64,000 nt of DNA from an uncultured Actinomycetes bacterium (GTDB lineage: Bacteria; Actinomycetota; Acidimicrobiia; IMCC26256; PALSA-610): positions 193,870 through 257,869 of the forward strand of contig CAWJBW010000004.1 in NCBI GenBank assembly GCA_963841215.1, given 5' to 3'. A model generated the notes under the pieces. It was not told where the DNA came from. It ran no database searches and worked only from the letters and a program-made list of their open reading frames with translations. Each line of letters opens with the position of its first letter. The first letter of the stretch is position 1. Position numbers and translations under genes: made by a program. Shown here piece after piece: positions 1-64,000 of this stretch.

Positions 1-785
1 CCGGCGCCGACGTGCAGGACGGCGATGCGCTGCGGCGCGTACTGCCCGGCCACGAAGCCGCGTACTTCCTCGTGCATTCGCTCGCCGGTACCGACTTCGT
101 CGCCAAGGATCGCGCCGCCGCCCGAACCTTTGCCGACGGCAGCCACCGAGGCCGGCGTCGGCCAGGTCGTGTACCTCGGCGGGCTCGGCGACGAGAGCGA
201 CGACCTCTCCGATCACCTCCGCAGCCGGCGCGAGGTCGAGTCGATCCTGATGGGAGAGGCGCCGACCACCGCATTGCGAGCCGGGATCGTCGTCGGCGAC
301 GGCGGCATCAGCTGGGAGATGCTGCGACAGCTGGTCGAGCGTTTGCCGGTGATGATCACGCCTCGCTGGGTGGAGACGCGCAGCCAACCGATCGCGCTCG
401 ACGACGTGGTCGTCTACCTCACCGGCGTGCTGGGCCGGGCGGAGGCGATCGGCCGGTCCTACGAGATCGGCGGGCCCGAGGTGATGACGTACCGGGACCT
501 GATGTCGACGGTGGCCCGGATCCTGCATCGCCGGCTCTTCGTGTTGCCGGTTCCGCTGCTCTCACCGCGCCTGTCGTCGCAATGGCTCCGGCTCGTCACC
601 GACGTCGATCTCACCACTGCGCGCGCCTTGGTGGATTCGATGACCAACGAGGTCGTCGTGCACGATCGCAGCATCGACGCGCTGGTGCGGCACGAACCGA
701 TGCGGTTCGAGGCGGCCGCGACGCGCGCGCTCACGCGTCGCCGCGAGCGGCTCGCGGCGGCCGAAGCCGGCACTCGTACGTCAGC
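1..785 (+). CDS. NAD(P)H-binding SDR/NmrA-like oxidoreductase domain, 5' end cut by window edge
   Basis: Translation ...GQVVYLGGLGDESDDLSDHLRSRREVE...RAGIVVGDGGISWEMLRQL...YEIGGPEVMTYRDLM...SPRLSSQWLRLVT... resembles atypical SDR/NmrA-like proteins. The frame switches from 3 to 1 near nt 135. No stop codon lies before the CPBP domain downstream. Confidence 0.55.
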
Positions 786-1447
786 GATGATCCAACCGTC
801 AACGGCACAGAGCCGCAGCGGCCCCCGCCATGCCGAACTGCTTCGCCGGCGTCGAGTCAGTGGCGCCACCCTGATCGTGGGGACGCTGCTCCTCTGCGCC
901 ACGCTGCGGGTTCCCCACGGGTCGACGTGGTTCACCGTGCTCGGCTTCTTGGTCGCGGCGACGTGGATCGGCGGCGCTTTTCTCTCCGGTCCGATCCGGG
1001 TCCGACCTGCGGCTCCGCTCGCCATCGGCCGTGTGGTGGGAACGGCCGCCGCGGTCGGCGATCCTGGCCTACATCGTGTTCGTCGTCGCCTATCTCGTGG
1101 CCGAACGGCTACCCGTTCTGTCGGGTGCGCTCGACAGCGTCCTCGACAAGGCCGACGCGGAATCGACCGCGCTCGTGCTCGTGATCGCGCTGGTGAACGG
1201 CGTCGGAGAGGAACTCTTCTTCCGCGGTGCGCTGTTCGCTGCTGTCCGGCCGCGTGCAGCCGTCGCGAGCACGACCCTCGTCTACGTATTGGTGACCGCG
1301 TTCACCCTCAACGTCGCGCTCGTGGTCGCGGCGATCGTCATGGGCACGATCTTCGCGTTCCAGCGCCGCGCCACCCGCAGCGTCCTCGCACCGGTGGTCA
1401 CCCACCTGACTTGGTCGACGCTGATGCTCCTCGCCCTTCCCCGCTGA
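786..1447 (+). CDS. CPBP family intramembrane glutamic endopeptidase (CAAX-protease-like)
   Basis: TM-rich sequence with an ...NGVGEELFFRGALF... motif and ...VVTHLTWSTLMLL...; stitched from ORFs 25..1482 and 1031..1447 with a frame switch near 1025. Confidence 0.65.
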
Positions 1448-1451
1448 ACCG

Positions 1452-1507
1452 CAGGTTTCGGCGACAATCGGCGACCGTATAGCGCGTGTTCTGTCGCCAA
1501 AACATGG
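1452..1507. repeat. REP-like palindromic element, copy R1
   Basis: CAGGTTTCGGCGACAA-(24 nt incl. TATAGCG)-CTGTCGCCAAAACATGG, between the convergent stops at 1447 and 1511. Confidence 0.6.
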
Positions 1508-1510
1508 GGG

Positions 1511-2630
1511 TTACGGGCGCGCGGCCATCACGCGTGTCCAGAGCTCGTTGTCGAACGAGGAGATCGTCTCGAGGCTCCGGGTGCCGGCCCGTTCGCCCTG
1601 GCGCACGAGTACGAGCCCGGTCTCGCGACTCACGTAGATCTTCTGGTCGTCCTTGCCCAGCGCGGCGACGGTGTCGGGCGGTGCATCGGGCACGAGCGCA
1701 CCGTCCTGCAAGGCACCGGCGGCACCGACCCGGTACGCCGACTGGCCGTTCAGCCACCACAGGTAGCCGTAGCTCGGGTTGGCATCGGACGAAGGGACGA
1801 GCGCGCGTTCGAGGTACAGCGGGTCGACGACGAGTGCGTCTCCCCACTTCCCGTCGCGCTGCACGAGCAGGCCGAACCGCGCCATGTCGCGCGCGTTCAT
1901 CACGAGACCCCACAGCCGGTTGCCCTTCGGGTCGACCGCGGTGCCGCCGGTGCCGGGGCGCTCGTACCAGGCCGCGGAGGTGACGCCGATCGGATCCCAC
2001 AACCATTCCCGGGACAACGGATCGATCGCGGTTCCCGTGACGCGCTCGAGCACCGGCTGGAGCTGGTGGTAGGCGTTGTTGTTGTACGACCACGCCTCGC
2101 CCGGTTGCGCGACCGCACGGAGCTCCGCATCGAGCCCGCTCGTCATCGTGAGCAGGTGCCGGATCGTGATCTGCGCCTCGGCCGAAGCGTCGGCGTTCGA
2201 CCAACCGCTCCCGAGGTACGACGTGACGGGTCCGTCGAGGCTCACCAGTTCCTGCGCCTCGGCCTGACCGACGAGCACTGACACCACGCTCTTCTGACAC
2301 GACGCGATCTCGCGACGGAAGTCGGGCGCGACGCCGTAGTACCGCTCCGCGAGGATGCGGCCGTCGAGGAGCAGGACGACCGACTTCGACGTCTGCTCGC
2401 CCGCGAACACGAGCATCGCTTCGAGTCGCGCCGGATCCCAGCCCGCAGCCGTGGGATCGATCGTCTCCCACGTGCCTCCCGGGAAATACGGCGGGGGCGG
2501 CGGCGCGGTCGTGGCGTCGTGGTGGTCGATCCGCTCTCCCGGTTGCGACGGCTTGGTCGAACAGCCCGGCCACGAAGAGCCCGGCGGTCGCCGCCGCACC
2601 GAGCAGCAGCGTCCGCCGCGAGATCGTCAT
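1511..2630 (-). CDS. Serine hydrolase / beta-lactamase-related protein with twin-arginine signal peptide
   Basis: N-terminus MTISRRTLLLGAAATAGLFVAG is Tat-like and lies in ORF 1398..2630. The body is in ORF 1511..2599, with SxxK as SCQKS and ...YNNNAYHQL...GYLWWLN.... One frame switch near 2570-2600. Confidence 0.7.
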
Positions 2631-2677
2631 GCCGACATTGTGCGAACCCGTCCTGTGCGTGCGCTGTGCGCCGACAC

Positions 2678-2732
2678 CAGGTTCTTGCGACAGTTCCCGC
2701 GCCTATAGCGGCGCCGCTTGTCGCCGAAACCG
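2678..2732. repeat. REP-like palindromic element, copy R2
   Basis: CAGGTTCTTGCGACAG-(25 nt incl. TATAGCG)-CTTGTCGCCGAAACCGG, 5 nt from the amidohydrolase stop at 2737. Confidence 0.6.
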
Positions 2733-2736
2733 GTGG

Positions 2737-3961
2737 TCAGACCCGGTCGAGCTCCAGCATCTTGATCGCGTTGCCGCGCAACACCTTGTACGCGACGGTC
2801 TCGTCGAAGCCGGCGAGCATCTTCTCGACGTACTCCTTCGAGTTGGGCCACGTCGTGTCGGTGTGCGGGTAGTCGGTCTCGAAGCAGATGTTGTCCTCGC
2901 CGACCTCGGGCAGCGACTGCAGGCCGTGGTGGTCGGCGGTGAAGCACCCGAAGATGCGGCCGTAGTAGTAGGTCGAGGGCGGCTCGGGGATGACGTCCTT
3001 CGAGTGCTGCCAGCTGTCGTGCTGCTCCCAGACCGTGTCGGCTCGCTCCAGCGCGTACGGGATCCAGCCGATCTGGCCTTCGGAGTACGCGAGCTTCAAC
3101 TTCGGGAACTGGATGAGCTTGCCCGAGAACAACCAGTCGGCGAGCGACGACATCGAGTTGTTGAACGCGAGCGTGCCGCCCACACCACCGGGCGCGTCGG
3201 GCGAGGCCGAGGGATTGGTCGACGACGACCCGATGTGCATGCACAGGGTCACACCGGTGTCGTTGCACACCTGGAACACCGGATCCCATTCGCCGCTGTG
3301 GATCGTCGGCAGCTTCAAGTGGTGGGGCAGCTCGCTGAAGCAGAACGCCCGCACGCCCCGTTCGGCGTTGCGACGGATCTCTTCGGTCGCGAGCTGCACG
3401 TCCCACAACGGCATGATGCAGAGCGGGATGTTGTAGCCGCCCGACGGTGCGCACCACTCCTCGACCATCCAGTCGTTGTACGCCTTGACGCACGCGAGGC
3501 CGAGCTCCCTGTCGTCGGCTTCGTAGAACGTCTGGCCGCAGAAGCGCGGGAACGTCGGGAACGGCAACGATCCGTCCGACCAGTTGAGCTCCATGTCGGC
3601 GATGCGCGCGTCGCGCTCGTAGCAACCGGGACGCATCTCGTCGTACGTGACGGCTTCCATCACCATCTTCGTGCGGTCGAACCGCGACACGTCGCCGTCC
3701 GGCGTGGCCTCCAGCGGGATCGCGACGAACCGCTTGTGCACGTAGATCAGGCGGTCCTCGAAGTACCAGGCGTCGCCCCATTGCCCGTTCGGGTCCTCGG
3801 GGTTCACGTACTTCGCGCCGGGCGTCTTCTCGAACTGCCCCCAGCGCTTGCGCTCGATGCGCGGGCCCTTCTCGCGGTACTTCTTCGGGAGCCACGTCTG
3901 CCACACGTGGGCGCGGCTCGACGACGTGGTCGTCGACGCTGATGATCTTCGGCATCTCCAT
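2737..3961 (-). CDS. Amidohydrolase family protein (amidohydrolase-2/ACMSD-like)
   Basis: Start MEMPKIISVDDHVVEP is in ORF 2627..3961. The body is in ORF 2737..4032 (...CMHIGSSS...ETDYPHTDTTWP...). The frame switch near 3915 sits at a short C run. Confidence 0.7.
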
Positions 3962-3970
3962 GCAGCGAGA

Positions 3971-3994
3971 CTACCTGACGTCAATGTCAGGTAG
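3971..3994. promoter_or_regulatory. 9-bp inverted repeat with 6-nt spacer in the divergent amidohydrolase / HD-protein intergenic region (operator candidate)
   Basis: CTACCTGAC-GTCAAT-GTCAGGTAG, 10 nt from the amidohydrolase ATG (3961, minus) and 41 nt from the HD-protein ATG (4035). Confidence 0.45.
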
Positions 3995-4034
3995 ACCGGG
4001 AGCTGCAGGCGTTCCGAATCTAGGATGAGCACCG

Positions 4035-4626
4035 ATGACGACGACCGATCGAGGCACGACCGAGCGGGCCACGTTCGCCCGGATGCAGGACAGCACCGCG
4101 GCCGACTACGACATCATCACCGCGCGGCGCATCGAGTTCCTCGCCGGCTACACCGACCGCGTGCTCGACGCGCTCCGCCTCCTCGACGAGGGCACCGAGG
4201 GCTACGCGGTCTCGCGGTTGGAGCACTCGCTGCAGTCCGCGACCCGCGCATCGAAGGACGGACGCGACGACGACTACGTGGCGATGTGCCTGCTCCACGA
4301 CATCGGCGACACCCTCGCGCCGCGCAACCACGGCGAGCTCGCGGCTTCCATCCTCAAGCCGTTCGTGCCGCAACGGATCACCTGGATCGCGGCCCACCAC
4401 CCGGTGTTCCAGCTCGCGTACTACGGCCACCAGGTCGGTGCCGATCCCGAATCCCGGGCGCGCGTACGCCGGCCACGAGTGGTACGACGACACCGTCGAG
4501 TTCTGCGAGCTGTACGACGAGAACTGCTTCGACGTGCGCTACCGATCGCTCCCGCTCGACGAGTTCGCGCCGCTGCTGCGCGCCACGCTCGAACGCACCC
4601 CGCGCTGGGACTCGCCCGACCTCTGA
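4035..4626 (+). CDS. HD domain-containing protein (PhnZ/MIOX-like HD oxygenase family, tentative)
   Basis: ...YAVSRLEHSLQSATRA...DDDYVAMCLLHDIGDTL...AAHHPVFQ... The C-terminus continues in ORF 4438..4626 (...YAGHEWYDDTVEFCELYDENCFD...). One frame switch near 4440. Confidence 0.6.
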
Positions 4627-4663
4627 GCGCGACGTCGCCCAAAGCCGAGCTGTGACCTGACTC

Positions 4664-5060
4664 GTGTCCGGTATCGCGATCATCACCGAAGCTTGCATCG
4701 ACGTGAAGGATCGTGCGTGCGTCGATGTCTGTCCGGTGCAATGCATCTACGAGTTCGATCCCGAGAACAACGTGCTGTTCTCGGAGGTCGAGGCCGGCAA
4801 CGGAGATGATCGAAAACAGTCATACGCCGAATCCGGACTCGATCGCGATCTTCGGCGACAGCATCTTGTACGTGAACACTGAGGAGTGCACGTCGTGCAC
4901 CGCGTGCTACCAGCCCGACGTGTGTCCCGTCGGCGCGATCTACTCCGAAGAGTTGGTGCCCGACGGATCTTCGAAGACGAAGTACAACGCTGAAGATCAG
5001 AACAAGGGCCACGACCACACGTTCTTCATCCAGCTCAGCCGCGACGTCTTCGCCGACTAG
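4664..5060 (+). CDS. Ferredoxin (two Cys-cluster motifs, actinobacterial 7Fe-like)
   Basis: CIDVKDRACVDVCPVQCIY and CTSCTACYQPDVCPVGAIY, split between ORFs 4664..4882 and 4713..5060. Frame switch near 4800. Confidence 0.7.
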
Positions 5061-5145
5061 ATGTCGTTGACGTCGGTCGACCTCGTGGAAGAGCTTCGAG
5101 CTGCGCTCGACGAGCTCGAACCGCTCCTTGCCGTCGCTCGGTGTG

Positions 5146-8100
5146 TCAACCCAGGCGGTCGCACGCCCTGACGAGAAGTTGCGATCCACGCGCTGCAGCC
5201 GTGGCGCGTGCACGCTCCAGCAGCTCGGTCACCCTCTCGGCATCCCGACCGTCGTCGAACAGGATGCGGGCGAGCTCGATCTCGCTCTCGGCCCGGAACA
5301 GCGGCGCGCCGAGGACCTCGTGCGCGGTGATCGCCTTTTGCATGCAGGACTCGGCCGTGTCGACCTTTCCCATCGTCGCGGCGAGGATGCCGAGGAAGTG
5401 CCAGCCCGACGGCTTGGCGATCGTCGTGTTCGCGAAGGAATCGGCGATCGGGCGCAGCGCGTCGTACAAGCCCACGGCGGTCGTGGCGTCGCGATCGCGC
5501 GAGGCGAGGAACGACAAGTTGTACAGCGATGGCGCAACGAGCATGTCGCGTCGCAACGGCAGGAACTCCCCGGCCACGGCGTTGCGGTAGATCGCGAGCG
5601 CGGCATCGACGTCTCCGGCCTCGTACAGGTAGCGCGTGATCGCGAAGCCGAAGTCCCAGTTGGGTTGGCCCGCGAACGGCTTCAGCTGGGCGAGGTGCTC
5701 GTCGAGGCGACCCTGCCAGCGCCTGATCTCGAGGAGCTGCTCGGTGTGGAAGAGGAACGCTTCGCTCCCCTGCCCCGCCCGGCGACCGAGCTCCAACGCT
5801 TCGGTGGCAAAGAACTCGGCATCGTCGAGCGCACCGCGGAACACCGCTTGCGCGGTCTGCATCAGGCGCGCCCTCCACAGCAGACGCGGTTGACGCAGCC
5901 GGTCGGCCACGCGTGCGGCCACCTCGACCATGTCGTTGGCGGCGTCGGCGTCTCCGGCCTCGAGGGCCGTGCCACCCCGGTGGAACGCGGCGTCGAAACG
6001 GACCAGGTCGTCCTGCACCTCCTCGGCCAGACCGAGGAGCTCGTAGCAGTTGGCCGTGCGCTCATGGAGCGTGTCGGGCGCAAGGATCGTCATGTTGCGC
6101 AACCCGAGCACGCACGCCAGTGCGCTCGGATCCGCGACACGGCGCGCCATCGCGAGCGCTTCGTCGCTCAGCGCGAAGCGGCGATCGCCGTCCTCCGCCC
6201 ACACCAGCTCGGAGGCGAGCGCAGCGAGCAGTGACGCCTTGATGCCGCTGTCGTCCTCGCCGTCGAAGAGCGCGAGCGTCGCTTCGAGCGCCTCGACTGC
6301 TTCGACATCGGTCTCACCGGTGCGCGAGAAGAAGCCGCGATTGAGCGACAGCATCGCCTCGGCGGCACTCGTCGCGTCACTCGCTGCGGCGGCGATGCGG
6401 TACGCATTGAACAACGAGTCGCGCGAACGCTTGTCGCCCGCGCACACCTGGGCTCTTCCGAGTGACAGCAACAGCTCGTAGCGAACGTCGTCCGAGACGC
6501 CGACGTCATCGGCAACGTCGAGGGCACGCTCGTACCAGGCGACTGCTTCTTCGTGTGCGAGCTGCTGCGACGCGACGTCGGCGGCGAGCCGGCAGTACTC
6601 GATCGCCCGCTCCACTTCACCGAGCGGTGCCGCCTGCGAGAAGTGGTACGCGAGCAACGCGACAGTGCGGTCGTCGGCTGCCCGCCCGAGCTGTTCGAGA
6701 CCGTGACCGGCCAACTTGTGCAGCCGCATGCGTACGCTCGTCGGAACGGTCTCGAGCAACGCGTTGCGCACGACACCGTGCGGGAAGCGGTAACGAAGCG
6801 GCGTGCCGGGTAGCTCGACGAGATAACGCGCGCTCACGGCGGCGGCGAGGGTTTCGAGGAGTCGGTCGTCGTCGGGTTCGCCGGCAACCGTGCGCAGGAG
6901 CGTGAACTCGAACTCGGTCCCGGTGACCGCGGCTTTCTGCAAGAGCTCGACCGTTGCGGGATCGATCCTGGCCAAACGGTCCACCACGAGCTCCATCACG
7001 CGTGCGGGTGGGCGCATGGGTTGATGTGGCGCACGTAACCGGCGCAGGTCGTCGGATCCGAGCTGCTCGGCGAGCGATGTCACGAACAGCGGATTGCCAC
7101 CGGACTCCTCGTAGATCTCCCGAGCGAGCTCCCGGAGCGGATACTCGACCGTGGACGAGCGGCTCGACTCGCTGATCATCGCGACGACATCGACCGACTC
7201 GATACCGCCGAGCTCCACCCGGCTCACCGAGTCGCGTGTGACGTCGACGCGACCGAGCACGCGTGCAAGATCGCGTTCCGGGATGTCGTCGCGACACGTC
7301 GCGATCAAGACGCCGGGAAACCTCGGGGCAGCCGCGAGGAGATGCTGGACGACTGCGAGCGTGGGCTGCGACGCCCATTGCAGGTCGTCGAGCACGAGGA
7401 GCACCGGTCCGCTGTCGGCGACGAACGTGAGCCAGCCGAGCACCGCGTCGTAGAGCGGGAACGGGTCGATGTTGTCGGCCTGGTTGCTCGGTTCCGAGGC
7501 GTGCGCGCTCACCAACTCGGGCACGAGGCGCGACAGCTCACCGCCGTGCCGCGCGCGCACCATGCCGACGTCGGCGGACGACGCATGCGCGAGGTAGTGG
7601 CGCAGCCACTCGGCAACGGGCTGGTACGGGTATCCGGCTACTTCGTCGCACCGACCGTGCAGGATCGTGTGGCCGTCGCCGTCGACGACGCGCGCGAACT
7701 CGGCTGTGAGCCGCGACTTCCCGGCGCCGGCCTCACCGGTCACGACCGCAGCGCGAAATCCGCTCGCGTCGCACGCGTCCTTCCACACCGATGCCAGCAC
7801 GTCCAGCTCGTGGGCGCGCCCGACGAACGCGAACTCGCGGTTACCGACCAGCGAGTCGGGTATCGGAACCGCCGAGGCTGAGCCCACCGGCCACGGCACC
7901 TCGTAGATCGGCACCGGCCCCGGCAAGCCTTTCGGCTCGAAGACGCCGGCCGGCCGGAACGTTGCCGCGCTGCGGGCGACGGCCAGGTCGTGGACGAGCT
8001 GCGAGACGAGGATCTGTCCACCCTTGGCGCGCGCACACAGCCGCGCCGCTTCGGTCGGTGGCAGCCCGCGCACGTCGCCCGCTTCCACGACGACCTCGCC

Positions 8101-8440
8101 CGCGCTCACGCCGATGCGAACCTCGAGCGACGCGAGCTTCGTCGGGCTCTCCCGCGCGATGCGGGTCTGCATCGACGCCGCGGCGGCGACCGCGTCGGTG
8201 GCGGTGGTGAAGACGGCCATCACGCCGTCACCGAGACGCTTGACGATCGTCCCCTGATAGTCGGTGACCGCTTTGGAGAGGACGCCTTCGTGCCAGCGTT
8301 CGATCTCGTCGGCGCGGTGGTCACCGAGCTGGGTCCGCAACGACGCGGATCCGACGAGATCCGTGATGAGCACCGCCACGGTCGCGAGACCGAGCGTGAG
8401 CCGCGAGGCGGATCGGATCGCATGCAGCGAGTCGCCGTAC
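5146..8440 (-). CDS. Class III adenylate/guanylate cyclase domain + P-loop AAA ATPase + TPR-like repeats (probably the C-terminal part of one SARP-fused regulator)
   Basis: ...VAVLITDLVGSASLR...IVKRLGDGVMAVF...IGVSAGEVVV... is a cyclase domain and VVTGEAGAGKSRL is a Walker A. A long helical-repeat C-terminus follows. No plausible start codon sits in front of the cyclase domain. Confidence 0.75.
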
Positions 8441-9244
8441 CCGCTCGCCCGTCCCGCGCGCCGCGTCCGCGTCCGCGTCGAGGGATGCCTGAGCGCGCGT
8501 CGAGACCCCGGCGCGCAGGGTCGCGTCGTGGTCGAGCATGCGACGCTCGAGCTCGACGAGGTCGGGGCTCGGTTCGATGCCCAGCTCATGTGCGAGGTCG
8601 TGGCGGAGCTGCTGGTACGCGCGCAGCGCCTCCGCCTGCCGGCCGGAGCGATATGCGGCGAGCATCCGCTGTCCGCACAGCCGCTCGTCGAGCGGGTACT
8701 CCTCGGTCAGCGAATCGAGCTCGCTCAACGCTTCGAGATGCTCACCCCGATCGAGCCGCGTCTCCGCGCGCAGCGAGAGCGCGTCGAGGTGACGCCGCTC
8801 GAGGCGCGCCCGCTCGGTGTCCGCCCATGGCCACGAGAACTCCTCGAGCGCGGGACCACGCCACAGTGCCAGCGCGCCGTCGAGCAGCCGGAGACGCGTC
8901 CCCGCGTCGGGCTCGGCGGACGCGGCCCGCAACATCGACTCGAAGCGCGCGGCGTCGAGGGCGTCGTCGGGGATGTCGAACACGTAGCCGGACGGGTGGG
9001 TGACGAGCCCCCCGCCGACCAGGGGCAACAGCTTGCGGAGCTGCGACAGGTAGGTCTGGATCGTGCCGGGCGCCCCGCTGCTCGAATCGCCTTCCGCCAG
9101 CGCTTCGACGAGCCGGTCGGAGGCGACCACCTGGCCGCGCTGCACGAGGAGGAAAGCGAGCAGGCCACGCCGCTTGGTGCCGCGGAGGATCACCGGCCCA
9201 TCGGGACCGATGACCTCGAGAGGACCGAGAATCCGAAACTCCAC
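8321..9244 (-). CDS. SARP-family transcriptional regulator module (OmpR-type winged helix + BTAD)
   Basis: MEFRILGPLEVIGPDGPVILRGTKRRGLLAFLLV...LVEALA...YLSQLRK.. is a wHTH. ...LDGALALWRGPALEEF...RLDRGEHLEALSELDSLTEEYPLDERLCGQRMLAAYRSGRQAEALRAYQQLRHDLAHELGIEPSPDL... is a BTAD. The sequence after ~8480 looks off-frame. Confidence 0.75.
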   Translation of the reverse strand: MEFRILGPLEVIGPDGPVILRGTKRRGLLAFLLVQRGQVVASDRLVEALAEGDSSSGAPGTIQTYLSQLRKLLPLVGGGLVTHPSGYVFDIPDDALDAARFESMLRAASAEPDAGTRLRLLDGALALWRGPALEEFSWPWADTERARLERRHLDALSLRAETRLDRGEHLEALSELDSLTEEYPLDERLCGQRMLAAYRSGRQAEALRAYQQLRHDLAHELGIEPSPDLVELERRMLDHDATLRAGVSTRAQASLDADADAARGTGERVRRLAACDPIRLAAHARSRDRGGAHHGSRRIRVVADPAR

Positions 9245-9340
9245 GCGATGCTTTCGTCTGCCGGAAGGACACGATCGGGAGCTGTGGGAAGGGCGACCGC
9301 ATCGTAGACCGCGATCACCGCGAGGGCGCGCGTCGCGCGC

Positions 9341-10601
9341 TCAGCGCGCCGCGTACGCGGTTCCGAGCGTGCGGCGACGACGCGTGACGGCAACCGGGTG
9401 ACGCACGACCCGTTGCGCGCGTTGCGCAACCGGTTCGATGTTCCACGCTCGGCGTATTGGTTCGTATCGCCACGGGTGCACGGTGGTCGAGTCGGCCGCC
9501 GCATCGGCGATCCACTTGCTGTAGAGCGACCGCGTCACCTTGGCGAAGAGCCACCCGGACAGGTCGTAATAACGCCGGTGGAACAGCACGCGATTGATCA
9601 GCGGCAGCGGCCGCAACAGGAAGCGCGTCCAATCCGCGGCCGGGATCCCGAGAAATGCGCTGTACTCCGACCCGATCAAGAGGCGCGTGCACGCGCACGG
9701 AAGTCCGCGCAAACCGAAGCGCATTGCTCCGGACTCCTCGGCAAGCAACGCGTCCATGAGCAGCCGGCCGCTCTCGGCCGGTGCGGCGTGACGACGCGCG
9801 ATCGCGTCGCGGAGTGCGACCAGCTCCGCCCACCGCAATGGTGCGTCGGCTCCATCGGCGCGCGACGAGAGCAGGCCAGGCTCGATGCCGAGTAGGAACC
9901 CTGCGGTCAACCAGAGGCGCACGTACGCATCGCGCTCGACGCTCGTCGACCGACACGCCGAACCGCTCGAGCGACTCGATCACCGCAACGGTGAACACCG
10001 TGAGCGTGCCGAGGAGATCCTCCTGGTTGATCGGCTCGCCCCGCACCGCCACGTCGAACTGGCCGTCGTGGTGCAGCATGTGCCGGACCGCGGCGTGGAA
10101 CAGCCGTACGCCGTGTGCCGCTCGGTACGCATAGGTGTCGGCGCCGAACGGTCGCGCGTCACGTTCGTCGTTCGCACCCATGACGTCGAGCAGCATCTCG
10201 CCGGTCTGGGCGAGCCGCCGGCGGGTGTTCGAGACCAGCTCGGCCGTGAGCGCGAGCACGACCGAGCCGTCGACGGCCGTGTAACTGAGCGGCAGCGACG
10301 CACAGAACAGCGAGCTCGCGATGTGGACGCCGAACGTTCGGAAGAACCGTTGGCCTTCGCGCAGCAGCTCGGGCTCGGCCCACTCCGGCAGCGGGACCGG
10401 GTCCTGGAAGTACGACCGCACCGAAGGGATCTGCTCGGACTCGGGCAGCGTCCGATGCTCGGCGATGAGTCGTTGCACGAGGTATTGCGGATCGACGATG
10501 CCGCGCGACAGCACGAAGTCGGAGACGATCGCGTCGGCGACCGGATCGGCACGGCGACGCGCGTCGGCGAGCTCGGCGTCGGTGAGTGGGGATCCGATCA
10601 T
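9341..10601 (-). CDS. Oxygenase MpaB family protein (DUF2236)
   Basis: MIGSPLTDAELADARRRADP...LREGQRFFRTFGVHIASSLFCASLP...YRAAHGVRLFHAAVRHML... The C-terminal half is in ORF 9341..9922. Frame switch near 9920. Its ATG overlaps the upstream stop (ATGA at 10599-10603). Confidence 0.6.
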
Positions 10602-11764
10602 CAGACCGGGGGCGGTGCAGCGTTCACGACCCTGAGCTCGTCGGCCGTCAGTGGATCGACCTCGTACAGCACTTCGCGGTCCTGCCGCGCGCGGAACACG
10701 TTGACGATGCAGTTCATGCGGTCGCCGAGCCGGGTCCAGTTGCGGGCGCGCGCCGCGCGGTAGCGCCCGTTGGCGCGGTCGTGCCGGCGCCATTCGTCGA
10801 CGAGCTCGGCGTTCGCGAGCTCGTGCATTCGACGTCCATAGAGTCCTTCACCCACGTCGGGCTTCGGCAGGCCGAGCCCGACCCGCACGTACTCGCTGTG
10901 CAGCACGAGCGGACGACCGGCAGGCAGGACGATCGCCATCCTCCAGCGTGTGACGATGCGCCCGTACGTGTCGTCGATCCACGTTCGGAATCGGCCCTTG
11001 TCCTGGAGCGCCCACGGTTTGGCGTCTCGCACGGTGAGCAGTTCGGGATCGTCGGGGTCGTCGTTGAGCAGTCGGCTCGGGAAGAGGCTCAGCGCGGAGC
11101 GCACGATGGGGTCGACACGCCGCTGCTCGTAGTCGGCGAGCAGGATGTTGCCGAGCAGCACGAGCTCGCCCCGGCGCCGCACGTCCGGCTCGTAGCGCGC
11201 GTGGTAGTAGGCCTCGAACCCACGGCGCATGAGCTCGACGTCGGCCGCGGGGAACACTTCGGTTGCGCGGCGCCGGCATGATCGACGCTCGGTATCTGCG
11301 CCATCGCTCGTCGTCCCGCTCCGTGCGATCGTCGAACTCGGCGACGAACCGCGCGAACTCGCCCGCGATCTCGGCGAAGATCTCGCGGTTGCCCCGCGCG
11401 AGGAGCCGGGGCGCAGCCCGCTTGCGGAAGCGGCTCGATGAGGCGATTGAACTGCGCTGCCGGCTTCCGCACGATCCGGCGGAGCCACGAGCGGGAGCCG
11501 GCTGATCCGGTAGTCGGTCAGTGGATCGATGTCGCCGCGGATGTAGTAGCCGATGGTGCGCGACGACCACGTCGAGAACGTGCACCAGCTCGCGTGCGGA
11601 CCGATGAGCGCACGCAGCGCGGTCGAGAGCTCGGAGTACGTGAGCGTGATGAGGTAGTTCCGACGGGCGTCGTCGACGATCGAATAGACCGCCTCGATCC
11701 GGTCGCCGGTCACTGCACCGTTTCCGGTTGGCATCGCCGATGACCCAACGCTCACCGGCGGCAC
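10601..11764 (-). CDS. Hypothetical protein (~385 aa), family not recognised
   Basis: Protein-like N-terminal (...YLITLTYSELSTALRALIGPHASWCTFSTWSSRTIGYYIRGD...) and C-terminal (...ELMRRGFEAYYHARYEPD...NCIVNVFRARQDREVLYEVDP...) parts in ORF 10601..11764. The middle is restored only via ORFs 11089..11472 and 10848..11585, which needs at least 2 frame switches. Confidence 0.45.
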   Translation of the reverse strand: MPPVSVGSSAMPTGNGAVTGDRIEAVYSIVDDARRNYLITLTYSELSTALRALIGPHASWCTFSTWSSRTIGYYIRGDIDPLTDYRISRLPLVAPPDRAEAGSAVQSPHRAASASGLRPGSSRGATARSSPRSRASSRGSSPSSTIARSGTTSDGADTERRSCRRRATEVFPAADVELMRRGFEAYYHARYEPDVRRRGELVLLGNILLADYEQRRVDPIVRSALSLFPSRLLNDDPDDPELLTVRDAKPWALQDKGRFRTWIDDTYGRIVTRWRMAIVLPAGRPLVLHSEYVRVGLGLPKPDVGEGLYGRRMHELANAELVDEWRRHDRANGRYRAARARNWTRLGDRMNCIVNVFRARQDREVLYEVDPLTADELRVVNAAPPPV

Positions 11765-11813
11765 GCTATCTCTCTCCTCGTTTACGCCCTCTCCGTTCAG
11801 GCCCTCTCCTCGT

Positions 11814-12776
11814 TCAGGTGGCCGGTGCGGGATCGGGTGTCTCGTCCTCGACCCGGGCCACCGCGGGGCTGCGGTTCATCCCCCAGAGCGCGGCAACGAC
11901 GACGATCGATGCAACGATCTCGACCGCACCGAGCGACTCTCCGAAGCAGACCCACGCGCCGCAGCGCGACGAGCGGCGGCTCCGCGAGCAGCAACGGTGC
12001 CGACACCGACGCGGGGACGTAACGATGCGCCCAGACGAGGAGCACGTGCGCGCTCGTGCCGACAACCATCGTCGCCGCCGCCCACCAGTATGCGTCGCCC
12101 GTCATCCGCAGCGTGCCCGAGCTCGACCGCGGCGACGGGCGTCATCAACAGTGCGGCGGCGGTGAGGACTCCGAGCATGAACGCGAACGGGTCGACCGCG
12201 TAGCGGGAGCGGAGCACCCGGCCGTAGAGGTACCAGCCCGCGTTGAGGAACAGGCTGACCACGGCGACGATCTCGCCTGCGAGGCTCCACGACCCGCTGC
12301 CCGACGACGCCGACGCGACGACGACGGTCCCGCCGACCGCGAGCGCGCCGAAGAAGACGAGCCGGCGGTCGACCCGCTCGCCGAGGAACAGCACCGCCAC
12401 CGCGACGATCAGGACCGGCTGGAGCGCTCCGATCAGCGCCACGTCCAGGAGTCGGGTCTTGTCGATCGCCACGAACGCGCTCCCGGCCGCCGACGCGAAG
12501 AACGCCCCCGCGCCGAGCACGAGCAGCGCCCACCGGACGCGCGACACCTCCGGCGGACGCAGCATCACCGGGTGCGAACGCCGTCGGACCGCGACGATCA
12601 CCGCGAGCGGCGGGAGCGCGAACCAGAGCCGCCAGGTCGTGAACACGAGCGGGTCGGCGTGCCCGGCCCGGACGAAGAGCGCGGCTGGCCGACCAGAACA
12701 GGATGGCGATCCACACCGCGCCGAGCGCCCGGCGCTGGAGCGCGTGAACGCCTCCGGGCACCGCGACATCGACCAT
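11814..12776 (-). CDS. DMT superfamily (EamA-like) transporter
   Basis: TM-rich sequence: ...ALGAVWIAILFWSA.., ..LWFALPPLAVIVAV.., ..IGALQPVLIVAVAVLFLGERV.., ..SLGAVEIVASIVVVAALWG... Stitched from four ORF fragments with at least 3 frame switches. Confidence 0.6.
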
Positions 12777-12787
12777 GAGCGCGCGCG

Positions 12788-13126
12788 TCAGCGACGCTTG
12801 CGCTTGCCCTTGCGGAAGAATCCCTTGCGCGACCGCCGCGCCTGCTCCTCGCGCAGTTCGGCGCCGGCCGTGTTCACGATGTTCTCGGCCTCGTCGAGCA
12901 GACGGGCGGCGTCATCGCCGAGCTCGGACGGCGGGGGCGCGGCCGGCTTCTGCCCGTCGGTCAGCGACCCGTACTGCCAGCCCGCGTCGATCATCCGGCG
13001 CTCGTACCCGACGCAGTCGGCCGGGCACTGCCACGGTGCCTCGGGCGCGAGGTCGATGCGGCACTTCCGCACGACGTCGCCGGACTGGTAGGTGCGGCTC
13101 TCGTAGTGCTTGCAGTCGGTGCGCAT
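12788..13126 (-). CDS. Small Cys-containing hypothetical protein with basic C-terminal tail
   Basis: MRTDCKHYESRTYQSGDVVRKCRIDLAPEAPWQCPADCVGYERR...KGFFRKGKRKRR. An internal ATG of ORF 12788..13345 was chosen because the upstream part belongs to the META gene in a shifted frame. Confidence 0.45.
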   Translation of the reverse strand: MRTDCKHYESRTYQSGDVVRKCRIDLAPEAPWQCPADCVGYERRMIDAGWQYGSLTDGQKPAAPPPSELGDDAARLLDEAENIVNTAGAELREEQARRSRKGFFRKGKRKRR

Positions 13127-13221
13127 TCCCACGCCGCCATTGTCGCGGATCGGCGAGCCGTCGCGGGATCGACTTCCCCGGCACTCCGCCGGAGTTTCCC
13201 GGGCGTGTCCGGGCGACGGGC

Positions 13222-13694
13222 CTACTCCACGGTCTCGAGCGTGATGATCCCTTCGGGACCGGTCAGTGTCAGGGTCTCGTCGGCGAACGTCGCTCTCCGG
13301 GCCGGCGGTGAGGAGCCCGAGCAGCCAATCGTCCTGGGCCTCCAACTCCGGTCGAGCAGCCCATCAGTGTCGATTGGACCTCACCGTCGACGACGAAGAC
13401 GCCGTCCTCGATCGCGAACTGGCCGTTCATCGTGTTGCAGCCGGCGTTGGCGGAGAACTGCTGCGGGTTGGGGAAACCGATCGTCACCTCGGTGCCCTCG
13501 ACGAGCTCGTGGCCGGTCACCTCGGTGGAGGCGAACTGCCGGTCGGAGAGGTCTTGCGCAGTCGCCGACGGATCGCCCGGCGTCGAAGCCGTGGTTGCAC
13601 TGCTGTCGTCGTCGTCACCACCGCACGCGCTGAAGACGGCGAGGCCCGCGATGCAGCAGGGCGATGCACGGATGACAGGGAAGACGCGACGCAC
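13222..13694 (-). CDS. META-domain (HslJ-like) lipoprotein
   Basis: GTG start; signal plus lipobox ...IAGLAVFSAC; NAGCNTMNGQFAIEDGVFVVDGEVQSTLMGC...QDDWLLGLLTAGPE...TLTLTGPEGIITLETVE* after correcting 2 frame switches (about 13340 and 13290). Confidence 0.6.
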
Positions 13695-13751
13695 GGGTAC
13701 GAACGTAGCCCCGAACTCGGTCGGAGTGGACGCGCGCCTCCGGTAGCCTCG

Positions 13752-16700
13752 ATGCGCCCCTGGCCCGAGGAGCACCCGATCGACTCGCACTACCGCCCCC
13801 TCGACGTCGAGCCGCGCGTCCTCCAGTTCTGGGACGACACGGCCGCCTTCGCGCGCCTGCGCGAGCTGCGGGACGGCGCCCCCGAGTTCCGGTTCCTCGA
13901 CGGGCCGATCACGGCGAACAACCCGATGGGCGTGCACCACGCGTGGGGCCGCACGCTGAAGGACGCCGTCATCCGCTTCCACGCGATGCAGGGCCAGAGC
14001 TGCCGCTACCAGAACGGCTTCGACTGTCAGGGTCTGTGGGTCGAGGTCGAGGTCGAGCGGGCGCTCGGGTTCAAGGGAAAGCCCGACATCGAGGCGTTCG
14101 GTCTCGCGAACTTCTCGCGGGCCTGCCGGGAACGGGTCGACGAGTTCGCCGGAGTCATCGCCGAGCAGTCGACCCGGCTCGGCCAGTGGATGGACTGGGA
14201 CAACTCCTACTTCACCTACACCGACGACAACATCGAAGCCATCTGGCTGTTCCTCCAGAAGTGCTTCGAGCGTTCGTACCTGTACGAGGGCCATGTGCCG
14301 CTGCCGTGGTGCACCCGCTGCGGCACCAGCCTGTCGCAGCACGAGATGCTCGGCTCGTACGTCGACACCGAGGACCTGTCGCTGTACGTCAGCCGCGAAC
14401 CTGCTGGACGGGAGCGGCCGCGCGTTGGTGCTGTGGACCACGACGCCGTGGACGCTGCCCGCGAACGTCGCCGCAGCGGTGCAACCCGCGCTCACCTACG
14501 AAGAGATCGAATGGGAAGGCCGCCGCCTCGTGTTGAGCGCGGGCGCGCGGCGTCGCCTCGGACTCGCCGACGACGACCGTGCAACGTGAGCTCCGAGGCG
14601 CCGAGCTCATCGGGCTCGAGTTCGAGACGTTCTTCCCCGATCTCCCGGCGCAGGCCGGCATCGCGCACGTCGTGATCCCGTGGGAGGAGATCGACGCGGA
14701 AGAGGGATCGGGCATCGTCCACATCGCACCCGGATGCGGGCCCGAGGACTACGAGCTCAGCCAAGGAGCTCGGTCTCGGCGTGATCGCACCCCTCGACTC
14801 GACGGGCGACTACGTCGACGGCTTCGACTGGCTCACCGGCCGCAACGCGGCGACCGTCGCCGACGACATCACCGCGCGCCTCCGCGACGCGGGCGCGCGT
14901 GGTGAAGGACGAGCTGTACGCGCACAGCGTCCCCGTGTGCTGGCGCTGCAAGAGCCACGTGCTGTTCCGGCTGGTGGACGAGTGGTTCATCAGCGTCGCA
15001 GAAGTGCGCGAGCCGATGCTCGCGGCCGCGCGCACGGTCGAGCTGGGAACCGTCGCACATCGGCAGCCGGATGGACGACTGGCTGCACAACATGGGCGAC
15101 TGGTGCATCTCGCGGAAGCGGTACTGGGGCCTGCCGCTCCCCTTCTACCGTTGCGAGGAGTGCAACGAGCTCACGGTCGTCGGGTTCGCGCGCCGAGCTG
15201 CGCGAGCGTGCGATCGACCCGACCCTCGTCGACGACGCTGCCCGAGCTGCACCGACCGTGGATCGACGACATCAAGATCTCGTGTGCGTCGTGCGACGCG
15301 CCGGCGGCGCGTGTCCCCGAGGTCGGCGACTGCTGGCTCGACGCGGGCATCGTCCCGTTCTCGACGCTCGGCTACTTCGACGATCCCGAAGGCTGGAAGG
15401 CGCGCTTCCCGCCGAGTGGATCAGCGAGATGCGCGAGCAGGTCCGCCTCTGGTACTACTCGATGCTCTTCATGAGCGTCGTGCTCGAAGGCGCGCGCACC
15501 GTACGAGCGGGCGCTGAGCTACGAGCGTGTGATCTCCGAGACCGGCGAGAAGTTCTCGAAGACCGGCCACATGATCCGCTTCGACGACGCGGTCGCCGAG
15601 ATCGGCGCCGACCCGATGCGGTACCTGTTCTGCCGCCAGCCGCCCGGTACCGAGGTGCGGTTCGGGTTCGAAGCGGGCGCGCAGGCGGCAGCGCCGGCTC
15701 GCCGGCCTGTGGAACGTCGCGTCGTTCTTCGACACGTACGCGAGCATCGACCGGGTCGAGATGGTCGAGCCGTCGACGCTGGGCGATGCGTTGCACGTCA
15801 CCGACCGGTGGCTGCTGGCGCGCACCGCGCAGCTCGTCGACGTCGCGACCGAGGCGATGGGCCGCGAGGACACCGCCGACGACCGTGCGCGAGTTCGAGA
15901 AGTTCGTCGAGGAGACGTCGAACTGGTACGTGCGCGTGAACCGCCGCCGCTTCTGGCGCGGGGCCGACGAGGGCGGCGCGGCCGACAAGCAGGCGTGTCA
16001 CTCGACGCTGTTCGCCGCCTTGCGGGCAGCTATCGGGGTGATGGCGCCGATCGTGCCGTTCTTCGCCGAGGAGCTGTGGCAGCAGGCGATCCGTCCGTTC
16101 GACGGCGCGACGCGTCCGAGTCCGCCCACCATGCGCGCTGGCCGGAGGTCCCGGACGCGTGGCGCGATCGCGGCGCTGCTCGACGCGACCCGGTCGGTGC
16201 GCGGCGTCATCAGCACCGCGCTGCGCTTGCGCGAGGAGTCGAAGCTGCGGGTGCGCCAGCCGCTGCCGTCGGTGACGATCGTCGCGAGCGGCGAGGAGCG
16301 CGGCGGCCCTGCGCGGCGCAGGAAGCGACGATCGCGACCGAGCTGAACGTGAAGGTGGTCGAGTTCGCCGACGACCTCACGCTGCTCGAAGAGGACCACC
16401 TCGCGCTCGACTTCAAGCGCGCCGGACCCGTCCTGCGCAACCAGCTCGACGCCGCGCAACGGCCAGATCCAGGAGCTCGAGCGACGACGAGCGCGCGGAC
16501 TGCGATCGAGGCGATCCGCAGCGGTCAGTCGGTGCGTCTGCCGGGCTGGACCGAGGACCTCCCACCCGAGCTGTTCATGTTCGAACGGCACCCGGCCCAC
16601 GGCGTGAAGACCGCGGAGACGCCCAGCGGGCATCGTCGTCGCGCTCGACACGAGCCTCGACGACGAGCTCGATCCACGAAGGCTGGGCGCGCGACGTCAT

Positions 16701-16935
16701 CCGCCACGTGCAGACGCTGCGCAAGGAAGCCGGCCTGGAGGTCAGTGACCGCATCCGGCTCTGGCTGCCGATCGACGACGCCGAGCTGGCCGGCGCGGTG
16801 GAGCACGCACGTCGGGACGATCGCGTCCGAGTCGCTCGCCACCGACGCCCAGCTCACCGACGCACCCCGCGGACGTTCGACGCGCGTTCAGATCGCGGGC
16901 CGCAACATCACCGCCGCCCTCCGACGTGCAAGCTC
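13752..16935 (+). CDS. ileS: Isoleucine--tRNA ligase, heavily frame-disrupted
   Basis: PITANNPMGVHHAWGRTLKD (HIGH-type region), WTTTPWTLPAN, CWRCKSHVLFRLVDEWF, DWCISRKRYWGLPLP, KFSKTGH (KMSKS-type), WYVRVNRRRFW. The pieces are scattered over all three frames, with at least 15 frame changes by my tracking. No stop codon exists in any frame until 17039, so the 3' end is approximate. Confidence 0.9.
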
Positions 16936-16937
16936 GC

Positions 16938-16990
16938 CAGGTTTTTGCGACAACCGGCGATCGCAACGGTCGTCGCTTGTCGCCGAAACC
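16938..16990. repeat. REP-like palindromic element, copy R3
   Basis: CAGGTTTTTGCGACAA-(23 nt)-CTTGTCGCCGAAACCGA, between the ileS 3' end and the stop at 16998. Confidence 0.6.
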
Positions 16991-16997
16991 GAGCTCG

Positions 16998-17544
16998 TCA
17001 GCCGAGCCAGTCGGCGGCTCGGTCGAGGAGGAAGCGGCTGACGGCGAGGGTGCGCTCGAGCGTCTCGCACGGCACCTCTTCGGCGCGCCGGATGCCGAGC
17101 AGCGAGACGCGCTGGTGGGCGACGATTCGCAGCGTCCGCTCGGGCGCGTCGGTCGCGCTCGGGAACGAGTCGGTCGCCGACACCTCGAGCGGGAGGTCCG
17201 GTCCGCCGATCCCGGCGAGCTCGGTCGCGAGCACGAGCAGGTCGGGCCCGTGCGGCAGCGGCGGGAGCGCCCAGGTGAAGTTCAGCGGGAAGTGGAACGC
17301 GTCCTCGGGTTCTTCGTCGTCGGGGAGGTTGATGACCGCGTCCTCGAACCCGAGCAGCACGCGCGGGTCGATCTCCATGCTCAGGTAGACGTCGACCGGA
17401 CCTTCGCACCCCTCTTCGGGATGCACGTCGACCTCCCAGGTCTGGCGCAGCGAGTAGCTCTCGACGAAGTGCCGCTCGTCGTGCACGTGGAAGCCGTGCT
17501 CGACCGCGTGGTCCTTCAGGTCGGCGACGAAACCCGGCGAACAT
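16998..17544 (-). CDS. Hypothetical acidic protein, family not recognised
   Basis: MFAGF(V)ADLKDHAVEHGFHVHDERHFVESYSLRQTWEVDVHPEE...LNFTWALPPLPHGPDLLVLATELAG...FLLDRAADWLG. One frame switch lies right after the start, at a GGGTTT run. Confidence 0.5.
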
Positions 17545-17557
17545 CGAGAACCGCCAC

Positions 17558-18498
17558 CTAGTCCGAATGCCTTTCTGCAGCGCGGACGCGACCTGCGTCC
17601 ATCGCCGCGTCGGCCCTGATCGAGCACCGCGGGCAGGGCGAAGAACGCGTGGATCATGCCCTCGTACCGCGTGTGCTCGACCGGCACACCGGCGTCCGCG
17701 AGCCGCTTGGCGTAGGCGTCGCCTTCGTCGCGCAGCGGGTCGTAGCCGGCGGTGATCACGAGCGCAGGTGCGACGCCCGCGACATCGGGCGCCCGCAGCG
17801 GTGAGATGTGCCAGTCGGCGACGTCGGCTCTCTGACCGCCAGCATCGGCGCGTGTGTAGCAATCGACGAACCAGCGCATCTGGTCGGCGCTGAGCAGGTA
17901 GCCCTCGCCGTTCTCGCTCGTACGACGGCTGGCTCATGTTCGCGTCGGTCACCGGATAGATGAGCGCCTGCAGCGCGAGCGGGACACCGGCGTCGCGCGC
18001 GAGCAGCGCGCACGTCGCGGCGAGGTTGCCGCCCGCACTGTCGCCGGCGATCGCGATCCGGCTCGCGTCGCCCTCGAAGGTCGCCGCGTTCTTGCGCGAC
18101 CCATTGCGTCGCCGCCCAGCAGTCGTCGAGCGGCGCCGGATACGGATGTTCCGGCGCGAGCCGGTACTCCACGGACACGACGATCGCGTTCGCCGCGTTC
18201 GCGAGCCGGCGGGTGACGGTGTCGTACACGTCGACGCTGCCGAGCACCCATCCACCGCCGTGCAGGTAGACAACCACTGGCAGCCCGTCGTCGGGTGACG
18301 GCCGGTACACGCGCACGGGCACGCCGCCGGCGTCGAGGTCGCCGATCGCGTAGACGTCCTCGGGCACGCCACCGCCGGAGGTGTGCAACAGCGCGAGCCC
18401 GTCGCGCGCCTGTTGCAGGTTGGCGTCGCCGGCATGGGATCGCACCGAGCGCGTTGATCGCATCGACAGAACGTCTGGGCTTGCGGGTCGAGCGGCAT
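17558..18498 (-). CDS. Alpha/beta hydrolase, hormone-sensitive-lipase-type esterase (paralog 1)
   Basis: [64 protein letters not shown]. Spread over three frames (at least 4 switches). The only usable stop is the TAG at 17558. Confidence 0.7.
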
Positions 18499-18510
18499 GG
18501 GTCCTCGATC

Positions 18511-19482
18511 TCAGCTCTGGTCGGCGACGGACGTGCGGAGCAACGCGACGGCCAGGTCCCACGCGTGCCTGCGCCGGTTCGAGGAAGGCGTGCATGCCGA
18601 AGAAGCCGTGGAACAGGCCGTCGGCGTCGGAGTCGGCGCGGTCTCGACGCCGGCCGCTTCGAGCTTCTCGGCGTACGCCTCGCCCTGGTCGCGCAGCGGG
18701 TCGTACTCGGCGGTGACGACGAACGCGGGCGGGAGGCCGGCGAGGTCACGCGCGCAACGGCGACAGCCGCCAGTCCTCGAGTCGGCCGGCAGTCGCGCGC
18801 GTAGTGCTGCGATAGAACCAGCGCATGTGGTCGGCTTCGAGGCCGTAGCCCGACCGCGTTGTCGACCATCGACGGCACTGTCGAACTCGTGAGTCGATGA
18901 CCGGGATACACGAGCAGCTGGAAGCGCGGGCGCGGGCAGCTGCGCTCTTCGCGCGCGACGAGACAGGCCGCCGCCGCGAGGTTGCCGCCGGCGCTGTCGC
19001 CACCGATGCGTGATCCGCGACCGGGTCGCCGCGCGAGCGTCACTTGCGTGCGCCGTGACCCACCGTCCACGCCGGCGTCGCAGTCGTCGAGCGCGCGCCC
19101 GGGAACTTCGTCTCCGGCGCGAGGCGGTAGTCGACCGACACGACGATCGCGTCGACGGCTTCGCTGCACGACTGCCGGCAGAGGTTGTCGTGGGTGTCGA
19201 GCCCGCCGAGCACCCATCCGCCACCGTGCAACCACACGATCGACGGGGAGCCCGTCGTCGGCGGACGGCCGGTAGACCCGCACCGGCACGTCGACGTCGC
19301 CGGCCGGGCCGGGGATCGTCGACGCGCGTGCACCGGGCGCCTCGGGTATCGCAACGGCATGTCGCCGACCGAGCTGTCCATCTTGGCCCGCGCCTCCGCC
19401 GGCGTCGTGTCTCGGAGGTGAGATCGAGACCGGCCTCCTTGCACATCGGCAGGATCATCTCGGCACTCGGATGCAGCGGCAC
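18511..19482 (-). CDS. Alpha/beta hydrolase, hormone-sensitive-lipase-type esterase (paralog 2)
   Basis: [60 protein letters not shown]. Spread over three frames (at least 6 switches). Confidence 0.7.
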
Positions 19483-19504
19483 GGTCAGTTCCCTCCTCGT
19501 CGGC

Positions 19505-20181
19505 TCACGTCAGGGCATCGGCGAGCGCGCGGAACGCCCGCCCGCGATGCGACAGCGCATGTTTCTCGGCTGCGCTCATCTCCGCAAACGTGCGACCGTC
19601 GCCTTCGGCCGGCACGAACACCGAGTCGTAGCCGAATCCGCTGTTCGCCACGCGGCCCGGCCGAGATGGACCCCTCGACCTCGCCGCGCACGGCGAGCTC
19701 GCGACCGTCGGGCCAACGGGCCATCGCCACCGTCGCGAAGCGTGCGGGCCGAGAGTCGCGAGCTCCGCCGAGCTCGTCGAGCAGTTTGGCGACGTTGTCG
19801 GCATACGTCGCCGCCTCCCCGGCGTAGCGAGCCGAGTGGACGCCGGGCGCGCCCGCCGAGCGCGTCGACCTCCAAGCCGGTGTCGTCCGAGATCGCGGCG
19901 AGACCGAGGGCAGCGGTGAGCGCACTCGCCTTGATCCGTGCGTTGTCCTCGAGCGTCGCACCCGTCTCTTCCACATCGGGTGCTTCCAACACCTCCGGGC
20001 TGCGCGCGACGGTCGCCGCGATTCGGTCGGGCCGGTCGAGCAGGTAGCCGAAGGTCTGCGTGTCGACGGTGACCGCCCAGCCCACGATCGGTTCGTCCGA
20101 CCGTTCGACCAGGATCTCGATGATCTCGCGCGCCTTGTCGGTGTTGCCGGTCGCGAGCACGAGTGGCAGCGGCAACGTCAC
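19505..20181 (-). CDS. rdgB: RdgB/HAM1 family non-canonical purine NTP pyrophosphatase
   Basis: [51 protein letters not shown]...[20 protein letters not shown]. At least 3 frame switches. Confidence 0.8.
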
Positions 20182-20214
20182 GAGCCCGAGCGTTGCACCG
20201 ACGCCTTCACCGGC

Positions 20215-20955
20215 TCAGGCACGAACGGACGGCGGAACGGCGACCATCTCCTGCTGCGCGGCTGCGATCTCGCCGATCCCCTGTTCGGCGAGCTTCAGCA
20301 ACGCGTCGAGCTCGTCGCGCGTGAAGGCCAGCCCTTCGGCGGTGCCCTGCACCTCGACGAAGCGGCCCGATGCGGTCATCACGACGTTCATGTCGGTTTC
20401 GGCACGAACGTCTTCGGAGTACTCGAGATCGAGCATCGGCGTGCCGTCGATCATCCCGACGGAGATCGCAGCGCACGGTTCGAGCACGGGGTGCGTCGAC
20501 AGGGCGCCGCCGGCCATGAGCCGCGAGCACGCGTCGTGCAACGCGATCCAGCCGCCGCATATCGACGCGGTGCGAGTGCCGCCGTCGGCCTGCAAGACGT
20601 CGCAGTCGACGGTGATCTGCGTATCGGGCATGCGCCGCAGGTCGGTGACCGCGCGCAGCGATCGCCCGATGAGCCGCTGGATCTCTTGCGTACGCCCGGA
20701 CTGCTTGCCCCGCGACGCTTCCCGCTCGACCCGCTCCGGCGACGATCCCGGCAACATCGAGTACTCGCCGGTCACCCACCCCTTCCCCGAACCCTTCAGC
20801 CACGGCGGGATACGTGCCTCCACCGACGCGGTGCAGAGCACGCGCGTCCGGCCGAACTCGACGAGCACGGAACCGTGGGCCATCTCGGTGTAGTCGCGCG
20901 TGAAGAGGACAGGACGCAGATCAGCGGGCGAACGCCCGGACGCGCGGGTGGTCAT
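20215..20955 (-). CDS. rph: Ribonuclease PH
   Basis: Intact 246-aa reading frame inside ORF 20215..21564: [32 protein letters not shown]...[11 protein letters not shown]...[16 protein letters not shown]... Confidence 0.9.
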
Positions 20956-21008
20956 GGCTGGCGATGCTCCGGAGCGGATTCGTGGCGGTTGTGGATCGGC
21001 CGAGTGAT

Positions 21009-21766
21009 TCAGAGGCGGGCTATGAGATGCGGCGACGCGAGCACGACTGCCTTCCCGAACGCCTCCGACCCTTCCTCCACGGAGGCTATCGGGTCGATCG
21101 TGGGCCACAGGTGGGTGAGCATCAGCCGCCGCGCGCCGCGGCGCGGGCGTGCTCGCCGGCTTGGCGGGCCGACAGGTGGATCGGCGCGCGGATGTCGTCG
21201 TGCTGGTACGTCGCCTCCGACACCACCAGGTCCGCACCGCTCCTGAACGACTCGCAGGTCCATCCGGGGCCGGTGTCGGAGGTGTACACGATCCGCTTGC
21301 CGTCGTGCTCGATCTCGACCGCGACCGTCGGCGGCGGGTGATCGGTGCGCGAGAACCGCACGCCGATCGAACCGGTCGGACCCTTCGGCGCGCCGTCGAG
21401 CTCGATCGCGTCGCCGTCGGCGACGAGGCGCCAGTCGAACGCGTCGCCCCACTCGCCCACCAGCCCCTCGAGTTGCTTCTCGACACCTTCGGGCGCGTAC
21501 ACGGGCAGGCACCGCCGCTCGAGGCCGTACTTGTTGTACACGTGCAGGCCGTACAGGTCGACACAGTGGTCGGGATGCGCGTGCGTGATGATGACCGCAG
21601 TGAGGTCGGCTGGATTCGCGTGTTGCTGGAGGTTCGTGAACGAGCCGTTGCCGCAGTCGAGCCACACCACCTCGTCGCCGGCGCGCACGAGGTAGCCGCT
21701 GCACGCGCCGCCCGACGGTGAGCCGTACGAGCCCGAGCATCCCAGCACCGTCAGTTCCAAGACCAC
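21009..21766 (-). CDS. MBL-fold metallo-hydrolase (same position as the Rv1339-type gene in M. tuberculosis)
   Basis: [11 protein letters not shown]...[14 protein letters not shown]...YTSDTG... The C-terminus ..[12 protein letters not shown].. is in ORF 21009..21830. One frame switch near 21130. Confidence 0.7.
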
Positions 21767-22552
21767 GCCTCCACTCGATCGACCTCGGGTCCGAGGAAGC
21801 GGGCGCCGAGCCGGCGAAACGTATCAACATCGCCGCTCGTTATGAACTCGTGCCGGCCTCGCCCGATCGGCACACGGATGTCGGCCTGGAGAAGCTCGCG
21901 AACTTCGAACGCAGTTTCGTCGGCACTCGACACGAGCACGACGTTCGGGCCCATGACGTCGCCGATGGTGCGGGCGAGCAACGGGTAGTGGGTGCAACCG
22001 AGCACGAGCGTGTCGACGCCGGCATCGGCAACCGGCGCGAGGAGCCGCTCGGCGAGGATGTGCACCTGATCGGAGCCGACGTCGCCGGCCTCGACGAATT
22101 CGACGAAGCCGGGGCATGCCGCGCACGTCAGCGTGACATCGGGAGCGTGCTCGGCGGCGGCCCGCTGGTACGCGCCGGAGGAGATCGTGCCGACCGTCCC
22201 GATCACGCCCACGCGACCGCGACTGTGTCACCTGCCGCGCGGCCCGGATGCCGGGCGCGATCACACCGATCACGGGGATGTCGACGCGGGCCTGGAGTGG
22301 TTCGAGCGCAGCCGCGGCCGCACTGTTGCACGCGACGACGAGCATCTTGATGCGGCGGTCGAGCAGACGGTCGGCGATCTCGAACGAGTACTTGCACACT
22401 TCGTCGGACGGCTTGGGTCCGTACGGGAACCGGCCCGTGTCACCGAAGTAGACGATGTCTTCTTCGGGAAGCAGGTCGATGAGAGACCGCACGACGGTGA
22501 GACCCCCGAGGCCGCTGTCGAACACACCGATCGGACGCCCGTCGCGCGTCAT
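21751..22552 (-). CDS. murI: Glutamate racemase
   Basis: IGVFDSGLGGLTVV, VVACNSAAAAAL, VLGCTHYPLL. One frame switch near 22210. Its 3' end overlaps the MBL gene start. Confidence 0.85.
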
Positions 22553-22562
22553 CGTGGCAACG

Positions 22563-23561
22563 CTACCGCTGACGGTGCGCCGAATTGGCGGAAGCCCGGT
22601 GCAATCGGTCACATATCGCGGCACCGATCCCTTCCCCGGGTGGCGGGACCGCGACGACGACATCGAGCCCGAGCGCGTCGGCTTCGCGGAACCGGGCGTA
22701 GAGCACGCGGGCGTATTCGTCGATGTCGGACGGCGGTTCGAGCACCACGACCGCTTCGGCGAACGGCTCGTCGGCGAGCAGGGGCACCGGTGCCATCGTC
22801 AGGAGGCCGACACGAAGCCCGGCGTCGAGCAGCGAGGCAACGCGCGCAGGAACGGACTCGGCGTCGATCACCTCGACGCGAGCGTCGGGTGCGTAGTGCG
22901 ACGCGAGTGTCCCGGGTGCCGCCACCTCGCCCTGGTTCCGGTGCGCCAGCGGTGCACCGGCGACGCGCGCCAGCGCCGAGGCGCTCACCGCTCCGATCCG
23001 GAGGATCGTGAGCGGCTCCGAGGTGGCGTCGACGATCGTCGACTCGACACCGACGCGGCTCGGACCGCCATCGAGCACGACATCGACGTCGTCGCCGAGG
23101 TCGGCGCGCACGTGCGCGGCGGTGGTCGGGCTCACCCGCCCGAAACGGTTGGCCGACGGCGCGGCAACAGCGCCTGCGAACGCATCGAGCAACGCGCGCG
23201 CCACCGGATCGTCCGGAACGCGGAGGCCGACCGTCGGGCGACCACCGGTCGCGAGCCCGGAGATGCGGTCGGACCGCTTGCGCAACACGAGGGTGAGCGG
23301 GCCGGGCCAGAACGTCGCGCCCAGCGTGTGGGCAACTTCGGGTACGTCGGTGGCGTACTCGTGGAGCGGGGTCGCGGCCGCGATGTGCACGATCACCGGA
23401 TGGTCGGCGGGTCGACCCTTCACGCGGTACAGGCGGCGCAGCGCCTCGTCGTTCCCGGCGTCGGCGCCCAGCCCGTACACGGTCTCGGTCGGGAACGCGA
23501 CCAGTCCCCCGGCACGCAGCACGCGCACCGCTTCGTCGATGTTCGCAGGGGTGTCGGCCAC
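22563..23561 (-). CDS. L-threonylcarbamoyladenylate synthase (YrdC + Sua5 domains)
   Basis: GTG start sharing one nt with the cysM stop. GGLVAFPTETVYGLGADA, RLYRVKGRPADHPVIVH, APSANRFGRVSPT, then a Sua5-type C-terminal domain. Intact. Confidence 0.85.
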   Translation of the reverse strand: MADTPANIDEAVRVLRAGGLVAFPTETVYGLGADAGNDEALRRLYRVKGRPADHPVIVHIAAATPLHEYATDVPEVAHTLGATFWPGPLTLVLRKRSDRISGLATGGRPTVGLRVPDDPVARALLDAFAGAVAAPSANRFGRVSPTTAAHVRADLGDDVDVVLDGGPSRVGVESTIVDATSEPLTILRIGAVSASALARVAGAPLAHRNQGEVAAPGTLASHYAPDARVEVIDAESVPARVASLLDAGLRVGLLTMAPVPLLADEPFAEAVVVLEPPSDIDEYARVLYARFREADALGLDVVVAVPPPGEGIGAAICDRLHRASANSAHRQR

Positions 23562-24499
23562 TACCAGTAGTTGATGCGCGTGGCGCGCTCGACCACCTCG
23601 TCGAGCGGATCGGTCCACGCGCCCGACGACAAGTACTTCCAACCGCCGTCGGGCAACAGCACGACGATGGTGCCGGCATCCAGGGTGGCGGCCGTCTTCA
23701 CGGCGCCTGCGACCGCCGCGCCCGAAGAGATTCCGGCGAACACGCCGCACTCCTCGAGCAGCCGGCGCGTGAACTCGACGGACTCACGCGGCCGCACGAT
23801 CATCTTGCGGTCGAGCAGGCCCGGTTCGAAGATCGGCGGCACGAACCCGTCCTCGAGGTTTCGCAGCCCCTGTACGAGCTCGCCCGACGGCGGCTCGACC
23901 GCGACCACCTTCACGCCCGGCTTCCGTTCCTTCAGGTAGCGGCCCGCGCCCATGAGCGTCCCGCTCGTCCCGAGGCCCGCGACGAAGACGTCGATCTCCG
24001 GACAGTCGCGCAGGATCTCGGGGCCGGTCCCTTCGTAGTGCGCGAGCGGATTCGCGGGGTTGCCGTACTGGAACAGCAGCACGTAGTCGGGTTCGTCGGC
24101 TGCGATCTTCTCGGCCATGCGGATCGCGCCGTTGCTGCCCTCGCCGCCGGGCGAGAGCGTGATCTCGGCGCCGAAGATCTCCAGCAGCTGCCGGCGCTCT
24201 ATCGACACGTTCTCGGGCATGACGACCCGGAGCGCATAGCCGCGCAGCTTGGCGACCAGCGCCAGCCCGATACCCGTGTTGCCCGACGACGGTTCGAGGA
24301 TCGTGGCGCCGGGCTGCAGCCGGCCGTCGGCAACGGCCAACTCGATCATCTTGAGCGCGATGCGATCCTTGGAGGAACCGCCCGGGTTCTGACCTTCGAG
24401 CTTGGCCCAGATGCGGACCGCGGGGTTGGGCGAGAGCGCGTGCACACCGACGAGCGGCGTGTTGCCGATCAGCCCGAGGACATCGTCGAATGCGCTCAC
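23561..24499 (-). CDS. cysM: Cysteine synthase, CysM-type (PLP-dependent; partner of CysO thiocarboxylate)
   Basis: Intact 312 aa: GNTPLV...NPGGSSKDRIA...SSGNTGIGLA...GTSGTLMG... Its GTG start overlaps the cysO stop (GTGTGA). Confidence 0.85.
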   Translation of the reverse strand: MSAFDDVLGLIGNTPLVGVHALSPNPAVRIWAKLEGQNPGGSSKDRIALKMIELAVADGRLQPGATILEPSSGNTGIGLALVAKLRGYALRVVMPENVSIERRQLLEIFGAEITLSPGGEGSNGAIRMAEKIAADEPDYVLLFQYGNPANPLAHYEGTGPEILRDCPEIDVFVAGLGTSGTLMGAGRYLKERKPGVKVVAVEPPSGELVQGLRNLEDGFVPPIFEPGLLDRKMIVRPRESVEFTRRLLEECGVFAGISSGAAVAGAVKTAATLDAGTIVVLLPDGGWKYLSSGAWTDPLDEVVERATRINYW

Positions 24500-24798
24500 A
24501 CGCCGCCGGCGACTGCGGGACGACTGTCCCCCGCGACCGCCGGAAGGATCGAGAGCTCGTCACCGTCGGCGAGCTCGGTGTCGAGACCTGCGAGGTAGCG
24601 GATGTCGTCGTCGTCCTTGTAGACGTTGACGAACTTGTGCAGCCCGCCGCTGTCGTCGAGCAGGTTGGCGCGCAGATCCGGATACCGCTCGACCAACGAG
24701 CCGAACACCTCGCCCACGGTCGCGCCGTCGACGCTGACGGAAGCTTGCCCGTCGGCTCGGGTACGCAGGACTGTCGGAAGCTTCACCTCGACGGGCAC
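24496..24798 (-). CDS. cysO: MoaD/ThiS-family sulfur carrier protein (CysO-like) with extended C-terminus
   Basis: 100 aa ending ...SILPAVAGDSRPAVAGGV*. Lies next to cysM and a JAMM protease gene. Confidence 0.75.
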   Translation of the reverse strand: MPVEVKLPTVLRTRADGQASVSVDGATVGEVFGSLVERYPDLRANLLDDSGGLHKFVNVYKDDDDIRYLAGLDTELADGDELSILPAVAGDSRPAVAGGV

Positions 24799-24854
24799 GA
24801 TGAGCCTTTCGTGACGCGGGAACGGCTTCGCAGGCTACAACCGGACCAGTCCGG

Positions 24855-25290
24855 TCAGGATTCCGGCGCCTCGGCTCGCAGTCGGGCCAGCTCTTCCTTC
24901 TCGTCGAGACGGATGCGACGGTTGCGGCGCACGATCACGCCGATGATCACGGAGGCGAGCACGCCGAGGAACAGCGATACGAGCATGACGACGCCGGGTG
25001 TCGTGTCGAAATCGAACACCAGCCACGTTCAGCTCGATCTGATCGGTGTTCTGCGCGACGAACGCGAGGACCGCGGCCGCCAGCACGAGCCCGCTCACGA
25101 CGGCCGGCATGACTCCGGTCCCGACACGATGTTCGGTCGTGGCGGGTTCGGTCGTGGCGGGTTGCGCCGCCGCTTGCTCGACCGGCGTCGCGGGCGAGGT
25201 TGCCGGCGTCGGTGCCGGTGTCGATTCGGGCGAGGCTGCGGGCGAGGGTGCCGGCGTCGGCTCGTCGCCGGCGGGAGGACGGGAGGCCAT
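24855..25290 (-). CDS. LapA-domain (DUF1049-like) membrane protein with Pro/Thr/Ala-rich N-terminus
   Basis: ...GVMPAVVSGLVLAAAVLAFVAQNTDQIELNV.. then, after a frame switch near 25020, ..WVFDFDTTPGVVMLVSLFLGVLASVIIGVIVRRNRRIRLDEKEELARLRAEAPES*. Confidence 0.5.
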
Positions 25291-25318
25291 GGGTCTTGCC
25301 TACCCCCTCGTGCAACCG

Positions 25319-25768
25319 TCAACCGCGGTCGAGCACCACCGGGATCTCGGCGATCGTGCCTTCACGAATGCGGTACGCCCGCAGCACCGGCTGGTCGCGC
25401 AGGCTCACGAGCACGTAGATCCAGTTCGGATACCACTCGGCCTGCCGCACATCCGTCGGTGACGGGTACGCGTCGGTGTGGGTGTGGCTGTGCCAGCAGC
25501 CGACGAGCTCCTCGCCGCGCCCCTCGGCATCACGCCCCGCGCGCAGCAGGTCGCGCGAGTCCACGGTGTAGGTCATCGCCGATGCATCCGCGTTCGCCGT
25601 CGGGCGCGCCTCGGTGATGACGCCGGTGGGCTCGGACTCCTCGCCGACGGGTCCGGCGAACAAGCCGCACGCCTCGTTCGGGAGCCCGTCGTAGCAGTGC
25701 GCCACGATCGTCCGGTACTGCGACTCCGACAACCGCAGCGTCGGTGTCGCGAATTGGTCTCGGCTCAT
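25319..25768 (-). CDS. mec: Mov34/MPN/JAMM-family metalloprotease (Mec-like)
   Basis: ...EACGLFAG...GCWHSHTHTDAYPSPTD... is a JAMM motif. Its ATG overlaps the upstream stop (ATGA at 25765-25768). Confidence 0.75.
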   Translation of the reverse strand: MSRDQFATPTLRLSESQYRTIVAHCYDGLPNEACGLFAGPVGEESEPTGVITEARPTANADASAMTYTVDSRDLLRAGRDAEGRGEELVGCWHSHTHTDAYPSPTDVRQAEWYPNWIYVLVSLRDQPVLRAYRIREGTIAEIPVVLDRG

Positions 25769-28082
25769 GTCCCCGGCGCGGCGTCCTGGATCGCGCGCCA
25801 GACGCGTTCGGCGGTGCACGGCATGTCGAGGTGACGGACGCCGAGATGCGACAGCGCGTCGACGATGGCGTTGTGCACGGCGGGCGTCGACCCGATCGTC
25901 GCCGACTCGCCGATGCCTTTCGCGCCGAGCGGGTTGAGGGGGCTCGGTGTCTCGGTGTTGGAGACCTCGAACGACGGCAGCTCCGCGGCCGACGGCATCG
26001 CGTAGTCCAGGAGGCTGGCGGTGACGGGATTCGCGTCCTCGTCGTACTGCACGGCCTCGTAGAGCACCTGCGCGACACCTTGCGCGATGCCGCCGTGTTG
26101 CTGACCCTTCACGAGCAAAGGGTTGAGCACGCGGCCGCAGTCGTCGACCGCGACGTGGCGGAGCAGTTCGACCCGCCCGGTTTCGCGGTCGATCTCGACC
26201 ACCGCGATGTGCGCGCCGAACGGGAACGACGACGAGCCGGCATCGAAGGTCAGCTCGTGGGCGAGGCGCGCCTCCATGCTCTCGGGCCGGCGGTCGTCGT
26301 CCTTCACTGCGCTCGCGAGGTCACCCCATGACAGGACGCGCGCGGGCACGCCCGCGACCTGCAGTCCGCCCTCACCGAGGACGACGTCGTCGGGGTTCGC
26401 CTCGAACAGATGCGCGGCGAGTTGCTTCGCCTGGGTCAGCACCTCGTCGCTCGCGATCTTGAGCGCGCTGCCCGCGGTCTGCAGCGAGCGGGAGCCGCCG
26501 GTGCCACCACCCTGCGGGATCAGCTTCGTGTCCGACTGGAGGATCGTGATCTGCTCGAACGGCACACCCAGCACGTCGCTGACGATCATCGAGAACGCGG
26601 TCTCGTGCCCCTGTCCGTGCGAGCTCGTACCGACGTACGCGAGGACGTGACCATCGTCCTCGATCTCGACCTTCCCCCACTCTCGGTACAGGCCGACCGG
26701 GGCCGTGATCTCGACGTAACACGACAACCCGATCCCGAGCAGCTTCGTGTCGTCGCGTGCGCGTCGTGCCGCCTGTTCCGCGCGCAGATCGTCGTAGCCC
26801 GCGTTCTCGAGCACGGCCGCGAGCGGACGTTCGTAGTCACCGCAGTCGTACGTCGCTCCGGTGATGGTCGTGTACGGGAACGCGTCGCTCGGGATGAAGT
26901 TCCGGCGGCGGATCTCGACCGGGTCGAGATCGATCTCGTCGGCGGCGATGTCGAGCATGCGTTCGACGAAGTGGGTTGCTTCCGGACGGCCGGCGCCGCG
27001 GTACGCGGCAACGGGTGTGGTGTTCGTCATCGCCGCTTGCCAGTTGAACTCGATCTTCGGCGTCCGGTACACCTGCTGCGACATCATCTGCGTGAAGAAC
27101 GGCAGGAACGCGCCGACCGCCGGGTAGGCGCCGGCGTCGCCGATGCTGCGCGCGCGCAGTCCGGTGATCGTGCCGTCGCGCTTCACGCCGAGCTCGGCGT
27201 AGATCACCTGGGCGCGCCCGTGCCCCATCGCAACCATGTTCTCGGAGCGGGTCTCGGCCCACTTCACCGGGCGGTCGAGTGCCTGTGCGGCTTTGGCGAC
27301 CAGGAGGAACTCGACGTAGATGCCCTGCTTCGGCCCGAACCCACCGCCGACCGCGGCGCAGCGCGCGCGCACGAGGTCGTTGGACAACCCGAGCACCCCG
27401 GCGACCGCGTCGCGCACGGCGTGCGGTCCCTGCGACGAGACCCACACCGTCATCCCGCCGTCGGGATCGCCGGGAACGGCGATCATTCCGTTGCCTTCCA
27501 TCGGCACTGCGGCCAACCGCTGGTTCACGATCCGCTGCGTGACGACGACGTCGGCGTCGTCGAGCACGCCGTCGACCGGCCCGGTACCCATCATGTTGGC
27601 GACGTTCGAACCGTGCTCCTCGTGCAGGAGCGGCGCGTCGGGCGCGAGCGCGGCTTCCATGTCGGGGACCGCCGGGAGTGGGTCGTAGTCGATGATGACG
27701 GTCTCGGCCGCGTCGGCGGCGGCAGTCTTGGACTGCTGCGATCACCATCGCGACGATGTCGCCGACGAACCGCACCTTGCCGCGCGAGCGGCGGCCGATT
27801 CATCGTCGGCGGCAACATCACGAAGCCGTGATGATCGGCGAGGTCGAGGTCGTCCGTTGCGAACACGGCGACAACGCCGGGCATCGCCTTGGCATCATCG
27901 GTGTCGATCGCCTCGATCCTGGCGTGCGCGATGGTCGACCGGACGAACGCGACGTGCAGGAGCCCTTGGATGTCGAGGTCGTCGAGATACTCGACTTCAC
28001 CGGTGAGGATGCCGGGATCCTCCCGGCGGATCACCGGGTTCCCGAGAATCGAACCGGCCGAGACCGGAACGGATTGGGCCAT
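25765..28082 (-). CDS. Xanthine dehydrogenase-family molybdopterin-binding large subunit (CoxL/aldehyde-oxidase-like)
   Basis: GNPVIRREDPGILTGEVEYLDD, AVPMEGNG, GGGFGPK, AAYRGAGRPEA, GTSSHGQGHET, GGTGGSRS, AKGIGES. 2-3 frame switches between 27600 and 27800. Confidence 0.8.
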
Positions 28083-28132
28083 GTGCCGTGTGCCTCCTGC
28101 CGCGACTGCGGGGGCACCCTAACAAGGCACCT

Positions 28133-29065
28133 CTAAGCGCGAACATAACGGTCGGCGATGTCGCGCATGACCGCGTCGAACTCGGCCATGGTCTTCCGGA
28201 AGATCGATGCGACCGGCTCCACCGCATCGATGCGGCCGGCCACCTGACCGCCGAAGGCGAACGAGGCATCGAGGTTGCCGTTGAAGTAGAGGTCGAGAAC
28301 GTTCGCGAGATTCGGGATCACCGGCTCCCCCGCCTGCTCGGCGCGTTCGCTGAACGCGGACTTGAGCACGCGGAACGCGGGCGGGTTGGCGCGGTTCAGC
28401 AGGATCGTGTCCGACTCGGTCGCGGCGCAGACGAGCTGCTTCCAATTGTCGTGCACGGGCGACTCTGCCGCGCTCACCATGCGCGTACCCATCTGAACGC
28501 CCTCGGCACCGAGCACGAAGGCGGCGGCCATCGACCGACCGTCGCACACCCCACCCGCGGCGATCACCGGGACGTCGACATGCGCACCGACGAGCGGCAA
28601 CAACACCATCGTCGACGCACCGGTCGGTGCCTTGAACCCGCCGCCTTCGTTTCCTTCCACCACCAGACCGTCGACGCCGGCGTCGACCGCTTTTCGTGCG
28701 CCGCGCAGCGACGGAACGACGTGGAACACGGTGAGTCCTGCGTCCTTCAGCAGCTGCGTGTACTTCGTCGGATCGCCGGCCGACGTCGTCACGAACGTCA
28801 CACCGTTCTCGACGACGAAGTCGACGATCGACGGATCCCGGACGAACAGCTGCGCGATGTTGACGCCGAACGGCTTGTCGGTGAGGTCGCGCATCTTCCG
28901 GATCTCTTCGCGAACGGCATCGAGCTGTCCGGAGGATGTCTCGATGATGCCCATGCCGCCCGCGTTCGAGACCGCCGACGCGAGCTGCGCACGGGCGATG
29001 AAGCCCATCGGCGCCTGCACGATGGGGTGCTCGATCCCGAGCATGGCCGTGATCCGGTTCTCCAT
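28133..29065 (-). CDS. Nitronate monooxygenase (NMO / 2-nitropropane dioxygenase family)
   Basis: Intact 310 aa inside ORF 28133..30322: LGIEHPIVQAPMGFIA...GGMGII...VVEGNEGGGF...VIAAGGVCDGRSMAAAFVLGAEGVQMGTR. Confidence 0.8.
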   Translation of the reverse strand: MENRITAMLGIEHPIVQAPMGFIARAQLASAVSNAGGMGIIETSSGQLDAVREEIRKMRDLTDKPFGVNIAQLFVRDPSIVDFVVENGVTFVTTSAGDPTKYTQLLKDAGLTVFHVVPSLRGARKAVDAGVDGLVVEGNEGGGFKAPTGASTMVLLPLVGAHVDVPVIAAGGVCDGRSMAAAFVLGAEGVQMGTRMVSAAESPVHDNWKQLVCAATESDTILLNRANPPAFRVLKSAFSERAEQAGEPVIPNLANVLDLYFNGNLDASFAFGGQVAGRIDAVEPVASIFRKTMAEFDAVMRDIADRYVRA

Positions 29066-29122
29066 GCCGGGATTGTGGCCGGTGTGGCACGCTCCCTGCA
29101 TGGCCGACGACCCGGAACACCC

Positions 29123-29989
29123 GTGATCATCGAGGCCGCGCTCAACGGCGTGACCGCCAAAGCGCGCAACCCGCTCGTGCCCGTCACGCCCGACGAGCAC
29201 GCCGAGGACGCGATCGCGTGCATCGACGCCGGCGCGGCGGTGATCCACACCCACGCCGAGCACATGACCGCGCCGGCGGATGAGGTCGCCGAGGAGTACG
29301 CCCGCGCCTACCGCCCGGTGCTCGCAGCGCGGCCGGGTGCGATCTGTTACGCGACGACCGGTATCGGCCCGACGATCCAGGACCGCTACCGGCACGTCGA
29401 GCTGCTCGCCGACATGGGCCTGACGCGCGCCGCGTTCCTCGATACCGGTTCGGTGATGCTCGGCGGCACCGGACCCGACGGACTGCCCGCCGGGCGGGGC
29501 TATGCGTACACGAACGACTTCGCCGACGTCGCGTACAAGATGCGCGTGTGCACCGAGCGCGGGATGGGGCCGAGCATCGCGGTGTTCGAACCCGGCTTCC
29601 TCCGCGTCGTCCTCGCGTACCAGAAGGCCGGCGCGTTGCCGCGCGGTGCACTCGTGAAGCTGTACTTCTCCGAAGGTGGGTACCTCGGTGGTGGCGAGCC
29701 GCTCTGGGGCCTTCCGCCGACGCGCGAATCGTTGGACGCGTACCTCGCGATGATCGGCGACGCGCCGATCGACTGGGCGGTAGCGGTGCTCGGCGGTTCG
29801 CTGCTCGCCGCGCCGATTGCACGTCTCGCGCTCGAGCGTGGCGGCCACCTCCGCGTCGGTCTCGAGGACTTCGACGGCGGGCCGGCGAACGCCGAGCAGG
29901 TCGCCGGCGCGGCGAAGCTGTGCGCGGAGGTCGGCCGGCCGGTTGCGTCGATCGACGAAGCCGCCGCGATCCTGGACCTCCCGTCGTGA
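29123..29989 (+). CDS. 3-keto-5-aminohexanoate cleavage enzyme family protein (BKACE/DUF849)
   Basis: (V)IIEAALNGVTAKARNPLVPVTPDEHAEDAIACIDAGAAVIHTH...GHLRVGLED.. GTG start chosen at 29123. An upstream ATG at 29100 is out of frame. Confidence 0.7.
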   Translation: MIIEAALNGVTAKARNPLVPVTPDEHAEDAIACIDAGAAVIHTHAEHMTAPADEVAEEYARAYRPVLAARPGAICYATTGIGPTIQDRYRHVELLADMGLTRAAFLDTGSVMLGGTGPDGLPAGRGYAYTNDFADVAYKMRVCTERGMGPSIAVFEPGFLRVVLAYQKAGALPRGALVKLYFSEGGYLGGGEPLWGLPPTRESLDAYLAMIGDAPIDWAVAVLGGSLLAAPIARLALERGGHLRVGLEDFDGGPANAEQVAGAAKLCAEVGRPVASIDEAAAILDLPS

Positions 29990-30016
29990 CGACTGCAGAC
30001 GAGAACACGCGCGCTC

Positions 30017-30370
30017 GTGAAGCGCTTCATCGACGCGCTCTCGGCCGGTGACGTCGCGGGCGCGGCTGCGTGCTTCGACGCCGAGCGCTACTACTCGCAC
30101 GCGTGGGAGGGCGACCTCGCGGTGACGTGGGAGAAGATGAAGGCGCGCCGCCGCGACGACACGTTCAGCGACTGGAAGTCGGAGTCGATCGTGTTCGTGG
30201 CCGACGGTGACCGGGTGGTGCACCACGCGCACCACGATGTCGTCGAAGCCGCGACCGGCACGCGAGCGGACCTCTTCACGCTCGAGATCTGGCGCATCGA
30301 GGACGGCCTCATCGTGGAGCACTGGGGTGGGCTCCGAGAGTACGAGCGATTCCGCGAACAGCTGGGTTGA
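30017..30370 (+). CDS. SnoaL-like / NTF2-family small protein
   Basis: 117 aa, ...FIDALSAGDVAGAAACF...FTLEIWRIEDGLIVEHWG... Typical size and C-terminal motif of SnoaL-like proteins. Confidence 0.55.
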   Translation: MKRFIDALSAGDVAGAAACFDAERYYSHAWEGDLAVTWEKMKARRRDDTFSDWKSESIVFVADGDRVVHHAHHDVVEAATGTRADLFTLEIWRIEDGLIVEHWGGLREYERFREQLG

Positions 30371-30397
30371 CGACCGGGTCGGGTACCGTCGGCAGCC

Positions 30398-30862
30398 ATG
30401 TCACGCCGCGGTGATCAGCTCATCATCACGAACCGCAAGGCGCGCTACGACTACCACGTCCTCGACACCTACGAGTGCGGCATCATGCTGCTCGGCGCGG
30501 AGGTGAAGTCGATCCGCGAGGGCCACGCGAACCTCCAGGACGGGTACGCGCGCGTCGACGAGGGCGAGGTCTGGCTGCACGGGCTGCACGTCATGCCGTA
30601 CGCGTTCTCGCACGGCGTGACGCTCGATCCGGTCCGCAAGCGGAAGCTGCTGTTGCACCGCAAGCAGATCGAGGAGATCACACGAGCGACCGCCGAGAAG
30701 GGTGTGACGCTGGTCCCGCTGCGCGTCTACTTCAAAGACGGCCGAGCCAAGGTCGAGCTCGCAGTCGCACGCGGGAAAGCCCGCTACGACAAGCGGCAGG
30801 CGATCGCCGCCAGGGACTCGAAGCGGGAAGCCGACCGCGCGCTCAAGGCCTACCGCCGCTGA
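30398..30862 (+). CDS. smpB: SsrA-binding protein SmpB
   Basis: Intact 154 aa: NRKARYDYHVLDTYECGIMLLGAEVKSIREG...KRKLLLHRKQI...VPLRVYFKDGRAKVELAVARGK..YDKR. Confidence 0.9.
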   Translation: MSRRGDQLIITNRKARYDYHVLDTYECGIMLLGAEVKSIREGHANLQDGYARVDEGEVWLHGLHVMPYAFSHGVTLDPVRKRKLLLHRKQIEEITRATAEKGVTLVPLRVYFKDGRAKVELAVARGKARYDKRQAIAARDSKREADRALKAYRR

Positions 30863-30906
30863 CGCGCGCGGCGACGACGGCGACGCGGCCCCGTCAGTGC
30901 GAGCGG

Positions 30907-31299
30907 TCAGTGCGAGTGGCCGGAGTGGTCGGCGTGCTCCGCGTTGTGCTCGGCGACGGAGGCATGCACCTTCTCCATGTCGAGCGCGCGCACCTGCGTG
31001 ATGAGGTCGTCGAGCGCGGAGGCGGGAAGGGCACCCGGCTGTGAGAACACGACGACGTTCTCGCGGAAGACCATGAGGGTGGGGATCGACTGGATGCCGA
31101 ACGAAGCGGCAAGATCCTGCTGGGCCTCGGTGTCGACCTTGGCGAACACCAGGTCGGGATTGGTCTCCGACGCCTGCTCGAACACCGGACCGAACTGACG
31201 GCACGGGCCGCACCACGACGCCCAGAAGTCGACCAACACGGTGTCGTTGCCCGTGACGGTCTGCTCGAAGTTGGTTGCGGTCATCTCGACGGTGGTCAT
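30907..31299 (-). CDS. trxA: Thioredoxin with His-rich C-terminal tail
   Basis: VLVDFWASWCGPCRQFGP...IPTLMVF.. Tail ...VAEHNAEHADHSGHSH. Confidence 0.85.
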   Translation of the reverse strand: MTTVEMTATNFEQTVTGNDTVLVDFWASWCGPCRQFGPVFEQASETNPDLVFAKVDTEAQQDLAASFGIQSIPTLMVFRENVVVFSQPGALPASALDDLITQVRALDMEKVHASVAEHNAEHADHSGHSH

Positions 31300-31349
31300 G
31301 CGCGGGTGCTCCGGATTCGTGGATCGGTCAGTGTGGTCGGTCAGGGTGC

Positions 31350-31375
31350 AACCCTCGTGGTGTACCCGACATTCC
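31350..31375 (-). promoter_or_regulatory. SigH/sigmaR-type ECF promoter candidate upstream of thioredoxin
   Basis: The minus strand reads GGAAT-(18 nt: GTCGGGTACACCACGAGG)-GTTG about 50 nt upstream of the trx ATG. This matches the GGAAT-N18-GTT pattern known for sigmaR/SigH promoters, which classically drive thioredoxin genes. Confidence 0.5.
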
Positions 31376-31389
31376 CCGTGATCGACCCA

Positions 31390-32663
31390 TCAGGAGCGGC
31401 GGGGCGGATGGGCGCGGATGATGGCGCGCACGGGCCGGTCGTAGCGCACGTAGTACCAGGACCATCGGAGCATGACGATCAGCCGGTTCTCGAAGCCGAT
31501 CATGTAGTAGAGGTGCACGACGAGCCACACGATCCAGCCGATGAAGCCGGTGAACGTCAGCGGTCCGACCTCTCCGACCGCCGCGGTCCGGCCGATCGTC
31601 GCCAGCGTGCCCTTGTCGCGGTACTTGAACGGCTTTCGCGGCCCTGTGCCGAGTGATCTGCCTGGCGACGTAGCGACCGGCCTGCATCGCGGGCGGTGAC
31701 GTCATCGGGAGCTCGGCCCCGTGGCCGTCGTCCGCCGCGGCCGAATCGCCGATCGCGAATGCGCCATCGGTGCCGGGAATGCGGAGGAACTCGTCGATCT
31801 CGATGCGATCGGCGGCTGTGTGTGGCGCCGGCGCGACCACGGTGAGCGACTCGGCGCGCACACCCGCAGTCCAGATCATCGTGGCGGTCTCGATCTCGCC
31901 GCCGTCTCGCGTCCGGACGAACTTGTCGTCGGCGGAGGCGACGAGCGCGTTCGTGCGCACGTCGACACCGCGGCGCTCCAGCTCTCGGCGCGCGTACGCG
32001 GACAACCGGGGCTTGAACGTCGCCGAGCAGGCGATCGGCCCCTTCGAGCAACACGATGCGAGACGTCGTGATGTGCGATCTCCGGATACTCGAGCGGAAG
32101 CACCAGCCGCACCAGCTCGGCAAGCGGCGCCCGCGTACTCGACGCCGGTCGGACCGCCGCCGACGATGCAGAACGTGAGCAGGCGCCGCCGTTCGTCGGG
32201 ATCGGTCGTGCTCGTCGCCCGCTCGAGACAGTCGAGCACGTGGTTGCGGAGTTGCAGCGCCTCACCGAGATCCTTCAGGCCGAACGCGTGCTCCGCGAGA
32301 TCGTCGTTCCCGAAGTAGTTCGTGCGACTGCCCGCGGCGAGCACGACGAAGTGGTACGGGAGCTGCGTCGCCGTCGGCGAGGTGCACGATGCGCGCGTCG
32401 TAGTCGATGCGGGCGACGTCACCCATGCGGAAGCGGACGTTGCCGGCGCCACGGAACACCTTGCGGAGCGGCGCCGCGATTTCGCCCGGGGCGAGCAGGC
32501 AGCTCGCAACTTGGTACAGGAGCGGCGTGAACAGGTGGTAGTTGCGCCGGTCGACGAGGACGACGTCGACCGGCTCGTTCCGCAGCCGGCGCGCGCACGC
32601 CAGGCCGCCGAACCCGGCGCCGATGATCACGACCCGCGGCCGCACGGTCCTCCCGGTCTCCAT
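31390..32663 (-). CDS. ndh: Type II NADH dehydrogenase / NAD(P)/FAD-dependent oxidoreductase (Ndh-like), frame-disrupted
   Basis: RVVIIGAGFGGLACA, NYHLFTPLLYQVA, FCIVGGGPTGVEYAGA, AIGDSAA, and C-terminus ..WLVVHLYYMIGFENRLIVMLRWSWYYV... At least 5 frame switches. Confidence 0.75.
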
Positions 32664-32728
32664 TGCGGCCCAGTCTCGACCACGCGGCGAAATCCGCCCG
32701 AATGCGTCGATCTCGGATGGGGTTTACC

Positions 32729-32750
32729 GTCTACCTACTAGTAGGTAGAC
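32729..32750. promoter_or_regulatory. Perfect 22-bp AT-rich palindrome (operator or 5'-UTR hairpin) between ndh and the desaturase gene
   Basis: GTCTACCTACTAGTAGGTAGAC ends 7 nt before the desaturase ATG (32758) and lies 66 nt from the ndh start. Confidence 0.55.
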
Positions 32751-32757
32751 TAGGCCC

Positions 32758-33683
32758 ATGCGTTACGACACCCTCCCCGAGTGCGCTCTCCTCACCGACC
32801 TCACGCCGGTCGCCGAGCGCCTGCTCGAACGGCATCTCACCGGCGCCAAGGAATGGTTCCCCCACGAGTACGTGCCCTGGTCGCGGGGACGTGACTTCGT
32901 CGACGGCGAAGCACTGGGACGAACGCGACGCGGCCATCGACCCCGCGGTCCGCAGCGCCCTGTTCGTGAACCTGCTGACCGAAGACAACCTCCCCTACTA
33001 CACGCGCCAGATCACCAACATGTTCGGCGACGAGTCCGTGTGGGGCACCTGGGTGCGTCGGTGGACCGCAGAAGAAGGCCGGCACTCGATCGTGCTGCGC
33101 GACTACCTCACTGTCACCCGGTCCATCGATCCGGTCGCACTGGAGCGCGCCCGGATGGCGCAGGTCGAGCGCGGCGAGGTCCCGGAGCCCGACACCATCG
33201 AAGACGGCATGGTCTACGTCGCGCTGCAAGAGCTCGCGACGCGCATCGCGCACCACAACACCGGGAAGCTCTGTGAAGACCCCGCCGCTTACGAAGTGAT
33301 GAAGCGCATCGCCAGCGACGAGAACCGTCACTACCTGTTCTACCGCGACCTCACGACCGCCGCGCTCGAGCGCGACCCGTCAGCGATGGTCTGCGCGATC
33401 GAGCGGCAGGTCCGCACGTTCGAGATGCCGGGTACCGGGATCATCGACTTCGAGCAGCACGCGCGCGCGATCGCACGCGCCGGGATCTACGACTTCGCCG
33501 TGCACCACGAGCAGATCCTCGTACCCGTCGTGTTGCGGCACTGGAACGTCGAGGCGCTCGAAGGCCTGACGCCCGAAGCCGAGCAGTCACGCCGCGCTCG
33601 TGGAACGCATCGAGCGCATCGGCAACCTCGGCCGCCGCCTGGCGGCGCGCCGCGAGTCCGAGGCTCTGGCAATCCCCGCGTAA
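32758..33683 (+). CDS. Acyl-ACP (stearoyl-ACP-type) desaturase
   Basis: ..NLLTEDNLPYYTRQI...WTAEEGRHSIVLRDYL...QELATRIAHHNTG...ASDENRHYLFYRDL.. carries di-iron EXXH motifs. 2-3 frame switches (about 32915 and 33590). Confidence 0.8.
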
Positions 33684-33716
33684 CCAGCGAGAGAACCCGG
33701 CTCGCAGCAAGCCGAA

Positions 33717-34068
33717 CTGATCTGGGATACCTCCGAGATCGTCGCTTCGAGCGCGCTGTTGGTGGTCGAAGCGAGAGCCGCCCTTGCCGCCGCAGCGCGA
33801 GCCGCTCGGTTGAGCGCCTCGGATCATCGCAGCGCCAAGCGTCAGCTCGCCGCGCTCGTCGACGAGCTGACGTTGGTGGAGATGACCGAGCGACTGATCG
33901 GTGACGCGGCCGAGCTTGCGGAACAAGAGGCGCTACGCGGCTATGACGCCGTGCATCTTGCCGCCGCGATCACGGTCGATGCGATCGTGCTGACGGCGAG
34001 CGGACGCGACGCTCTGCGCGGCCGCACAGCGTCGCGGGCTTCATGTTGCCAATCCGCTCGCAGGCTGA
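33717..34068 (+). CDS. PIN-domain (VapC-like) toxin, orphan and possibly degenerate
   Basis: LIWDTSEIVASSALLVVEARAAL...GYDAVHLAAAI...(frame switch near 34005)...DATLCAAAQRRGLHVANPLAG*. No ATG, GTG or TTG is available for the N-terminal DTS segment (only a CTG at 33717). No antitoxin ORF lies upstream. Confidence 0.45.
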
Positions 34069-34080
34069 TCTGCGTTCTTG

Positions 34081-35337
34081 TTATGCGTTGCGGTGGCGAT
34101 TGCGCCGCGCCGCCTGGGGCTGCTTCCCCCGCCGGCGAGCTTCGCGGTTGGGCCGGGGCCGTCCCTGCGGACGGGTCGGTGCGGGTGCCGGCCTTGCGAC
34201 AGCCGGACGCTCGATGCCGACCGCGTCCGGCGGCGGGTGCTGGACGTCGCCGGTGATGCCGGCCGCGCGCTGGAGGCGCTTGGCGTCGCGGGTCTGATGC
34301 CCGGCTACGAGCGACACGACGATGCCCGACGCGCCCGCACGTGCGGTGCGGCCCGAGCGGTGCAAGTAATCCTTGGCGTCGGCCGGGAGATCGAAGTGAA
34401 CGACGCACGCGACGTCGTCGACGTGGATGCCACGCGCGGCAACGTCGGTCGCGACGAGCGCGGATGCGTGCCCGTCCTTGAACTCCCGCAGCGCGCGGTC
34501 ACGCTGACCTTGGCTCCGCCCACCGTGGATCGCAGCCGCATGCACACCGGTGCGCGACAAGACCTTCACCACCCGGTCGACACCGTGGCGGGTTCGGCAG
34601 AACACGATCGTCGGACCGTTGGCGCTGATGATGTCGGCGGTGCGTTCGACGCGATCGCCCGGCTCGACCTTCCAGAAGCGGTGCTCGGCCAGTGTGATGT
34701 CGGGCTCGGCCGCGCCGACCTCGTGACGGGCCGGGTTGTTCTGGTACTCGCGGGTCAGGACCGCGACGGCGCCGTCGAGCGTCGCCGAGAACAACACGGT
34801 CTGACGCGACTCGTTGGTCTCGTCGAGCAGCTTGCGCACCTGGGGAAGGAAGCCCATGTCGGCCATGCGGTCGGCCTCGTCGATCACGACCGTCGTGACC
34901 GAGTCGAGACGAACCGCGTTCTGTTCGACGAGATCGAACAGGCGACCGGGGCAGGCGACGAGCACGTCGACGCCCTTGCGCAACGCCCGGCGCTGCGGGT
35001 CGTAGCCGACGCCGCCGTACACGGCGTAGACGCTGCGGCCCCGCGCTCGGGCCAGCGGCTCGAGCGCCTGCTGGATCTGGGCCGCGAGCTCTCGGGTCGG
35101 TGCGAGCACGAGGGCGCGCGGCTTCTTGGGTGCTGCCTTGGCGATCCGCGCGAGGAGCGGGATCCCGAAGGCGAGGGTCTTGCCCGAGCCTGTCGGCGCG
35201 CGTCCGCAGACGTCGCGGCCGGCGAGGATGTCGGGGATGGTTGCGGCTTGCACCTCGAACGGCGCGCTGATGCCACGTTGGGCGAGCGCGTCGACGAGGT
35301 CGGCGGGTACGCCGAGATCAGTGAATGAGGATGACAA
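34081..35337 (-). CDS. DEAD-box ATP-dependent RNA helicase with Arg-rich C-terminal tail
   Basis: Intact: F..LGV (Q-motif region), APTGSGKTLAF, PTRELA, VIDEADRM, SAT, HGG..QG.R, HRSGRTARAG. TTG start at 35337 is preceded by AGGAG. Confidence 0.85.
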   Translation of the reverse strand: MSSSFTDLGVPADLVDALAQRGISAPFEVQAATIPDILAGRDVCGRAPTGSGKTLAFGIPLLARIAKAAPKKPRALVLAPTRELAAQIQQALEPLARARGRSVYAVYGGVGYDPQRRALRKGVDVLVACPGRLFDLVEQNAVRLDSVTTVVIDEADRMADMGFLPQVRKLLDETNESRQTVLFSATLDGAVAVLTREYQNNPARHEVGAAEPDITLAEHRFWKVEPGDRVERTADIISANGPTIVFCRTRHGVDRVVKVLSRTGVHAAAIHGGRSQGQRDRALREFKDGHASALVATDVAARGIHVDDVACVVHFDLPADAKDYLHRSGRTARAGASGIVVSLVAGHQTRDAKRLQRAAGITGDVQHPPPDAVGIERPAVARPAPAPTRPQGRPRPNREARRRGKQPQAARRNRHRNA

Positions 35338-35548
35338 CGATTGCTCCTGGCTGTTCCCGCACGCGCGGGATCGTCGACTTCGGCTGGCGAAGGACGAGGC
35401 GGCCATTCGCAAGATGTCTGCAGGAACCCCTGGATCAGGTTTGGATCAGCGGTTTCTGCGTGGGCACCGGTTGAGACGCCGGGGAGCGCATGTCGCGAGC
35501 CTCGACCCTGACGTTGCGGTGCAGAGGAGAGAGTAGCAGACGCGCTCG

Positions 35549-35929
35549 CTACACCTCGCCCGGTTGGTGCAGCGCGAGGGCGTAGCCGTCGGGATCGCGG
35601 GCGACGAACTCGGTGTGACGCGCGAGCTCGATGAACGTCGGCTCGCCTTCGACGGTGGCACCCATCTCGATCGCCTTGCGGTGCGCGGCGTGGACATCGG
35701 GAACCTCGACGTACAGGAGCACGCCCGCACCACGCGGCGCGCTCGCCGGGAGACGGGTGTCACCGTGCTCCTCGGCGTCGGCGTGGTGGAGCTGCAGGAC
35801 GAGCTCACCGTCGAGCATCAGCATCTCGAATTCCTCGCCGCCGTGCGCGCTCGTCGCGCCGAGCAGGGTCTGGTACCAGTGCGACGACGCGGCAACGTCG
35901 TCCACGAACAGCATCGGCGTCAGCGTCAT
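35549..35929 (-). CDS. VOC family protein (glyoxalase/bleomycin-resistance fold)
   Basis: Intact 126 aa, ..MLFVDDVAASSHWYQTLLG...FVARDPDGYALALHQ.. Confidence 0.7.
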   Translation of the reverse strand: MTLTPMLFVDDVAASSHWYQTLLGATSAHGGEEFEMLMLDGELVLQLHHADAEEHGDTRLPASAPRGAGVLLYVEVPDVHAAHRKAIEMGATVEGEPTFIELARHTEFVARDPDGYALALHQPGEV

Positions 35930-36937
35930 CGGGACCTCCCGTTGTCACATCCGAGTTCTTCCACCAGGACTTCGACGTCGGCGAGGAGGCGCAAGACGTC
36001 GTTGAGATGCGTGCACGTCGTCGTGCCCTTGAACTCGCGGCGCACGTACTGACGCAGCTCCCCTACCGGTCGACCGACGAGACGCGCCGCGCCCGCAAGG
36101 GCGTTCGGGCACTCCTGCCAGGGCAGCACGTTCGCGGTTGCGTCGATCGCTCGGACGGTGTGGGTCGCGGCCTCGACGGTCGCGGCCAGGCCGTACTCGT
36201 GCACGACCGTCTCGACGCCGTCTTCGTCGACGTGGGAGTCGCGGAAATGGGCGTCGATGCAATATGGATCGCCCGCGACAGTGGGCGCGATCACGTCGAG
36301 CCGTCGGGCGCGCCGCGTCGAGTGCGGCGGCAGCACCGGGCGTTCGTGCCATCCGTCGGGGTCGGCGGGGTCGAGGAGCTCGGGTGCGACGGGTCCGAGC
36401 GGCGTCGGGTTCCGGCCGGTGGCGCGGATGACCTGCATCATCGACGCGTCGCCGGCCCAGCCCGCGCAGAGATCGACCTGCGCGTCGATGAACTGGTCGG
36501 GCACGGAGCGGGTCGGGAACGCGCCGGCGTGCAGTTGCGCGTACCCGGAGACGAGCACCGCGCCGGGAACGTCGTCGAGCAACATGAGCAACGGCGATGC
36601 GCCACGACCGGAGTACGGGACGACTGCATCGACCTTGGACCGGAAGCCGGGTCCGACGAGCGCACCCGTCAGACCCTGCAACGCGAGCAGTTCGGGTTCA
36701 GTGCGGAGCCCGACGAGAGAACGGTCGGTGCCGTCGACATCGAGTCTCACCCGTGCGCTCGCAGCCACGCGCGACTCGCCCGCCCGCCGGCGTCACGAGG
36801 TCGCGCGCGACGCCGTCGATCACCAGCGCGCCGAGCATCCCGTCGGGACGCGACGTGTCGATCGTGCTCGTCCGACGCGCCGAGCGGGGCACGCGGGGCG
36901 GTGTCGTCGAAGCCGGCCGTTGCGGGCCGCTGATCAC
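35926..36937 (-). CDS. DUF2889 domain-containing protein
   Basis: N-terminus ..RRTSTIDTSRPDGMLGALVIDGVARDLVT.. is in ORF 36698..36937. The body is in ORF 35926..36768 (..LPWQECPNAL..GTTTCTHLNDVLR..). One frame switch near 36770. Its stop overlaps the VOC start (ATGA). Confidence 0.65.
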
Positions 36938-37021
36938 CTTCCCGGTGACGGGCGAGACGACGACGTGGACAGCGCGGCAAGGCCGTGGAGTGTACGGCCG
37001 CGGTTCGTCAGCCGTTTCTCG

Positions 37022-37835
37022 TCACGTCGAGCGCCGGGCCCACGCCTGCACGACGCGTGGGATGCTCGACACCGTGTTCGGATCGCGCGCGTAGTCCCAT
37101 AGCTCGAGGCGCAGGCGCCCGACTTCCCTGATCGACACGCAGCTCCTGTGCGACCAGCACGCGTCGCGATCGCTTCGAACGTGATCGGCGCGAGCAACTT
37201 CACGTCACCTTCCATGGCCGCCGGCTGCACGACGCCGAACTCGACGGCGGCAAGACCTGCGTCCCGCAACATTCCCGGGAGCCGGGGGCCGATGTCGGGG
37301 TCGGCACCGCGACCTCGCACCGCGGTGCGGTAGAGATCCACGAATCGCGTGAACGCCGCGCTCGCCGGCGAACAGAACTGGCCCGAGCAGTCGACGTCTT
37401 CGACGACCATCACGCCGCCGGGTGCGAGGCGAGCCGCGAGGTGCGCCACCGCCTGCTCCGGCCGCGGAAGGTGCGACAGCAGGAACCGCGCGTAGACGAC
37501 GTCGAACCGCTCCGGCGTCGACACCGGCGCGAGCACATCCTCGACGACGGAACTCGACGTTGGCGACCGATTCGGCTTCCGCCTCGCGGCGCGCGAGGTC
37601 GAGTTTCACGTCGTCCACGTCGACACCGACAACCGAGCCCTGAGGTGCGAGCCGACCCAGCTCGAGCGTCACGTCGCCACCACCGCAGCCGACGTCGAGG
37701 CAACGCGCCTCGGGTCGCACGAGCGGCTCCAGCAACCGGTGCGTCGTGGGCCACATCACCCGGGCGAGCATGCGGAGCCGTTCCCGGCCCTGCCGTCCGC
37801 CGCGAATCACGTAGTGCGGGGCGTTGGTCGCTCAT
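37022..37835 (-). CDS. Class I SAM-dependent methyltransferase
   Basis: ..YVIRGGRQGRERLRMLARV...CLDVGCGGGDVTLELG...FDVVYARFLLSHL...LAPGGVMVVEDVD.. with tail ..LWDYARDPNTVSSIPRVVQAWARRST* after at least 3 frame switches. Confidence 0.7.
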
Positions 37836-37956
37836 GCACCAGGGTACGGAAGAACTCGGGATCCGGTTCGCGCCCTGGTGGGTACCATGGGTGCAGCGGC
37901 GCCTACCGACACGCACGGGTGCCGCCCATGAAGATGCACGCAATGCACGTTGACAT

Positions 37957-38315
37957 GGGGGTGCGTGGCTTCGATCTTGGGCATCGAGGTGGGAGAAGCG
38001 AGCCGACGTCGCCGGAACGTCGTGAAAGAGCCGGCACACCTATAACTGCCAACCAAGACGACAACCGTCTGGCTCTCGCTGCCTAAGAGTTCTTAGGTAG
38101 CACGCTCACTGCAGGTCCGTCGTTCGCCTGCGTGCAGCGTCATAAAGGACGACTCACCGTCAGGCACGGCCTCGGGGCCCGACGGGACATCGAACGAGGC
38201 TTGGTTCGGTCACAGGGTGCCGATGACCTGGGGCCGGACGAGACCTCCCATCGGCTGCGCTCGGAGAAGTCCCATCAAGAGTCTGGGAGACGCGGGTTCG
38301 ACTCCCGCCACCTCC
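37957..38315 (+). ncRNA. ssrA: tmRNA (transfer-messenger RNA)
   Basis: 5' GGGGGTGCGTGGCTTCGATC... pairs with 3' ...CACCTCCA. T-arm is GCGGGTTCGACTCCCGC. The tag ORF GCC AAC CAA GAC GAC AAC CGT CTG GCT CTC GCT GCC TAA (38048-38086) encodes ANQDDNRLALAA. Overall collinear with the mycobacterial ssrA I recall. CCA is not encoded. Confidence 0.9.
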
Positions 38316-38317
38316 AC
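38295..38317 (+). repeat. Direct repeat copy 1 (tmRNA 3' end; candidate attL core)
   Basis: GTTCGACTCCCGCCACCTCCACT is identical to 50671-50693. Confidence 0.8.
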
Positions 38318-38361
38318 TCGCGGGCGTCCTGACAAGGGCTTTCGCGGCCTGCCAGGGATGG

Positions 38362-38378
38362 CGTGACACGCGTGACAC
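38362..38378 (+). repeat. Tandem CGTGACAC repeats just inside left island end (arm-site-like)
   Basis: CGTGACAC-G-CGTGACAC, 45 nt from the left direct repeat. Related to the cluster at 50523-50552. Confidence 0.4.
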
Positions 38379-38811
38379 ATGGCGACGCCCGGCACCGGAG
38401 CTCATGGCCCCGATCGGGTGCATACGTCGATGCGGCGCCGGGCGGAGAGTTCGGTCGCGAAGTGCGTCAGCGCCGGTTCGGTGATCGCGCGCCCGGCCAT
38501 CGTTCACTCGCGCTTCAGAGTCAGCTTCACCTCGTCGACCGGCTGACGCGTCATTTGGTCCCCTCCCTTCGGGTTCAGCGTGCGTGCGGTGGGCCTCGTC
38601 CGTGGTACTCCCGGTGCTCGACCTCCGTAGGATCGAAAATCCGGCCGCGTCTTCGTCAATCCCGGGCCCGATGCCGGCAGGACACTGGATCCTCCGCCGC
38701 CTCCCAATCCGTCCTCGAGAATGCTGCTTCCCCCTACGCTCCGTTCCGAACGGAGGCGCTAGAGGGCCGAGCCCGAGCATCGGAGGCGGCGGAGCGTGAG
38801 AGGAATGTGGC

Positions 38812-40056
38812 GTGCGTCTGGGTGACGTGGCCAATGCGGAAGCGCAGCAGTACGGAAAACCACTCGACGGTGTCCGCGTGCTCGCCCTGGAGCAGATGGC
38901 CGCGATGCCGTTCGCGACCCAACTGCTGGCCCGTCTCGGCGCCGATGTCGTCAAGGTCGAGCATCCGGTGCATGGAGAATCGGGGCGCGCGGCATCACCG
39001 GCGATCACGGACCCCGAAGGCCGTGTCGTCGGAGCAACGTTCCTACGGAGCAATCTCGGCAAGCGCAGCATCGGCGTCGACATACGCACCGAGGCGGGTC
39101 GCGATTTGATCCTGCGGCTCGTCCCGCGCTTCGACGTCTTCGCCGAGAACTTCAAGGCGGGCACCATCGACCGGCTCGGCCTCGGGTACGACGCGGTATC
39201 GGCCGTCCACTCTGGCGCGATCTACGTGTCCGTCTCGGGTTTCGGTGCCGACGCATCCGAGTACGGGGAGTGGCCCGCGTATGCGTCGATCGTCGAAGCC
39301 ATGTCCGGCATCTACGACTTCATGCGCCGGCCCGACGAACGTCCGCGTCCGAACCCTGTCGGCGCGCTCGGCGACATCTCGACCGCGTTGTTCTCCGTCA
39401 TCGGTGTGCTCGCGGCGTTGCGCCACCGCGACGCCACCGGCATGGGTCAACGGATCGACGTCGCGATGTACGACTCCACCGTCGCGATGACCGACATCGT
39501 CCCCAACTTCTATTCGCTCGGGTGGGAGCGTCAAGCCTCACCCGCGCCGTATCTGATCGCGTCGTTCAAGGCGAAGGACGGCTGGTTCGTCATGCAGATG
39601 GTGCGCGAGCACCAGTTCGCGGCGCTCGCCGAGCTGCTCGGCCGGCCGGAGTGGAAGACCGACCCGCGCTTCGCCGAACGAACCGGGTGGGACGTGCACC
39701 TCGACGATGTCATCCGGCCGGCGATCGAATCGTGGGCCGCCGGCATGACGAAGCGCGACGCCGCAGCTGCGCTCTCGACCGCGGGCCTCGCGGTCGGCCC
39801 GGTCCACGAGGCCGCCGAGGTCGTCGCCGATCCGCACCTCCGGGCGCGATCGATGCTCGTGGAGATGGAACGGCCGGACGGGTCGGGTCCACCGGTGCTC
39901 GTGCCGGGCAATCCGGTCAAGATGTCGCGAGTGGCCGAAGGGCCCGAACAACGTGTGCCGTGGGTCGGTGAGCACACGGCGGAGGTGTTGCGGGCCGAGC
40001 TCGGTTGTGACGACGCCGCGCTCGCGGAGCTCCGCGCCGCCGGCGTCATCGCCTGA
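38812..40056 (+). CDS. CaiB/BaiF family III CoA-transferase
   Basis: Intact 414 aa: LDGVRVLALEQMAAMPFATQLLARLGADVVKVE...FLRSNLGKRSIGVD...VFAENFKAGT... Confidence 0.8.
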   Translation: MRLGDVANAEAQQYGKPLDGVRVLALEQMAAMPFATQLLARLGADVVKVEHPVHGESGRAASPAITDPEGRVVGATFLRSNLGKRSIGVDIRTEAGRDLILRLVPRFDVFAENFKAGTIDRLGLGYDAVSAVHSGAIYVSVSGFGADASEYGEWPAYASIVEAMSGIYDFMRRPDERPRPNPVGALGDISTALFSVIGVLAALRHRDATGMGQRIDVAMYDSTVAMTDIVPNFYSLGWERQASPAPYLIASFKAKDGWFVMQMVREHQFAALAELLGRPEWKTDPRFAERTGWDVHLDDVIRPAIESWAAGMTKRDAAAALSTAGLAVGPVHEAAEVVADPHLRARSMLVEMERPDGSGPPVLVPGNPVKMSRVAEGPEQRVPWVGEHTAEVLRAELGCDDAALAELRAAGVIA

Positions 40057-40137
40057 TGCACCACCCCCTCCTCGAAGTTGCGTGGCGAAAGGTGCTGACA
40101 GGACCCTTCCCCACGCAAGAGCGAGGTGGTGTGGCGT

Positions 40138-40158
40138 AATCTGACGACCCGTCAGATT
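40138..40158. promoter_or_regulatory. 9-bp inverted repeat with 3-nt spacer upstream of acyl-CoA dehydrogenase (operator candidate)
   Basis: AATCTGACG-ACC-CGTCAGATT ends 30 nt before the ATG at 40189, just upstream of the GGAGG ribosome-binding site. Confidence 0.4.
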
Positions 40159-40188
40159 CGCGATTACGAGACAGGCGCCGGAGGCACC

Positions 40189-41394
40189 ATGGATTTCGAT
40201 TTCTCCCCGGAGGAGCGCGCGTTCGCCGACGAGGTCGACCAATTCCTCGACGCGAACGACGATCCCGACGTCTTCGACGTCACGCGGGAGAACATGGCGC
40301 AGATCGTCGACACGCCGGCGCGCCGTGCGTTCATGAAGAAGCTTGCGGATCGCGGCTGGCTCGGGATCACCTGGCCGAAGCAGTACGGCGGACAGGACGG
40401 CGAGGGTGTCTACGAATTCCTGCTGAACGAAGCGCTCGCCGGCCGCGGCGGACCTCAGATCGGCAAGGGCGTCGGGATCATCGGCAAGACCCTTATCCGC
40501 GTCGGCAGCGACGAGCTGAAGCAGGAGTTCCTGCCCAAGATCCTCGACGCCGAGGTCGAGTTCGCGGTCGGGTACAGCGAGCCCGACGCCGGTTCCGACG
40601 CCGCGTCCATGAAGCTGAAGGCGGTCCGCACCGAGCGGCACGGCGTTTCCGGCTGGTTGCTCAACGGCCAGAAGACGTGGACGACGTCGGCGCACTTCGC
40701 GGAGTGGTACTGGGTCGGCGCCCGAACCGACCCGGACGCGCCGAAACACGCTGGCATCACCTTGTTCCTCGTCCCGCTCGACGACCCCGGCATCACGATC
40801 AACGGCATCTGGACGATGGGCGACGAACGGACGAACGACGTCTTCTTCGACGATGTGTTCGTTCCCGACTCGCACGTCGTCGGCGCGGTCAACAGCGGCT
40901 TCAAGTACATCTCTTCGGCGCTCGACCTCGAACGCTTCACGATGTTCACCTTCTCGCCCATGCAGCAACGGCTCGATGTGCTCTGCGACTACGTGCGCGA
41001 GACCGAGGTCGATGGTGAACCGCTGAAGAACGATCCCATCGTCCGTTCGCAGATCGCGCAGCTGGTCACGCAGGCGGAGGTCGGACGCGTGCTCGGCCTG
41101 CGGGTGGTGGATGCGTCCGTGAGATCGGAGACGAAGGGCGCGCCGCCGCCCACAGTCGAGGCGTCGGTCTACAAGCTGTACGCGACTGAGTTCTCGCGAC
41201 GCTTGGCGAACGCGTCGATGGACATCGGCGGTCCGGGAGCGCAACTCCGAGTGCGCACGGACGAAGCGCCCATGAAGGGCCGGGCGGAATCCACCTACCG
41301 CTACACCGTGATCGACACCATCGGTGGCGGCGCGTCGGAGATCCAGAAGAACATCATCGCCCGCCGGGCCCTCGGCCTCCCGAAGAACTTCTGA
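40189..41394 (+). CDS. Acyl-CoA dehydrogenase (canonical catalytic C-terminus)
   Basis: MDFDFSPEERAF...GYSEPDAGSDAASMK...GQKTWTTSA...TIGGGASEIQKNIIARRALGLP. Internal ATG of ORF 40126..41394. Confidence 0.8.
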   Translation: MDFDFSPEERAFADEVDQFLDANDDPDVFDVTRENMAQIVDTPARRAFMKKLADRGWLGITWPKQYGGQDGEGVYEFLLNEALAGRGGPQIGKGVGIIGKTLIRVGSDELKQEFLPKILDAEVEFAVGYSEPDAGSDAASMKLKAVRTERHGVSGWLLNGQKTWTTSAHFAEWYWVGARTDPDAPKHAGITLFLVPLDDPGITINGIWTMGDERTNDVFFDDVFVPDSHVVGAVNSGFKYISSALDLERFTMFTFSPMQQRLDVLCDYVRETEVDGEPLKNDPIVRSQIAQLVTQAEVGRVLGLRVVDASVRSETKGAPPPTVEASVYKLYATEFSRRLANASMDIGGPGAQLRVRTDEAPMKGRAESTYRYTVIDTIGGGASEIQKNIIARRALGLPKNF

Positions 41395-41400
41395 TCGGTC

Positions 41401-42571
41401 GTGCCGGAAACACCGATGCTCGACGGGATCATGGTGCTTGACCTGGCTTCGGTCGGGCCGGCCGCGCACGCGTCGCGGTGGCTCGCCGACTACGGCGCGG
41501 ACGTCGTGAAGGTCGCGCCGGTGCCGAAGCACGGCAGAGTGCAGATCGTGCCGCCCTTCCACGCCTACGGCGGTCACCGCGGCATGCGTCGCATTCTCGT
41601 CGACCTCAAGCAGGACACAGGTCGCCGCCGCGTTCCTCCGTTTGGCTGCCGGTGCCGACGTGTTGATCGAGAGCTTTCGGCCCGGCGTCGTCGGATCGCT
41701 GGGCATCGATTTCGACGCCGTCCGGGCGGTGAACCCCGGCATCGTGTACTGCTCGACGAGCGGATACGGCCAGAACGGCCCACACGCGACGCGCGCCGGC
41801 CACGATCTCAACTACCTCGCGATCGGCGGATTCCTCGCGACCACACACGCGCGCGCCGACGGCGGGCCGCCGGTTCCGGGCGCGACGGTCGCCGACAGCG
41901 CGGGCGGCGGCATGCACGCAGTGATCGCGATCCTCGCCGCGCTGGTACGTCGCGGTGCGACCGGAACCGGCGCATACCTCGACGTCGCCGCGGCCGACGG
42001 AGTGCTCGCGCTGATGTCACTCGCCGTCGACGAGTACCTCGCCACGGGCGCCGTCCCACAACCGCGACACGGACTGCTCACCGGGCGCTATGCGTGCTAC
42101 GACAACTATGAAGCTGCCGACGGTGGTTGGTTGACCGTCGCTGCGATCGAGCCACACTTCTGGGCGAACCTCTGCCGGCTCGTCGGTTGTGAGCAGTGGA
42201 TCCCGCACCAGATGGACGACGCCGTGCAGGACGAGATTCGCGCCGATCTGCGGGCCGCGTTCAAGACGAGAACGCGCGACGAGTGGACCGAGATGCTTGC
42301 GCCGGCCGACACGTGTGTCGCGCCCGTGCTGTCGGTGCCCGAGGTCGTCGAGGACGCGCAGTACGCGGCGCGCAACGCCTTCGTCGACGCCGAGCACGCA
42401 ACCGCGGGTCGCTTCCGCCAGGTCGGACCCGTGCTCGCCGGACAGGCGCGCCCGACAAGTGCGTACGAGCTGCGCGACGCGACCGCGACCGACGTCGACG
42501 AGCTCCTCGCCGGTGCCGGGTTCGCGGTGGAGGAGATCGAGCAGTTGCGCGCCGACGGAGTCGTCGCGTGA
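41401..42571 (+). CDS. CaiB/BaiF family III CoA-transferase
   Basis: LDGIMVLDLASVGPAAHASRWLADYGADVVKV.., then ..ADVLIESFRPGV...CSTSGYGQNGP...GHDLNYLA.. One frame switch near 41625. Confidence 0.75.
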
Positions 42572-43077
42572 CGGATCTCCCCGACGACGTGCACAAGCTG
42601 ATCGACCAGCCGCAGTACGAGATCGACGGCGAGTTTCCCGTCGAGCAGGGCTACATCTGGACATCGTGCGCGTCGGTCGAGAACGGCAACCCGCTCTTCT
42701 GGGACGGAGCCGCCGCCGACGAGATCACCAAGGGACCGATCGCGCCGCCGACGATGGTGTCGGTGTGGTTCCGTCCGCACCACTGGCGGCCGGGACGCAG
42801 CGAACCGCAAGTCCCCCTGCAGGTGCACTTCGACTTGAAGGAACGCTTCGAGCTGCCAGAAGCCGTGATGACGGACAACACGTTGGTCTTTCACGAGCCG
42901 GTGCGGGTGGGTGATCGCCTCCGCACGCACCAGGTGCTGCGTTCGGTGAGCGAGGAGAAGACGACGAAGCTCGGCACCGGCCGCTTCTGGGTGATCGACG
43001 TCGTGTACCACAACCAGCGCGACGAGCTCGTGTGCGTCGAGTCGTACACCGGGTTTGGTTACAGGAGACAGCTGTGA
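42568..43077 (+). CDS. Hotdog-fold dehydratase subunit (FAS1-like/MaoC N-terminal-type)
   Basis: GTG start overlaps the upstream stop (GTGA). ..EQGYIWTSCASVENGNPLFWD...LVFHEPVRVGDRL...GRFWVIDVVYHNQ.. Confidence 0.65.
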   Translation: MTDLPDDVHKLIDQPQYEIDGEFPVEQGYIWTSCASVENGNPLFWDGAAADEITKGPIAPPTMVSVWFRPHHWRPGRSEPQVPLQVHFDLKERFELPEAVMTDNTLVFHEPVRVGDRLRTHQVLRSVSEEKTTKLGTGRFWVIDVVYHNQRDELVCVESYTGFGYRRQL

Positions 43078-43553
43078 GCGAGCGTCGTCTGCTCTTCAGC
43101 GACGTGCGCGAAGGCGACGAGCTGCCCCGACTCACGCACGAGGTCACGTCGTCGACCGTCGTGCTGGGCGCGCTCGCGTCACGCGACTGGCGACCGATGC
43201 ATCACGACTATCACTTCGCGACCGAACGCAACGGCACGAAGGACATCTTCTTGAACACGCCGAACCAGGCGGCGTGGTTCGAGCGGTATCTCACCGACTG
43301 GACCGGACCGAAGGGCCGCCTCGGTCGCTTGAAGTTCCGCATGCGCGGCTCCGTGTTCCCCGGCGACATCATGGAGCTGCACGCGGTCGTGACGAAAGTG
43401 GAGCAGGACGACACCGGCTGCGGCTGGGCCGAACTCGACGTGACCTTGCGCGCAGCCGGCGAGATCGCAACGACCTGCGAAGCGCGTGTCGCGTTGCCGG
43501 TCTCCGACGACGACAACCCGTGGACCCGCCGCGCCGACGCGTGGCGCCCCTAA
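43074..43553 (+). CDS. MaoC-like hotdog-fold dehydratase subunit
   Basis: GTG start overlaps the upstream stop (GTGA). ..LGALASRDWRPMHHDYHFA...GRLKFRMRGSVFPGD.. Confidence 0.65.
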   Translation: MSERRLLFSDVREGDELPRLTHEVTSSTVVLGALASRDWRPMHHDYHFATERNGTKDIFLNTPNQAAWFERYLTDWTGPKGRLGRLKFRMRGSVFPGDIMELHAVVTKVEQDDTGCGWAELDVTLRAAGEIATTCEARVALPVSDDDNPWTRRADAWRP

Positions 43554-43579
43554 CAACGACAGCGAGAACAGCGAGAGCG

Positions 43580-44707
43580 ATGGACCTCGACTTCACCGAC
43601 GAACAGGAGATGCTGCGAGAGACAGTGCGCGGCATCTGCGAGAAGCACGCGTCGCTCGCGATCGTGCGCGAGGTCGAAGACGACCCGCTGGGCTATCCCG
43701 ACTCGTTCTGGGCGCAGCTCGCCGAGGCGGGCCTGGTCGGCCTCACGATCCCGGAGGAGTACGACGGCTCCGCGATGACGATGCTCGACGCAGTCGTCGT
43801 CTACGAGGAGTTCGGCCGGGCGCTCGCGCCTTCACCGCACTTCGTCAGCTCGGTGCTCTGCAGCGGCGTGCTCGAACGCGCGGGTAACGACGCGCAACGC
43901 GACGAATGGCTGCGACGTATCGCCGGTGGCGACGGCATCCTCACCCCGGCGTGGCTCGAGCCCGACGGCGGGTTCGGACCGCGCGGCGTGCGGCTGCGGT
44001 GCGAGTCGGATGGCGACTCGTTCGTGCTCACCGGCACGAAGCGGCACGTCCGCTTCGCGCGCGCCGCCGACGGCTTCATCGTGCTCGCGCGCACCGGAGT
44101 GCAGCCCGACGACATCGACCTGTTCCTCGTTCCTCGCGATGCCGACGGCGTCACGCTCACACAGCAGATGACCGTCGCGTCCGACACCCAGTACCGCGTC
44201 GACTTCGACGGTGTGCGGGTGCCGGCCTCCGCCCGCATCGGGCGCGCGGGCTCGGGCTGGAAAACCTGGGACGCGACGATGCGCGACGCCATCATCCTCC
44301 TCGGTGGCTACGCCATGGGTGGTGCGGTCCACGCGCTCGACATCACGGTCCAGTACGCCAAGGACCGGCACCAGTTCGACAAACCGCTCGGCGCGTTCCA
44401 GGCGCTTGCTCACTACCTCGCGGACGCCAAGTGCACGGTCGACGGCGGGCGCACCCTCGTGTGGGAAGCGGCATGGGCGCGCGACAACGATCGTCCCGTC
44501 GGCCGGCTCGCACCCATGGCCAAGCTCTTCGCGACGCAGACGTTCAGGGATGTCACGGCGATGGCGCAACAGATCTTCGGAGGTGTCGGGTTCACGGTCG
44601 AGTACGACATCCAGCTGTACTTCCGGCGCGCCAAGGTCCTGCAGCTCGACTGGTACGACACTCGTTACCTCGAACAGCTCGTCGCGGCCGACGTGCTCGA
44701 CGGCTGA
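43580..44707 (+). CDS. Acyl-CoA dehydrogenase family protein lacking the canonical GGxSEI C-terminal motif (possible non-catalytic partner subunit)
   Basis: MDLDFTDEQEMLRETV...GTKRHVRFA...IFGGVGFTVEYDIQLYFRRAKVLQLDWYDTRYLEQLVA.. Intact. Confidence 0.7.
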   Translation: MDLDFTDEQEMLRETVRGICEKHASLAIVREVEDDPLGYPDSFWAQLAEAGLVGLTIPEEYDGSAMTMLDAVVVYEEFGRALAPSPHFVSSVLCSGVLERAGNDAQRDEWLRRIAGGDGILTPAWLEPDGGFGPRGVRLRCESDGDSFVLTGTKRHVRFARAADGFIVLARTGVQPDDIDLFLVPRDADGVTLTQQMTVASDTQYRVDFDGVRVPASARIGRAGSGWKTWDATMRDAIILLGGYAMGGAVHALDITVQYAKDRHQFDKPLGAFQALAHYLADAKCTVDGGRTLVWEAAWARDNDRPVGRLAPMAKLFATQTFRDVTAMAQQIFGGVGFTVEYDIQLYFRRAKVLQLDWYDTRYLEQLVAADVLDG

Positions 44708-44744
44708 GTATCCGGCGCACGATCGACGCGTGTACGGTCCGAGC

Positions 44745-46146
44745 ATGCGAGGCATCCTCTCCGCCGGTGGGTACGTGCCCTTCCGCCGGCTCGACCGGTC
44801 GCAGATCGGCGCCACCTTCGGCACCGGTGGCGGCAAGGGCACGCGTGCGGTCGCCGGTTACGACGAGGACACGACGACGATGGGCGTGGAGGCCGCGCGC
44901 TTCACACTGCGGGCGGCGCCGGCTGTCCCCTCCGCGTTGTGGTTCGCGACCGCCGAGCCGGCCTATCTCGACAAGAACAACGCGTCGACGATCCACGCCG
45001 CGTTGCGGCTCGACACACTCGTCCCCGCGTTCGACTTCGGCGGCGCGCTGCGCTCGGGCGTCGGTGCGCTGCGCGCCGCGCTCGAAGGTGACAGAACGGT
45101 GCTCGTCGTCGCCGCGGATCTTCGCGGCGGGCTCCCGACGAGCGGCGACGAGGCGCAGACCGGCGACGGCGCGGCCGCGATTCTCACGGGTTCCGACGCC
45201 GCCGGTCCGTTGCTCGCCGAGTACCTCGGCGGCGCGAGCGCGACGGAAGAGTTCCTCGAACGGTGGCGCACGCCGGGCTCCACCCGTTCCCGGCAGTGGG
45301 AGGAACGCTTCGGCGAGGTGAAGTACGGCCCCCTCGTCGACCAGGCGTGGAACAGCGCGCTGAAGGCCTCCGACCTCTCACCCGAGCAGGTCGACCGCGT
45401 CATCGTCACGGGTTTGCACGCGCGCGCGGTTCGGGGCGCGATCGCGCGGCTCGGCACCGCGAAGGAGTCGCTCGTCGACGATCTCTCCTCGAGCGTCGGG
45501 AACACCGGTACCGCGCACGCGGCGTTGTTGTTGACCAGCGCGCTCGAAGCCGCCGCGCCCGGTCAGATCATCGGTCTCGTCGTCCTGGCCGACGGCGTCG
45601 ACGTCTTGCTGTTCCGGACGACCGATGCGATCGCGGGATACGCACCGGCGCGAGCCGTGAAGACCCAGATCGAGAACTGCGCGCCGATCGGGTACGGCAA
45701 GTTCCTGTCGTGGCGCAACGTCGTCACCGTCGAGCCACCGCGCCGGCCGGAACCGGATCGCATCTCGGCATCGGTGTCGGGTCGGAACGAGGAGTGGAAG
45801 TACGCGTTCGTCGGCTCACGCGACCGCGGCACCGGCGACCTGTACCTGCCACCGTCGCGGCGTCGCTCGCGGTGACGCCGTCGACGACATGGAGCCGGCG
45901 CCGATGGCCGACGTCCAGGGAACCGTCGCGCTGCTCACCGTCGACCGCATCGCGTACTCGCCGAGCCCTCCGATCACGTTCGCGGTCGTCGACTGGGACG
46001 GCGGCGGGCGTCTGCCGGTCGAGCTCACCGACGCGGACCCCGGCGACGTCGAGATGGGCGGCCGGGTGGAGATGACCTTCCGGCGCTTGTTCACGTCCGA
46101 CGAGATCCACAATTACTTTTGGAAGGCGCGGCCCGTCCGCGGCTGA
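44745..46146 (+). CDS. Thiolase-superfamily HMG-CoA-synthase-like domain fused to a DUF35/OB-fold domain
   Basis: MRGILSAGGYVPFRRLDRSQI...AVAGYDEDTTTMGVEAAR...GNTGTAHAALLL.. The C-terminus ..GTVALLTVDRIAYSPSPPITFAVVDWDGGGRLPVELTD..GGRVEMTFRRL.. is in ORF 45889..46146. One frame switch near 45860. Confidence 0.6.
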
Positions 46147-46161
46147 GACACGGGAGACGGC

Positions 46162-47362
46162 ATGGGATCGCATGGCATACGAGATCGCGTGGCGATCGTC
46201 GGCATGGGGTGTACGCCGTTCGGCGAGCACTGGAACAAGGGCACCGATGACCTCCTCATCGACGCCGCGCGGGAGGCGTTCGGGTCTGCGGGCGTCGAGA
46301 AGGGCGACGTCGACGCGTACTGGCTCGGCACCGCGATGTCGGGGATGAGCGGCATGGCGCTCGCTCGGCCACTGCAGCTGCACGACAAGCCCGTCACGCA
46401 CGTCGAGAACTTCTGTGCGACGGGTTCGGAAGCGTTGCGCAACGCCGCCTACGCCGTCGCGAGCGGCGCATACGACGTCGCGATGGCGATCGGAGTAGAG
46501 AAGGTCAAGGACAGCGGCTACCAGGGCCTCGTCGGCGCCGCGAAGACTCCGTCCGACGGCACCGGCCGCACGCTCACGGCCGCCGCGATGTTCGCCATGT
46601 GCGCGCCCGGCTACGGAAGGAAGTACGACCTCGGTGAGGAAGAGATGCGCGAAGTGCTCGCGCGACATCGCCTGGAAGAACCACTACAACGGCGCGCGGA
46701 ACCCGCGCGCCCAGTTCAAGCGCGAGGTTTCGATGGAGACCATCTGCGGCGCGCCGCTCATGGCGGGCGGGCTCGGTGTCTACGACTGCTCCGGTGTCGC
46801 CGACGGATCGGCGGCGGCCATCATCGTGCGGGCCGAGGACGCGCTCCGATACACGGACAAGCCGCTCTATGTGAAGGCGCTCTCCCTCGTCGCCGGCAAT
46901 TGTTCCGGCAACGCCGACCCCGAGTACGACTACACGACGTTCCCCGAGATCGCCGCGACGGGCCATGACGCGTACGCGCAAGCCGGTGTCACCAACCCGC
47001 GCGGAGAGATCGCGATGGCCGAAGTGCACGACTGCTTCACTCCTGCGGAGTTGCTCATCTACGAAGACCTGCAGTTCGCCGAACCCGGTACCGCGTGGAA
47101 GGAGGTCCTTGACGGGACCTTCGACCTACACGGCGACCTGCCGGTGAACCCCGACGGCGGACTCAAGAGTTTCGGTCACCCGGTCGGCGCGTCCGGGTTG
47201 CGGATGATGTTCGAAGCATGGTTGCAGCTGCGCGGCGAGGCGCCGGAGGAGCGGCGGATCGGCACCCTCGAGAACCGGAAACTCGCGCTCACCCACAACC
47301 TCGGCGGATATCCCGGAGAGATGGTGTCGTTCGTCTCGATCCTCGGTACCGAGCCGTCCTGA
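46162..47362 (+). CDS. Thiolase-like protein (SCP-x / lipid-transfer-protein Ltp type)
   Basis: VAIVGMGCTPFGEHW...ENFCATGSEALRNAAYAVASGAYDV...EVHDCFT...NPDGGLKSFGHPVGASG.. One frame switch near 46665. Confidence 0.75.
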
Positions 47363-47585
47363 CGCGGGACGCACGTCACTCGGTCGTGGCCGCTACAAGC
47401 ACGCCAACAGCAACCCGAACGCGACGATCGGGACACAGGCACTGACGCGCGACCAGTACATGAACGGCGCTGAATCTCGGAACCGCTCTGCCTCGTCGAC
47501 AACTCTCGAGACCGACGGCGTTCGGCGGCCAGCGACGAGCCAGGCACGTCGTGTTCCAGCAGGTTGAGAGGGGGAGCTTCCCGAG

Positions 47586-49940
47586 GTGGGTGCGACCGTG
47601 AGTGAAGGACTGTGCGCAGGCATTCGAGTGCTCGACCTCGCCGATGATCCGGGCGCGCGCTCGGCGCGCGTACTCGGCGACCTCGGCGCCGACGTCGTGC
47701 GCGTGGTGCCACTCGAGGGCGATCCCCTCGCGCGCCGCTCTGCCGACGAGCTCGCGTGGAACGCGGGCAAACGGGTGCTCGGGCTCGACGCCGGCGATCG
47801 GGCACTCGACGCCTTGCTCGAAACGGCCGACGTCGTGTTCGCGACGCCGCACGCGCCCGGTTTCCATCATCTCGATCCGGCGCGCGCGCCGCAGGCGGCG
47901 TGGATCTCGATCACTCCGTTCGGGCTCGACGGGCCGCACGCGAGCTGGCGCGCGAGCGACCTCGGCGTCATGGCCGCGAGCGGCAACATGTTCTCGACCG
48001 GACACCCGGGGCGCGCGCCGGTGCGCGCGTCCGAACCGGCGAGCCACTGCCACACTGGCGGTGAAGCCGCTTACGCTGCGCTGAGCGCGCTGGCCGCGGG
48101 CCGCACCGGTGTGGTCGACGTCTCGATGCAGGAAGTCGTGCTGATCGCGAACATGAGCGGGCAGTACGCCTACCCGCACACGGGCAACCGCGGCCGCCGG
48201 CTCGGTGCCAACATTGGCCGCGCGCGCGAGATCTGGCGCACGAGAGACGGGTGGGTGAGCTTCGGTCTGCGCGGCGGCAAGGCGCGTGTGCCGACGCTGG
48301 AACTGCTGACCCGCCTCGTGACACAAGAGCAGATCCCGGGCGGCGACGTGCTCGCGGCACGTGACTGGCGCGCGTACAACCCCAACACTGTCACCGACGA
48401 GGAACTGCGCGCCATCGAAGCGCCGACGGCTGAGTACTTCTCGCGTCACACGATGGGCGAGCTGTTCGAGATCGCGTGCGAGAACAACTGGATGCTCGCG
48501 CCGACGATGTCGCCGCGCGAGATCGTCGGCAGCAAGCAGCTCGAAGCGCGCGAGTTCTTCCGCCCCTTGGGCGAGATCGATCGGTTCCCGACCGCGTTCG
48601 TGAAAATCACGGGTGCCGCCTCGGCGCATCCGTCGGGCCCGGCGCGGCGCGTCGACAAGGATGTGGCATTCGAGGCGACCGGGCCCAACGGCATCGCGCG
48701 ACCGTCGGGCGAAGGCGCGTGGGCGGGCACGAACCTCCTCGAGTTCGGATCCGGCGCGGCGGGGCCGATCGCGGCGCGCTACTACGTCGAGCAGGGCGCG
48801 ACCGTGCTGCGCGTCGAGTCGGTGTCACGACCTGACTTCCTTCGTGTGTACGCGCTCGGGCCCAACAACCCGCACGGGTTGGAGGGCTCCGATCTCTTCG
48901 ACACGCTCAACGTCGGCAAGCGCAGCGTGACCCTCAACCTCAAGGATCCCGCCGCGGCCGCGCTGATGCGGCGCTTGATCGTCGAGTGGGCCGACGCCGT
49001 TTCCGAGAATTTCGCGCCGCGGGCGATGAAAGGCTTCGGCCTCGACTATGAGTCGCTTGTCGCGATCAAGCCCGACCTCGTCATGATCTCGGCATGCCTC
49101 AACGGGCAGACCGGCCCCTTCAAGGACTACCCGGGGTTCGGAAGCCAGGGCGCCGCGCTTTCGGGCTTCACCTTCCTCACCGGCTGGCCCGATCTCGAGC
49201 CAGTCGGCCCCTTCGGCACGATCACCGACTCGCTTGCACCCCGGTACGTGGCCACCGCGCTCGCGGCAGGACTCCTGTATCACCGCCGGACCGGGCGCGG
49301 AGTACACCTCGACCTCTCGCAGGTCGAAGCGGGGATCTGGTCGCTCGCGCCGTGGATCGTCGACTACGCGCTCGGCCACACCCTCGGCGAGCGAGCCGGG
49401 AACCGGTCACCGTTCGCGGTGCCACACGGCGTGTTCCCGTGCGCGTCCGAAGGCGAACTCGACGACCGGTGGGTCGCGGTCGCCTGCTGGACCGACGACG
49501 ACTGGAGCCGTCTCGCGCAGATCATCGGCGTCAACCAGCCGGCGCTCGCGACCTTCGAGGCCCGTTCCGCGCGCGTCGACGACGTCGAGACCATGGTCGC
49601 GGCATGGACGTCGACACGAACGCGCGCCGAGGTGGCGACCACGCTGCAGGCCGACGGCATCGAAGCCGTACCAGTCGCCGACTTCGGCGACCTCCACGAC
49701 GATCCACAACTCGCGCACCGGTCCCACTGGATCGAGGGCAAGCACCCAGTGCTCGGGCCACGTGGATACGAACGCAACGGCTTCCGGCTGCCCGGAGACG
49801 CCGGCGGCTACACGCGCACCCACTCGCCACTGCTCGGCGAGGACAACGACTGGGTAGTGCGCGGTGTGCTGGGTCTCGACGACACGGAGATCGCGTCGCT
49901 CGTCGAGGTCGGCGCGGTCGAGGTCTCGGAGTCGAAGTGA
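47586..49940 (+). CDS. Tandem fusion of two family III (CaiB-type) CoA-transferase domains
   Basis: Intact 784 aa. Domain 1 starts ..GIRVLDLADDPGARSARVLGDLGADVVRVV.. Domain 2 starts ..GTNLLEFGSGAAGPIAARYYVEQGATVLRVES...SENFAPRAMKGFG.. Confidence 0.75.
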   Translation: MGATVSEGLCAGIRVLDLADDPGARSARVLGDLGADVVRVVPLEGDPLARRSADELAWNAGKRVLGLDAGDRALDALLETADVVFATPHAPGFHHLDPARAPQAAWISITPFGLDGPHASWRASDLGVMAASGNMFSTGHPGRAPVRASEPASHCHTGGEAAYAALSALAAGRTGVVDVSMQEVVLIANMSGQYAYPHTGNRGRRLGANIGRAREIWRTRDGWVSFGLRGGKARVPTLELLTRLVTQEQIPGGDVLAARDWRAYNPNTVTDEELRAIEAPTAEYFSRHTMGELFEIACENNWMLAPTMSPREIVGSKQLEAREFFRPLGEIDRFPTAFVKITGAASAHPSGPARRVDKDVAFEATGPNGIARPSGEGAWAGTNLLEFGSGAAGPIAARYYVEQGATVLRVESVSRPDFLRVYALGPNNPHGLEGSDLFDTLNVGKRSVTLNLKDPAAAALMRRLIVEWADAVSENFAPRAMKGFGLDYESLVAIKPDLVMISACLNGQTGPFKDYPGFGSQGAALSGFTFLTGWPDLEPVGPFGTITDSLAPRYVATALAAGLLYHRRTGRGVHLDLSQVEAGIWSLAPWIVDYALGHTLGERAGNRSPFAVPHGVFPCASEGELDDRWVAVACWTDDDWSRLAQIIGVNQPALATFEARSARVDDVETMVAAWTSTRTRAEVATTLQADGIEAVPVADFGDLHDDPQLAHRSHWIEGKHPVLGPRGYERNGFRLPGDAGGYTRTHSPLLGEDNDWVVRGVLGLDDTEIASLVEVGAVEVSESK

Positions 49941-50099
49941 GCTGAGTCGCCGGCGGTCGGCACCAAGGCTGCGGGTTCGGCACTTCGTCCCGGGGACGCG
50001 TCGTCTGGGGCGACGATGCCGAGTACCTGTCGCGCGACCTCGGTGTACCGTTTCTCATCCCCGAAATTTCAACTCAACGAGTTGTTCCCGCCACGCGGC

Positions 50100-50390
50100 G
50101 AAGCGGGCCCGGCGTCAGTCACTCCACACCGACTCGTTCAACGAGGCGTCGCGTTCCCGACCGAGCACTCGACCCGCATCGCCCTCCGCACGCAACATGT
50201 CATCGCGGACGAGACCGGTACCTCCCACGTCGCGGATCCACTCGGCGGCTCGTGGTACGTCGCGGAACTCACAGATGAGCTCGAGCGACGCGCAGAGATC
50301 GTTTTCGACCAGCTCGCCGAGCTTGGTACGGGATCCATGCTCGACGGCGTCGTCGAAGCGATCAGCGGATGGGAGGTCTATGTCCAAGCT
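50100..50390 (+). pseudogene. Fragment of a methylmalonyl-CoA mutase-type large subunit
   Basis: ..QSLHTDSFNEA.. in one frame, then ..PTEHSTRIALRTQHVIADETGTSHVADPLGGSWYVAELTDELE..LGTGSMLDGV.. in ORF 50016..50453. Only about 100 aa of a protein normally longer than 500 aa, with no start. Confidence 0.5.
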
Positions 50391-50522
50391 GTTGTGGACG
50401 CAGAGGCAGGACATTGGCCCTTCGCCACGGTTGGCCGAGACCGACCGACTTGACGCGCTCTATCCAGACGCGTCAGCACCACGTCCCGCGACCGGCGATC
50501 GAGGCCTCAACAATGCGACTGT

Positions 50523-50552
50523 CGTGACACGCGCAGGACACGCGGGACACAC
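50523..50552 (+). repeat. GTGACACGCG / GGACACGCG / GGACACAC direct-repeat cluster just inside right island end (arm-site-like)
   Basis: CGTGACACGCGCAGGACACGCGGGACACAC, about 120 nt from the right direct repeat. Same strand and same core as 38362-38378. Confidence 0.4.
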
Positions 50553-50670
50553 AAGTGCCACAGAATCCCGGGATCCGTCGGTACATGGAGGACAAGAGCG
50601 GCACACCGAAAACTGTGTCTGACCTGGGCTGACGCGCCTGAGCAGGAAGAACGCGAATCGCGGGACGCCT

Positions 50671-50693
50671 GTTCGACTCCCGCCACCTCCACT
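50671..50693 (+). repeat. Direct repeat copy 2 (displaced tmRNA 3' end; candidate attR core)
   Basis: GTTCGACTCCCGCCACCTCCACT. The upstream flank GCCTG cannot pair with CCCGC, so there is no T-stem and no gene. Confidence 0.8.
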
Positions 50694-50704
50694 GTGAATG
50701 CCCT

Positions 50705-50734
50705 GGTCACGGCGCTACGTGTGGCGCCGTGGCC
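50705..50734 (+). terminator. GC-rich hairpin immediately after the right direct repeat (possible original ssrA terminator)
   Basis: GGTCACGGCGC-tacgtgtg-GCGCCGTGGCC. Only a weak TTT follows, 4 nt later. Confidence 0.35.
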
Positions 50735-50800
50735 ACAGTTTGGTCACAGAGGCCGAGCCGGCGGCGGCAAGAGACCGACCAGATGACTGACGCCGCGCGG

Positions 50801-51343
50801 TCAATGCCCAGAGAGAAGGTGCTTCACCGTCGCAAGGGCCAGGGCGATCGCGAGCGCGACGAGTCCGAAGAGAACTGACGCGGCGCGTGTGCGTCCGCTG
50901 GCCCGTTCGACGACATACGCGACAGCTCCGATCATGAGGGCCAGGACAAGGCGCACTACCTCCTGTTCGGTGTCTTCCCGCAACAGCAAGACCGGCACAC
51001 TTGCAACGGCGGCCACGACGGCAACGCCGGCGAGCTCCGACAACGCCTCGACACGATCCCAACCACGGAGTGGCCCGCGGCTGAGACCTTGCGTCGCGAG
51101 CACGAACGCGAACCAGTGCGCGACGGCCAAACCGATGGATGTCCCCCACAAGATCGCGACCAATTCCCAGCCGACGGGTCCGTGAACAGTCCCACCGTCG
51201 TCGTCGCCCGCAGGGAGCGCGGCGAGCTCGGCGAGGAGAACGATCGAGACATACAACATCATCGCCGTCGCGTCTCGCCAGACCCTCCGGCGCTCTGCCG
51301 CGTCGGTATCCGGCCTCACTTCCCCTACGTGCGAGTACCTCAC
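50801..51343 (-). CDS. Hypothetical integral membrane protein
   Basis: 180 aa with about 5 hydrophobic segments (..MMLYVSIVLLAELAAL.., ..WELVAILWGTSIGLAVAHWFAFVLA.., ..VLFGLVALAIALALA..). Confidence 0.5.
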   Translation of the reverse strand: MRYSHVGEVRPDTDAAERRRVWRDATAMMLYVSIVLLAELAALPAGDDDGGTVHGPVGWELVAILWGTSIGLAVAHWFAFVLATQGLSRGPLRGWDRVEALSELAGVAVVAAVASVPVLLLREDTEQEVVRLVLALMIGAVAYVVERASGRTRAASVLFGLVALAIALALATVKHLLSGH

Positions 51344-51535
51344 TGATGCAGAATCCCCTCACTTACGCGGCTATGCACGCGGTGCGACGCGTGCACCTTG
51401 GATGCCGAGTGCCGAGCCGGCGCCGCGCGACGACGAGCCGCTCGCGGGAGATGCGCAATCGCGATGAGCTGGACCCCGTTGACACGCACACCGAGCGAAC
51501 GTCGTGCAGTCGGGTGAGCACAATCATTGTCGAGG

Positions 51536-53212
51536 TCACTCGGTGGAGTCATCGTTCTGGTCTTGTGTCGCGATCCATGCCCGCGCATCGCGATGCGCCT
51601 GTTCGAGTGCGGCGCCGACTTGTTCGGTTGCGCGGTAGAGGTTCTCCGGGCCGATGAATTCGGTGACGCCGGTGACGCGGAACTGCTCGGCAAGCGGCTC
51701 GTTGAGCGAGACGATGACGAGCTTCGATCCGACGGTCGCCAGACTGGCCGCGTACCGCCGGAGGACGTCGATGAACGTCGAGCCGACGTCGCTGCGTTCG
51801 CGGAGTCGCAGGATCACGACCGTGTTTCGCGACGACCGTGTCACCTCGGGGAGCGCGGCTTCGAAGATCGGGGCAGCGGCGAAGAACAGGCTGCCGTAGG
51901 GCTGGAGGACGACGACGTCGTTGGCGGGGAGGCTTGCGGGCGGATCGATCTCGACGACGTGTCCGTCCTCGGTGAAGATCCGTCGTTTGACGCTGACGTG
52001 GTTCGACTGGCCGATGACATACAGCGCCACCGAGAGCGCAACACCTGCGACGACCGCGTACTGCAACGGGATGGCCATCGTGAGGACGAACGTCGTCACC
52101 AACACGATCCGCTGGCCGGTGCCGGTTCTCCAGACCGAGCCGAGATCGCTCGGCTTGATCGTCCGGTAACCGACGAGGATCAACAGGGCCGCCAATGCAG
52201 GCATCGCGATGTTCCCGATCGCATCGCCGAAGGCGACCAGAAGGACGGCCATCACGACACCCGCGACGACGAGTGAGGTGCGCGTCCGGGCGCCGGCAGC
52301 CTTGTTCAACGACGAGGCCGAGACGGACCCGCCGACCGGCATCCCTTCGAGCACACCCGACGCGATGTTGGCGATGCCTTGGCCGGTGAAGTCACGCGAG
52401 GCGTCGGGATAACTGCCGTCTTCGTTGGGGAAGTTGGCGGAGATGCCCGCACCTTGGACGAGCCCGACCAGCGCGAGCGAAACCGCGGGCACGATGAGAG
52501 ACGGAACGAGGCTGAGCTCCGGAAGTAGAGCGTCCGGCAGCGTGCCCAAGGTCGCGCCCAGGTCATCGACCGTCGCGACGTCCCAGCCGAGCGCGTTCGC
52601 GGTTGCCGAGGTGATGACGACGCCGACGACGAGACCGAGGGCTCCGAGGCGCGTTCGTTCCAATGCGACGATCAGCACCATCGTGCCGAGACCGATCGCG
52701 ACCGACTGTCCGTCGAGCCGGCCCGGGTGTAGGAGCGTGTCGAGGGCGCGGGTGAGACGCGAATCTTGAGGAGAGTTGTAACCGGTGAAGCTCCCCAGTT
52801 GCCCGAGGATGATGTTCACGCCGACCGCGTTGATGAACCCGACCATCACTGCGTTCGACACGAATCGCAGCACGGAGCCGAGCTTGAGCAACCCCGCCGC
52901 CACCATGACGACGCCTGTCAGCAACGAGAGCGTGGCCAGCGCGCGGGCCGGGTCGGTCGCGTCGTGCACCGTGTCCACGTCCGCGACGAGGATCGCCATC
53001 GCGCCGGTTCCTTGCACGGCCATGAACGCAGACGAGGTTGCGAAGGCGCCGGCGACCGTGCCGACCATGTAGGCGTTGAGCCCAGCGAGCGGGTTGACCC
53101 CGGCGAGGAGCCCGGTTGCGAGACCGTCGGGCACGCTCTCGACGCCGAGCACCGCGCCGGCTGGGATGTCCTGTCCGAGGTGCGCCAAGACGGCCGGCCT
53201 CTTGCGACCCAT
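51536..53212 (-). CDS. SulP family inorganic anion transporter with C-terminal STAS domain
   Basis: Intact 558 aa. Many TM segments, ..VPDGLATGLLAGVNPLAGLNAY.., and a STAS-like tail ..VVVLQPYGSLFFAAA...VVILRLRERSDVGSTFIDVL.. Confidence 0.85.
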   Translation of the reverse strand: MGRKRPAVLAHLGQDIPAGAVLGVESVPDGLATGLLAGVNPLAGLNAYMVGTVAGAFATSSAFMAVQGTGAMAILVADVDTVHDATDPARALATLSLLTGVVMVAAGLLKLGSVLRFVSNAVMVGFINAVGVNIILGQLGSFTGYNSPQDSRLTRALDTLLHPGRLDGQSVAIGLGTMVLIVALERTRLGALGLVVGVVITSATANALGWDVATVDDLGATLGTLPDALLPELSLVPSLIVPAVSLALVGLVQGAGISANFPNEDGSYPDASRDFTGQGIANIASGVLEGMPVGGSVSASSLNKAAGARTRTSLVVAGVVMAVLLVAFGDAIGNIAMPALAALLILVGYRTIKPSDLGSVWRTGTGQRIVLVTTFVLTMAIPLQYAVVAGVALSVALYVIGQSNHVSVKRRIFTEDGHVVEIDPPASLPANDVVVLQPYGSLFFAAAPIFEAALPEVTRSSRNTVVILRLRERSDVGSTFIDVLRRYAASLATVGSKLVIVSLNEPLAEQFRVTGVTEFIGPENLYRATEQVGAALEQAHRDARAWIATQDQNDDSTE

Positions 53213-53293
53213 CGCAGCGCTCCCGTGTTATGTAGGACTCGTTACGAGCGCGCCATCGCCACGCGCAGCCTCAGCCTTTCGCACCCGCGCATG

Positions 53294-53738
53294 TCACGTA
53301 GACGTTGCATCACTGGTCGCCCGCACGCCCGAAGGAGCAGTCGGCGCGACGACGTTCGCCTTGAGGCGCTGGAACTCGGCGTCGTCGATGACACCGCGCG
53401 CCTTGAGGTCAGCGAGACGGCTGAGCTCGTCGGCCGTACTCACCGATGTACTGGCCGCATCGCGAATGTACGCGCGCGCAGCCGCGTCCTGTGCTTGCGC
53501 GGCTTCGGTCTGCGTGTTCACTCATCTTGTGACCCCGCGCGATGAGATACACGAAGACACCCAGGTAGGGAGCCACGATGACGAACACGACCCATAGCGC
53601 CTTCGCGAGGCCGCCAAGGTCGCGGCTGCGGAAGATGTCGGCGAAGACGGCGATCAGCAGCCAGATCCAAACGAAGAACAGCGTGAACCACAGCATCGCC
53701 ATGAACACTTGCCCCACTTGCCATTCGGCCAGCATCAT
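53294..53738 (-). CDS. PLDc_N (PLD-nuclease N-terminal) membrane domain followed by SHOCT domain; either one frameshifted gene or two overlapping genes
   Basis: ORF 53409..53738 reads ..WFTLFFVWIWLLIAVFADIFRSRDL..WVVFVIVAPYLGVFVYLIARG.. ORF 53294..53521 reads ..ELSRLADLKARGVIDDAEFQRLKANV.., which is SHOCT-like. Confidence 0.55.
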
Positions 53739-53750
53739 CTGCGCTCCCAG

Positions 53751-54224
53751 TCACTCGTAGTCTTCGACGACGTCGCGTCCGTGCGCGGTCAGCGCCCAGA
53801 TCACACTGATCGCGATCGCGATGAGCGTCACACCCCACACGGGCGCGTACGGCAACCACGCGAACCCGATGATCGCGCTGACCAGCGCCATCACGACCCC
53901 AACCGTCCGGGCGATCACCGACCCGGTCAACACGAATCCGCCGGCAACCGCCACCACGACGCCCCAGACGAGGTGGATCCAGCCCCACTGCGTCGTATCG
54001 AACTGCAACACGTACTCACGGGTCGAGACGTAGAACTCGTCATCGACGATCGCGATCAAACCCGCGATCGCATGAAACGTCCCGATGAGCATCATCATCA
54101 TCGCCGCGAAGAAGATCCAGCCGATCGCCCAACCGCTCGTCGTCTTCGCCGGCGCACCCGTTTGGACGCTCCCCGACCGCGGAACCCCAATATCAGCCAT
54201 CATCGAACTCCTTCGATCTCCCAT
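53751..54224 (-). CDS. Small integral membrane protein (DUF7144-like, tentative)
   Basis: ..GWAIGWIFFAAMMMMLIGTFHAIAGLIAIVDDEFYV...WGWIHLVWGVVVAVAGGFVLTG.. Confidence 0.5.
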   Translation of the reverse strand: MGDRRSSMMADIGVPRSGSVQTGAPAKTTSGWAIGWIFFAAMMMMLIGTFHAIAGLIAIVDDEFYVSTREYVLQFDTTQWGWIHLVWGVVVAVAGGFVLTGSVIARTVGVVMALVSAIIGFAWLPYAPVWGVTLIAIAISVIWALTAHGRDVVEDYE

Positions 54225-54288
54225 GTGGCGCGCACGGTGTCGAGAACGACCACCGCACTATCGAGTGTCGAGCACGTCCCCTGCCGCA

Positions 54289-54308
54289 GCTATCCCGATT
54301 CGGCAGGG
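54289..54308 (-). promoter_or_regulatory. 19-nt box, copy 1 (faces the 54224 membrane-protein operon)
   Basis: Minus strand reads CCCTGCCGAATCGGGATAGC, 64 nt upstream of the start at 54224. Confidence 0.45.
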
Positions 54309-54507
54309 ATCAGAACCCGTGCCGGTGAGCCCCGCGCGCAATCGAGCGGACGATGCTCGAACGCACGGATGATTTCGTGTACTTCCAGCGCCAAAGCGCG
54401 TCGACGACGATCTGCACTCCGAGGAGCGTCCGCGCCACCGTCGAAGGCCAGCGGCTCGAGGCGCGCGGTGCGGTGGGTCGGACGTGCGGCTTGCATTCGT
54501 GCTCCGA

Positions 54508-55939
54508 TTAGACGTTCTCCAGCGCGGCGAGACGGCCCGACCGGATCGCCTCGGCGAACGCCTGATAGTCGCGCTCGTTCTGGTCGGCGTAGCGTTCGGA
54601 GAAGTCGGCGATCGATTGATCGAACCGATCCTTCTTGCCCATGTACGCGGCCAGCGCGACCGGATCGCCGGAACGGGCGTGCGCGCGCGCCAGGGTTTCG
54701 CCACAGACTCGCGCGTAGAACGTGAGCGCCTCCGGAACCATCGTCTCGACAAGTGCCGAACCCTTCATGTCACGCAGCTGGCGCCAGTAGAGGTAGCGAT
54801 CGGTCTCGGCGCGCTTGGTCCAGCCCAGGAAGATGTCGCTTGCCGCCTGCATCAGTCGTTGGCCCTGGACCACGCGTTCGCCGGGATGGCGGTAGCGGCT
54901 CTTCGGCAAATGGTCTTCGAGCACCGACGCGGTCGCCTCCTTGACCTGCAAGAACAACGGGTCGTCTTGATCTCGACCCTGCAGCAGCACGATGAATGCG
55001 CGCAGCCCGACGCTGCCGACGCCCACGACCTTGTGGGCCATGTCGACGACTTCGAACTTTTCCAGGAGGTGGCGGCGATCGTCCGGCAACGTCTTGCGGT
55101 AGGCGCGGAACTGCTCGTGGATCACGTGTTCCAACTCGTCGACCGAGAGCCCGATGCGTCGGTGCCAGGTCTCGGAGCGGGATCACTATCGGTGGCTGGC
55201 TGACGATCCGGTACCGGCCATCGACATGCTCGGCCAGCTTCGACAGTGCCTGCAGGCTGTCGCGAGTGTGCGCCTTCCGGGCCTGTTTCTCGGCGGTCTT
55301 CGCCGCGGTCTTGCCGACCTTCTTGCTGCCCGCTCGATCCATGGCGCCCGTCGCCTGCTTGATCGCGCTCATGAGCTCTTGTTCCGACAAGCGCGCGTAC
55401 CAGACGTCCAGGGTGCGCATCTCGGCGAACTCGGCCATCTGCACTCGATACGCCGAGACAGACTCGAGCGCCGCCGCGCGCGTATCGGATCGGTTGAAAC
55501 CGTTGTTCCGTGCCGCGACCGCAAAGCTCGCCGCCATGCGCTTCACGTCGTACTCGAATGGCCCCGGAAGCGTCTCGTCGAAGTCGTTCAGTCCGAACAG
55601 CAGCGTTCGTTCGGGCGACGCGAACACACCGAAGTTCGAGAGGTGCGCGTCGCCGCACAATTGGACGTTCAATCCTGCTGTCGGCGTGTCCTTGAGATCC
55701 GTCGCCATGATCTTCGCGGCGCCCCGATAGAACGTGAACGGCGAGACCAACATGCGCCCATGACGGACGGGTACGAGGTCGGGCTCCCGTGTGGCGTCTT
55801 GTTCCTCGAGCAGTGCGACGGGATCGGGACGATCGGGAGACGGCGACCATCCCGCGTGTACCGCCGGAGCGACCTTCTCACGCGCAGCCTTCCCTCGCGC
55901 GCTCCGTTCGTCAACGCTCGGGTGCACGATTGCGGTCAT
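54508..55939 (-). CDS. DUF2252 domain-containing protein
   Basis: ..VPVRHGRMLVSPFTFYRGAA...QLCGDAHLSNFG...FGLNDFDET.. with the C-terminal half in ORF 54508..55134. One frame switch near 55150. Confidence 0.7.
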
Positions 55940-55974
55940 GAGACTCGAGTGTCGCTACCAGATCGCTCGTATCG

Positions 55975-56442
55975 CTATCCGGATTCGGCACCCGGCCGGG
56001 GCTTCACGTTGGCAGGTGCGACCGGTGCATGCGTCGCTGCGACAGCCCCGAGAGGTCCGAGCAGGTCGAGGGCATGCTCCGACGTGGTCGCGAAATCGAC
56101 GTGCTCGCCATCGTCATCGATGAGGCGCGCAATCAGCGGATCCGCGCCGAGTCGCCGCAACTTCTTGTGGTCGGATGCCGTGGGCGAGAGGGTCATGGCA
56201 TCGCGAACAGGGATGAGCGATTCCGCCCACGCCGCAGGACTGCCGCGAAACGCAAACACGTCGTGCACCCACACGCCGTGCCCGCGTGTCCACCGCGACT
56301 TACCTTGCCGCCGGCGTCGTGCCTTCACGTTCCCGGGGCGATGCCGGATTGCCCGATTGCGAAACACGAGGACCGTGATCCCGGCCGCGCACAACCAGAG
56401 CGGAACACCCAGAATTGCAAGGATCGCCCAGATCACCGTCAC
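55975..56442 (-). CDS. Membrane-anchored hypothetical protein (DUF2550-like, tentative)
   Basis: GTG start with GAGGGAG upstream. One N-terminal TM segment, then ..RWTRGHGVWVHDVFAFRGSPAAW... Confidence 0.45.
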   Translation of the reverse strand: MTVIWAILAILGVPLWLCAAGITVLVFRNRAIRHRPGNVKARRRRQGKSRWTRGHGVWVHDVFAFRGSPAAWAESLIPVRDAMTLSPTASDHKKLRRLGADPLIARLIDDDGEHVDFATTSEHALDLLGPLGAVAATHAPVAPANVKPRPGAESG

Positions 56443-56494
56443 TCCCTCGCGCTCGCATCAACTCCCGCAACCGAAGCACCGACGCGCTGCCTGC

Positions 56495-56514
56495 GATATC
56501 CCGAATCGGCAGGG
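56495..56514 (-). promoter_or_regulatory. 19-nt box, copy 2 (faces the 56442 operon)
   Basis: Minus strand reads CCCTGCCGATTCGGGATATC, 52 nt upstream of the GTG at 56442. Back-to-back with copy 3, 12 nt apart. Confidence 0.45.
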
Positions 56515-56526
56515 GGTCCAATCGCA

Positions 56527-56545
56527 CCTGCCGAATGCGGATAGC
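56527..56545 (+). promoter_or_regulatory. 19-nt box, copy 3 (faces the DUF1269-like/SulP operon)
   Basis: CCTGCCGAATGCGGATAGC, 60 nt upstream of the ATG at 56606. Confidence 0.45.
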
Positions 56546-56605
56546 ACGCGACATCCCGCGGGGATGACGATCGGGATCCTTCGACGGAACAGGGAGCTGA
56601 AGCGG

Positions 56606-57136
56606 ATGAAAGACGACACCCCGATCACCCTGGCTGTCGCCACCTACGGCAATCGCGCCGGGGCGGTGGGCGACTTCGACCGAGTCATGGACGCGAAGAA
56701 GAGCGGCGCGTTCGACCACATCGCGGTTGCCGTGATCACCAAGGACGTCGACGGCAAGGTCGAGGTCGAGCGCCACGACAGCACTGCGAAGCATCTCGCT
56801 TGGGGCGGTGCGCTCATCGGCGGTGCGCTGTTCGTGATCGCGCCACCCCTCGCGCCCACCGCGCTCGGTCTCGGTGGTGGCGCCGGCGCAGCGGGTCTTG
56901 CGGGTGCCGGTGGCATCGCGGGTCACTTCTGGCACAACATCCCAAAAGAGACCACCCGCGAGATGACGGACACCCTGGAGGCGGGCGACAGCGGTCTCGT
57001 CATCGTCGCGGTCAACCCGAAGGGCACCGACATCACGCCCATGCTTGCCGGCGCGCAGAAGGTGGTCGTCGACTCGACGACGAAGGGCGACCTCGAAGGC
57101 GCCTACGAGGACGCCATCAAGAAGGCCGGCGCCTGA
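56606..57136 (+). CDS. DUF1269-like membrane protein with Gly-zipper segment
   Basis: ..ITLAVATYGNRAGAVGDFDRV...AWGGALIGGALFVIAPPLAPTALGLGGGAGAAGLAGAGGIAGHFW.. Internal ATG of ORF 55154..57136. Confidence 0.5.
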   Translation: MKDDTPITLAVATYGNRAGAVGDFDRVMDAKKSGAFDHIAVAVITKDVDGKVEVERHDSTAKHLAWGGALIGGALFVIAPPLAPTALGLGGGAGAAGLAGAGGIAGHFWHNIPKETTREMTDTLEAGDSGLVIVAVNPKGTDITPMLAGAQKVVVDSTTKGDLEGAYEDAIKKAGA

Positions 57137-57145
57137 CCCGACTTC

Positions 57146-58900
57146 GTGGCTTTCCACGCTCCGGCGACACACGCGGGCTGGCTCGCGCGCGTGTTTCCTA
57201 TCCTTCAGTGGCTGCCGCGCTATGAGCGGTCATGGCTCTCCCGTGACGCGATCGCAAGCGTCTCGGTCTGGGCGCTCCTCGTTCCGCAATCCCTGGCGTA
57301 CTCGTCGATCGCCGGCGTACCGGTCCAGTACGGGCTCTACACCGCATTCGCAGCGCTCTTGGGTTACGCGCTGTTCGGAACGTCGAAGCAGATGGCCCAG
57401 GGACCGAGCGCGGCAGTGGCGGCGGTGGTGGGGGCCATCATCTCGCCCCTTGTCGGTGCCGCGGCATTGGGAACCGACGACGCCGCGAAGTTCGCGGCTG
57501 CGCTGGCGCTCGCAACCGGCATCGTGTACCTGGCGCTCGGCGCCGCCCGCATGGGCTGGGTCTCGAACTTCCTGTCCAAGGCGGTCATGGGCGGGTTCGT
57601 CCTCGGCTTCTCGATCGGCATCATCATCGAGCAGTCCTACAAGCTGCTCGGCGTGCCGAAAGTGGACGGAAGCTACATGGAGCAGTTGTGGGGCACGATC
57701 AAGAACCTCCCCGACACGAGCCTGACAACCCTCGCGCTCGGGACCGCGTGTCTCGCGACGTTGTTGTTGATGCGGTATCGGTTCCCCAGACTTCCGCGCG
57801 CACTCATCGTTGTCGTTCTCTCGATCCTTGCCGTGAAGTTGTTCGACCTCACGGCTCACGGTCTCGCGGTCACAGGCCCGGTGCCCGACGGACTGTTCTC
57901 GGTTGGACTGCCCGACGTCGGATGGGAGTACGCCGATTCGCTCCTGCTCGGTGCCTTGGCGGTGATCTTCGTCGGCTATTCGGAGTCACTTGCCTCGGCA
58001 CGCGCGATGGCAACGAAGCACGACTACGCAATCGATCCGAACCAGGAACTGATCGCGCAAGGTGCGGCATGCGCGGCCGCAGGTGTGGTCGGCGGATACG
58101 CGACCGACGGCAGCCTGTCGAAGACCTCGGTTGCCGACGCGGCCGGACAGCGGACGCAGATGGCGTCGATCCTCAACGCCGCGCTCGTGCTGCTGACGAT
58201 GTTGTTCTTCGCCTCGTTGTTCGAGGATCTCCCGGCCGCCGCGCTCGGCGCGATCGTCATCGACGCAATGATCGGTCTGATCAGCTTCGGTGACATGCGG
58301 CGCTATTGGCGCGTGAGCCGCGCCGACTTCGTCTTCTTCGGGAGCGCAATGGCCGGAATCCTCTTCGTCGACATCATCCACGGCATCATCATCGGCGTCG
58401 TGCTATCACTCCTCATGCTGATCGCACGGGCTTCGAAGCCCCCGATTCGCCGCCTGGCGCGCAACCCCGACGGCTCGTACGTCGACATCGGTCTGCACGA
58501 TCGCCACGGCGTCGACTCCAAAGTCCTCACACTCCGGCTCGATGGACCCCTCTTCTTCGCCGACGCACAGCGGTTCAAGGAGTCGGTCTACGACATGATC
58601 AACAGGGCATCCGAGCCCCTCGAAGCGATCGCCCTCGATGCCGACTCCATCTCGCTGACTGACACGGACGGCGCCGATGCCTTGATCGACCTCGCCACGG
58701 CGCTCCACGACCAGCGAAGCCTCAGGCTCGCTGTCGCGCGTGTGCAACCGCCGGTATGGCAGCTGTGGGAGCGGGCCGGGATCGCAACCGTCGGTGTTCG
58801 ACGGACGGAACTTCGACACTGTTCACGCGGCGGTCGACGCCTTGATGACTCCGCATCCGAGCAATCAGATGCGATGCGTGACGCGGAGAAGGCAACGTGA
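57146..58900 (+). CDS. SulP family inorganic anion transporter with C-terminal STAS domain
   Basis: Intact 584 aa: ..LPRYERSWLSRDAIASVSVWALLVPQSLAYSSIAGVPVQYGLYTA.. and a STAS tail ..LTLRLDGPLFFADAQRF.. Confidence 0.85.
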   Translation: MAFHAPATHAGWLARVFPILQWLPRYERSWLSRDAIASVSVWALLVPQSLAYSSIAGVPVQYGLYTAFAALLGYALFGTSKQMAQGPSAAVAAVVGAIISPLVGAAALGTDDAAKFAAALALATGIVYLALGAARMGWVSNFLSKAVMGGFVLGFSIGIIIEQSYKLLGVPKVDGSYMEQLWGTIKNLPDTSLTTLALGTACLATLLLMRYRFPRLPRALIVVVLSILAVKLFDLTAHGLAVTGPVPDGLFSVGLPDVGWEYADSLLLGALAVIFVGYSESLASARAMATKHDYAIDPNQELIAQGAACAAAGVVGGYATDGSLSKTSVADAAGQRTQMASILNAALVLLTMLFFASLFEDLPAAALGAIVIDAMIGLISFGDMRRYWRVSRADFVFFGSAMAGILFVDIIHGIIIGVVLSLLMLIARASKPPIRRLARNPDGSYVDIGLHDRHGVDSKVLTLRLDGPLFFADAQRFKESVYDMINRASEPLEAIALDADSISLTDTDGADALIDLATALHDQRSLRLAVARVQPPVWQLWERAGIATVGVRRTELRHCSRGGRRLDDSASEQSDAMRDAEKAT

Positions 58901-58903
58901 GAA

Positions 58904-58921
58904 GCGCCGAATGCGGATAGC
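58904..58921 (+). promoter_or_regulatory. 19-nt box, copy 4 (faces the K+ channel gene)
   Basis: GCGCCGAATGCGGATAGC starts 4 nt after the SulP stop and ends 32 nt before the GTG at 58954. Confidence 0.45.
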
Positions 58922-58953
58922 ACTCGCCACGTAGGGGCGCTCAGGATCAGCTC

Positions 58954-59625
58954 GTGCGCGGTTCCGGCCTTCGTCAGCGCGCCGAGTACCGCTTCGGTCT
59001 CGTCCTTCTGTTGCTTCTCGCCACATTCACGTTCATGGCCGCCGGCCTGACCGGCGCGTGGACTGGTGTTGTGACGGTGCTGTTGCAAGGCGCGACCCTC
59101 ATCGCCGCGCTTTCAGCCGCACAAGTCGCTCGTAGCCTTGTTCGCCTCGCCGCGCTCGTAACGGTCGGCGCACTCATCGTTGCAACAGCGACTGCCCCGA
59201 CAAGCGGGACGGAGCCCAGCGGCTTCGTGGCACTCCTCAATGCGCTTCTGGTCGGGCTAGCGCCGATCGCGATCGCGTGGTCGATCGTGCGTCGACGCCA
59301 CATCGACGTCCATACCGTGCTCGGAGCGCTGTGCATCTACGTGCTCCTCGGAATGTTCTGGGCGTTCGCCTTCGCGGCAATCGGCGCGTTCGGCTCGGAC
59401 ACCTTCTTCGCGCAGGAAGCGAATCCGACGAGCGCCTCCTACCTCTACTTCGCGTACGTCACCCTGACGACGGTCGGCTACGGCGATCTCACCGCGAGCG
59501 GAAACCTCGGCCGCGCACTCGCCGTCCTCGACGCGCTCCTCGGCCAGATCTATCTCGTGACCGTTGTCGCGTTGCTCGTGTCTCAGCTCGGCCGAACCCG
59601 GCTCACCGACAACACGGACGGCTGA
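58954..59625 (+). CDS. Potassium channel family protein (two-TM pore domain)
   Basis: Selectivity filter ..YFAYVTLTTVGYGDL.. plus upstream TM segments. Intact 223 aa. Confidence 0.75.
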   Translation: MRGSGLRQRAEYRFGLVLLLLLATFTFMAAGLTGAWTGVVTVLLQGATLIAALSAAQVARSLVRLAALVTVGALIVATATAPTSGTEPSGFVALLNALLVGLAPIAIAWSIVRRRHIDVHTVLGALCIYVLLGMFWAFAFAAIGAFGSDTFFAQEANPTSASYLYFAYVTLTTVGYGDLTASGNLGRALAVLDALLGQIYLVTVVALLVSQLGRTRLTDNTDG

Positions 59626-59751
59626 CCAGCCGCGGTCACAGGCGGTCGCATTGCGAGAACCTCTGCCAAAGATGTACCCAGCTCTTTGGTTGATGGCCGG
59701 GCTCGCAAGTATTCCAGAAACTCGGCCAGCCGCATCGTTCCGTCCACCGCT

Positions 59752-59770
59752 GCTATCCCGATTCGGCACG
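59752..59770 (-). promoter_or_regulatory. 19-nt box, copy 5 (overlaps the AraC 3' end and faces a 50-codon ORF)
   Basis: Minus strand reads CGTGCCGAATCGGGATAGC. An ATG follows 16 nt downstream at 59735. Confidence 0.35.
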
Positions 59771-60298
59771 CGCCCTCGCGCGCGCGACGGTTTCGCTGGG
59801 TGATTCGCCGAACAGCGCTCGGTACTGGCCGGCAAAGCGACTGAGGTGCCAGAAACCGAAGTCGCACGCAGCGCGGGTTACCGAATTGCGCGCAAACGGA
59901 CCGTCGAGAAGCCGGCGTCGCACCTCGCGCAGCGCCGCTGCGCGTAGGTAGGCGGTTGGCGACATGCCGTGGCAGTCGTTGAATGCATCGCGCACTCGTC
60001 GTTCGGAGACACCAGCCGCCGCGCTCAGATCGCTCAGCGTCACCCTCTGGTACTGCATGCTCGCCGCGTACTGCACGCACGCCCATACGATGTGCAAGCT
60101 GGCGGGGCGCACCCGCGGCGCGAGTGCTCGGCGGGCGAATCCCGCCGCGATGTCAGGGTCCGGGTCATACGAACGCTTCTGACCGACGTGTCGCTGCCGG
60201 TTGGGCAGCGTGACATCGACGATCCGCAGTTGCCGTTCGATACGTCGCCGTGGCTCGACGCTGTCGTGCTGCTCGCTCGCGTCTGTGCTCATCGCCAA
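59753..60298 (-). CDS. AraC-family transcriptional regulator, short form (double HTH, no recognisable sensor domain)
   Basis: ..VTLSDLSAAAGVSERRVRDAFNDCHGMSPTAYLRAAALREVRRRL...VTRAACDFGFWHLSRFAGQYRALFGESPSET.. 181 aa. Confidence 0.75.
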   Translation of the reverse strand: MAMSTDASEQHDSVEPRRRIERQLRIVDVTLPNRQRHVGQKRSYDPDPDIAAGFARRALAPRVRPASLHIVWACVQYAASMQYQRVTLSDLSAAAGVSERRVRDAFNDCHGMSPTAYLRAAALREVRRRLLDGPFARNSVTRAACDFGFWHLSRFAGQYRALFGESPSETVARARARAESG

Positions 60299-60403
60299 CG
60301 CGCCACCTCCGCGTCGAACCGATCATCTGAGCGCATGATCTGCCCGTGCGGCGCAGCTGTCGTCCTGCGCATTGGATGTTTCGGGAGCTCCGGTGTGGAG
60401 GCG

Positions 60404-60424
60404 CTCTCATCCGATTCGGATGAC
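60404..60424 (-). promoter_or_regulatory. 19-nt box, variant copy 6 (faces the AraC gene)
   Basis: Minus strand reads GTCATCCGAATCGGATGAGAG. It contains the near-palindrome CATCCGAATCGGATG, about 105 nt upstream of the AraC ATG. Confidence 0.35.
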
Positions 60425-60438
60425 GTTCGAACGGCGCG

Positions 60439-60786
60439 TCAGCGTTGGAGGGCACCGTCGATGTCGTATCCGATGCCGCGCGCGATTGCAGGAGCTGCAG
60501 AGGCGACTCGGGCGTGACCAACGATCGTCGCGACGCTGATCAACGTCGCAACGATGTCTTCGTCGCAGGCACCCGCTTCGAACGCGCGCGCGATCGCGCT
60601 CCGGCAGAGTGCCTCGGGTGCGCCGAGCGCCACGAGCGCGCTGATGCGGACGAGCGCGTCGGCCTTGGGCTCGAGCGCGGCGAACCGAGCGTCCCGAGCC
60701 GAGAGCTCGGCCGTGAAGCTGTCGTCGCCGGTCGCGCACCGAGCGAGCACGTGCCGTTTGCGTTCCACGCTGCACCTCACAAACAA
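60439..60786 (-). CDS. Carboxymuconolactone decarboxylase (AhpD-like) family protein, paralog 1
   Basis: ..ALVRISALVALGAPEALCRSAIARAFEAGACDEDIVATLISVATIVGHARVASAAPAIARGIGYDID.. Similar along its length to 63376..63723. Confidence 0.6.
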   Translation of the reverse strand: MFVRCSVERKRHVLARCATGDDSFTAELSARDARFAALEPKADALVRISALVALGAPEALCRSAIARAFEAGACDEDIVATLISVATIVGHARVASAAPAIARGIGYDIDGALQR

Positions 60787-60874
60787 CGAGGCGCACTTGC
60801 TTGCCCTCTATTCGAGCGGGTTCGCAGCGCGCCGGCAACATCCAAATGGCATGAAATCGGAGGCGCCGAACGGG

Positions 60875-63271
60875 CTACGTCTCGAGCAACCCGATCTCGT
60901 GGAGCCGCTCGATCGCTTCGTTGCGCGAAGAGACCCCCAGCTTCTGATAGATGGAGATCGCCTGGGACTTCACCGTGTTACGCGAGAGGTGGAGCCGCGC
61001 GCCGACCTGCGGGTAACTGAGGTGGGTGGGCAGGAACGGTACGAGCCGAAGTTCGGCAGCGGTGAGCGACGATGCGCCAACCTTTCCAGTGCGCATCGTG
61101 TCGAGTTTCGACTCGAGCTCGTCGACCTCCTTGGGAAGCACGCCCAGATCGGGCCGCTTCTGCAAGATGTCGCGCGCCTGCCGCAGGACTTCCCGGGCGC
61201 CCGCAGTGTCCTCGAGGGCAAGGTAGGTGCGGGCCAGCTCGATCAGTGTCTGCACCGAGTAGGCGGGACGCGCGTAGGTGAGCAGTGGCCGCAGCCGCGC
61301 CGCCCGCGTGACCTCGTCGCGTGCCCGTTCGACGTCGCCGCGATGAAGCGCAGCGCGCGCCGCCAAGGTGTACGCGAGCGCGCTCTCCGTGTAGTCGCCG
61401 AGGCCGAACTGCTGCACGGCCGAGCTCGCCTCCTCGGCGAAGCTCTCGACCGCGGTCCAGTCACCGCGGCCGAGCGCGCAGTACCCACGCGCGGCAAGCG
61501 CGAGCACCACGGCCGCGCCGGCACTCGTGCCCAGCCGACGTCTACCGCCTGGGCAAAGATCGGGTCGGCGCGGTCCGCGTCACCGCCGAGGAGAAGGATA
61601 TCCGGAGCACGAGTGCGGCGCGAGGTCTCGTGCCCAGTACCGACATCTACCGCCTGGGCAAAGCTCGGGTCGGCTCGGTCCGCGTCACCGCCGAGGAGCA
61701 AGGAATATCCACGCAGCACGAGCGCGGCGGATCGGATCCCGCTTCCCGCACCCAGGCCATCGATCGCGCTCTCCACGTCACGTCGCATCGCGTCGATGCC
61801 GTCCCGACACTGAAAGCCGCGAAGAATGGCGCGCCAACTCGCCAACGTACTGCCGTCGGGAAGAATCCGCTCGGGCGATCCGCGTTCTGCGCCCGTGCCT
61901 CCATCAAGGAGCAGCGCCGGCGATGGGTGTTCCGCGGCGATGGCCCAGCGCTCGGCTGCGGCCGCATCGCCAGTGTTGATATGGAAGAGTGCACCGAGCA
62001 CCGCGACCGCGGGATACTGCTCGACCAGGTCCTCGTCCTCGAACCACGCGAGCCATCGCCGGGCGGTCTCGCGGCGTCCCTCGGCGAATGCCTTCTGCGC
62101 GTTCAGCAGCATGAGCCGATTGACCCGGTCAACGTCGAAGCCGCGTTTGCGCGTGGTCGATCGCCAGCTCGGGCATGCGGTTCGCCTCGCACCACTCCGC
62201 GGCGCGGACGTGCAGCGCCTTGACGAGGTCGGGCTCACGACGCTGCAACTCGGCCCGCAGCAGGTCGCGGAACAGGTGATGGTACCGGTACCACTCGCCG
62301 TGCCGGTCGAGTGCGACGAGCAGAAGGTTCGAATGCGCGAGCGATTCCAGGACCGCACCCGAGCCCGCGCGGTCGAGTACCGCATCGCAGAGCCGTCCGC
62401 TCATTCGATCGAGCACGGATGTTCGCGTCAGGAACGAGACCTCGGCTTCCGAGAGGCGGGCGAGCAGTTCGGTGCGCAGATAGTCCGCCATCAGCCGGTC
62501 GTCGCCGGAAAACGGAACGCCGGCGTGTTCTCGCGAGCCACCGGCCTTCAATGCGAGCGCCGCGAGGTACAGCCCTACCGGCCATCCTTCGGTGCGGTCG
62601 AGCAGTTGGTCCATCTCGGCGTCAGTGAGTTGCACGCCAACGGCATCGAACAGCGCGCGCCCCTCGAGACCCGTCATCGCGAGCTCGTCGACACCGACCT
62701 CTACGACGTCAGCGCCGGCGCGAAGCCGCGCCATGGGGAGCGGTGGTTCGGCGCGCGTCCCGAGCGCGAGCCGCGAGCCGGTCGGAAGGTGGAGTGCAAG
62801 CTCGGCGATCGTGTCGAGGCATTGGTCGTTTTCGAGCGCCTCGACATGGTCGAGGACGAGGACGACCGGCTCCTTCATTCCTGACATTGCCGACGCGACA
62901 CGTGACGCGACAGTGGCAACCGAGTGACGGCCGTCAGTAGATCGCAGCGCTTCGGATCCGATGGGTTCGACCCGATCGAGGGCGGCCGCGGTGTACGACA
63001 CCAGCCGCCCGAGATCGTTGTCGTGCCGGTCGATCGAGAGCCACGCGACGCGAGAAGGGTGACGCCGCGACCATTCGGCCAGCAGCGTCGTCTTGCCGTA
63101 GCCCGGCGGCGCGGCAACAACCGTGATCGGCACGTCCGACGCATCGAGTCGATCGACGAGTGCGGCACGGGAGACGAGCGCCGCGTGGGCGACCGGCGGA
63201 TGCAGTTTCGACTCGAACAGATCCTGCGGGGGCCTTCGCCGGCCGGGCCCGCTGCCTTCACCTGCGCTCAC
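60875..63271 (-). CDS. LuxR-family large ATP-binding regulator (LAL/MalT-like), frame-disrupted
   Basis: N-terminal ..VVAAPPGYGKTTLL.. is a Walker A, followed by ..EGWPVGLYLAAL.., helical repeats and a C-terminal ..LTAAELRLVPFL..LSRNTVKSQAISIYQKLGV.. (GerE-type HTH). Stitched from ORFs 62129..63271, 61243..62385 and 60875..61510 with at least 3 frame switches. Confidence 0.8.
61527..61733. repeat. Imperfect tandem duplication (~103-nt period, 2 units) inside the LuxR-LAL gene
   Basis: GTGCCCAG(..)CCGAC(G/A)TCTACCGCCTGGGCAAAG(A/C)TCGGGTCGGC(G/T)CGGTCCGCGTCACCGCCGAGGAG... occurs twice. On the coding strand each unit encodes ..LLLGGDADRADP(S/I)FAQAVDVG.. Confidence 0.7.
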
Positions 63272-63375
63272 CGTGGATCGACCCCCGGCGTCAGCTCACC
63301 CCTAACACTAAGCGCCGGAGGTTGACAGGGCCAAAGACGTCACCGGATGTTCATGTCCGCCCGTCGTTGTGTCGG

Positions 63376-63723
63376 CTACCCCTGATCCGGGACATCGAGC
63401 TCGTATCCAAGCGCTGACGCGAGTACGGGCGCAGCTGAGGCGACTCGCGCGATGCCAACGATGGGAGCGACGCTCATGAGGACGCCGGTCACCTCGTCAT
63501 CACGCACTCCGGCCGCACGGGCAACACTGACGGCCCACTGGTAGGAAGGAGCCCCCGACTCGGTGGCGATGAGCGCGGCGAGTCGAACCAGGGCGTGCGT
63601 CTTGTCGCCGAGCTCGGAATTCTCGAGGTCCGTGATCTCGCCGGCGAAGATCGATCCGATCGTGCCGTCGTCGCTCACGGCCAAGCGCCGCAACAGACCC
63701 GCGCACACGGGCTCGTCCCTCAT
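63376..63723 (-). CDS. Carboxymuconolactone decarboxylase (AhpD-like) family protein, paralog 2
   Basis: ..ALVRLAALIATESGAPSYQWAVSVARAAGVRDDEVTGVLMSVAPIVGIARVASAAPVLASALGYELD.. Confidence 0.6.
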   Translation of the reverse strand: MRDEPVCAGLLRRLAVSDDGTIGSIFAGEITDLENSELGDKTHALVRLAALIATESGAPSYQWAVSVARAAGVRDDEVTGVLMSVAPIVGIARVASAAPVLASALGYELDVPDQG

Positions 63724-63844
63724 TCGTCAGCTCTGGGCGTCGAGCGCTCTACGCATAGGCCTTGCCATTCAGCGATGAGCGGATCTGGGGAGACCGCGCC
63801 AACTCGTCTGTTCACTTCGATGGTGTTCCCGTCGCAGTCACGCA

Positions 63845-63865
63845 GCTATCCGATTTCGGCAGGTG
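63845..63865 (-). promoter_or_regulatory. 19-nt box, copy 7 (faces the CMD-LuxR-CMD unit)
   Basis: Minus strand reads CACCTGCCGAAATCGGATAGC, about 120 nt upstream of the ATG at 63723. Back-to-back with copy 8, 22 nt apart. Confidence 0.45.
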
Positions 63866-63887
63866 CCTCACGGATGCTCAGCCGGTT

Positions 63888-63905
63888 GTGCCGATTCGGG
63901 ATAGC
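63888..63905 (+). promoter_or_regulatory. 19-nt box, copy 8 (faces a plus-strand gene running off the window)
   Basis: GTGCCGATTCGGGATAGC. An ATG at 63969 opens a frame (MILDELAAVN...) that continues past nt 64000. Confidence 0.4.
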
Positions 63906-64000
63906 GCCGGACGCGCGTCGACGTTCGAATGGCAGTGTGAGCTGGACAACTCAGCGCTCGCGGCGAAGATGATCCTCGACGAGCTCGCCGCTGTGAACGT

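Follow-up and report, generated by a model that had tools for sequence, protein, structure and literature searches.

A probable CIME-like island with acyl-CoA metabolism genes in the tmRNA gene of an uncultured soil actinobacterium

The 64-kb stretch of DNA analysed here (in the following called the window) carries the 3' end of the tmRNA gene ssrA twice, 12.4 kb apart. This raises the question of what the DNA between the two copies is and whether it has been mobile. According to our analysis the segment from 38296 to 50693 is probably the integrated remainder of a site-specific element that targeted ssrA and that now resembles a cis-mobilizable element (CIME). The following features define its two ends.

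37957-38319, plus strand: intact ssrA (tmRNA gene), by ARAGORN and Rfam RF00023
38296-38318, plus strand: attL core, the exact 23-mer, identity block common to attR
38319-38400, plus strand: integrase-distal arm at attL, with a TGAC..GGNCTTTCGCGNCCT box (TTTCGCG at 38340-38346) and two GACAC(G/A) repeats at 38365-38370 and 38374-38379
50148-50366, plus strand: methylmalonyl-CoA mutase gene fragment, Pfam MM_CoA_mutase, profile positions 336-402 of 512 only
50524-50571, plus strand: integrase-proximal arm, repeats at 50526, 50537, 50546 and 50557 (GACACG, GACACG, GACACA, GCCACA), then a CACAGAATCCCGG box
50671-50693, plus strand: attR core, displaced 3' ssrA fragment; exact 23-mer, similarity out to 50664 with two mismatches
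50704-50735, plus strand: GC-rich hairpin, by folding (-27 kcal/mol, z -3.07)

The 23-mer GTTCGACTCCCGCCACCTCCACT gave exactly two matches in the window, 38296-38318 and 50671-50693, even when up to three mismatches were allowed, and no copy was expected from 100 shuffles of the window. A direct repeat of the tmRNA 3' end, as claimed in the original prediction, is therefore present; the second copy lies at the coordinates given there and the first 1 nt to the right of the earlier 38295-38317. The first copy is part of an intact tmRNA, again as proposed. ARAGORN placed a tmRNA with the tag peptide ANQDDNRLALAA at 37957-38317, and Rfam RF00023 matched 37957-38319 with 134 bits over the full model (positions 1-374). 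The attL core spans the last base of the 5' T-stem, the T-loop, the 3' T-stem, the acceptor strand, the discriminator and 2 nt beyond. The similarity between the two ends continues beyond the 23-mer to 30 nt with two mismatches (GACGC-GG-GTTCG... in the gene and GACGC-CT-GTTCG... in the second copy), the 5' flank reading GCGGG in the tmRNA gene and GCCTG at the second copy. The possibility that the second copy is a further tmRNA gene was rejected, because ARAGORN found no second tmRNA gene in the window and Rfam gave this copy only 5.7 bits (E 4.6); the flank GCCTG agrees with the earlier view that it is not a gene. Thus, an intact, full-length target gene (37957-38319) stands regenerated at one end, and a displaced 3' fragment of it (50671-50693) forms a direct repeat at the other.

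Upstream of the attR core the window has four direct repeats G(A/C)CAC(G/A) with a spacing of 11-9-11 nt, located 115-146 nt before the core. Such arm repeats were found near a displaced tmRNA 3' end in six other loci (L023-L028) from related uncultured actinobacteria, seven with the window. The repeats of the window stand 146, 135, 126 and 115 nt before the core. Identical positions were observed in L023, a locus of the MAG MFD05942.bin.2.133; the positions are shifted by 1-2 nt in L024, L025, L026 and L028 and are 144, 133, 125 and 117 nt in L027. An alignment of the window with the other loci revealed no conservation of the DNA between arm repeats and core. Since the same arm repeats occur at the same distance (within 2 nt) in six other loci, the second copy is a genuine attachment site rather than a chance repeat. 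The GACACG repeats are putative arm-type binding sites of the integrase (or of Xis), and the crossover is predicted to lie in the T-loop region. Repeats 3 and 4 of the window deviate slightly from the consensus (GACACA, GCCACA), which could reflect decay or a different integrase subfamily common to L023. The box CACAGAATCCCGG is present in the window and in L023; a somewhat different box, GACACGAAATCGGGG, is found in the integrase-bearing members.

The attL arm of the window is homologous to that of the L023 island, which has the TTTCGCG box and three GACACG repeats; L023 is its one link to the family, the attL arms of the integrase-bearing members lying beyond their contig ends. Box and repeats are absent in L021, another relative compared at ssrA. 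At the sequence level both attL and attR are thus retained, as judged from the two cores, the conserved attR spacing and the L023-like attL arm. The attL/attR signature postulated before is supported, and the two ends belong, as attachment sites, to a recognisable family of elements that target ssrA. The hosts of this family are uncultured Actinomycetota, with Acidimicrobiia MAGs as closest named relatives.

In L024, L027 and L028 the arm repeats are preceded by a PF00589 tyrosine integrase gene, whose end is 4-800 nt away from them. L027 possesses an HTH_17/excisionase-like (Xis-like) gene besides the integrase. In its integrase the SAM-like domain is preceded by an N-terminal extension, and Pfam revealed no arm-binding domain in this protein. 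Kinship of the window with these integrase-bearing elements of the same att sites is seen in the attR arm only. Arm-type sites P'1-P'3 of lambda Int are part of the lambda-type attP organisation. The family resembles it in tandem direct repeats about one helical turn apart, located on the int-side arm about 115-150 nt from the core, and in the N-terminal extension before the core-binding domain of the integrase (L027). It differs in repeat sequence, repeat number (four) and target, and its arm sites are predicted ones.

An integrase could not be recognised in the window by the original prediction, and this finding held. The proposed profile searches, run as six-frame Pfam scans of both island ends, returned only the MM_CoA_mutase fragment. 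The family's own integrase as tblastn query gave no match in the 64 kb, and the best hit of an HMM built from 67 homologous integrases in the six frames of the 64 kb had an E value of 0.034 (9 bits), at 242-329 bits for the positive controls. Consequently, no tyrosine integrase gene lies inside the island. The island of L023 also contains no integrase, again with the positive controls detected. The mutase fragment, which bears out the earlier mention of gene fragments at the right end, adjoins the arm repeats of the window exactly where L024, L027 and L028 have int; it is a presumptive deletion or rearrangement scar at the int position of the complete members. Genes typical of actinomycete integrative and conjugative elements, AICEs (int, xis, rep, FtsK/SpoIIIE-like tra) are missing from the window island. 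In the relatives int and the Xis-like gene are the only AICE genes seen, on contigs too short to show rep or tra.

The predicted cargo of the 12.4-kb island consists of genes of acyl-CoA catabolism (fatty-acyl-CoA metabolism).

38812-40056, plus strand: family III CoA-transferase (Pfam PF02515, E 5e-91; NCBIfam)
40126-41394, plus strand: acyl-CoA dehydrogenase, PimC-like (Pfam Acyl-CoA_dh N, M and C; NCBIfam TIGR03204 below cut-off)
41401-42571, plus strand: family III CoA-transferase, frameshifted (PF02515 positions 1-76 and 81-353 in two frames)
42600-43553, plus strand: hydratase pair (PF13452, E 1e-12; PF01575, E 8e-6, just under cut-off)
43590-44707, start approximate, plus strand: acyl-CoA dehydrogenase, PimD-like (Pfam from residue 181 of ORF 43055-44707; NCBIfam; frame plot)
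44745-47362, plus strand: adjacent genes for an HMG-CoA-synthase/KAS-III-like protein, a DUF35 protein and a thiolase (Pfam PF08541, PF01796, PF00108, PF22691; NCBIfam)
47586-49940, plus strand: 784-aa protein with two family III CoA-transferase domains (PF02515, E 1e-107, two stretches)

The second CoA-transferase gene is split by a +1 frameshift near 41625, and the extra base is missing in the related contig L020 (see below). In the hydratase pair a HadA/FAS1_DH-like domain occupies the C-terminal part of ORF 42196-43077 and a MaoC-like domain lies in ORF 43032-43553. The block of three genes divides into the HMG-CoA-synthase/KAS-III-like gene (about 44745-45875), the DUF35 OB-fold gene (45889-46146) and the thiolase gene (46162-47362), the last of which is also split by a frameshift, at about 46900. 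All sizeable ORFs between 38.8 and 50.5 kb encode enzymes of acyl-CoA metabolism or are a gene fragment, and genes for integration or transfer are absent. A prophage was considered and rejected, since Pfam and NCBIfam revealed metabolic genes only in the island. Searches of IMG/VR yielded no match to the arm patterns or the family integrase, and searches of the plasmid collection no match to the island. The tiny ORFs reported at the left end do exist; their only homologue is found in L020, where the island is near-identical, and nothing marks them as genes. The suggested comparison of composition inside and outside was uninformative here: in GC content, GC skew and tetranucleotides the island does not stand out from the remainder of the window.

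From these features the following course of events may be proposed. A tyrosine integrase would have recombined ssrA with the attP of the element, in which a copy of the tmRNA 3' end would lie between arms with GACACG repeats. This would have regenerated ssrA at attL and pushed its original 3' end and terminator 12.4 kb away to attR. Complete members carry int, with or without a Xis-like gene, directly upstream of the four attR arm repeats. In the window copy the int module would have been lost, and a truncated methylmalonyl-CoA mutase gene now adjoins the repeats. Between the two att sites, both of them apparently intact, only cargo is left: CoA-transferases, acyl-CoA dehydrogenases, hydratases and the thiolase/HMGCS-like/DUF35 genes. 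Cargo between retained att sites with the int module gone matches the CIME definition. Such an island cannot move autonomously and, if still mobile, would need a cognate integrase, either from a related element at another site of the genome or from a tandem one (accretion); a tandem partner element was not seen in the window. The predicted products of excision are a circle with the junction GGGACGCCTG-core-CGCGGGCGTCC, that is, an attP junction ...GGGACGCCTGTTCGACTCCCGCCACCTCCACT|CGCGGGCGTCCTGAC, and a restored attB ...GACGCGGGTTCGACTCCCGCCACCTCCACT|GTGAATGCCCTGG.

A relative in which ssrA is joined straight to the flank from 50694 onwards was not found. When the attB junction was reconstructed from the tmRNA 3' end and this flank, the JGI metagenomes contained no match to it. 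The DUF2889 and SulP proteins of the window itself had no database record. For the DUF2889 gene of the left flank the GTDB genomes contained only homologues of 75% identity in unrelated contexts without ssrA. SulP homologues of the right flank reach 88-96% identity; in two of these loci (L017, L018) the synteny of the right flank stops at the SulP stop codon with no ssrA nearby, and in a third (L016) the contig ends there.

Evidence on the age of the insertion came from L020 (ENA ERZ25039469 contig_28653), a contig of a metagenome assembly that ends at window position 41770. Its upstream flank shows a substitution identity of 92-93% to the window over 17 kb. In contrast, the island is about 99.6% identical, over its first 3.5 kb only (to window 41770). 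Within ssrA the two sequences differ for the last time at 38231, after which the identity of about 99.6% begins. A near-identical island next to a diverged flank suggests that the island moved recently, provided that L020 is not a chimera of the assembly; a strain switch at the conserved ssrA is conceivable. Therefore, the description of the island as old and immobilised fits poorly, and we infer that it was mobile recently. L023 has a different integrase-less cargo of 4.6 kb between the same kind of ends, with PNPOx, methyltransferase, sulfotransferase and RibD_C genes unrelated to those of the window. Because this unrelated cargo has the same kind of ends, ssrA is a recurrent insertion site with exchangeable cargo. 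The DNA downstream of ssrA in L021 and L023 differs from that of the window; the concern that relatives lacking the repeat might keep the same genes behind ssrA is thereby removed.

A fixed relic is the most probable of the rival readings, though we consider it improbable on balance. It assumes the same integration, now immobile, and attributes the near-identity of L020 not to site-specific mobilisation but to homologous recombination of a larger chromosomal tract with its anchor in ssrA, or to a chimeric assembly. The 64 kb contain no integrase, two of the four arm repeats deviate from the consensus, and the composition is native-like. Moreover, ssrA is a near-identical stretch of 360 nt, ideal for a homologous crossover or for a strain switch by the assembler, and the tract of high identity is seen only to 41770, where L020 ends. 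However, the switch from 92-93% to about 99.6% between 38231 and the island occurs at the place expected for a site-specific junction. In addition, L023 has an arm of the same subfamily (CACAGAATCCCGG) with exactly the same spacing of repeats and core, as if the sites were under selection.

The opposite reading, an actively trans-mobilised satellite whose cognate integrase is encoded by another element in the same genomes, with ssrA as a cassette-exchange site, appears unlikely. It would account for two different integrase-less cargos (window and L023) with ends of the same subfamily and identical arm-core spacing, and for a near-identical island in two hosts about 7% apart. On the other hand, a cognate integrase with matching arms did not turn up, the visible genome being 64 kb only, and the integrase-bearing members carry the somewhat different arm box. 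The mutase fragment also resembles a deletion scar and not a designed end. The general claim that ssrA serves this lineage as a cassette-exchange site, at which integrase-less blocks such as those of the window and L023 are routinely moved by an integrase encoded elsewhere, is more doubtful still; if true, whole metabolic operons would move between species as satellites of a helper element.

Finally, a chance or dispersed repeat in an ordinary stretch of chromosome has next to no probability: although many unrelated tmRNAs contain the 23-mer, their universally conserved 3' end, and the interval has a native-like composition, this explanation, including the dispersed repeat considered by the original prediction, is refuted by the count of only two copies in 64 kb with none expected and by the conserved distance of the second copy from arm repeats next to which related loci have integrase genes. 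Relatives (L021, L023) also have different DNA behind ssrA.

As the probable remainder of an integrated ssrA-targeting element, the window segment is a CIME-like island in ssrA and belongs to a known type of decayed or hitch-hiking genomic island. CIMEs (definition in PMC5704250) stem from ICE/IME decay, as in the ICESt1/ICESt3 family of Streptococcus thermophilus. As in these, attL and attR are kept while the genes for integration and transfer have disappeared. The target is shared with related elements that do have an integrase, and the island lies at the 3' end of a conserved RNA gene. Differences concern the host phylum, the target (ssrA here, fda or a tRNA gene there) and the integrase family. 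Furthermore, cis-mobilisation by accretion was shown experimentally for the streptococcal CIMEs, whereas the window island is known from its sequence alone.

Fifteen ssrA islands of Dehalococcoides without an integration module were also proposed as CIMEs (PMC3146451). They share with the window island the metabolic cargo, ssrA with a direct repeat of about 20 bp of its 3' end, insertion in the T-loop region and the occurrence of near-identical islands in diverged hosts. Unlike the family described here, with a tyrosine integrase at the attR end and tandem arm repeats, they depend on a CcrB-like serine recombinase module at attL, and they form tandem arrays, of which none was seen in the window. 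The tRNA and tmRNA islands of Islander (PMC4383910) likewise show a regenerated target gene at one end, with the displaced 3' fragment marking the other, and a tyrosine integrase is common to them and the family. They are tied to the integrating tyrosine integrase, which the window island lacks; island finders that take an integrase gene as their starting point would probably overlook segments of this kind.

CIMEs and ssrA islands that lack an integration module are already an established concept; the island is a useful example of it and not a surprise. It documents a hitherto undescribed family of elements in uncultured soil Actinomycetota that use a tyrosine integrase and target ssrA. Their attP architecture is clear, with four GACACG repeats in phase, 115-148 nt away from a core derived from tmRNA. 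The cargo-only derivatives of this family possess complete clusters of catabolic genes. Provided that the near-identity between hosts about 7% apart is real, integrase-less islands still add to the horizontal spread of metabolic pathways.

Two minor observations concern the tmRNA end itself. In IMG/VR the 23-mer occurs on nine unrelated contigs bearing a tmRNA, where it represents the conserved tmRNA end and is uninformative on the element. The strong GC hairpin noted behind the second copy is present, has a perfect 14-bp stem and is probably the original ssrA terminator; a consensus terminator scan did not call it, and it has no T-run. When the DNA following the core was folded for three other attR sites, no hairpin was obtained in L024 and L023 and a comparable one in L028.

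The 23-mer GTTCGACTCCCGCCACCTCCACT occurred exactly twice in the 64 kb of the window with up to three mismatches tolerated, at 38296-38318 and 50671-50693, while no match was expected in shuffles. This confirmed the two-copy repeat of the tmRNA 3' end in the original prediction, which had placed copy 2 exactly and copy 1 1 nt too far left. Copy 1 belongs to a full-length tmRNA gene and forms its 3' end; the gene was also detected with Rfam RF00023 (134 bits, model positions 1-374). At copy 2 no second tmRNA was found by ARAGORN and Rfam gave just 5.7 bits; its 5' flank reads GCCTG in place of the T-stem strand GCGGG of the tmRNA gene. Copy 2 is thus not a gene, as had been proposed. The likeness of the copies picks up again upstream of a mismatched pair, so that the full repeat was counted as 30 nt with two mismatches, GACGC[GG/CT]GTTCGACTCCCGCCACCTCCACT. 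The hairpin 3' of copy 2 was not called by the consensus terminator scan because it lacks a T-run. Analysis of GC3 by frame together with Pfam and NCBIfam revealed genes of acyl-CoA metabolism between the copies, all in one direction.

Features of the ssrA region and the island
30398-30862: smpB
37957-38317: tmRNA gene (ssrA), ARAGORN, tag ANQDDNRLALAA
38812-40056, + strand: family III CoA-transferase
40126-41394, + strand: acyl-CoA dehydrogenase
41401-42571, + strand: second CoA-transferase, split by a frameshift
about 42600-43553, + strand: hydratase pair, HadA-like/MaoC-like
about 43590-44707, + strand: second acyl-CoA dehydrogenase
about 44745-47362, + strand: HMG-CoA-synthase-like protein, DUF35 OB-fold protein and thiolase (split by a frameshift)
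47586-49940, + strand: double CoA-transferase
about 50148-50366, + strand: methylmalonyl-CoA mutase fragment at the right end
50704-50735: hairpin with a perfect 14-bp stem, -27 kcal/mol, z -3.07

Three such genes side by side, as at about 44745-47362, are known as an archaeal-type thiolase/HMGCS complex. GC content and tetranucleotide composition did not set the island apart from the remainder of the window. Frameshift-split or truncated genes were observed at 36934-37810 (methyltransferase), 41401-42571 (CoA-transferase), 46162-47362 (thiolase) and 54508-55134 (DUF2252). Since the relatives are long-read MAGs, assembly errors may be as likely a cause as real pseudogenes; the extra base of the frameshift at 41625 is not present in L020, a relative with part of a near-identical island.

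A second relative, L023 (SmpB 81% identical), possesses its own tmRNA (tag ANNDDNRLALAA) and a second copy of its 3' end 4.6 kb downstream. The bracketed genes (ENA ERZ25039554 contig_31130, 15267-19927; PNPOx, methyltransferase, sulfotransferase, RibD_C) are unrelated to the cargo of the window. The attR of the window contains four direct repeats G(A/C)CAC(G/A), 146/135/126/115 nt upstream of the core TTCGAC, and L023 has them at the same positions. Both share the box CACAGAATCCCGG after the four repeats; the approximately 100 nt from the repeats to the core are not conserved between them. On the attL side, the tmRNA is followed in both by a TTTCGCG box and by GACAC(G/A) repeats, two or three in number. 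Judged by its sequence, copy 2 in the window is a real att site. A pattern of two arm repeats plus the core at the proper distance retrieved three JGI contigs (L024-L026), and two further loci (L027, L028) were obtained by integrase homology search and look-ups. All five have four repeats, at 144-148, 133-137, 125-128 and 116-117 nt from a stand-alone tmRNA 3' end. In L025-L028 the core is followed by GC-rich palindromes that resemble terminators; among those folded, only that of L028 was confirmed. In L024, L027 and L028 a PF00589 tyrosine integrase gene points at the repeats and ends 4-800 nt short of them. L027 contains an additional HTH_17/excisionase-like gene, and its integrase has about 80 residues N-terminal to the SAM-like core-binding domain. 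The placement of repeats, core and integrase in L023-L028 leads to the family layout ssrA - attL - cargo - (xis) - int - four arm repeats - core (attR) - ssrA terminator. Fic-domain protein/VbhA-type antitoxin genes in L025 (81-692) and L028 (1047-1247), between int and the arm repeats, are possibly an addiction module.

No integrase, excisionase or transposase domain was detected in six-frame translations of 38319-38830 and 49900-50700. In tblastn, the fragmentary L024 integrase and the two small ORFs beside it had no match in the window. A profile HMM of 67 homologous integrases gave scores of 242-329 bits for the positive controls L024, L027 and L028, nothing among all six-frame ORFs of the window (best E 0.034, 9 bits) and a negative result for L023. 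The predicted lack of an integrase in the window was thus borne out. The gene fragment noticed at the right end is indeed one: it covers mutase profile positions 336-402 of 512 and occupies the place held by int in complete family members. The window and L023 share a subfamily-specific arm box, whereas the integrase-bearing contigs have another one (GACACGAAATCGGGG); a cognate integrase for the window and L023 was thus not seen among the loci retrieved.

The arms of L023-L028 and the absent integrase support the original reading of an att-bounded island in ssrA. The segment is best explained as a cis-mobilizable-element-like island that carries metabolic cargo: it would be an integrated family member which lost its int (and xis) module and kept both att sites. 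In lambda-type attP, arm-type sites are part of the organisation; by analogy, the GACACG repeats are putative arm-type binding sites. The T-loop region, flanked by the imperfect inverted T-stem arms, would be the site of strand exchange, and the island may still be movable by an integrase in trans or by a tandem partner.

L020 (SmpB 95% identical over the compared part) matches the window in its arrangement, through ssrA and the attL arm and into the first genes of the island. Upstream, substitution identity with the window is 92-93% in each 500-nt bin from 20.4 to 38.0 kb. ssrA itself differs by four substitutions and one indel, the last of these differences being at 38231. In contrast, identity is about 99.6% from 38231 to 41770, where the L020 sequence ends, except for a patch of about 2% divergence (38886-39540). 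These values make the island much younger than the split between the two hosts, at least as far as its first 3.5 kb are concerned; the near-identical tract was seen to 41770 only. As L020 is a metagenome contig, the jump could also be explained by an assembler strain switch or by homologous recombination with the conserved ssrA as anchor. The jump falls where a site-specific junction is expected. A prophage or a plasmid has no supporting evidence, as arm pattern and family integrase had no IMG/VR match and the island none in the plasmid collection.

CIMEs are defined by the loss of integration and transfer genes with retention of attL and attR (PMC5704250). The island resembles them at sequence level. 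Dehalococcoides ssrA islands likewise lie between ssrA and a 20-bp repeat of that gene's 3' end and carry metabolic genes, and 15 of them without an integration module were proposed to be CIMEs (PMC3146451). Unlike these islands, which use a serine recombinase at attL (PMC3146451), the family described here has a tyrosine integrase at attR and phased arm repeats. The island is another instance of an already known kind (CIME-like, ssrA island); its family with L023-L028 is apparently undescribed. Lacking an integrase gene, the island would probably be missed by a search starting from one.

SmpB and the SulP transporter of the right flank have their homologues in uncultured Actinomycetota, many of them long-read soil MAGs (ENA ERZ250395xx); the nearest named relatives are Acidimicrobiia. 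A strict empty site was not found, since the reconstructed junction of ssrA 3' end and right flank had no match in JGI metagenomes and neither right-flank relative, L017 or L018, has ssrA near the synteny block. Both match the right flank (51530-64000) at about 85% identity, with synteny breaking off precisely at the stop codon of SulP (51529-51535). None of the fetched loci contains a homologue of the 840 bp that separate attR from SulP, or of a 180-aa hydrophobic ORF therein (50801-51343). The region 50694-62000 shows the lowest GC of the window (0.635-0.66) and the most deviant tetranucleotide profile.

On the left, synteny of the smpB-thioredoxin-desaturase-helicase-methyltransferase-ssrA block is kept in relatives; in the window the interval also holds glyoxalase and DUF2889 genes. 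The distance from smpB to ssrA (37957) is 7 kb in the window, 4.5 kb in L023 and 1.2 kb in L021, a relative with different DNA after ssrA; thus, the interval upstream of ssrA is variable too. About 1 kb (36006-36993) holding most of the DUF2889 gene is missing from L020, which suggests a small indel specific to the strain immediately upstream of ssrA. In a JGI relative the methyltransferase directly follows the helicase, and the closest DUF2889 homologues (75% identical) occur in unrelated contexts. An Rfam match to ASdes, a TB sRNA (52.7 bits, 33074-33141, - strand), antisense within the fatty-acid desaturase ORF 32663-33904, may reflect coding-sequence conservation rather than an sRNA. Finally, the AT-rich IMG/VR contig L008 contains a perfect tmRNA 3' end (GGACGCGGGTTCGACTCCCGCCACCTCCACT) at 3040-3080, where ARAGORN found no tmRNA; possible identities are a phage attP and a divergent tmRNA of a phage.
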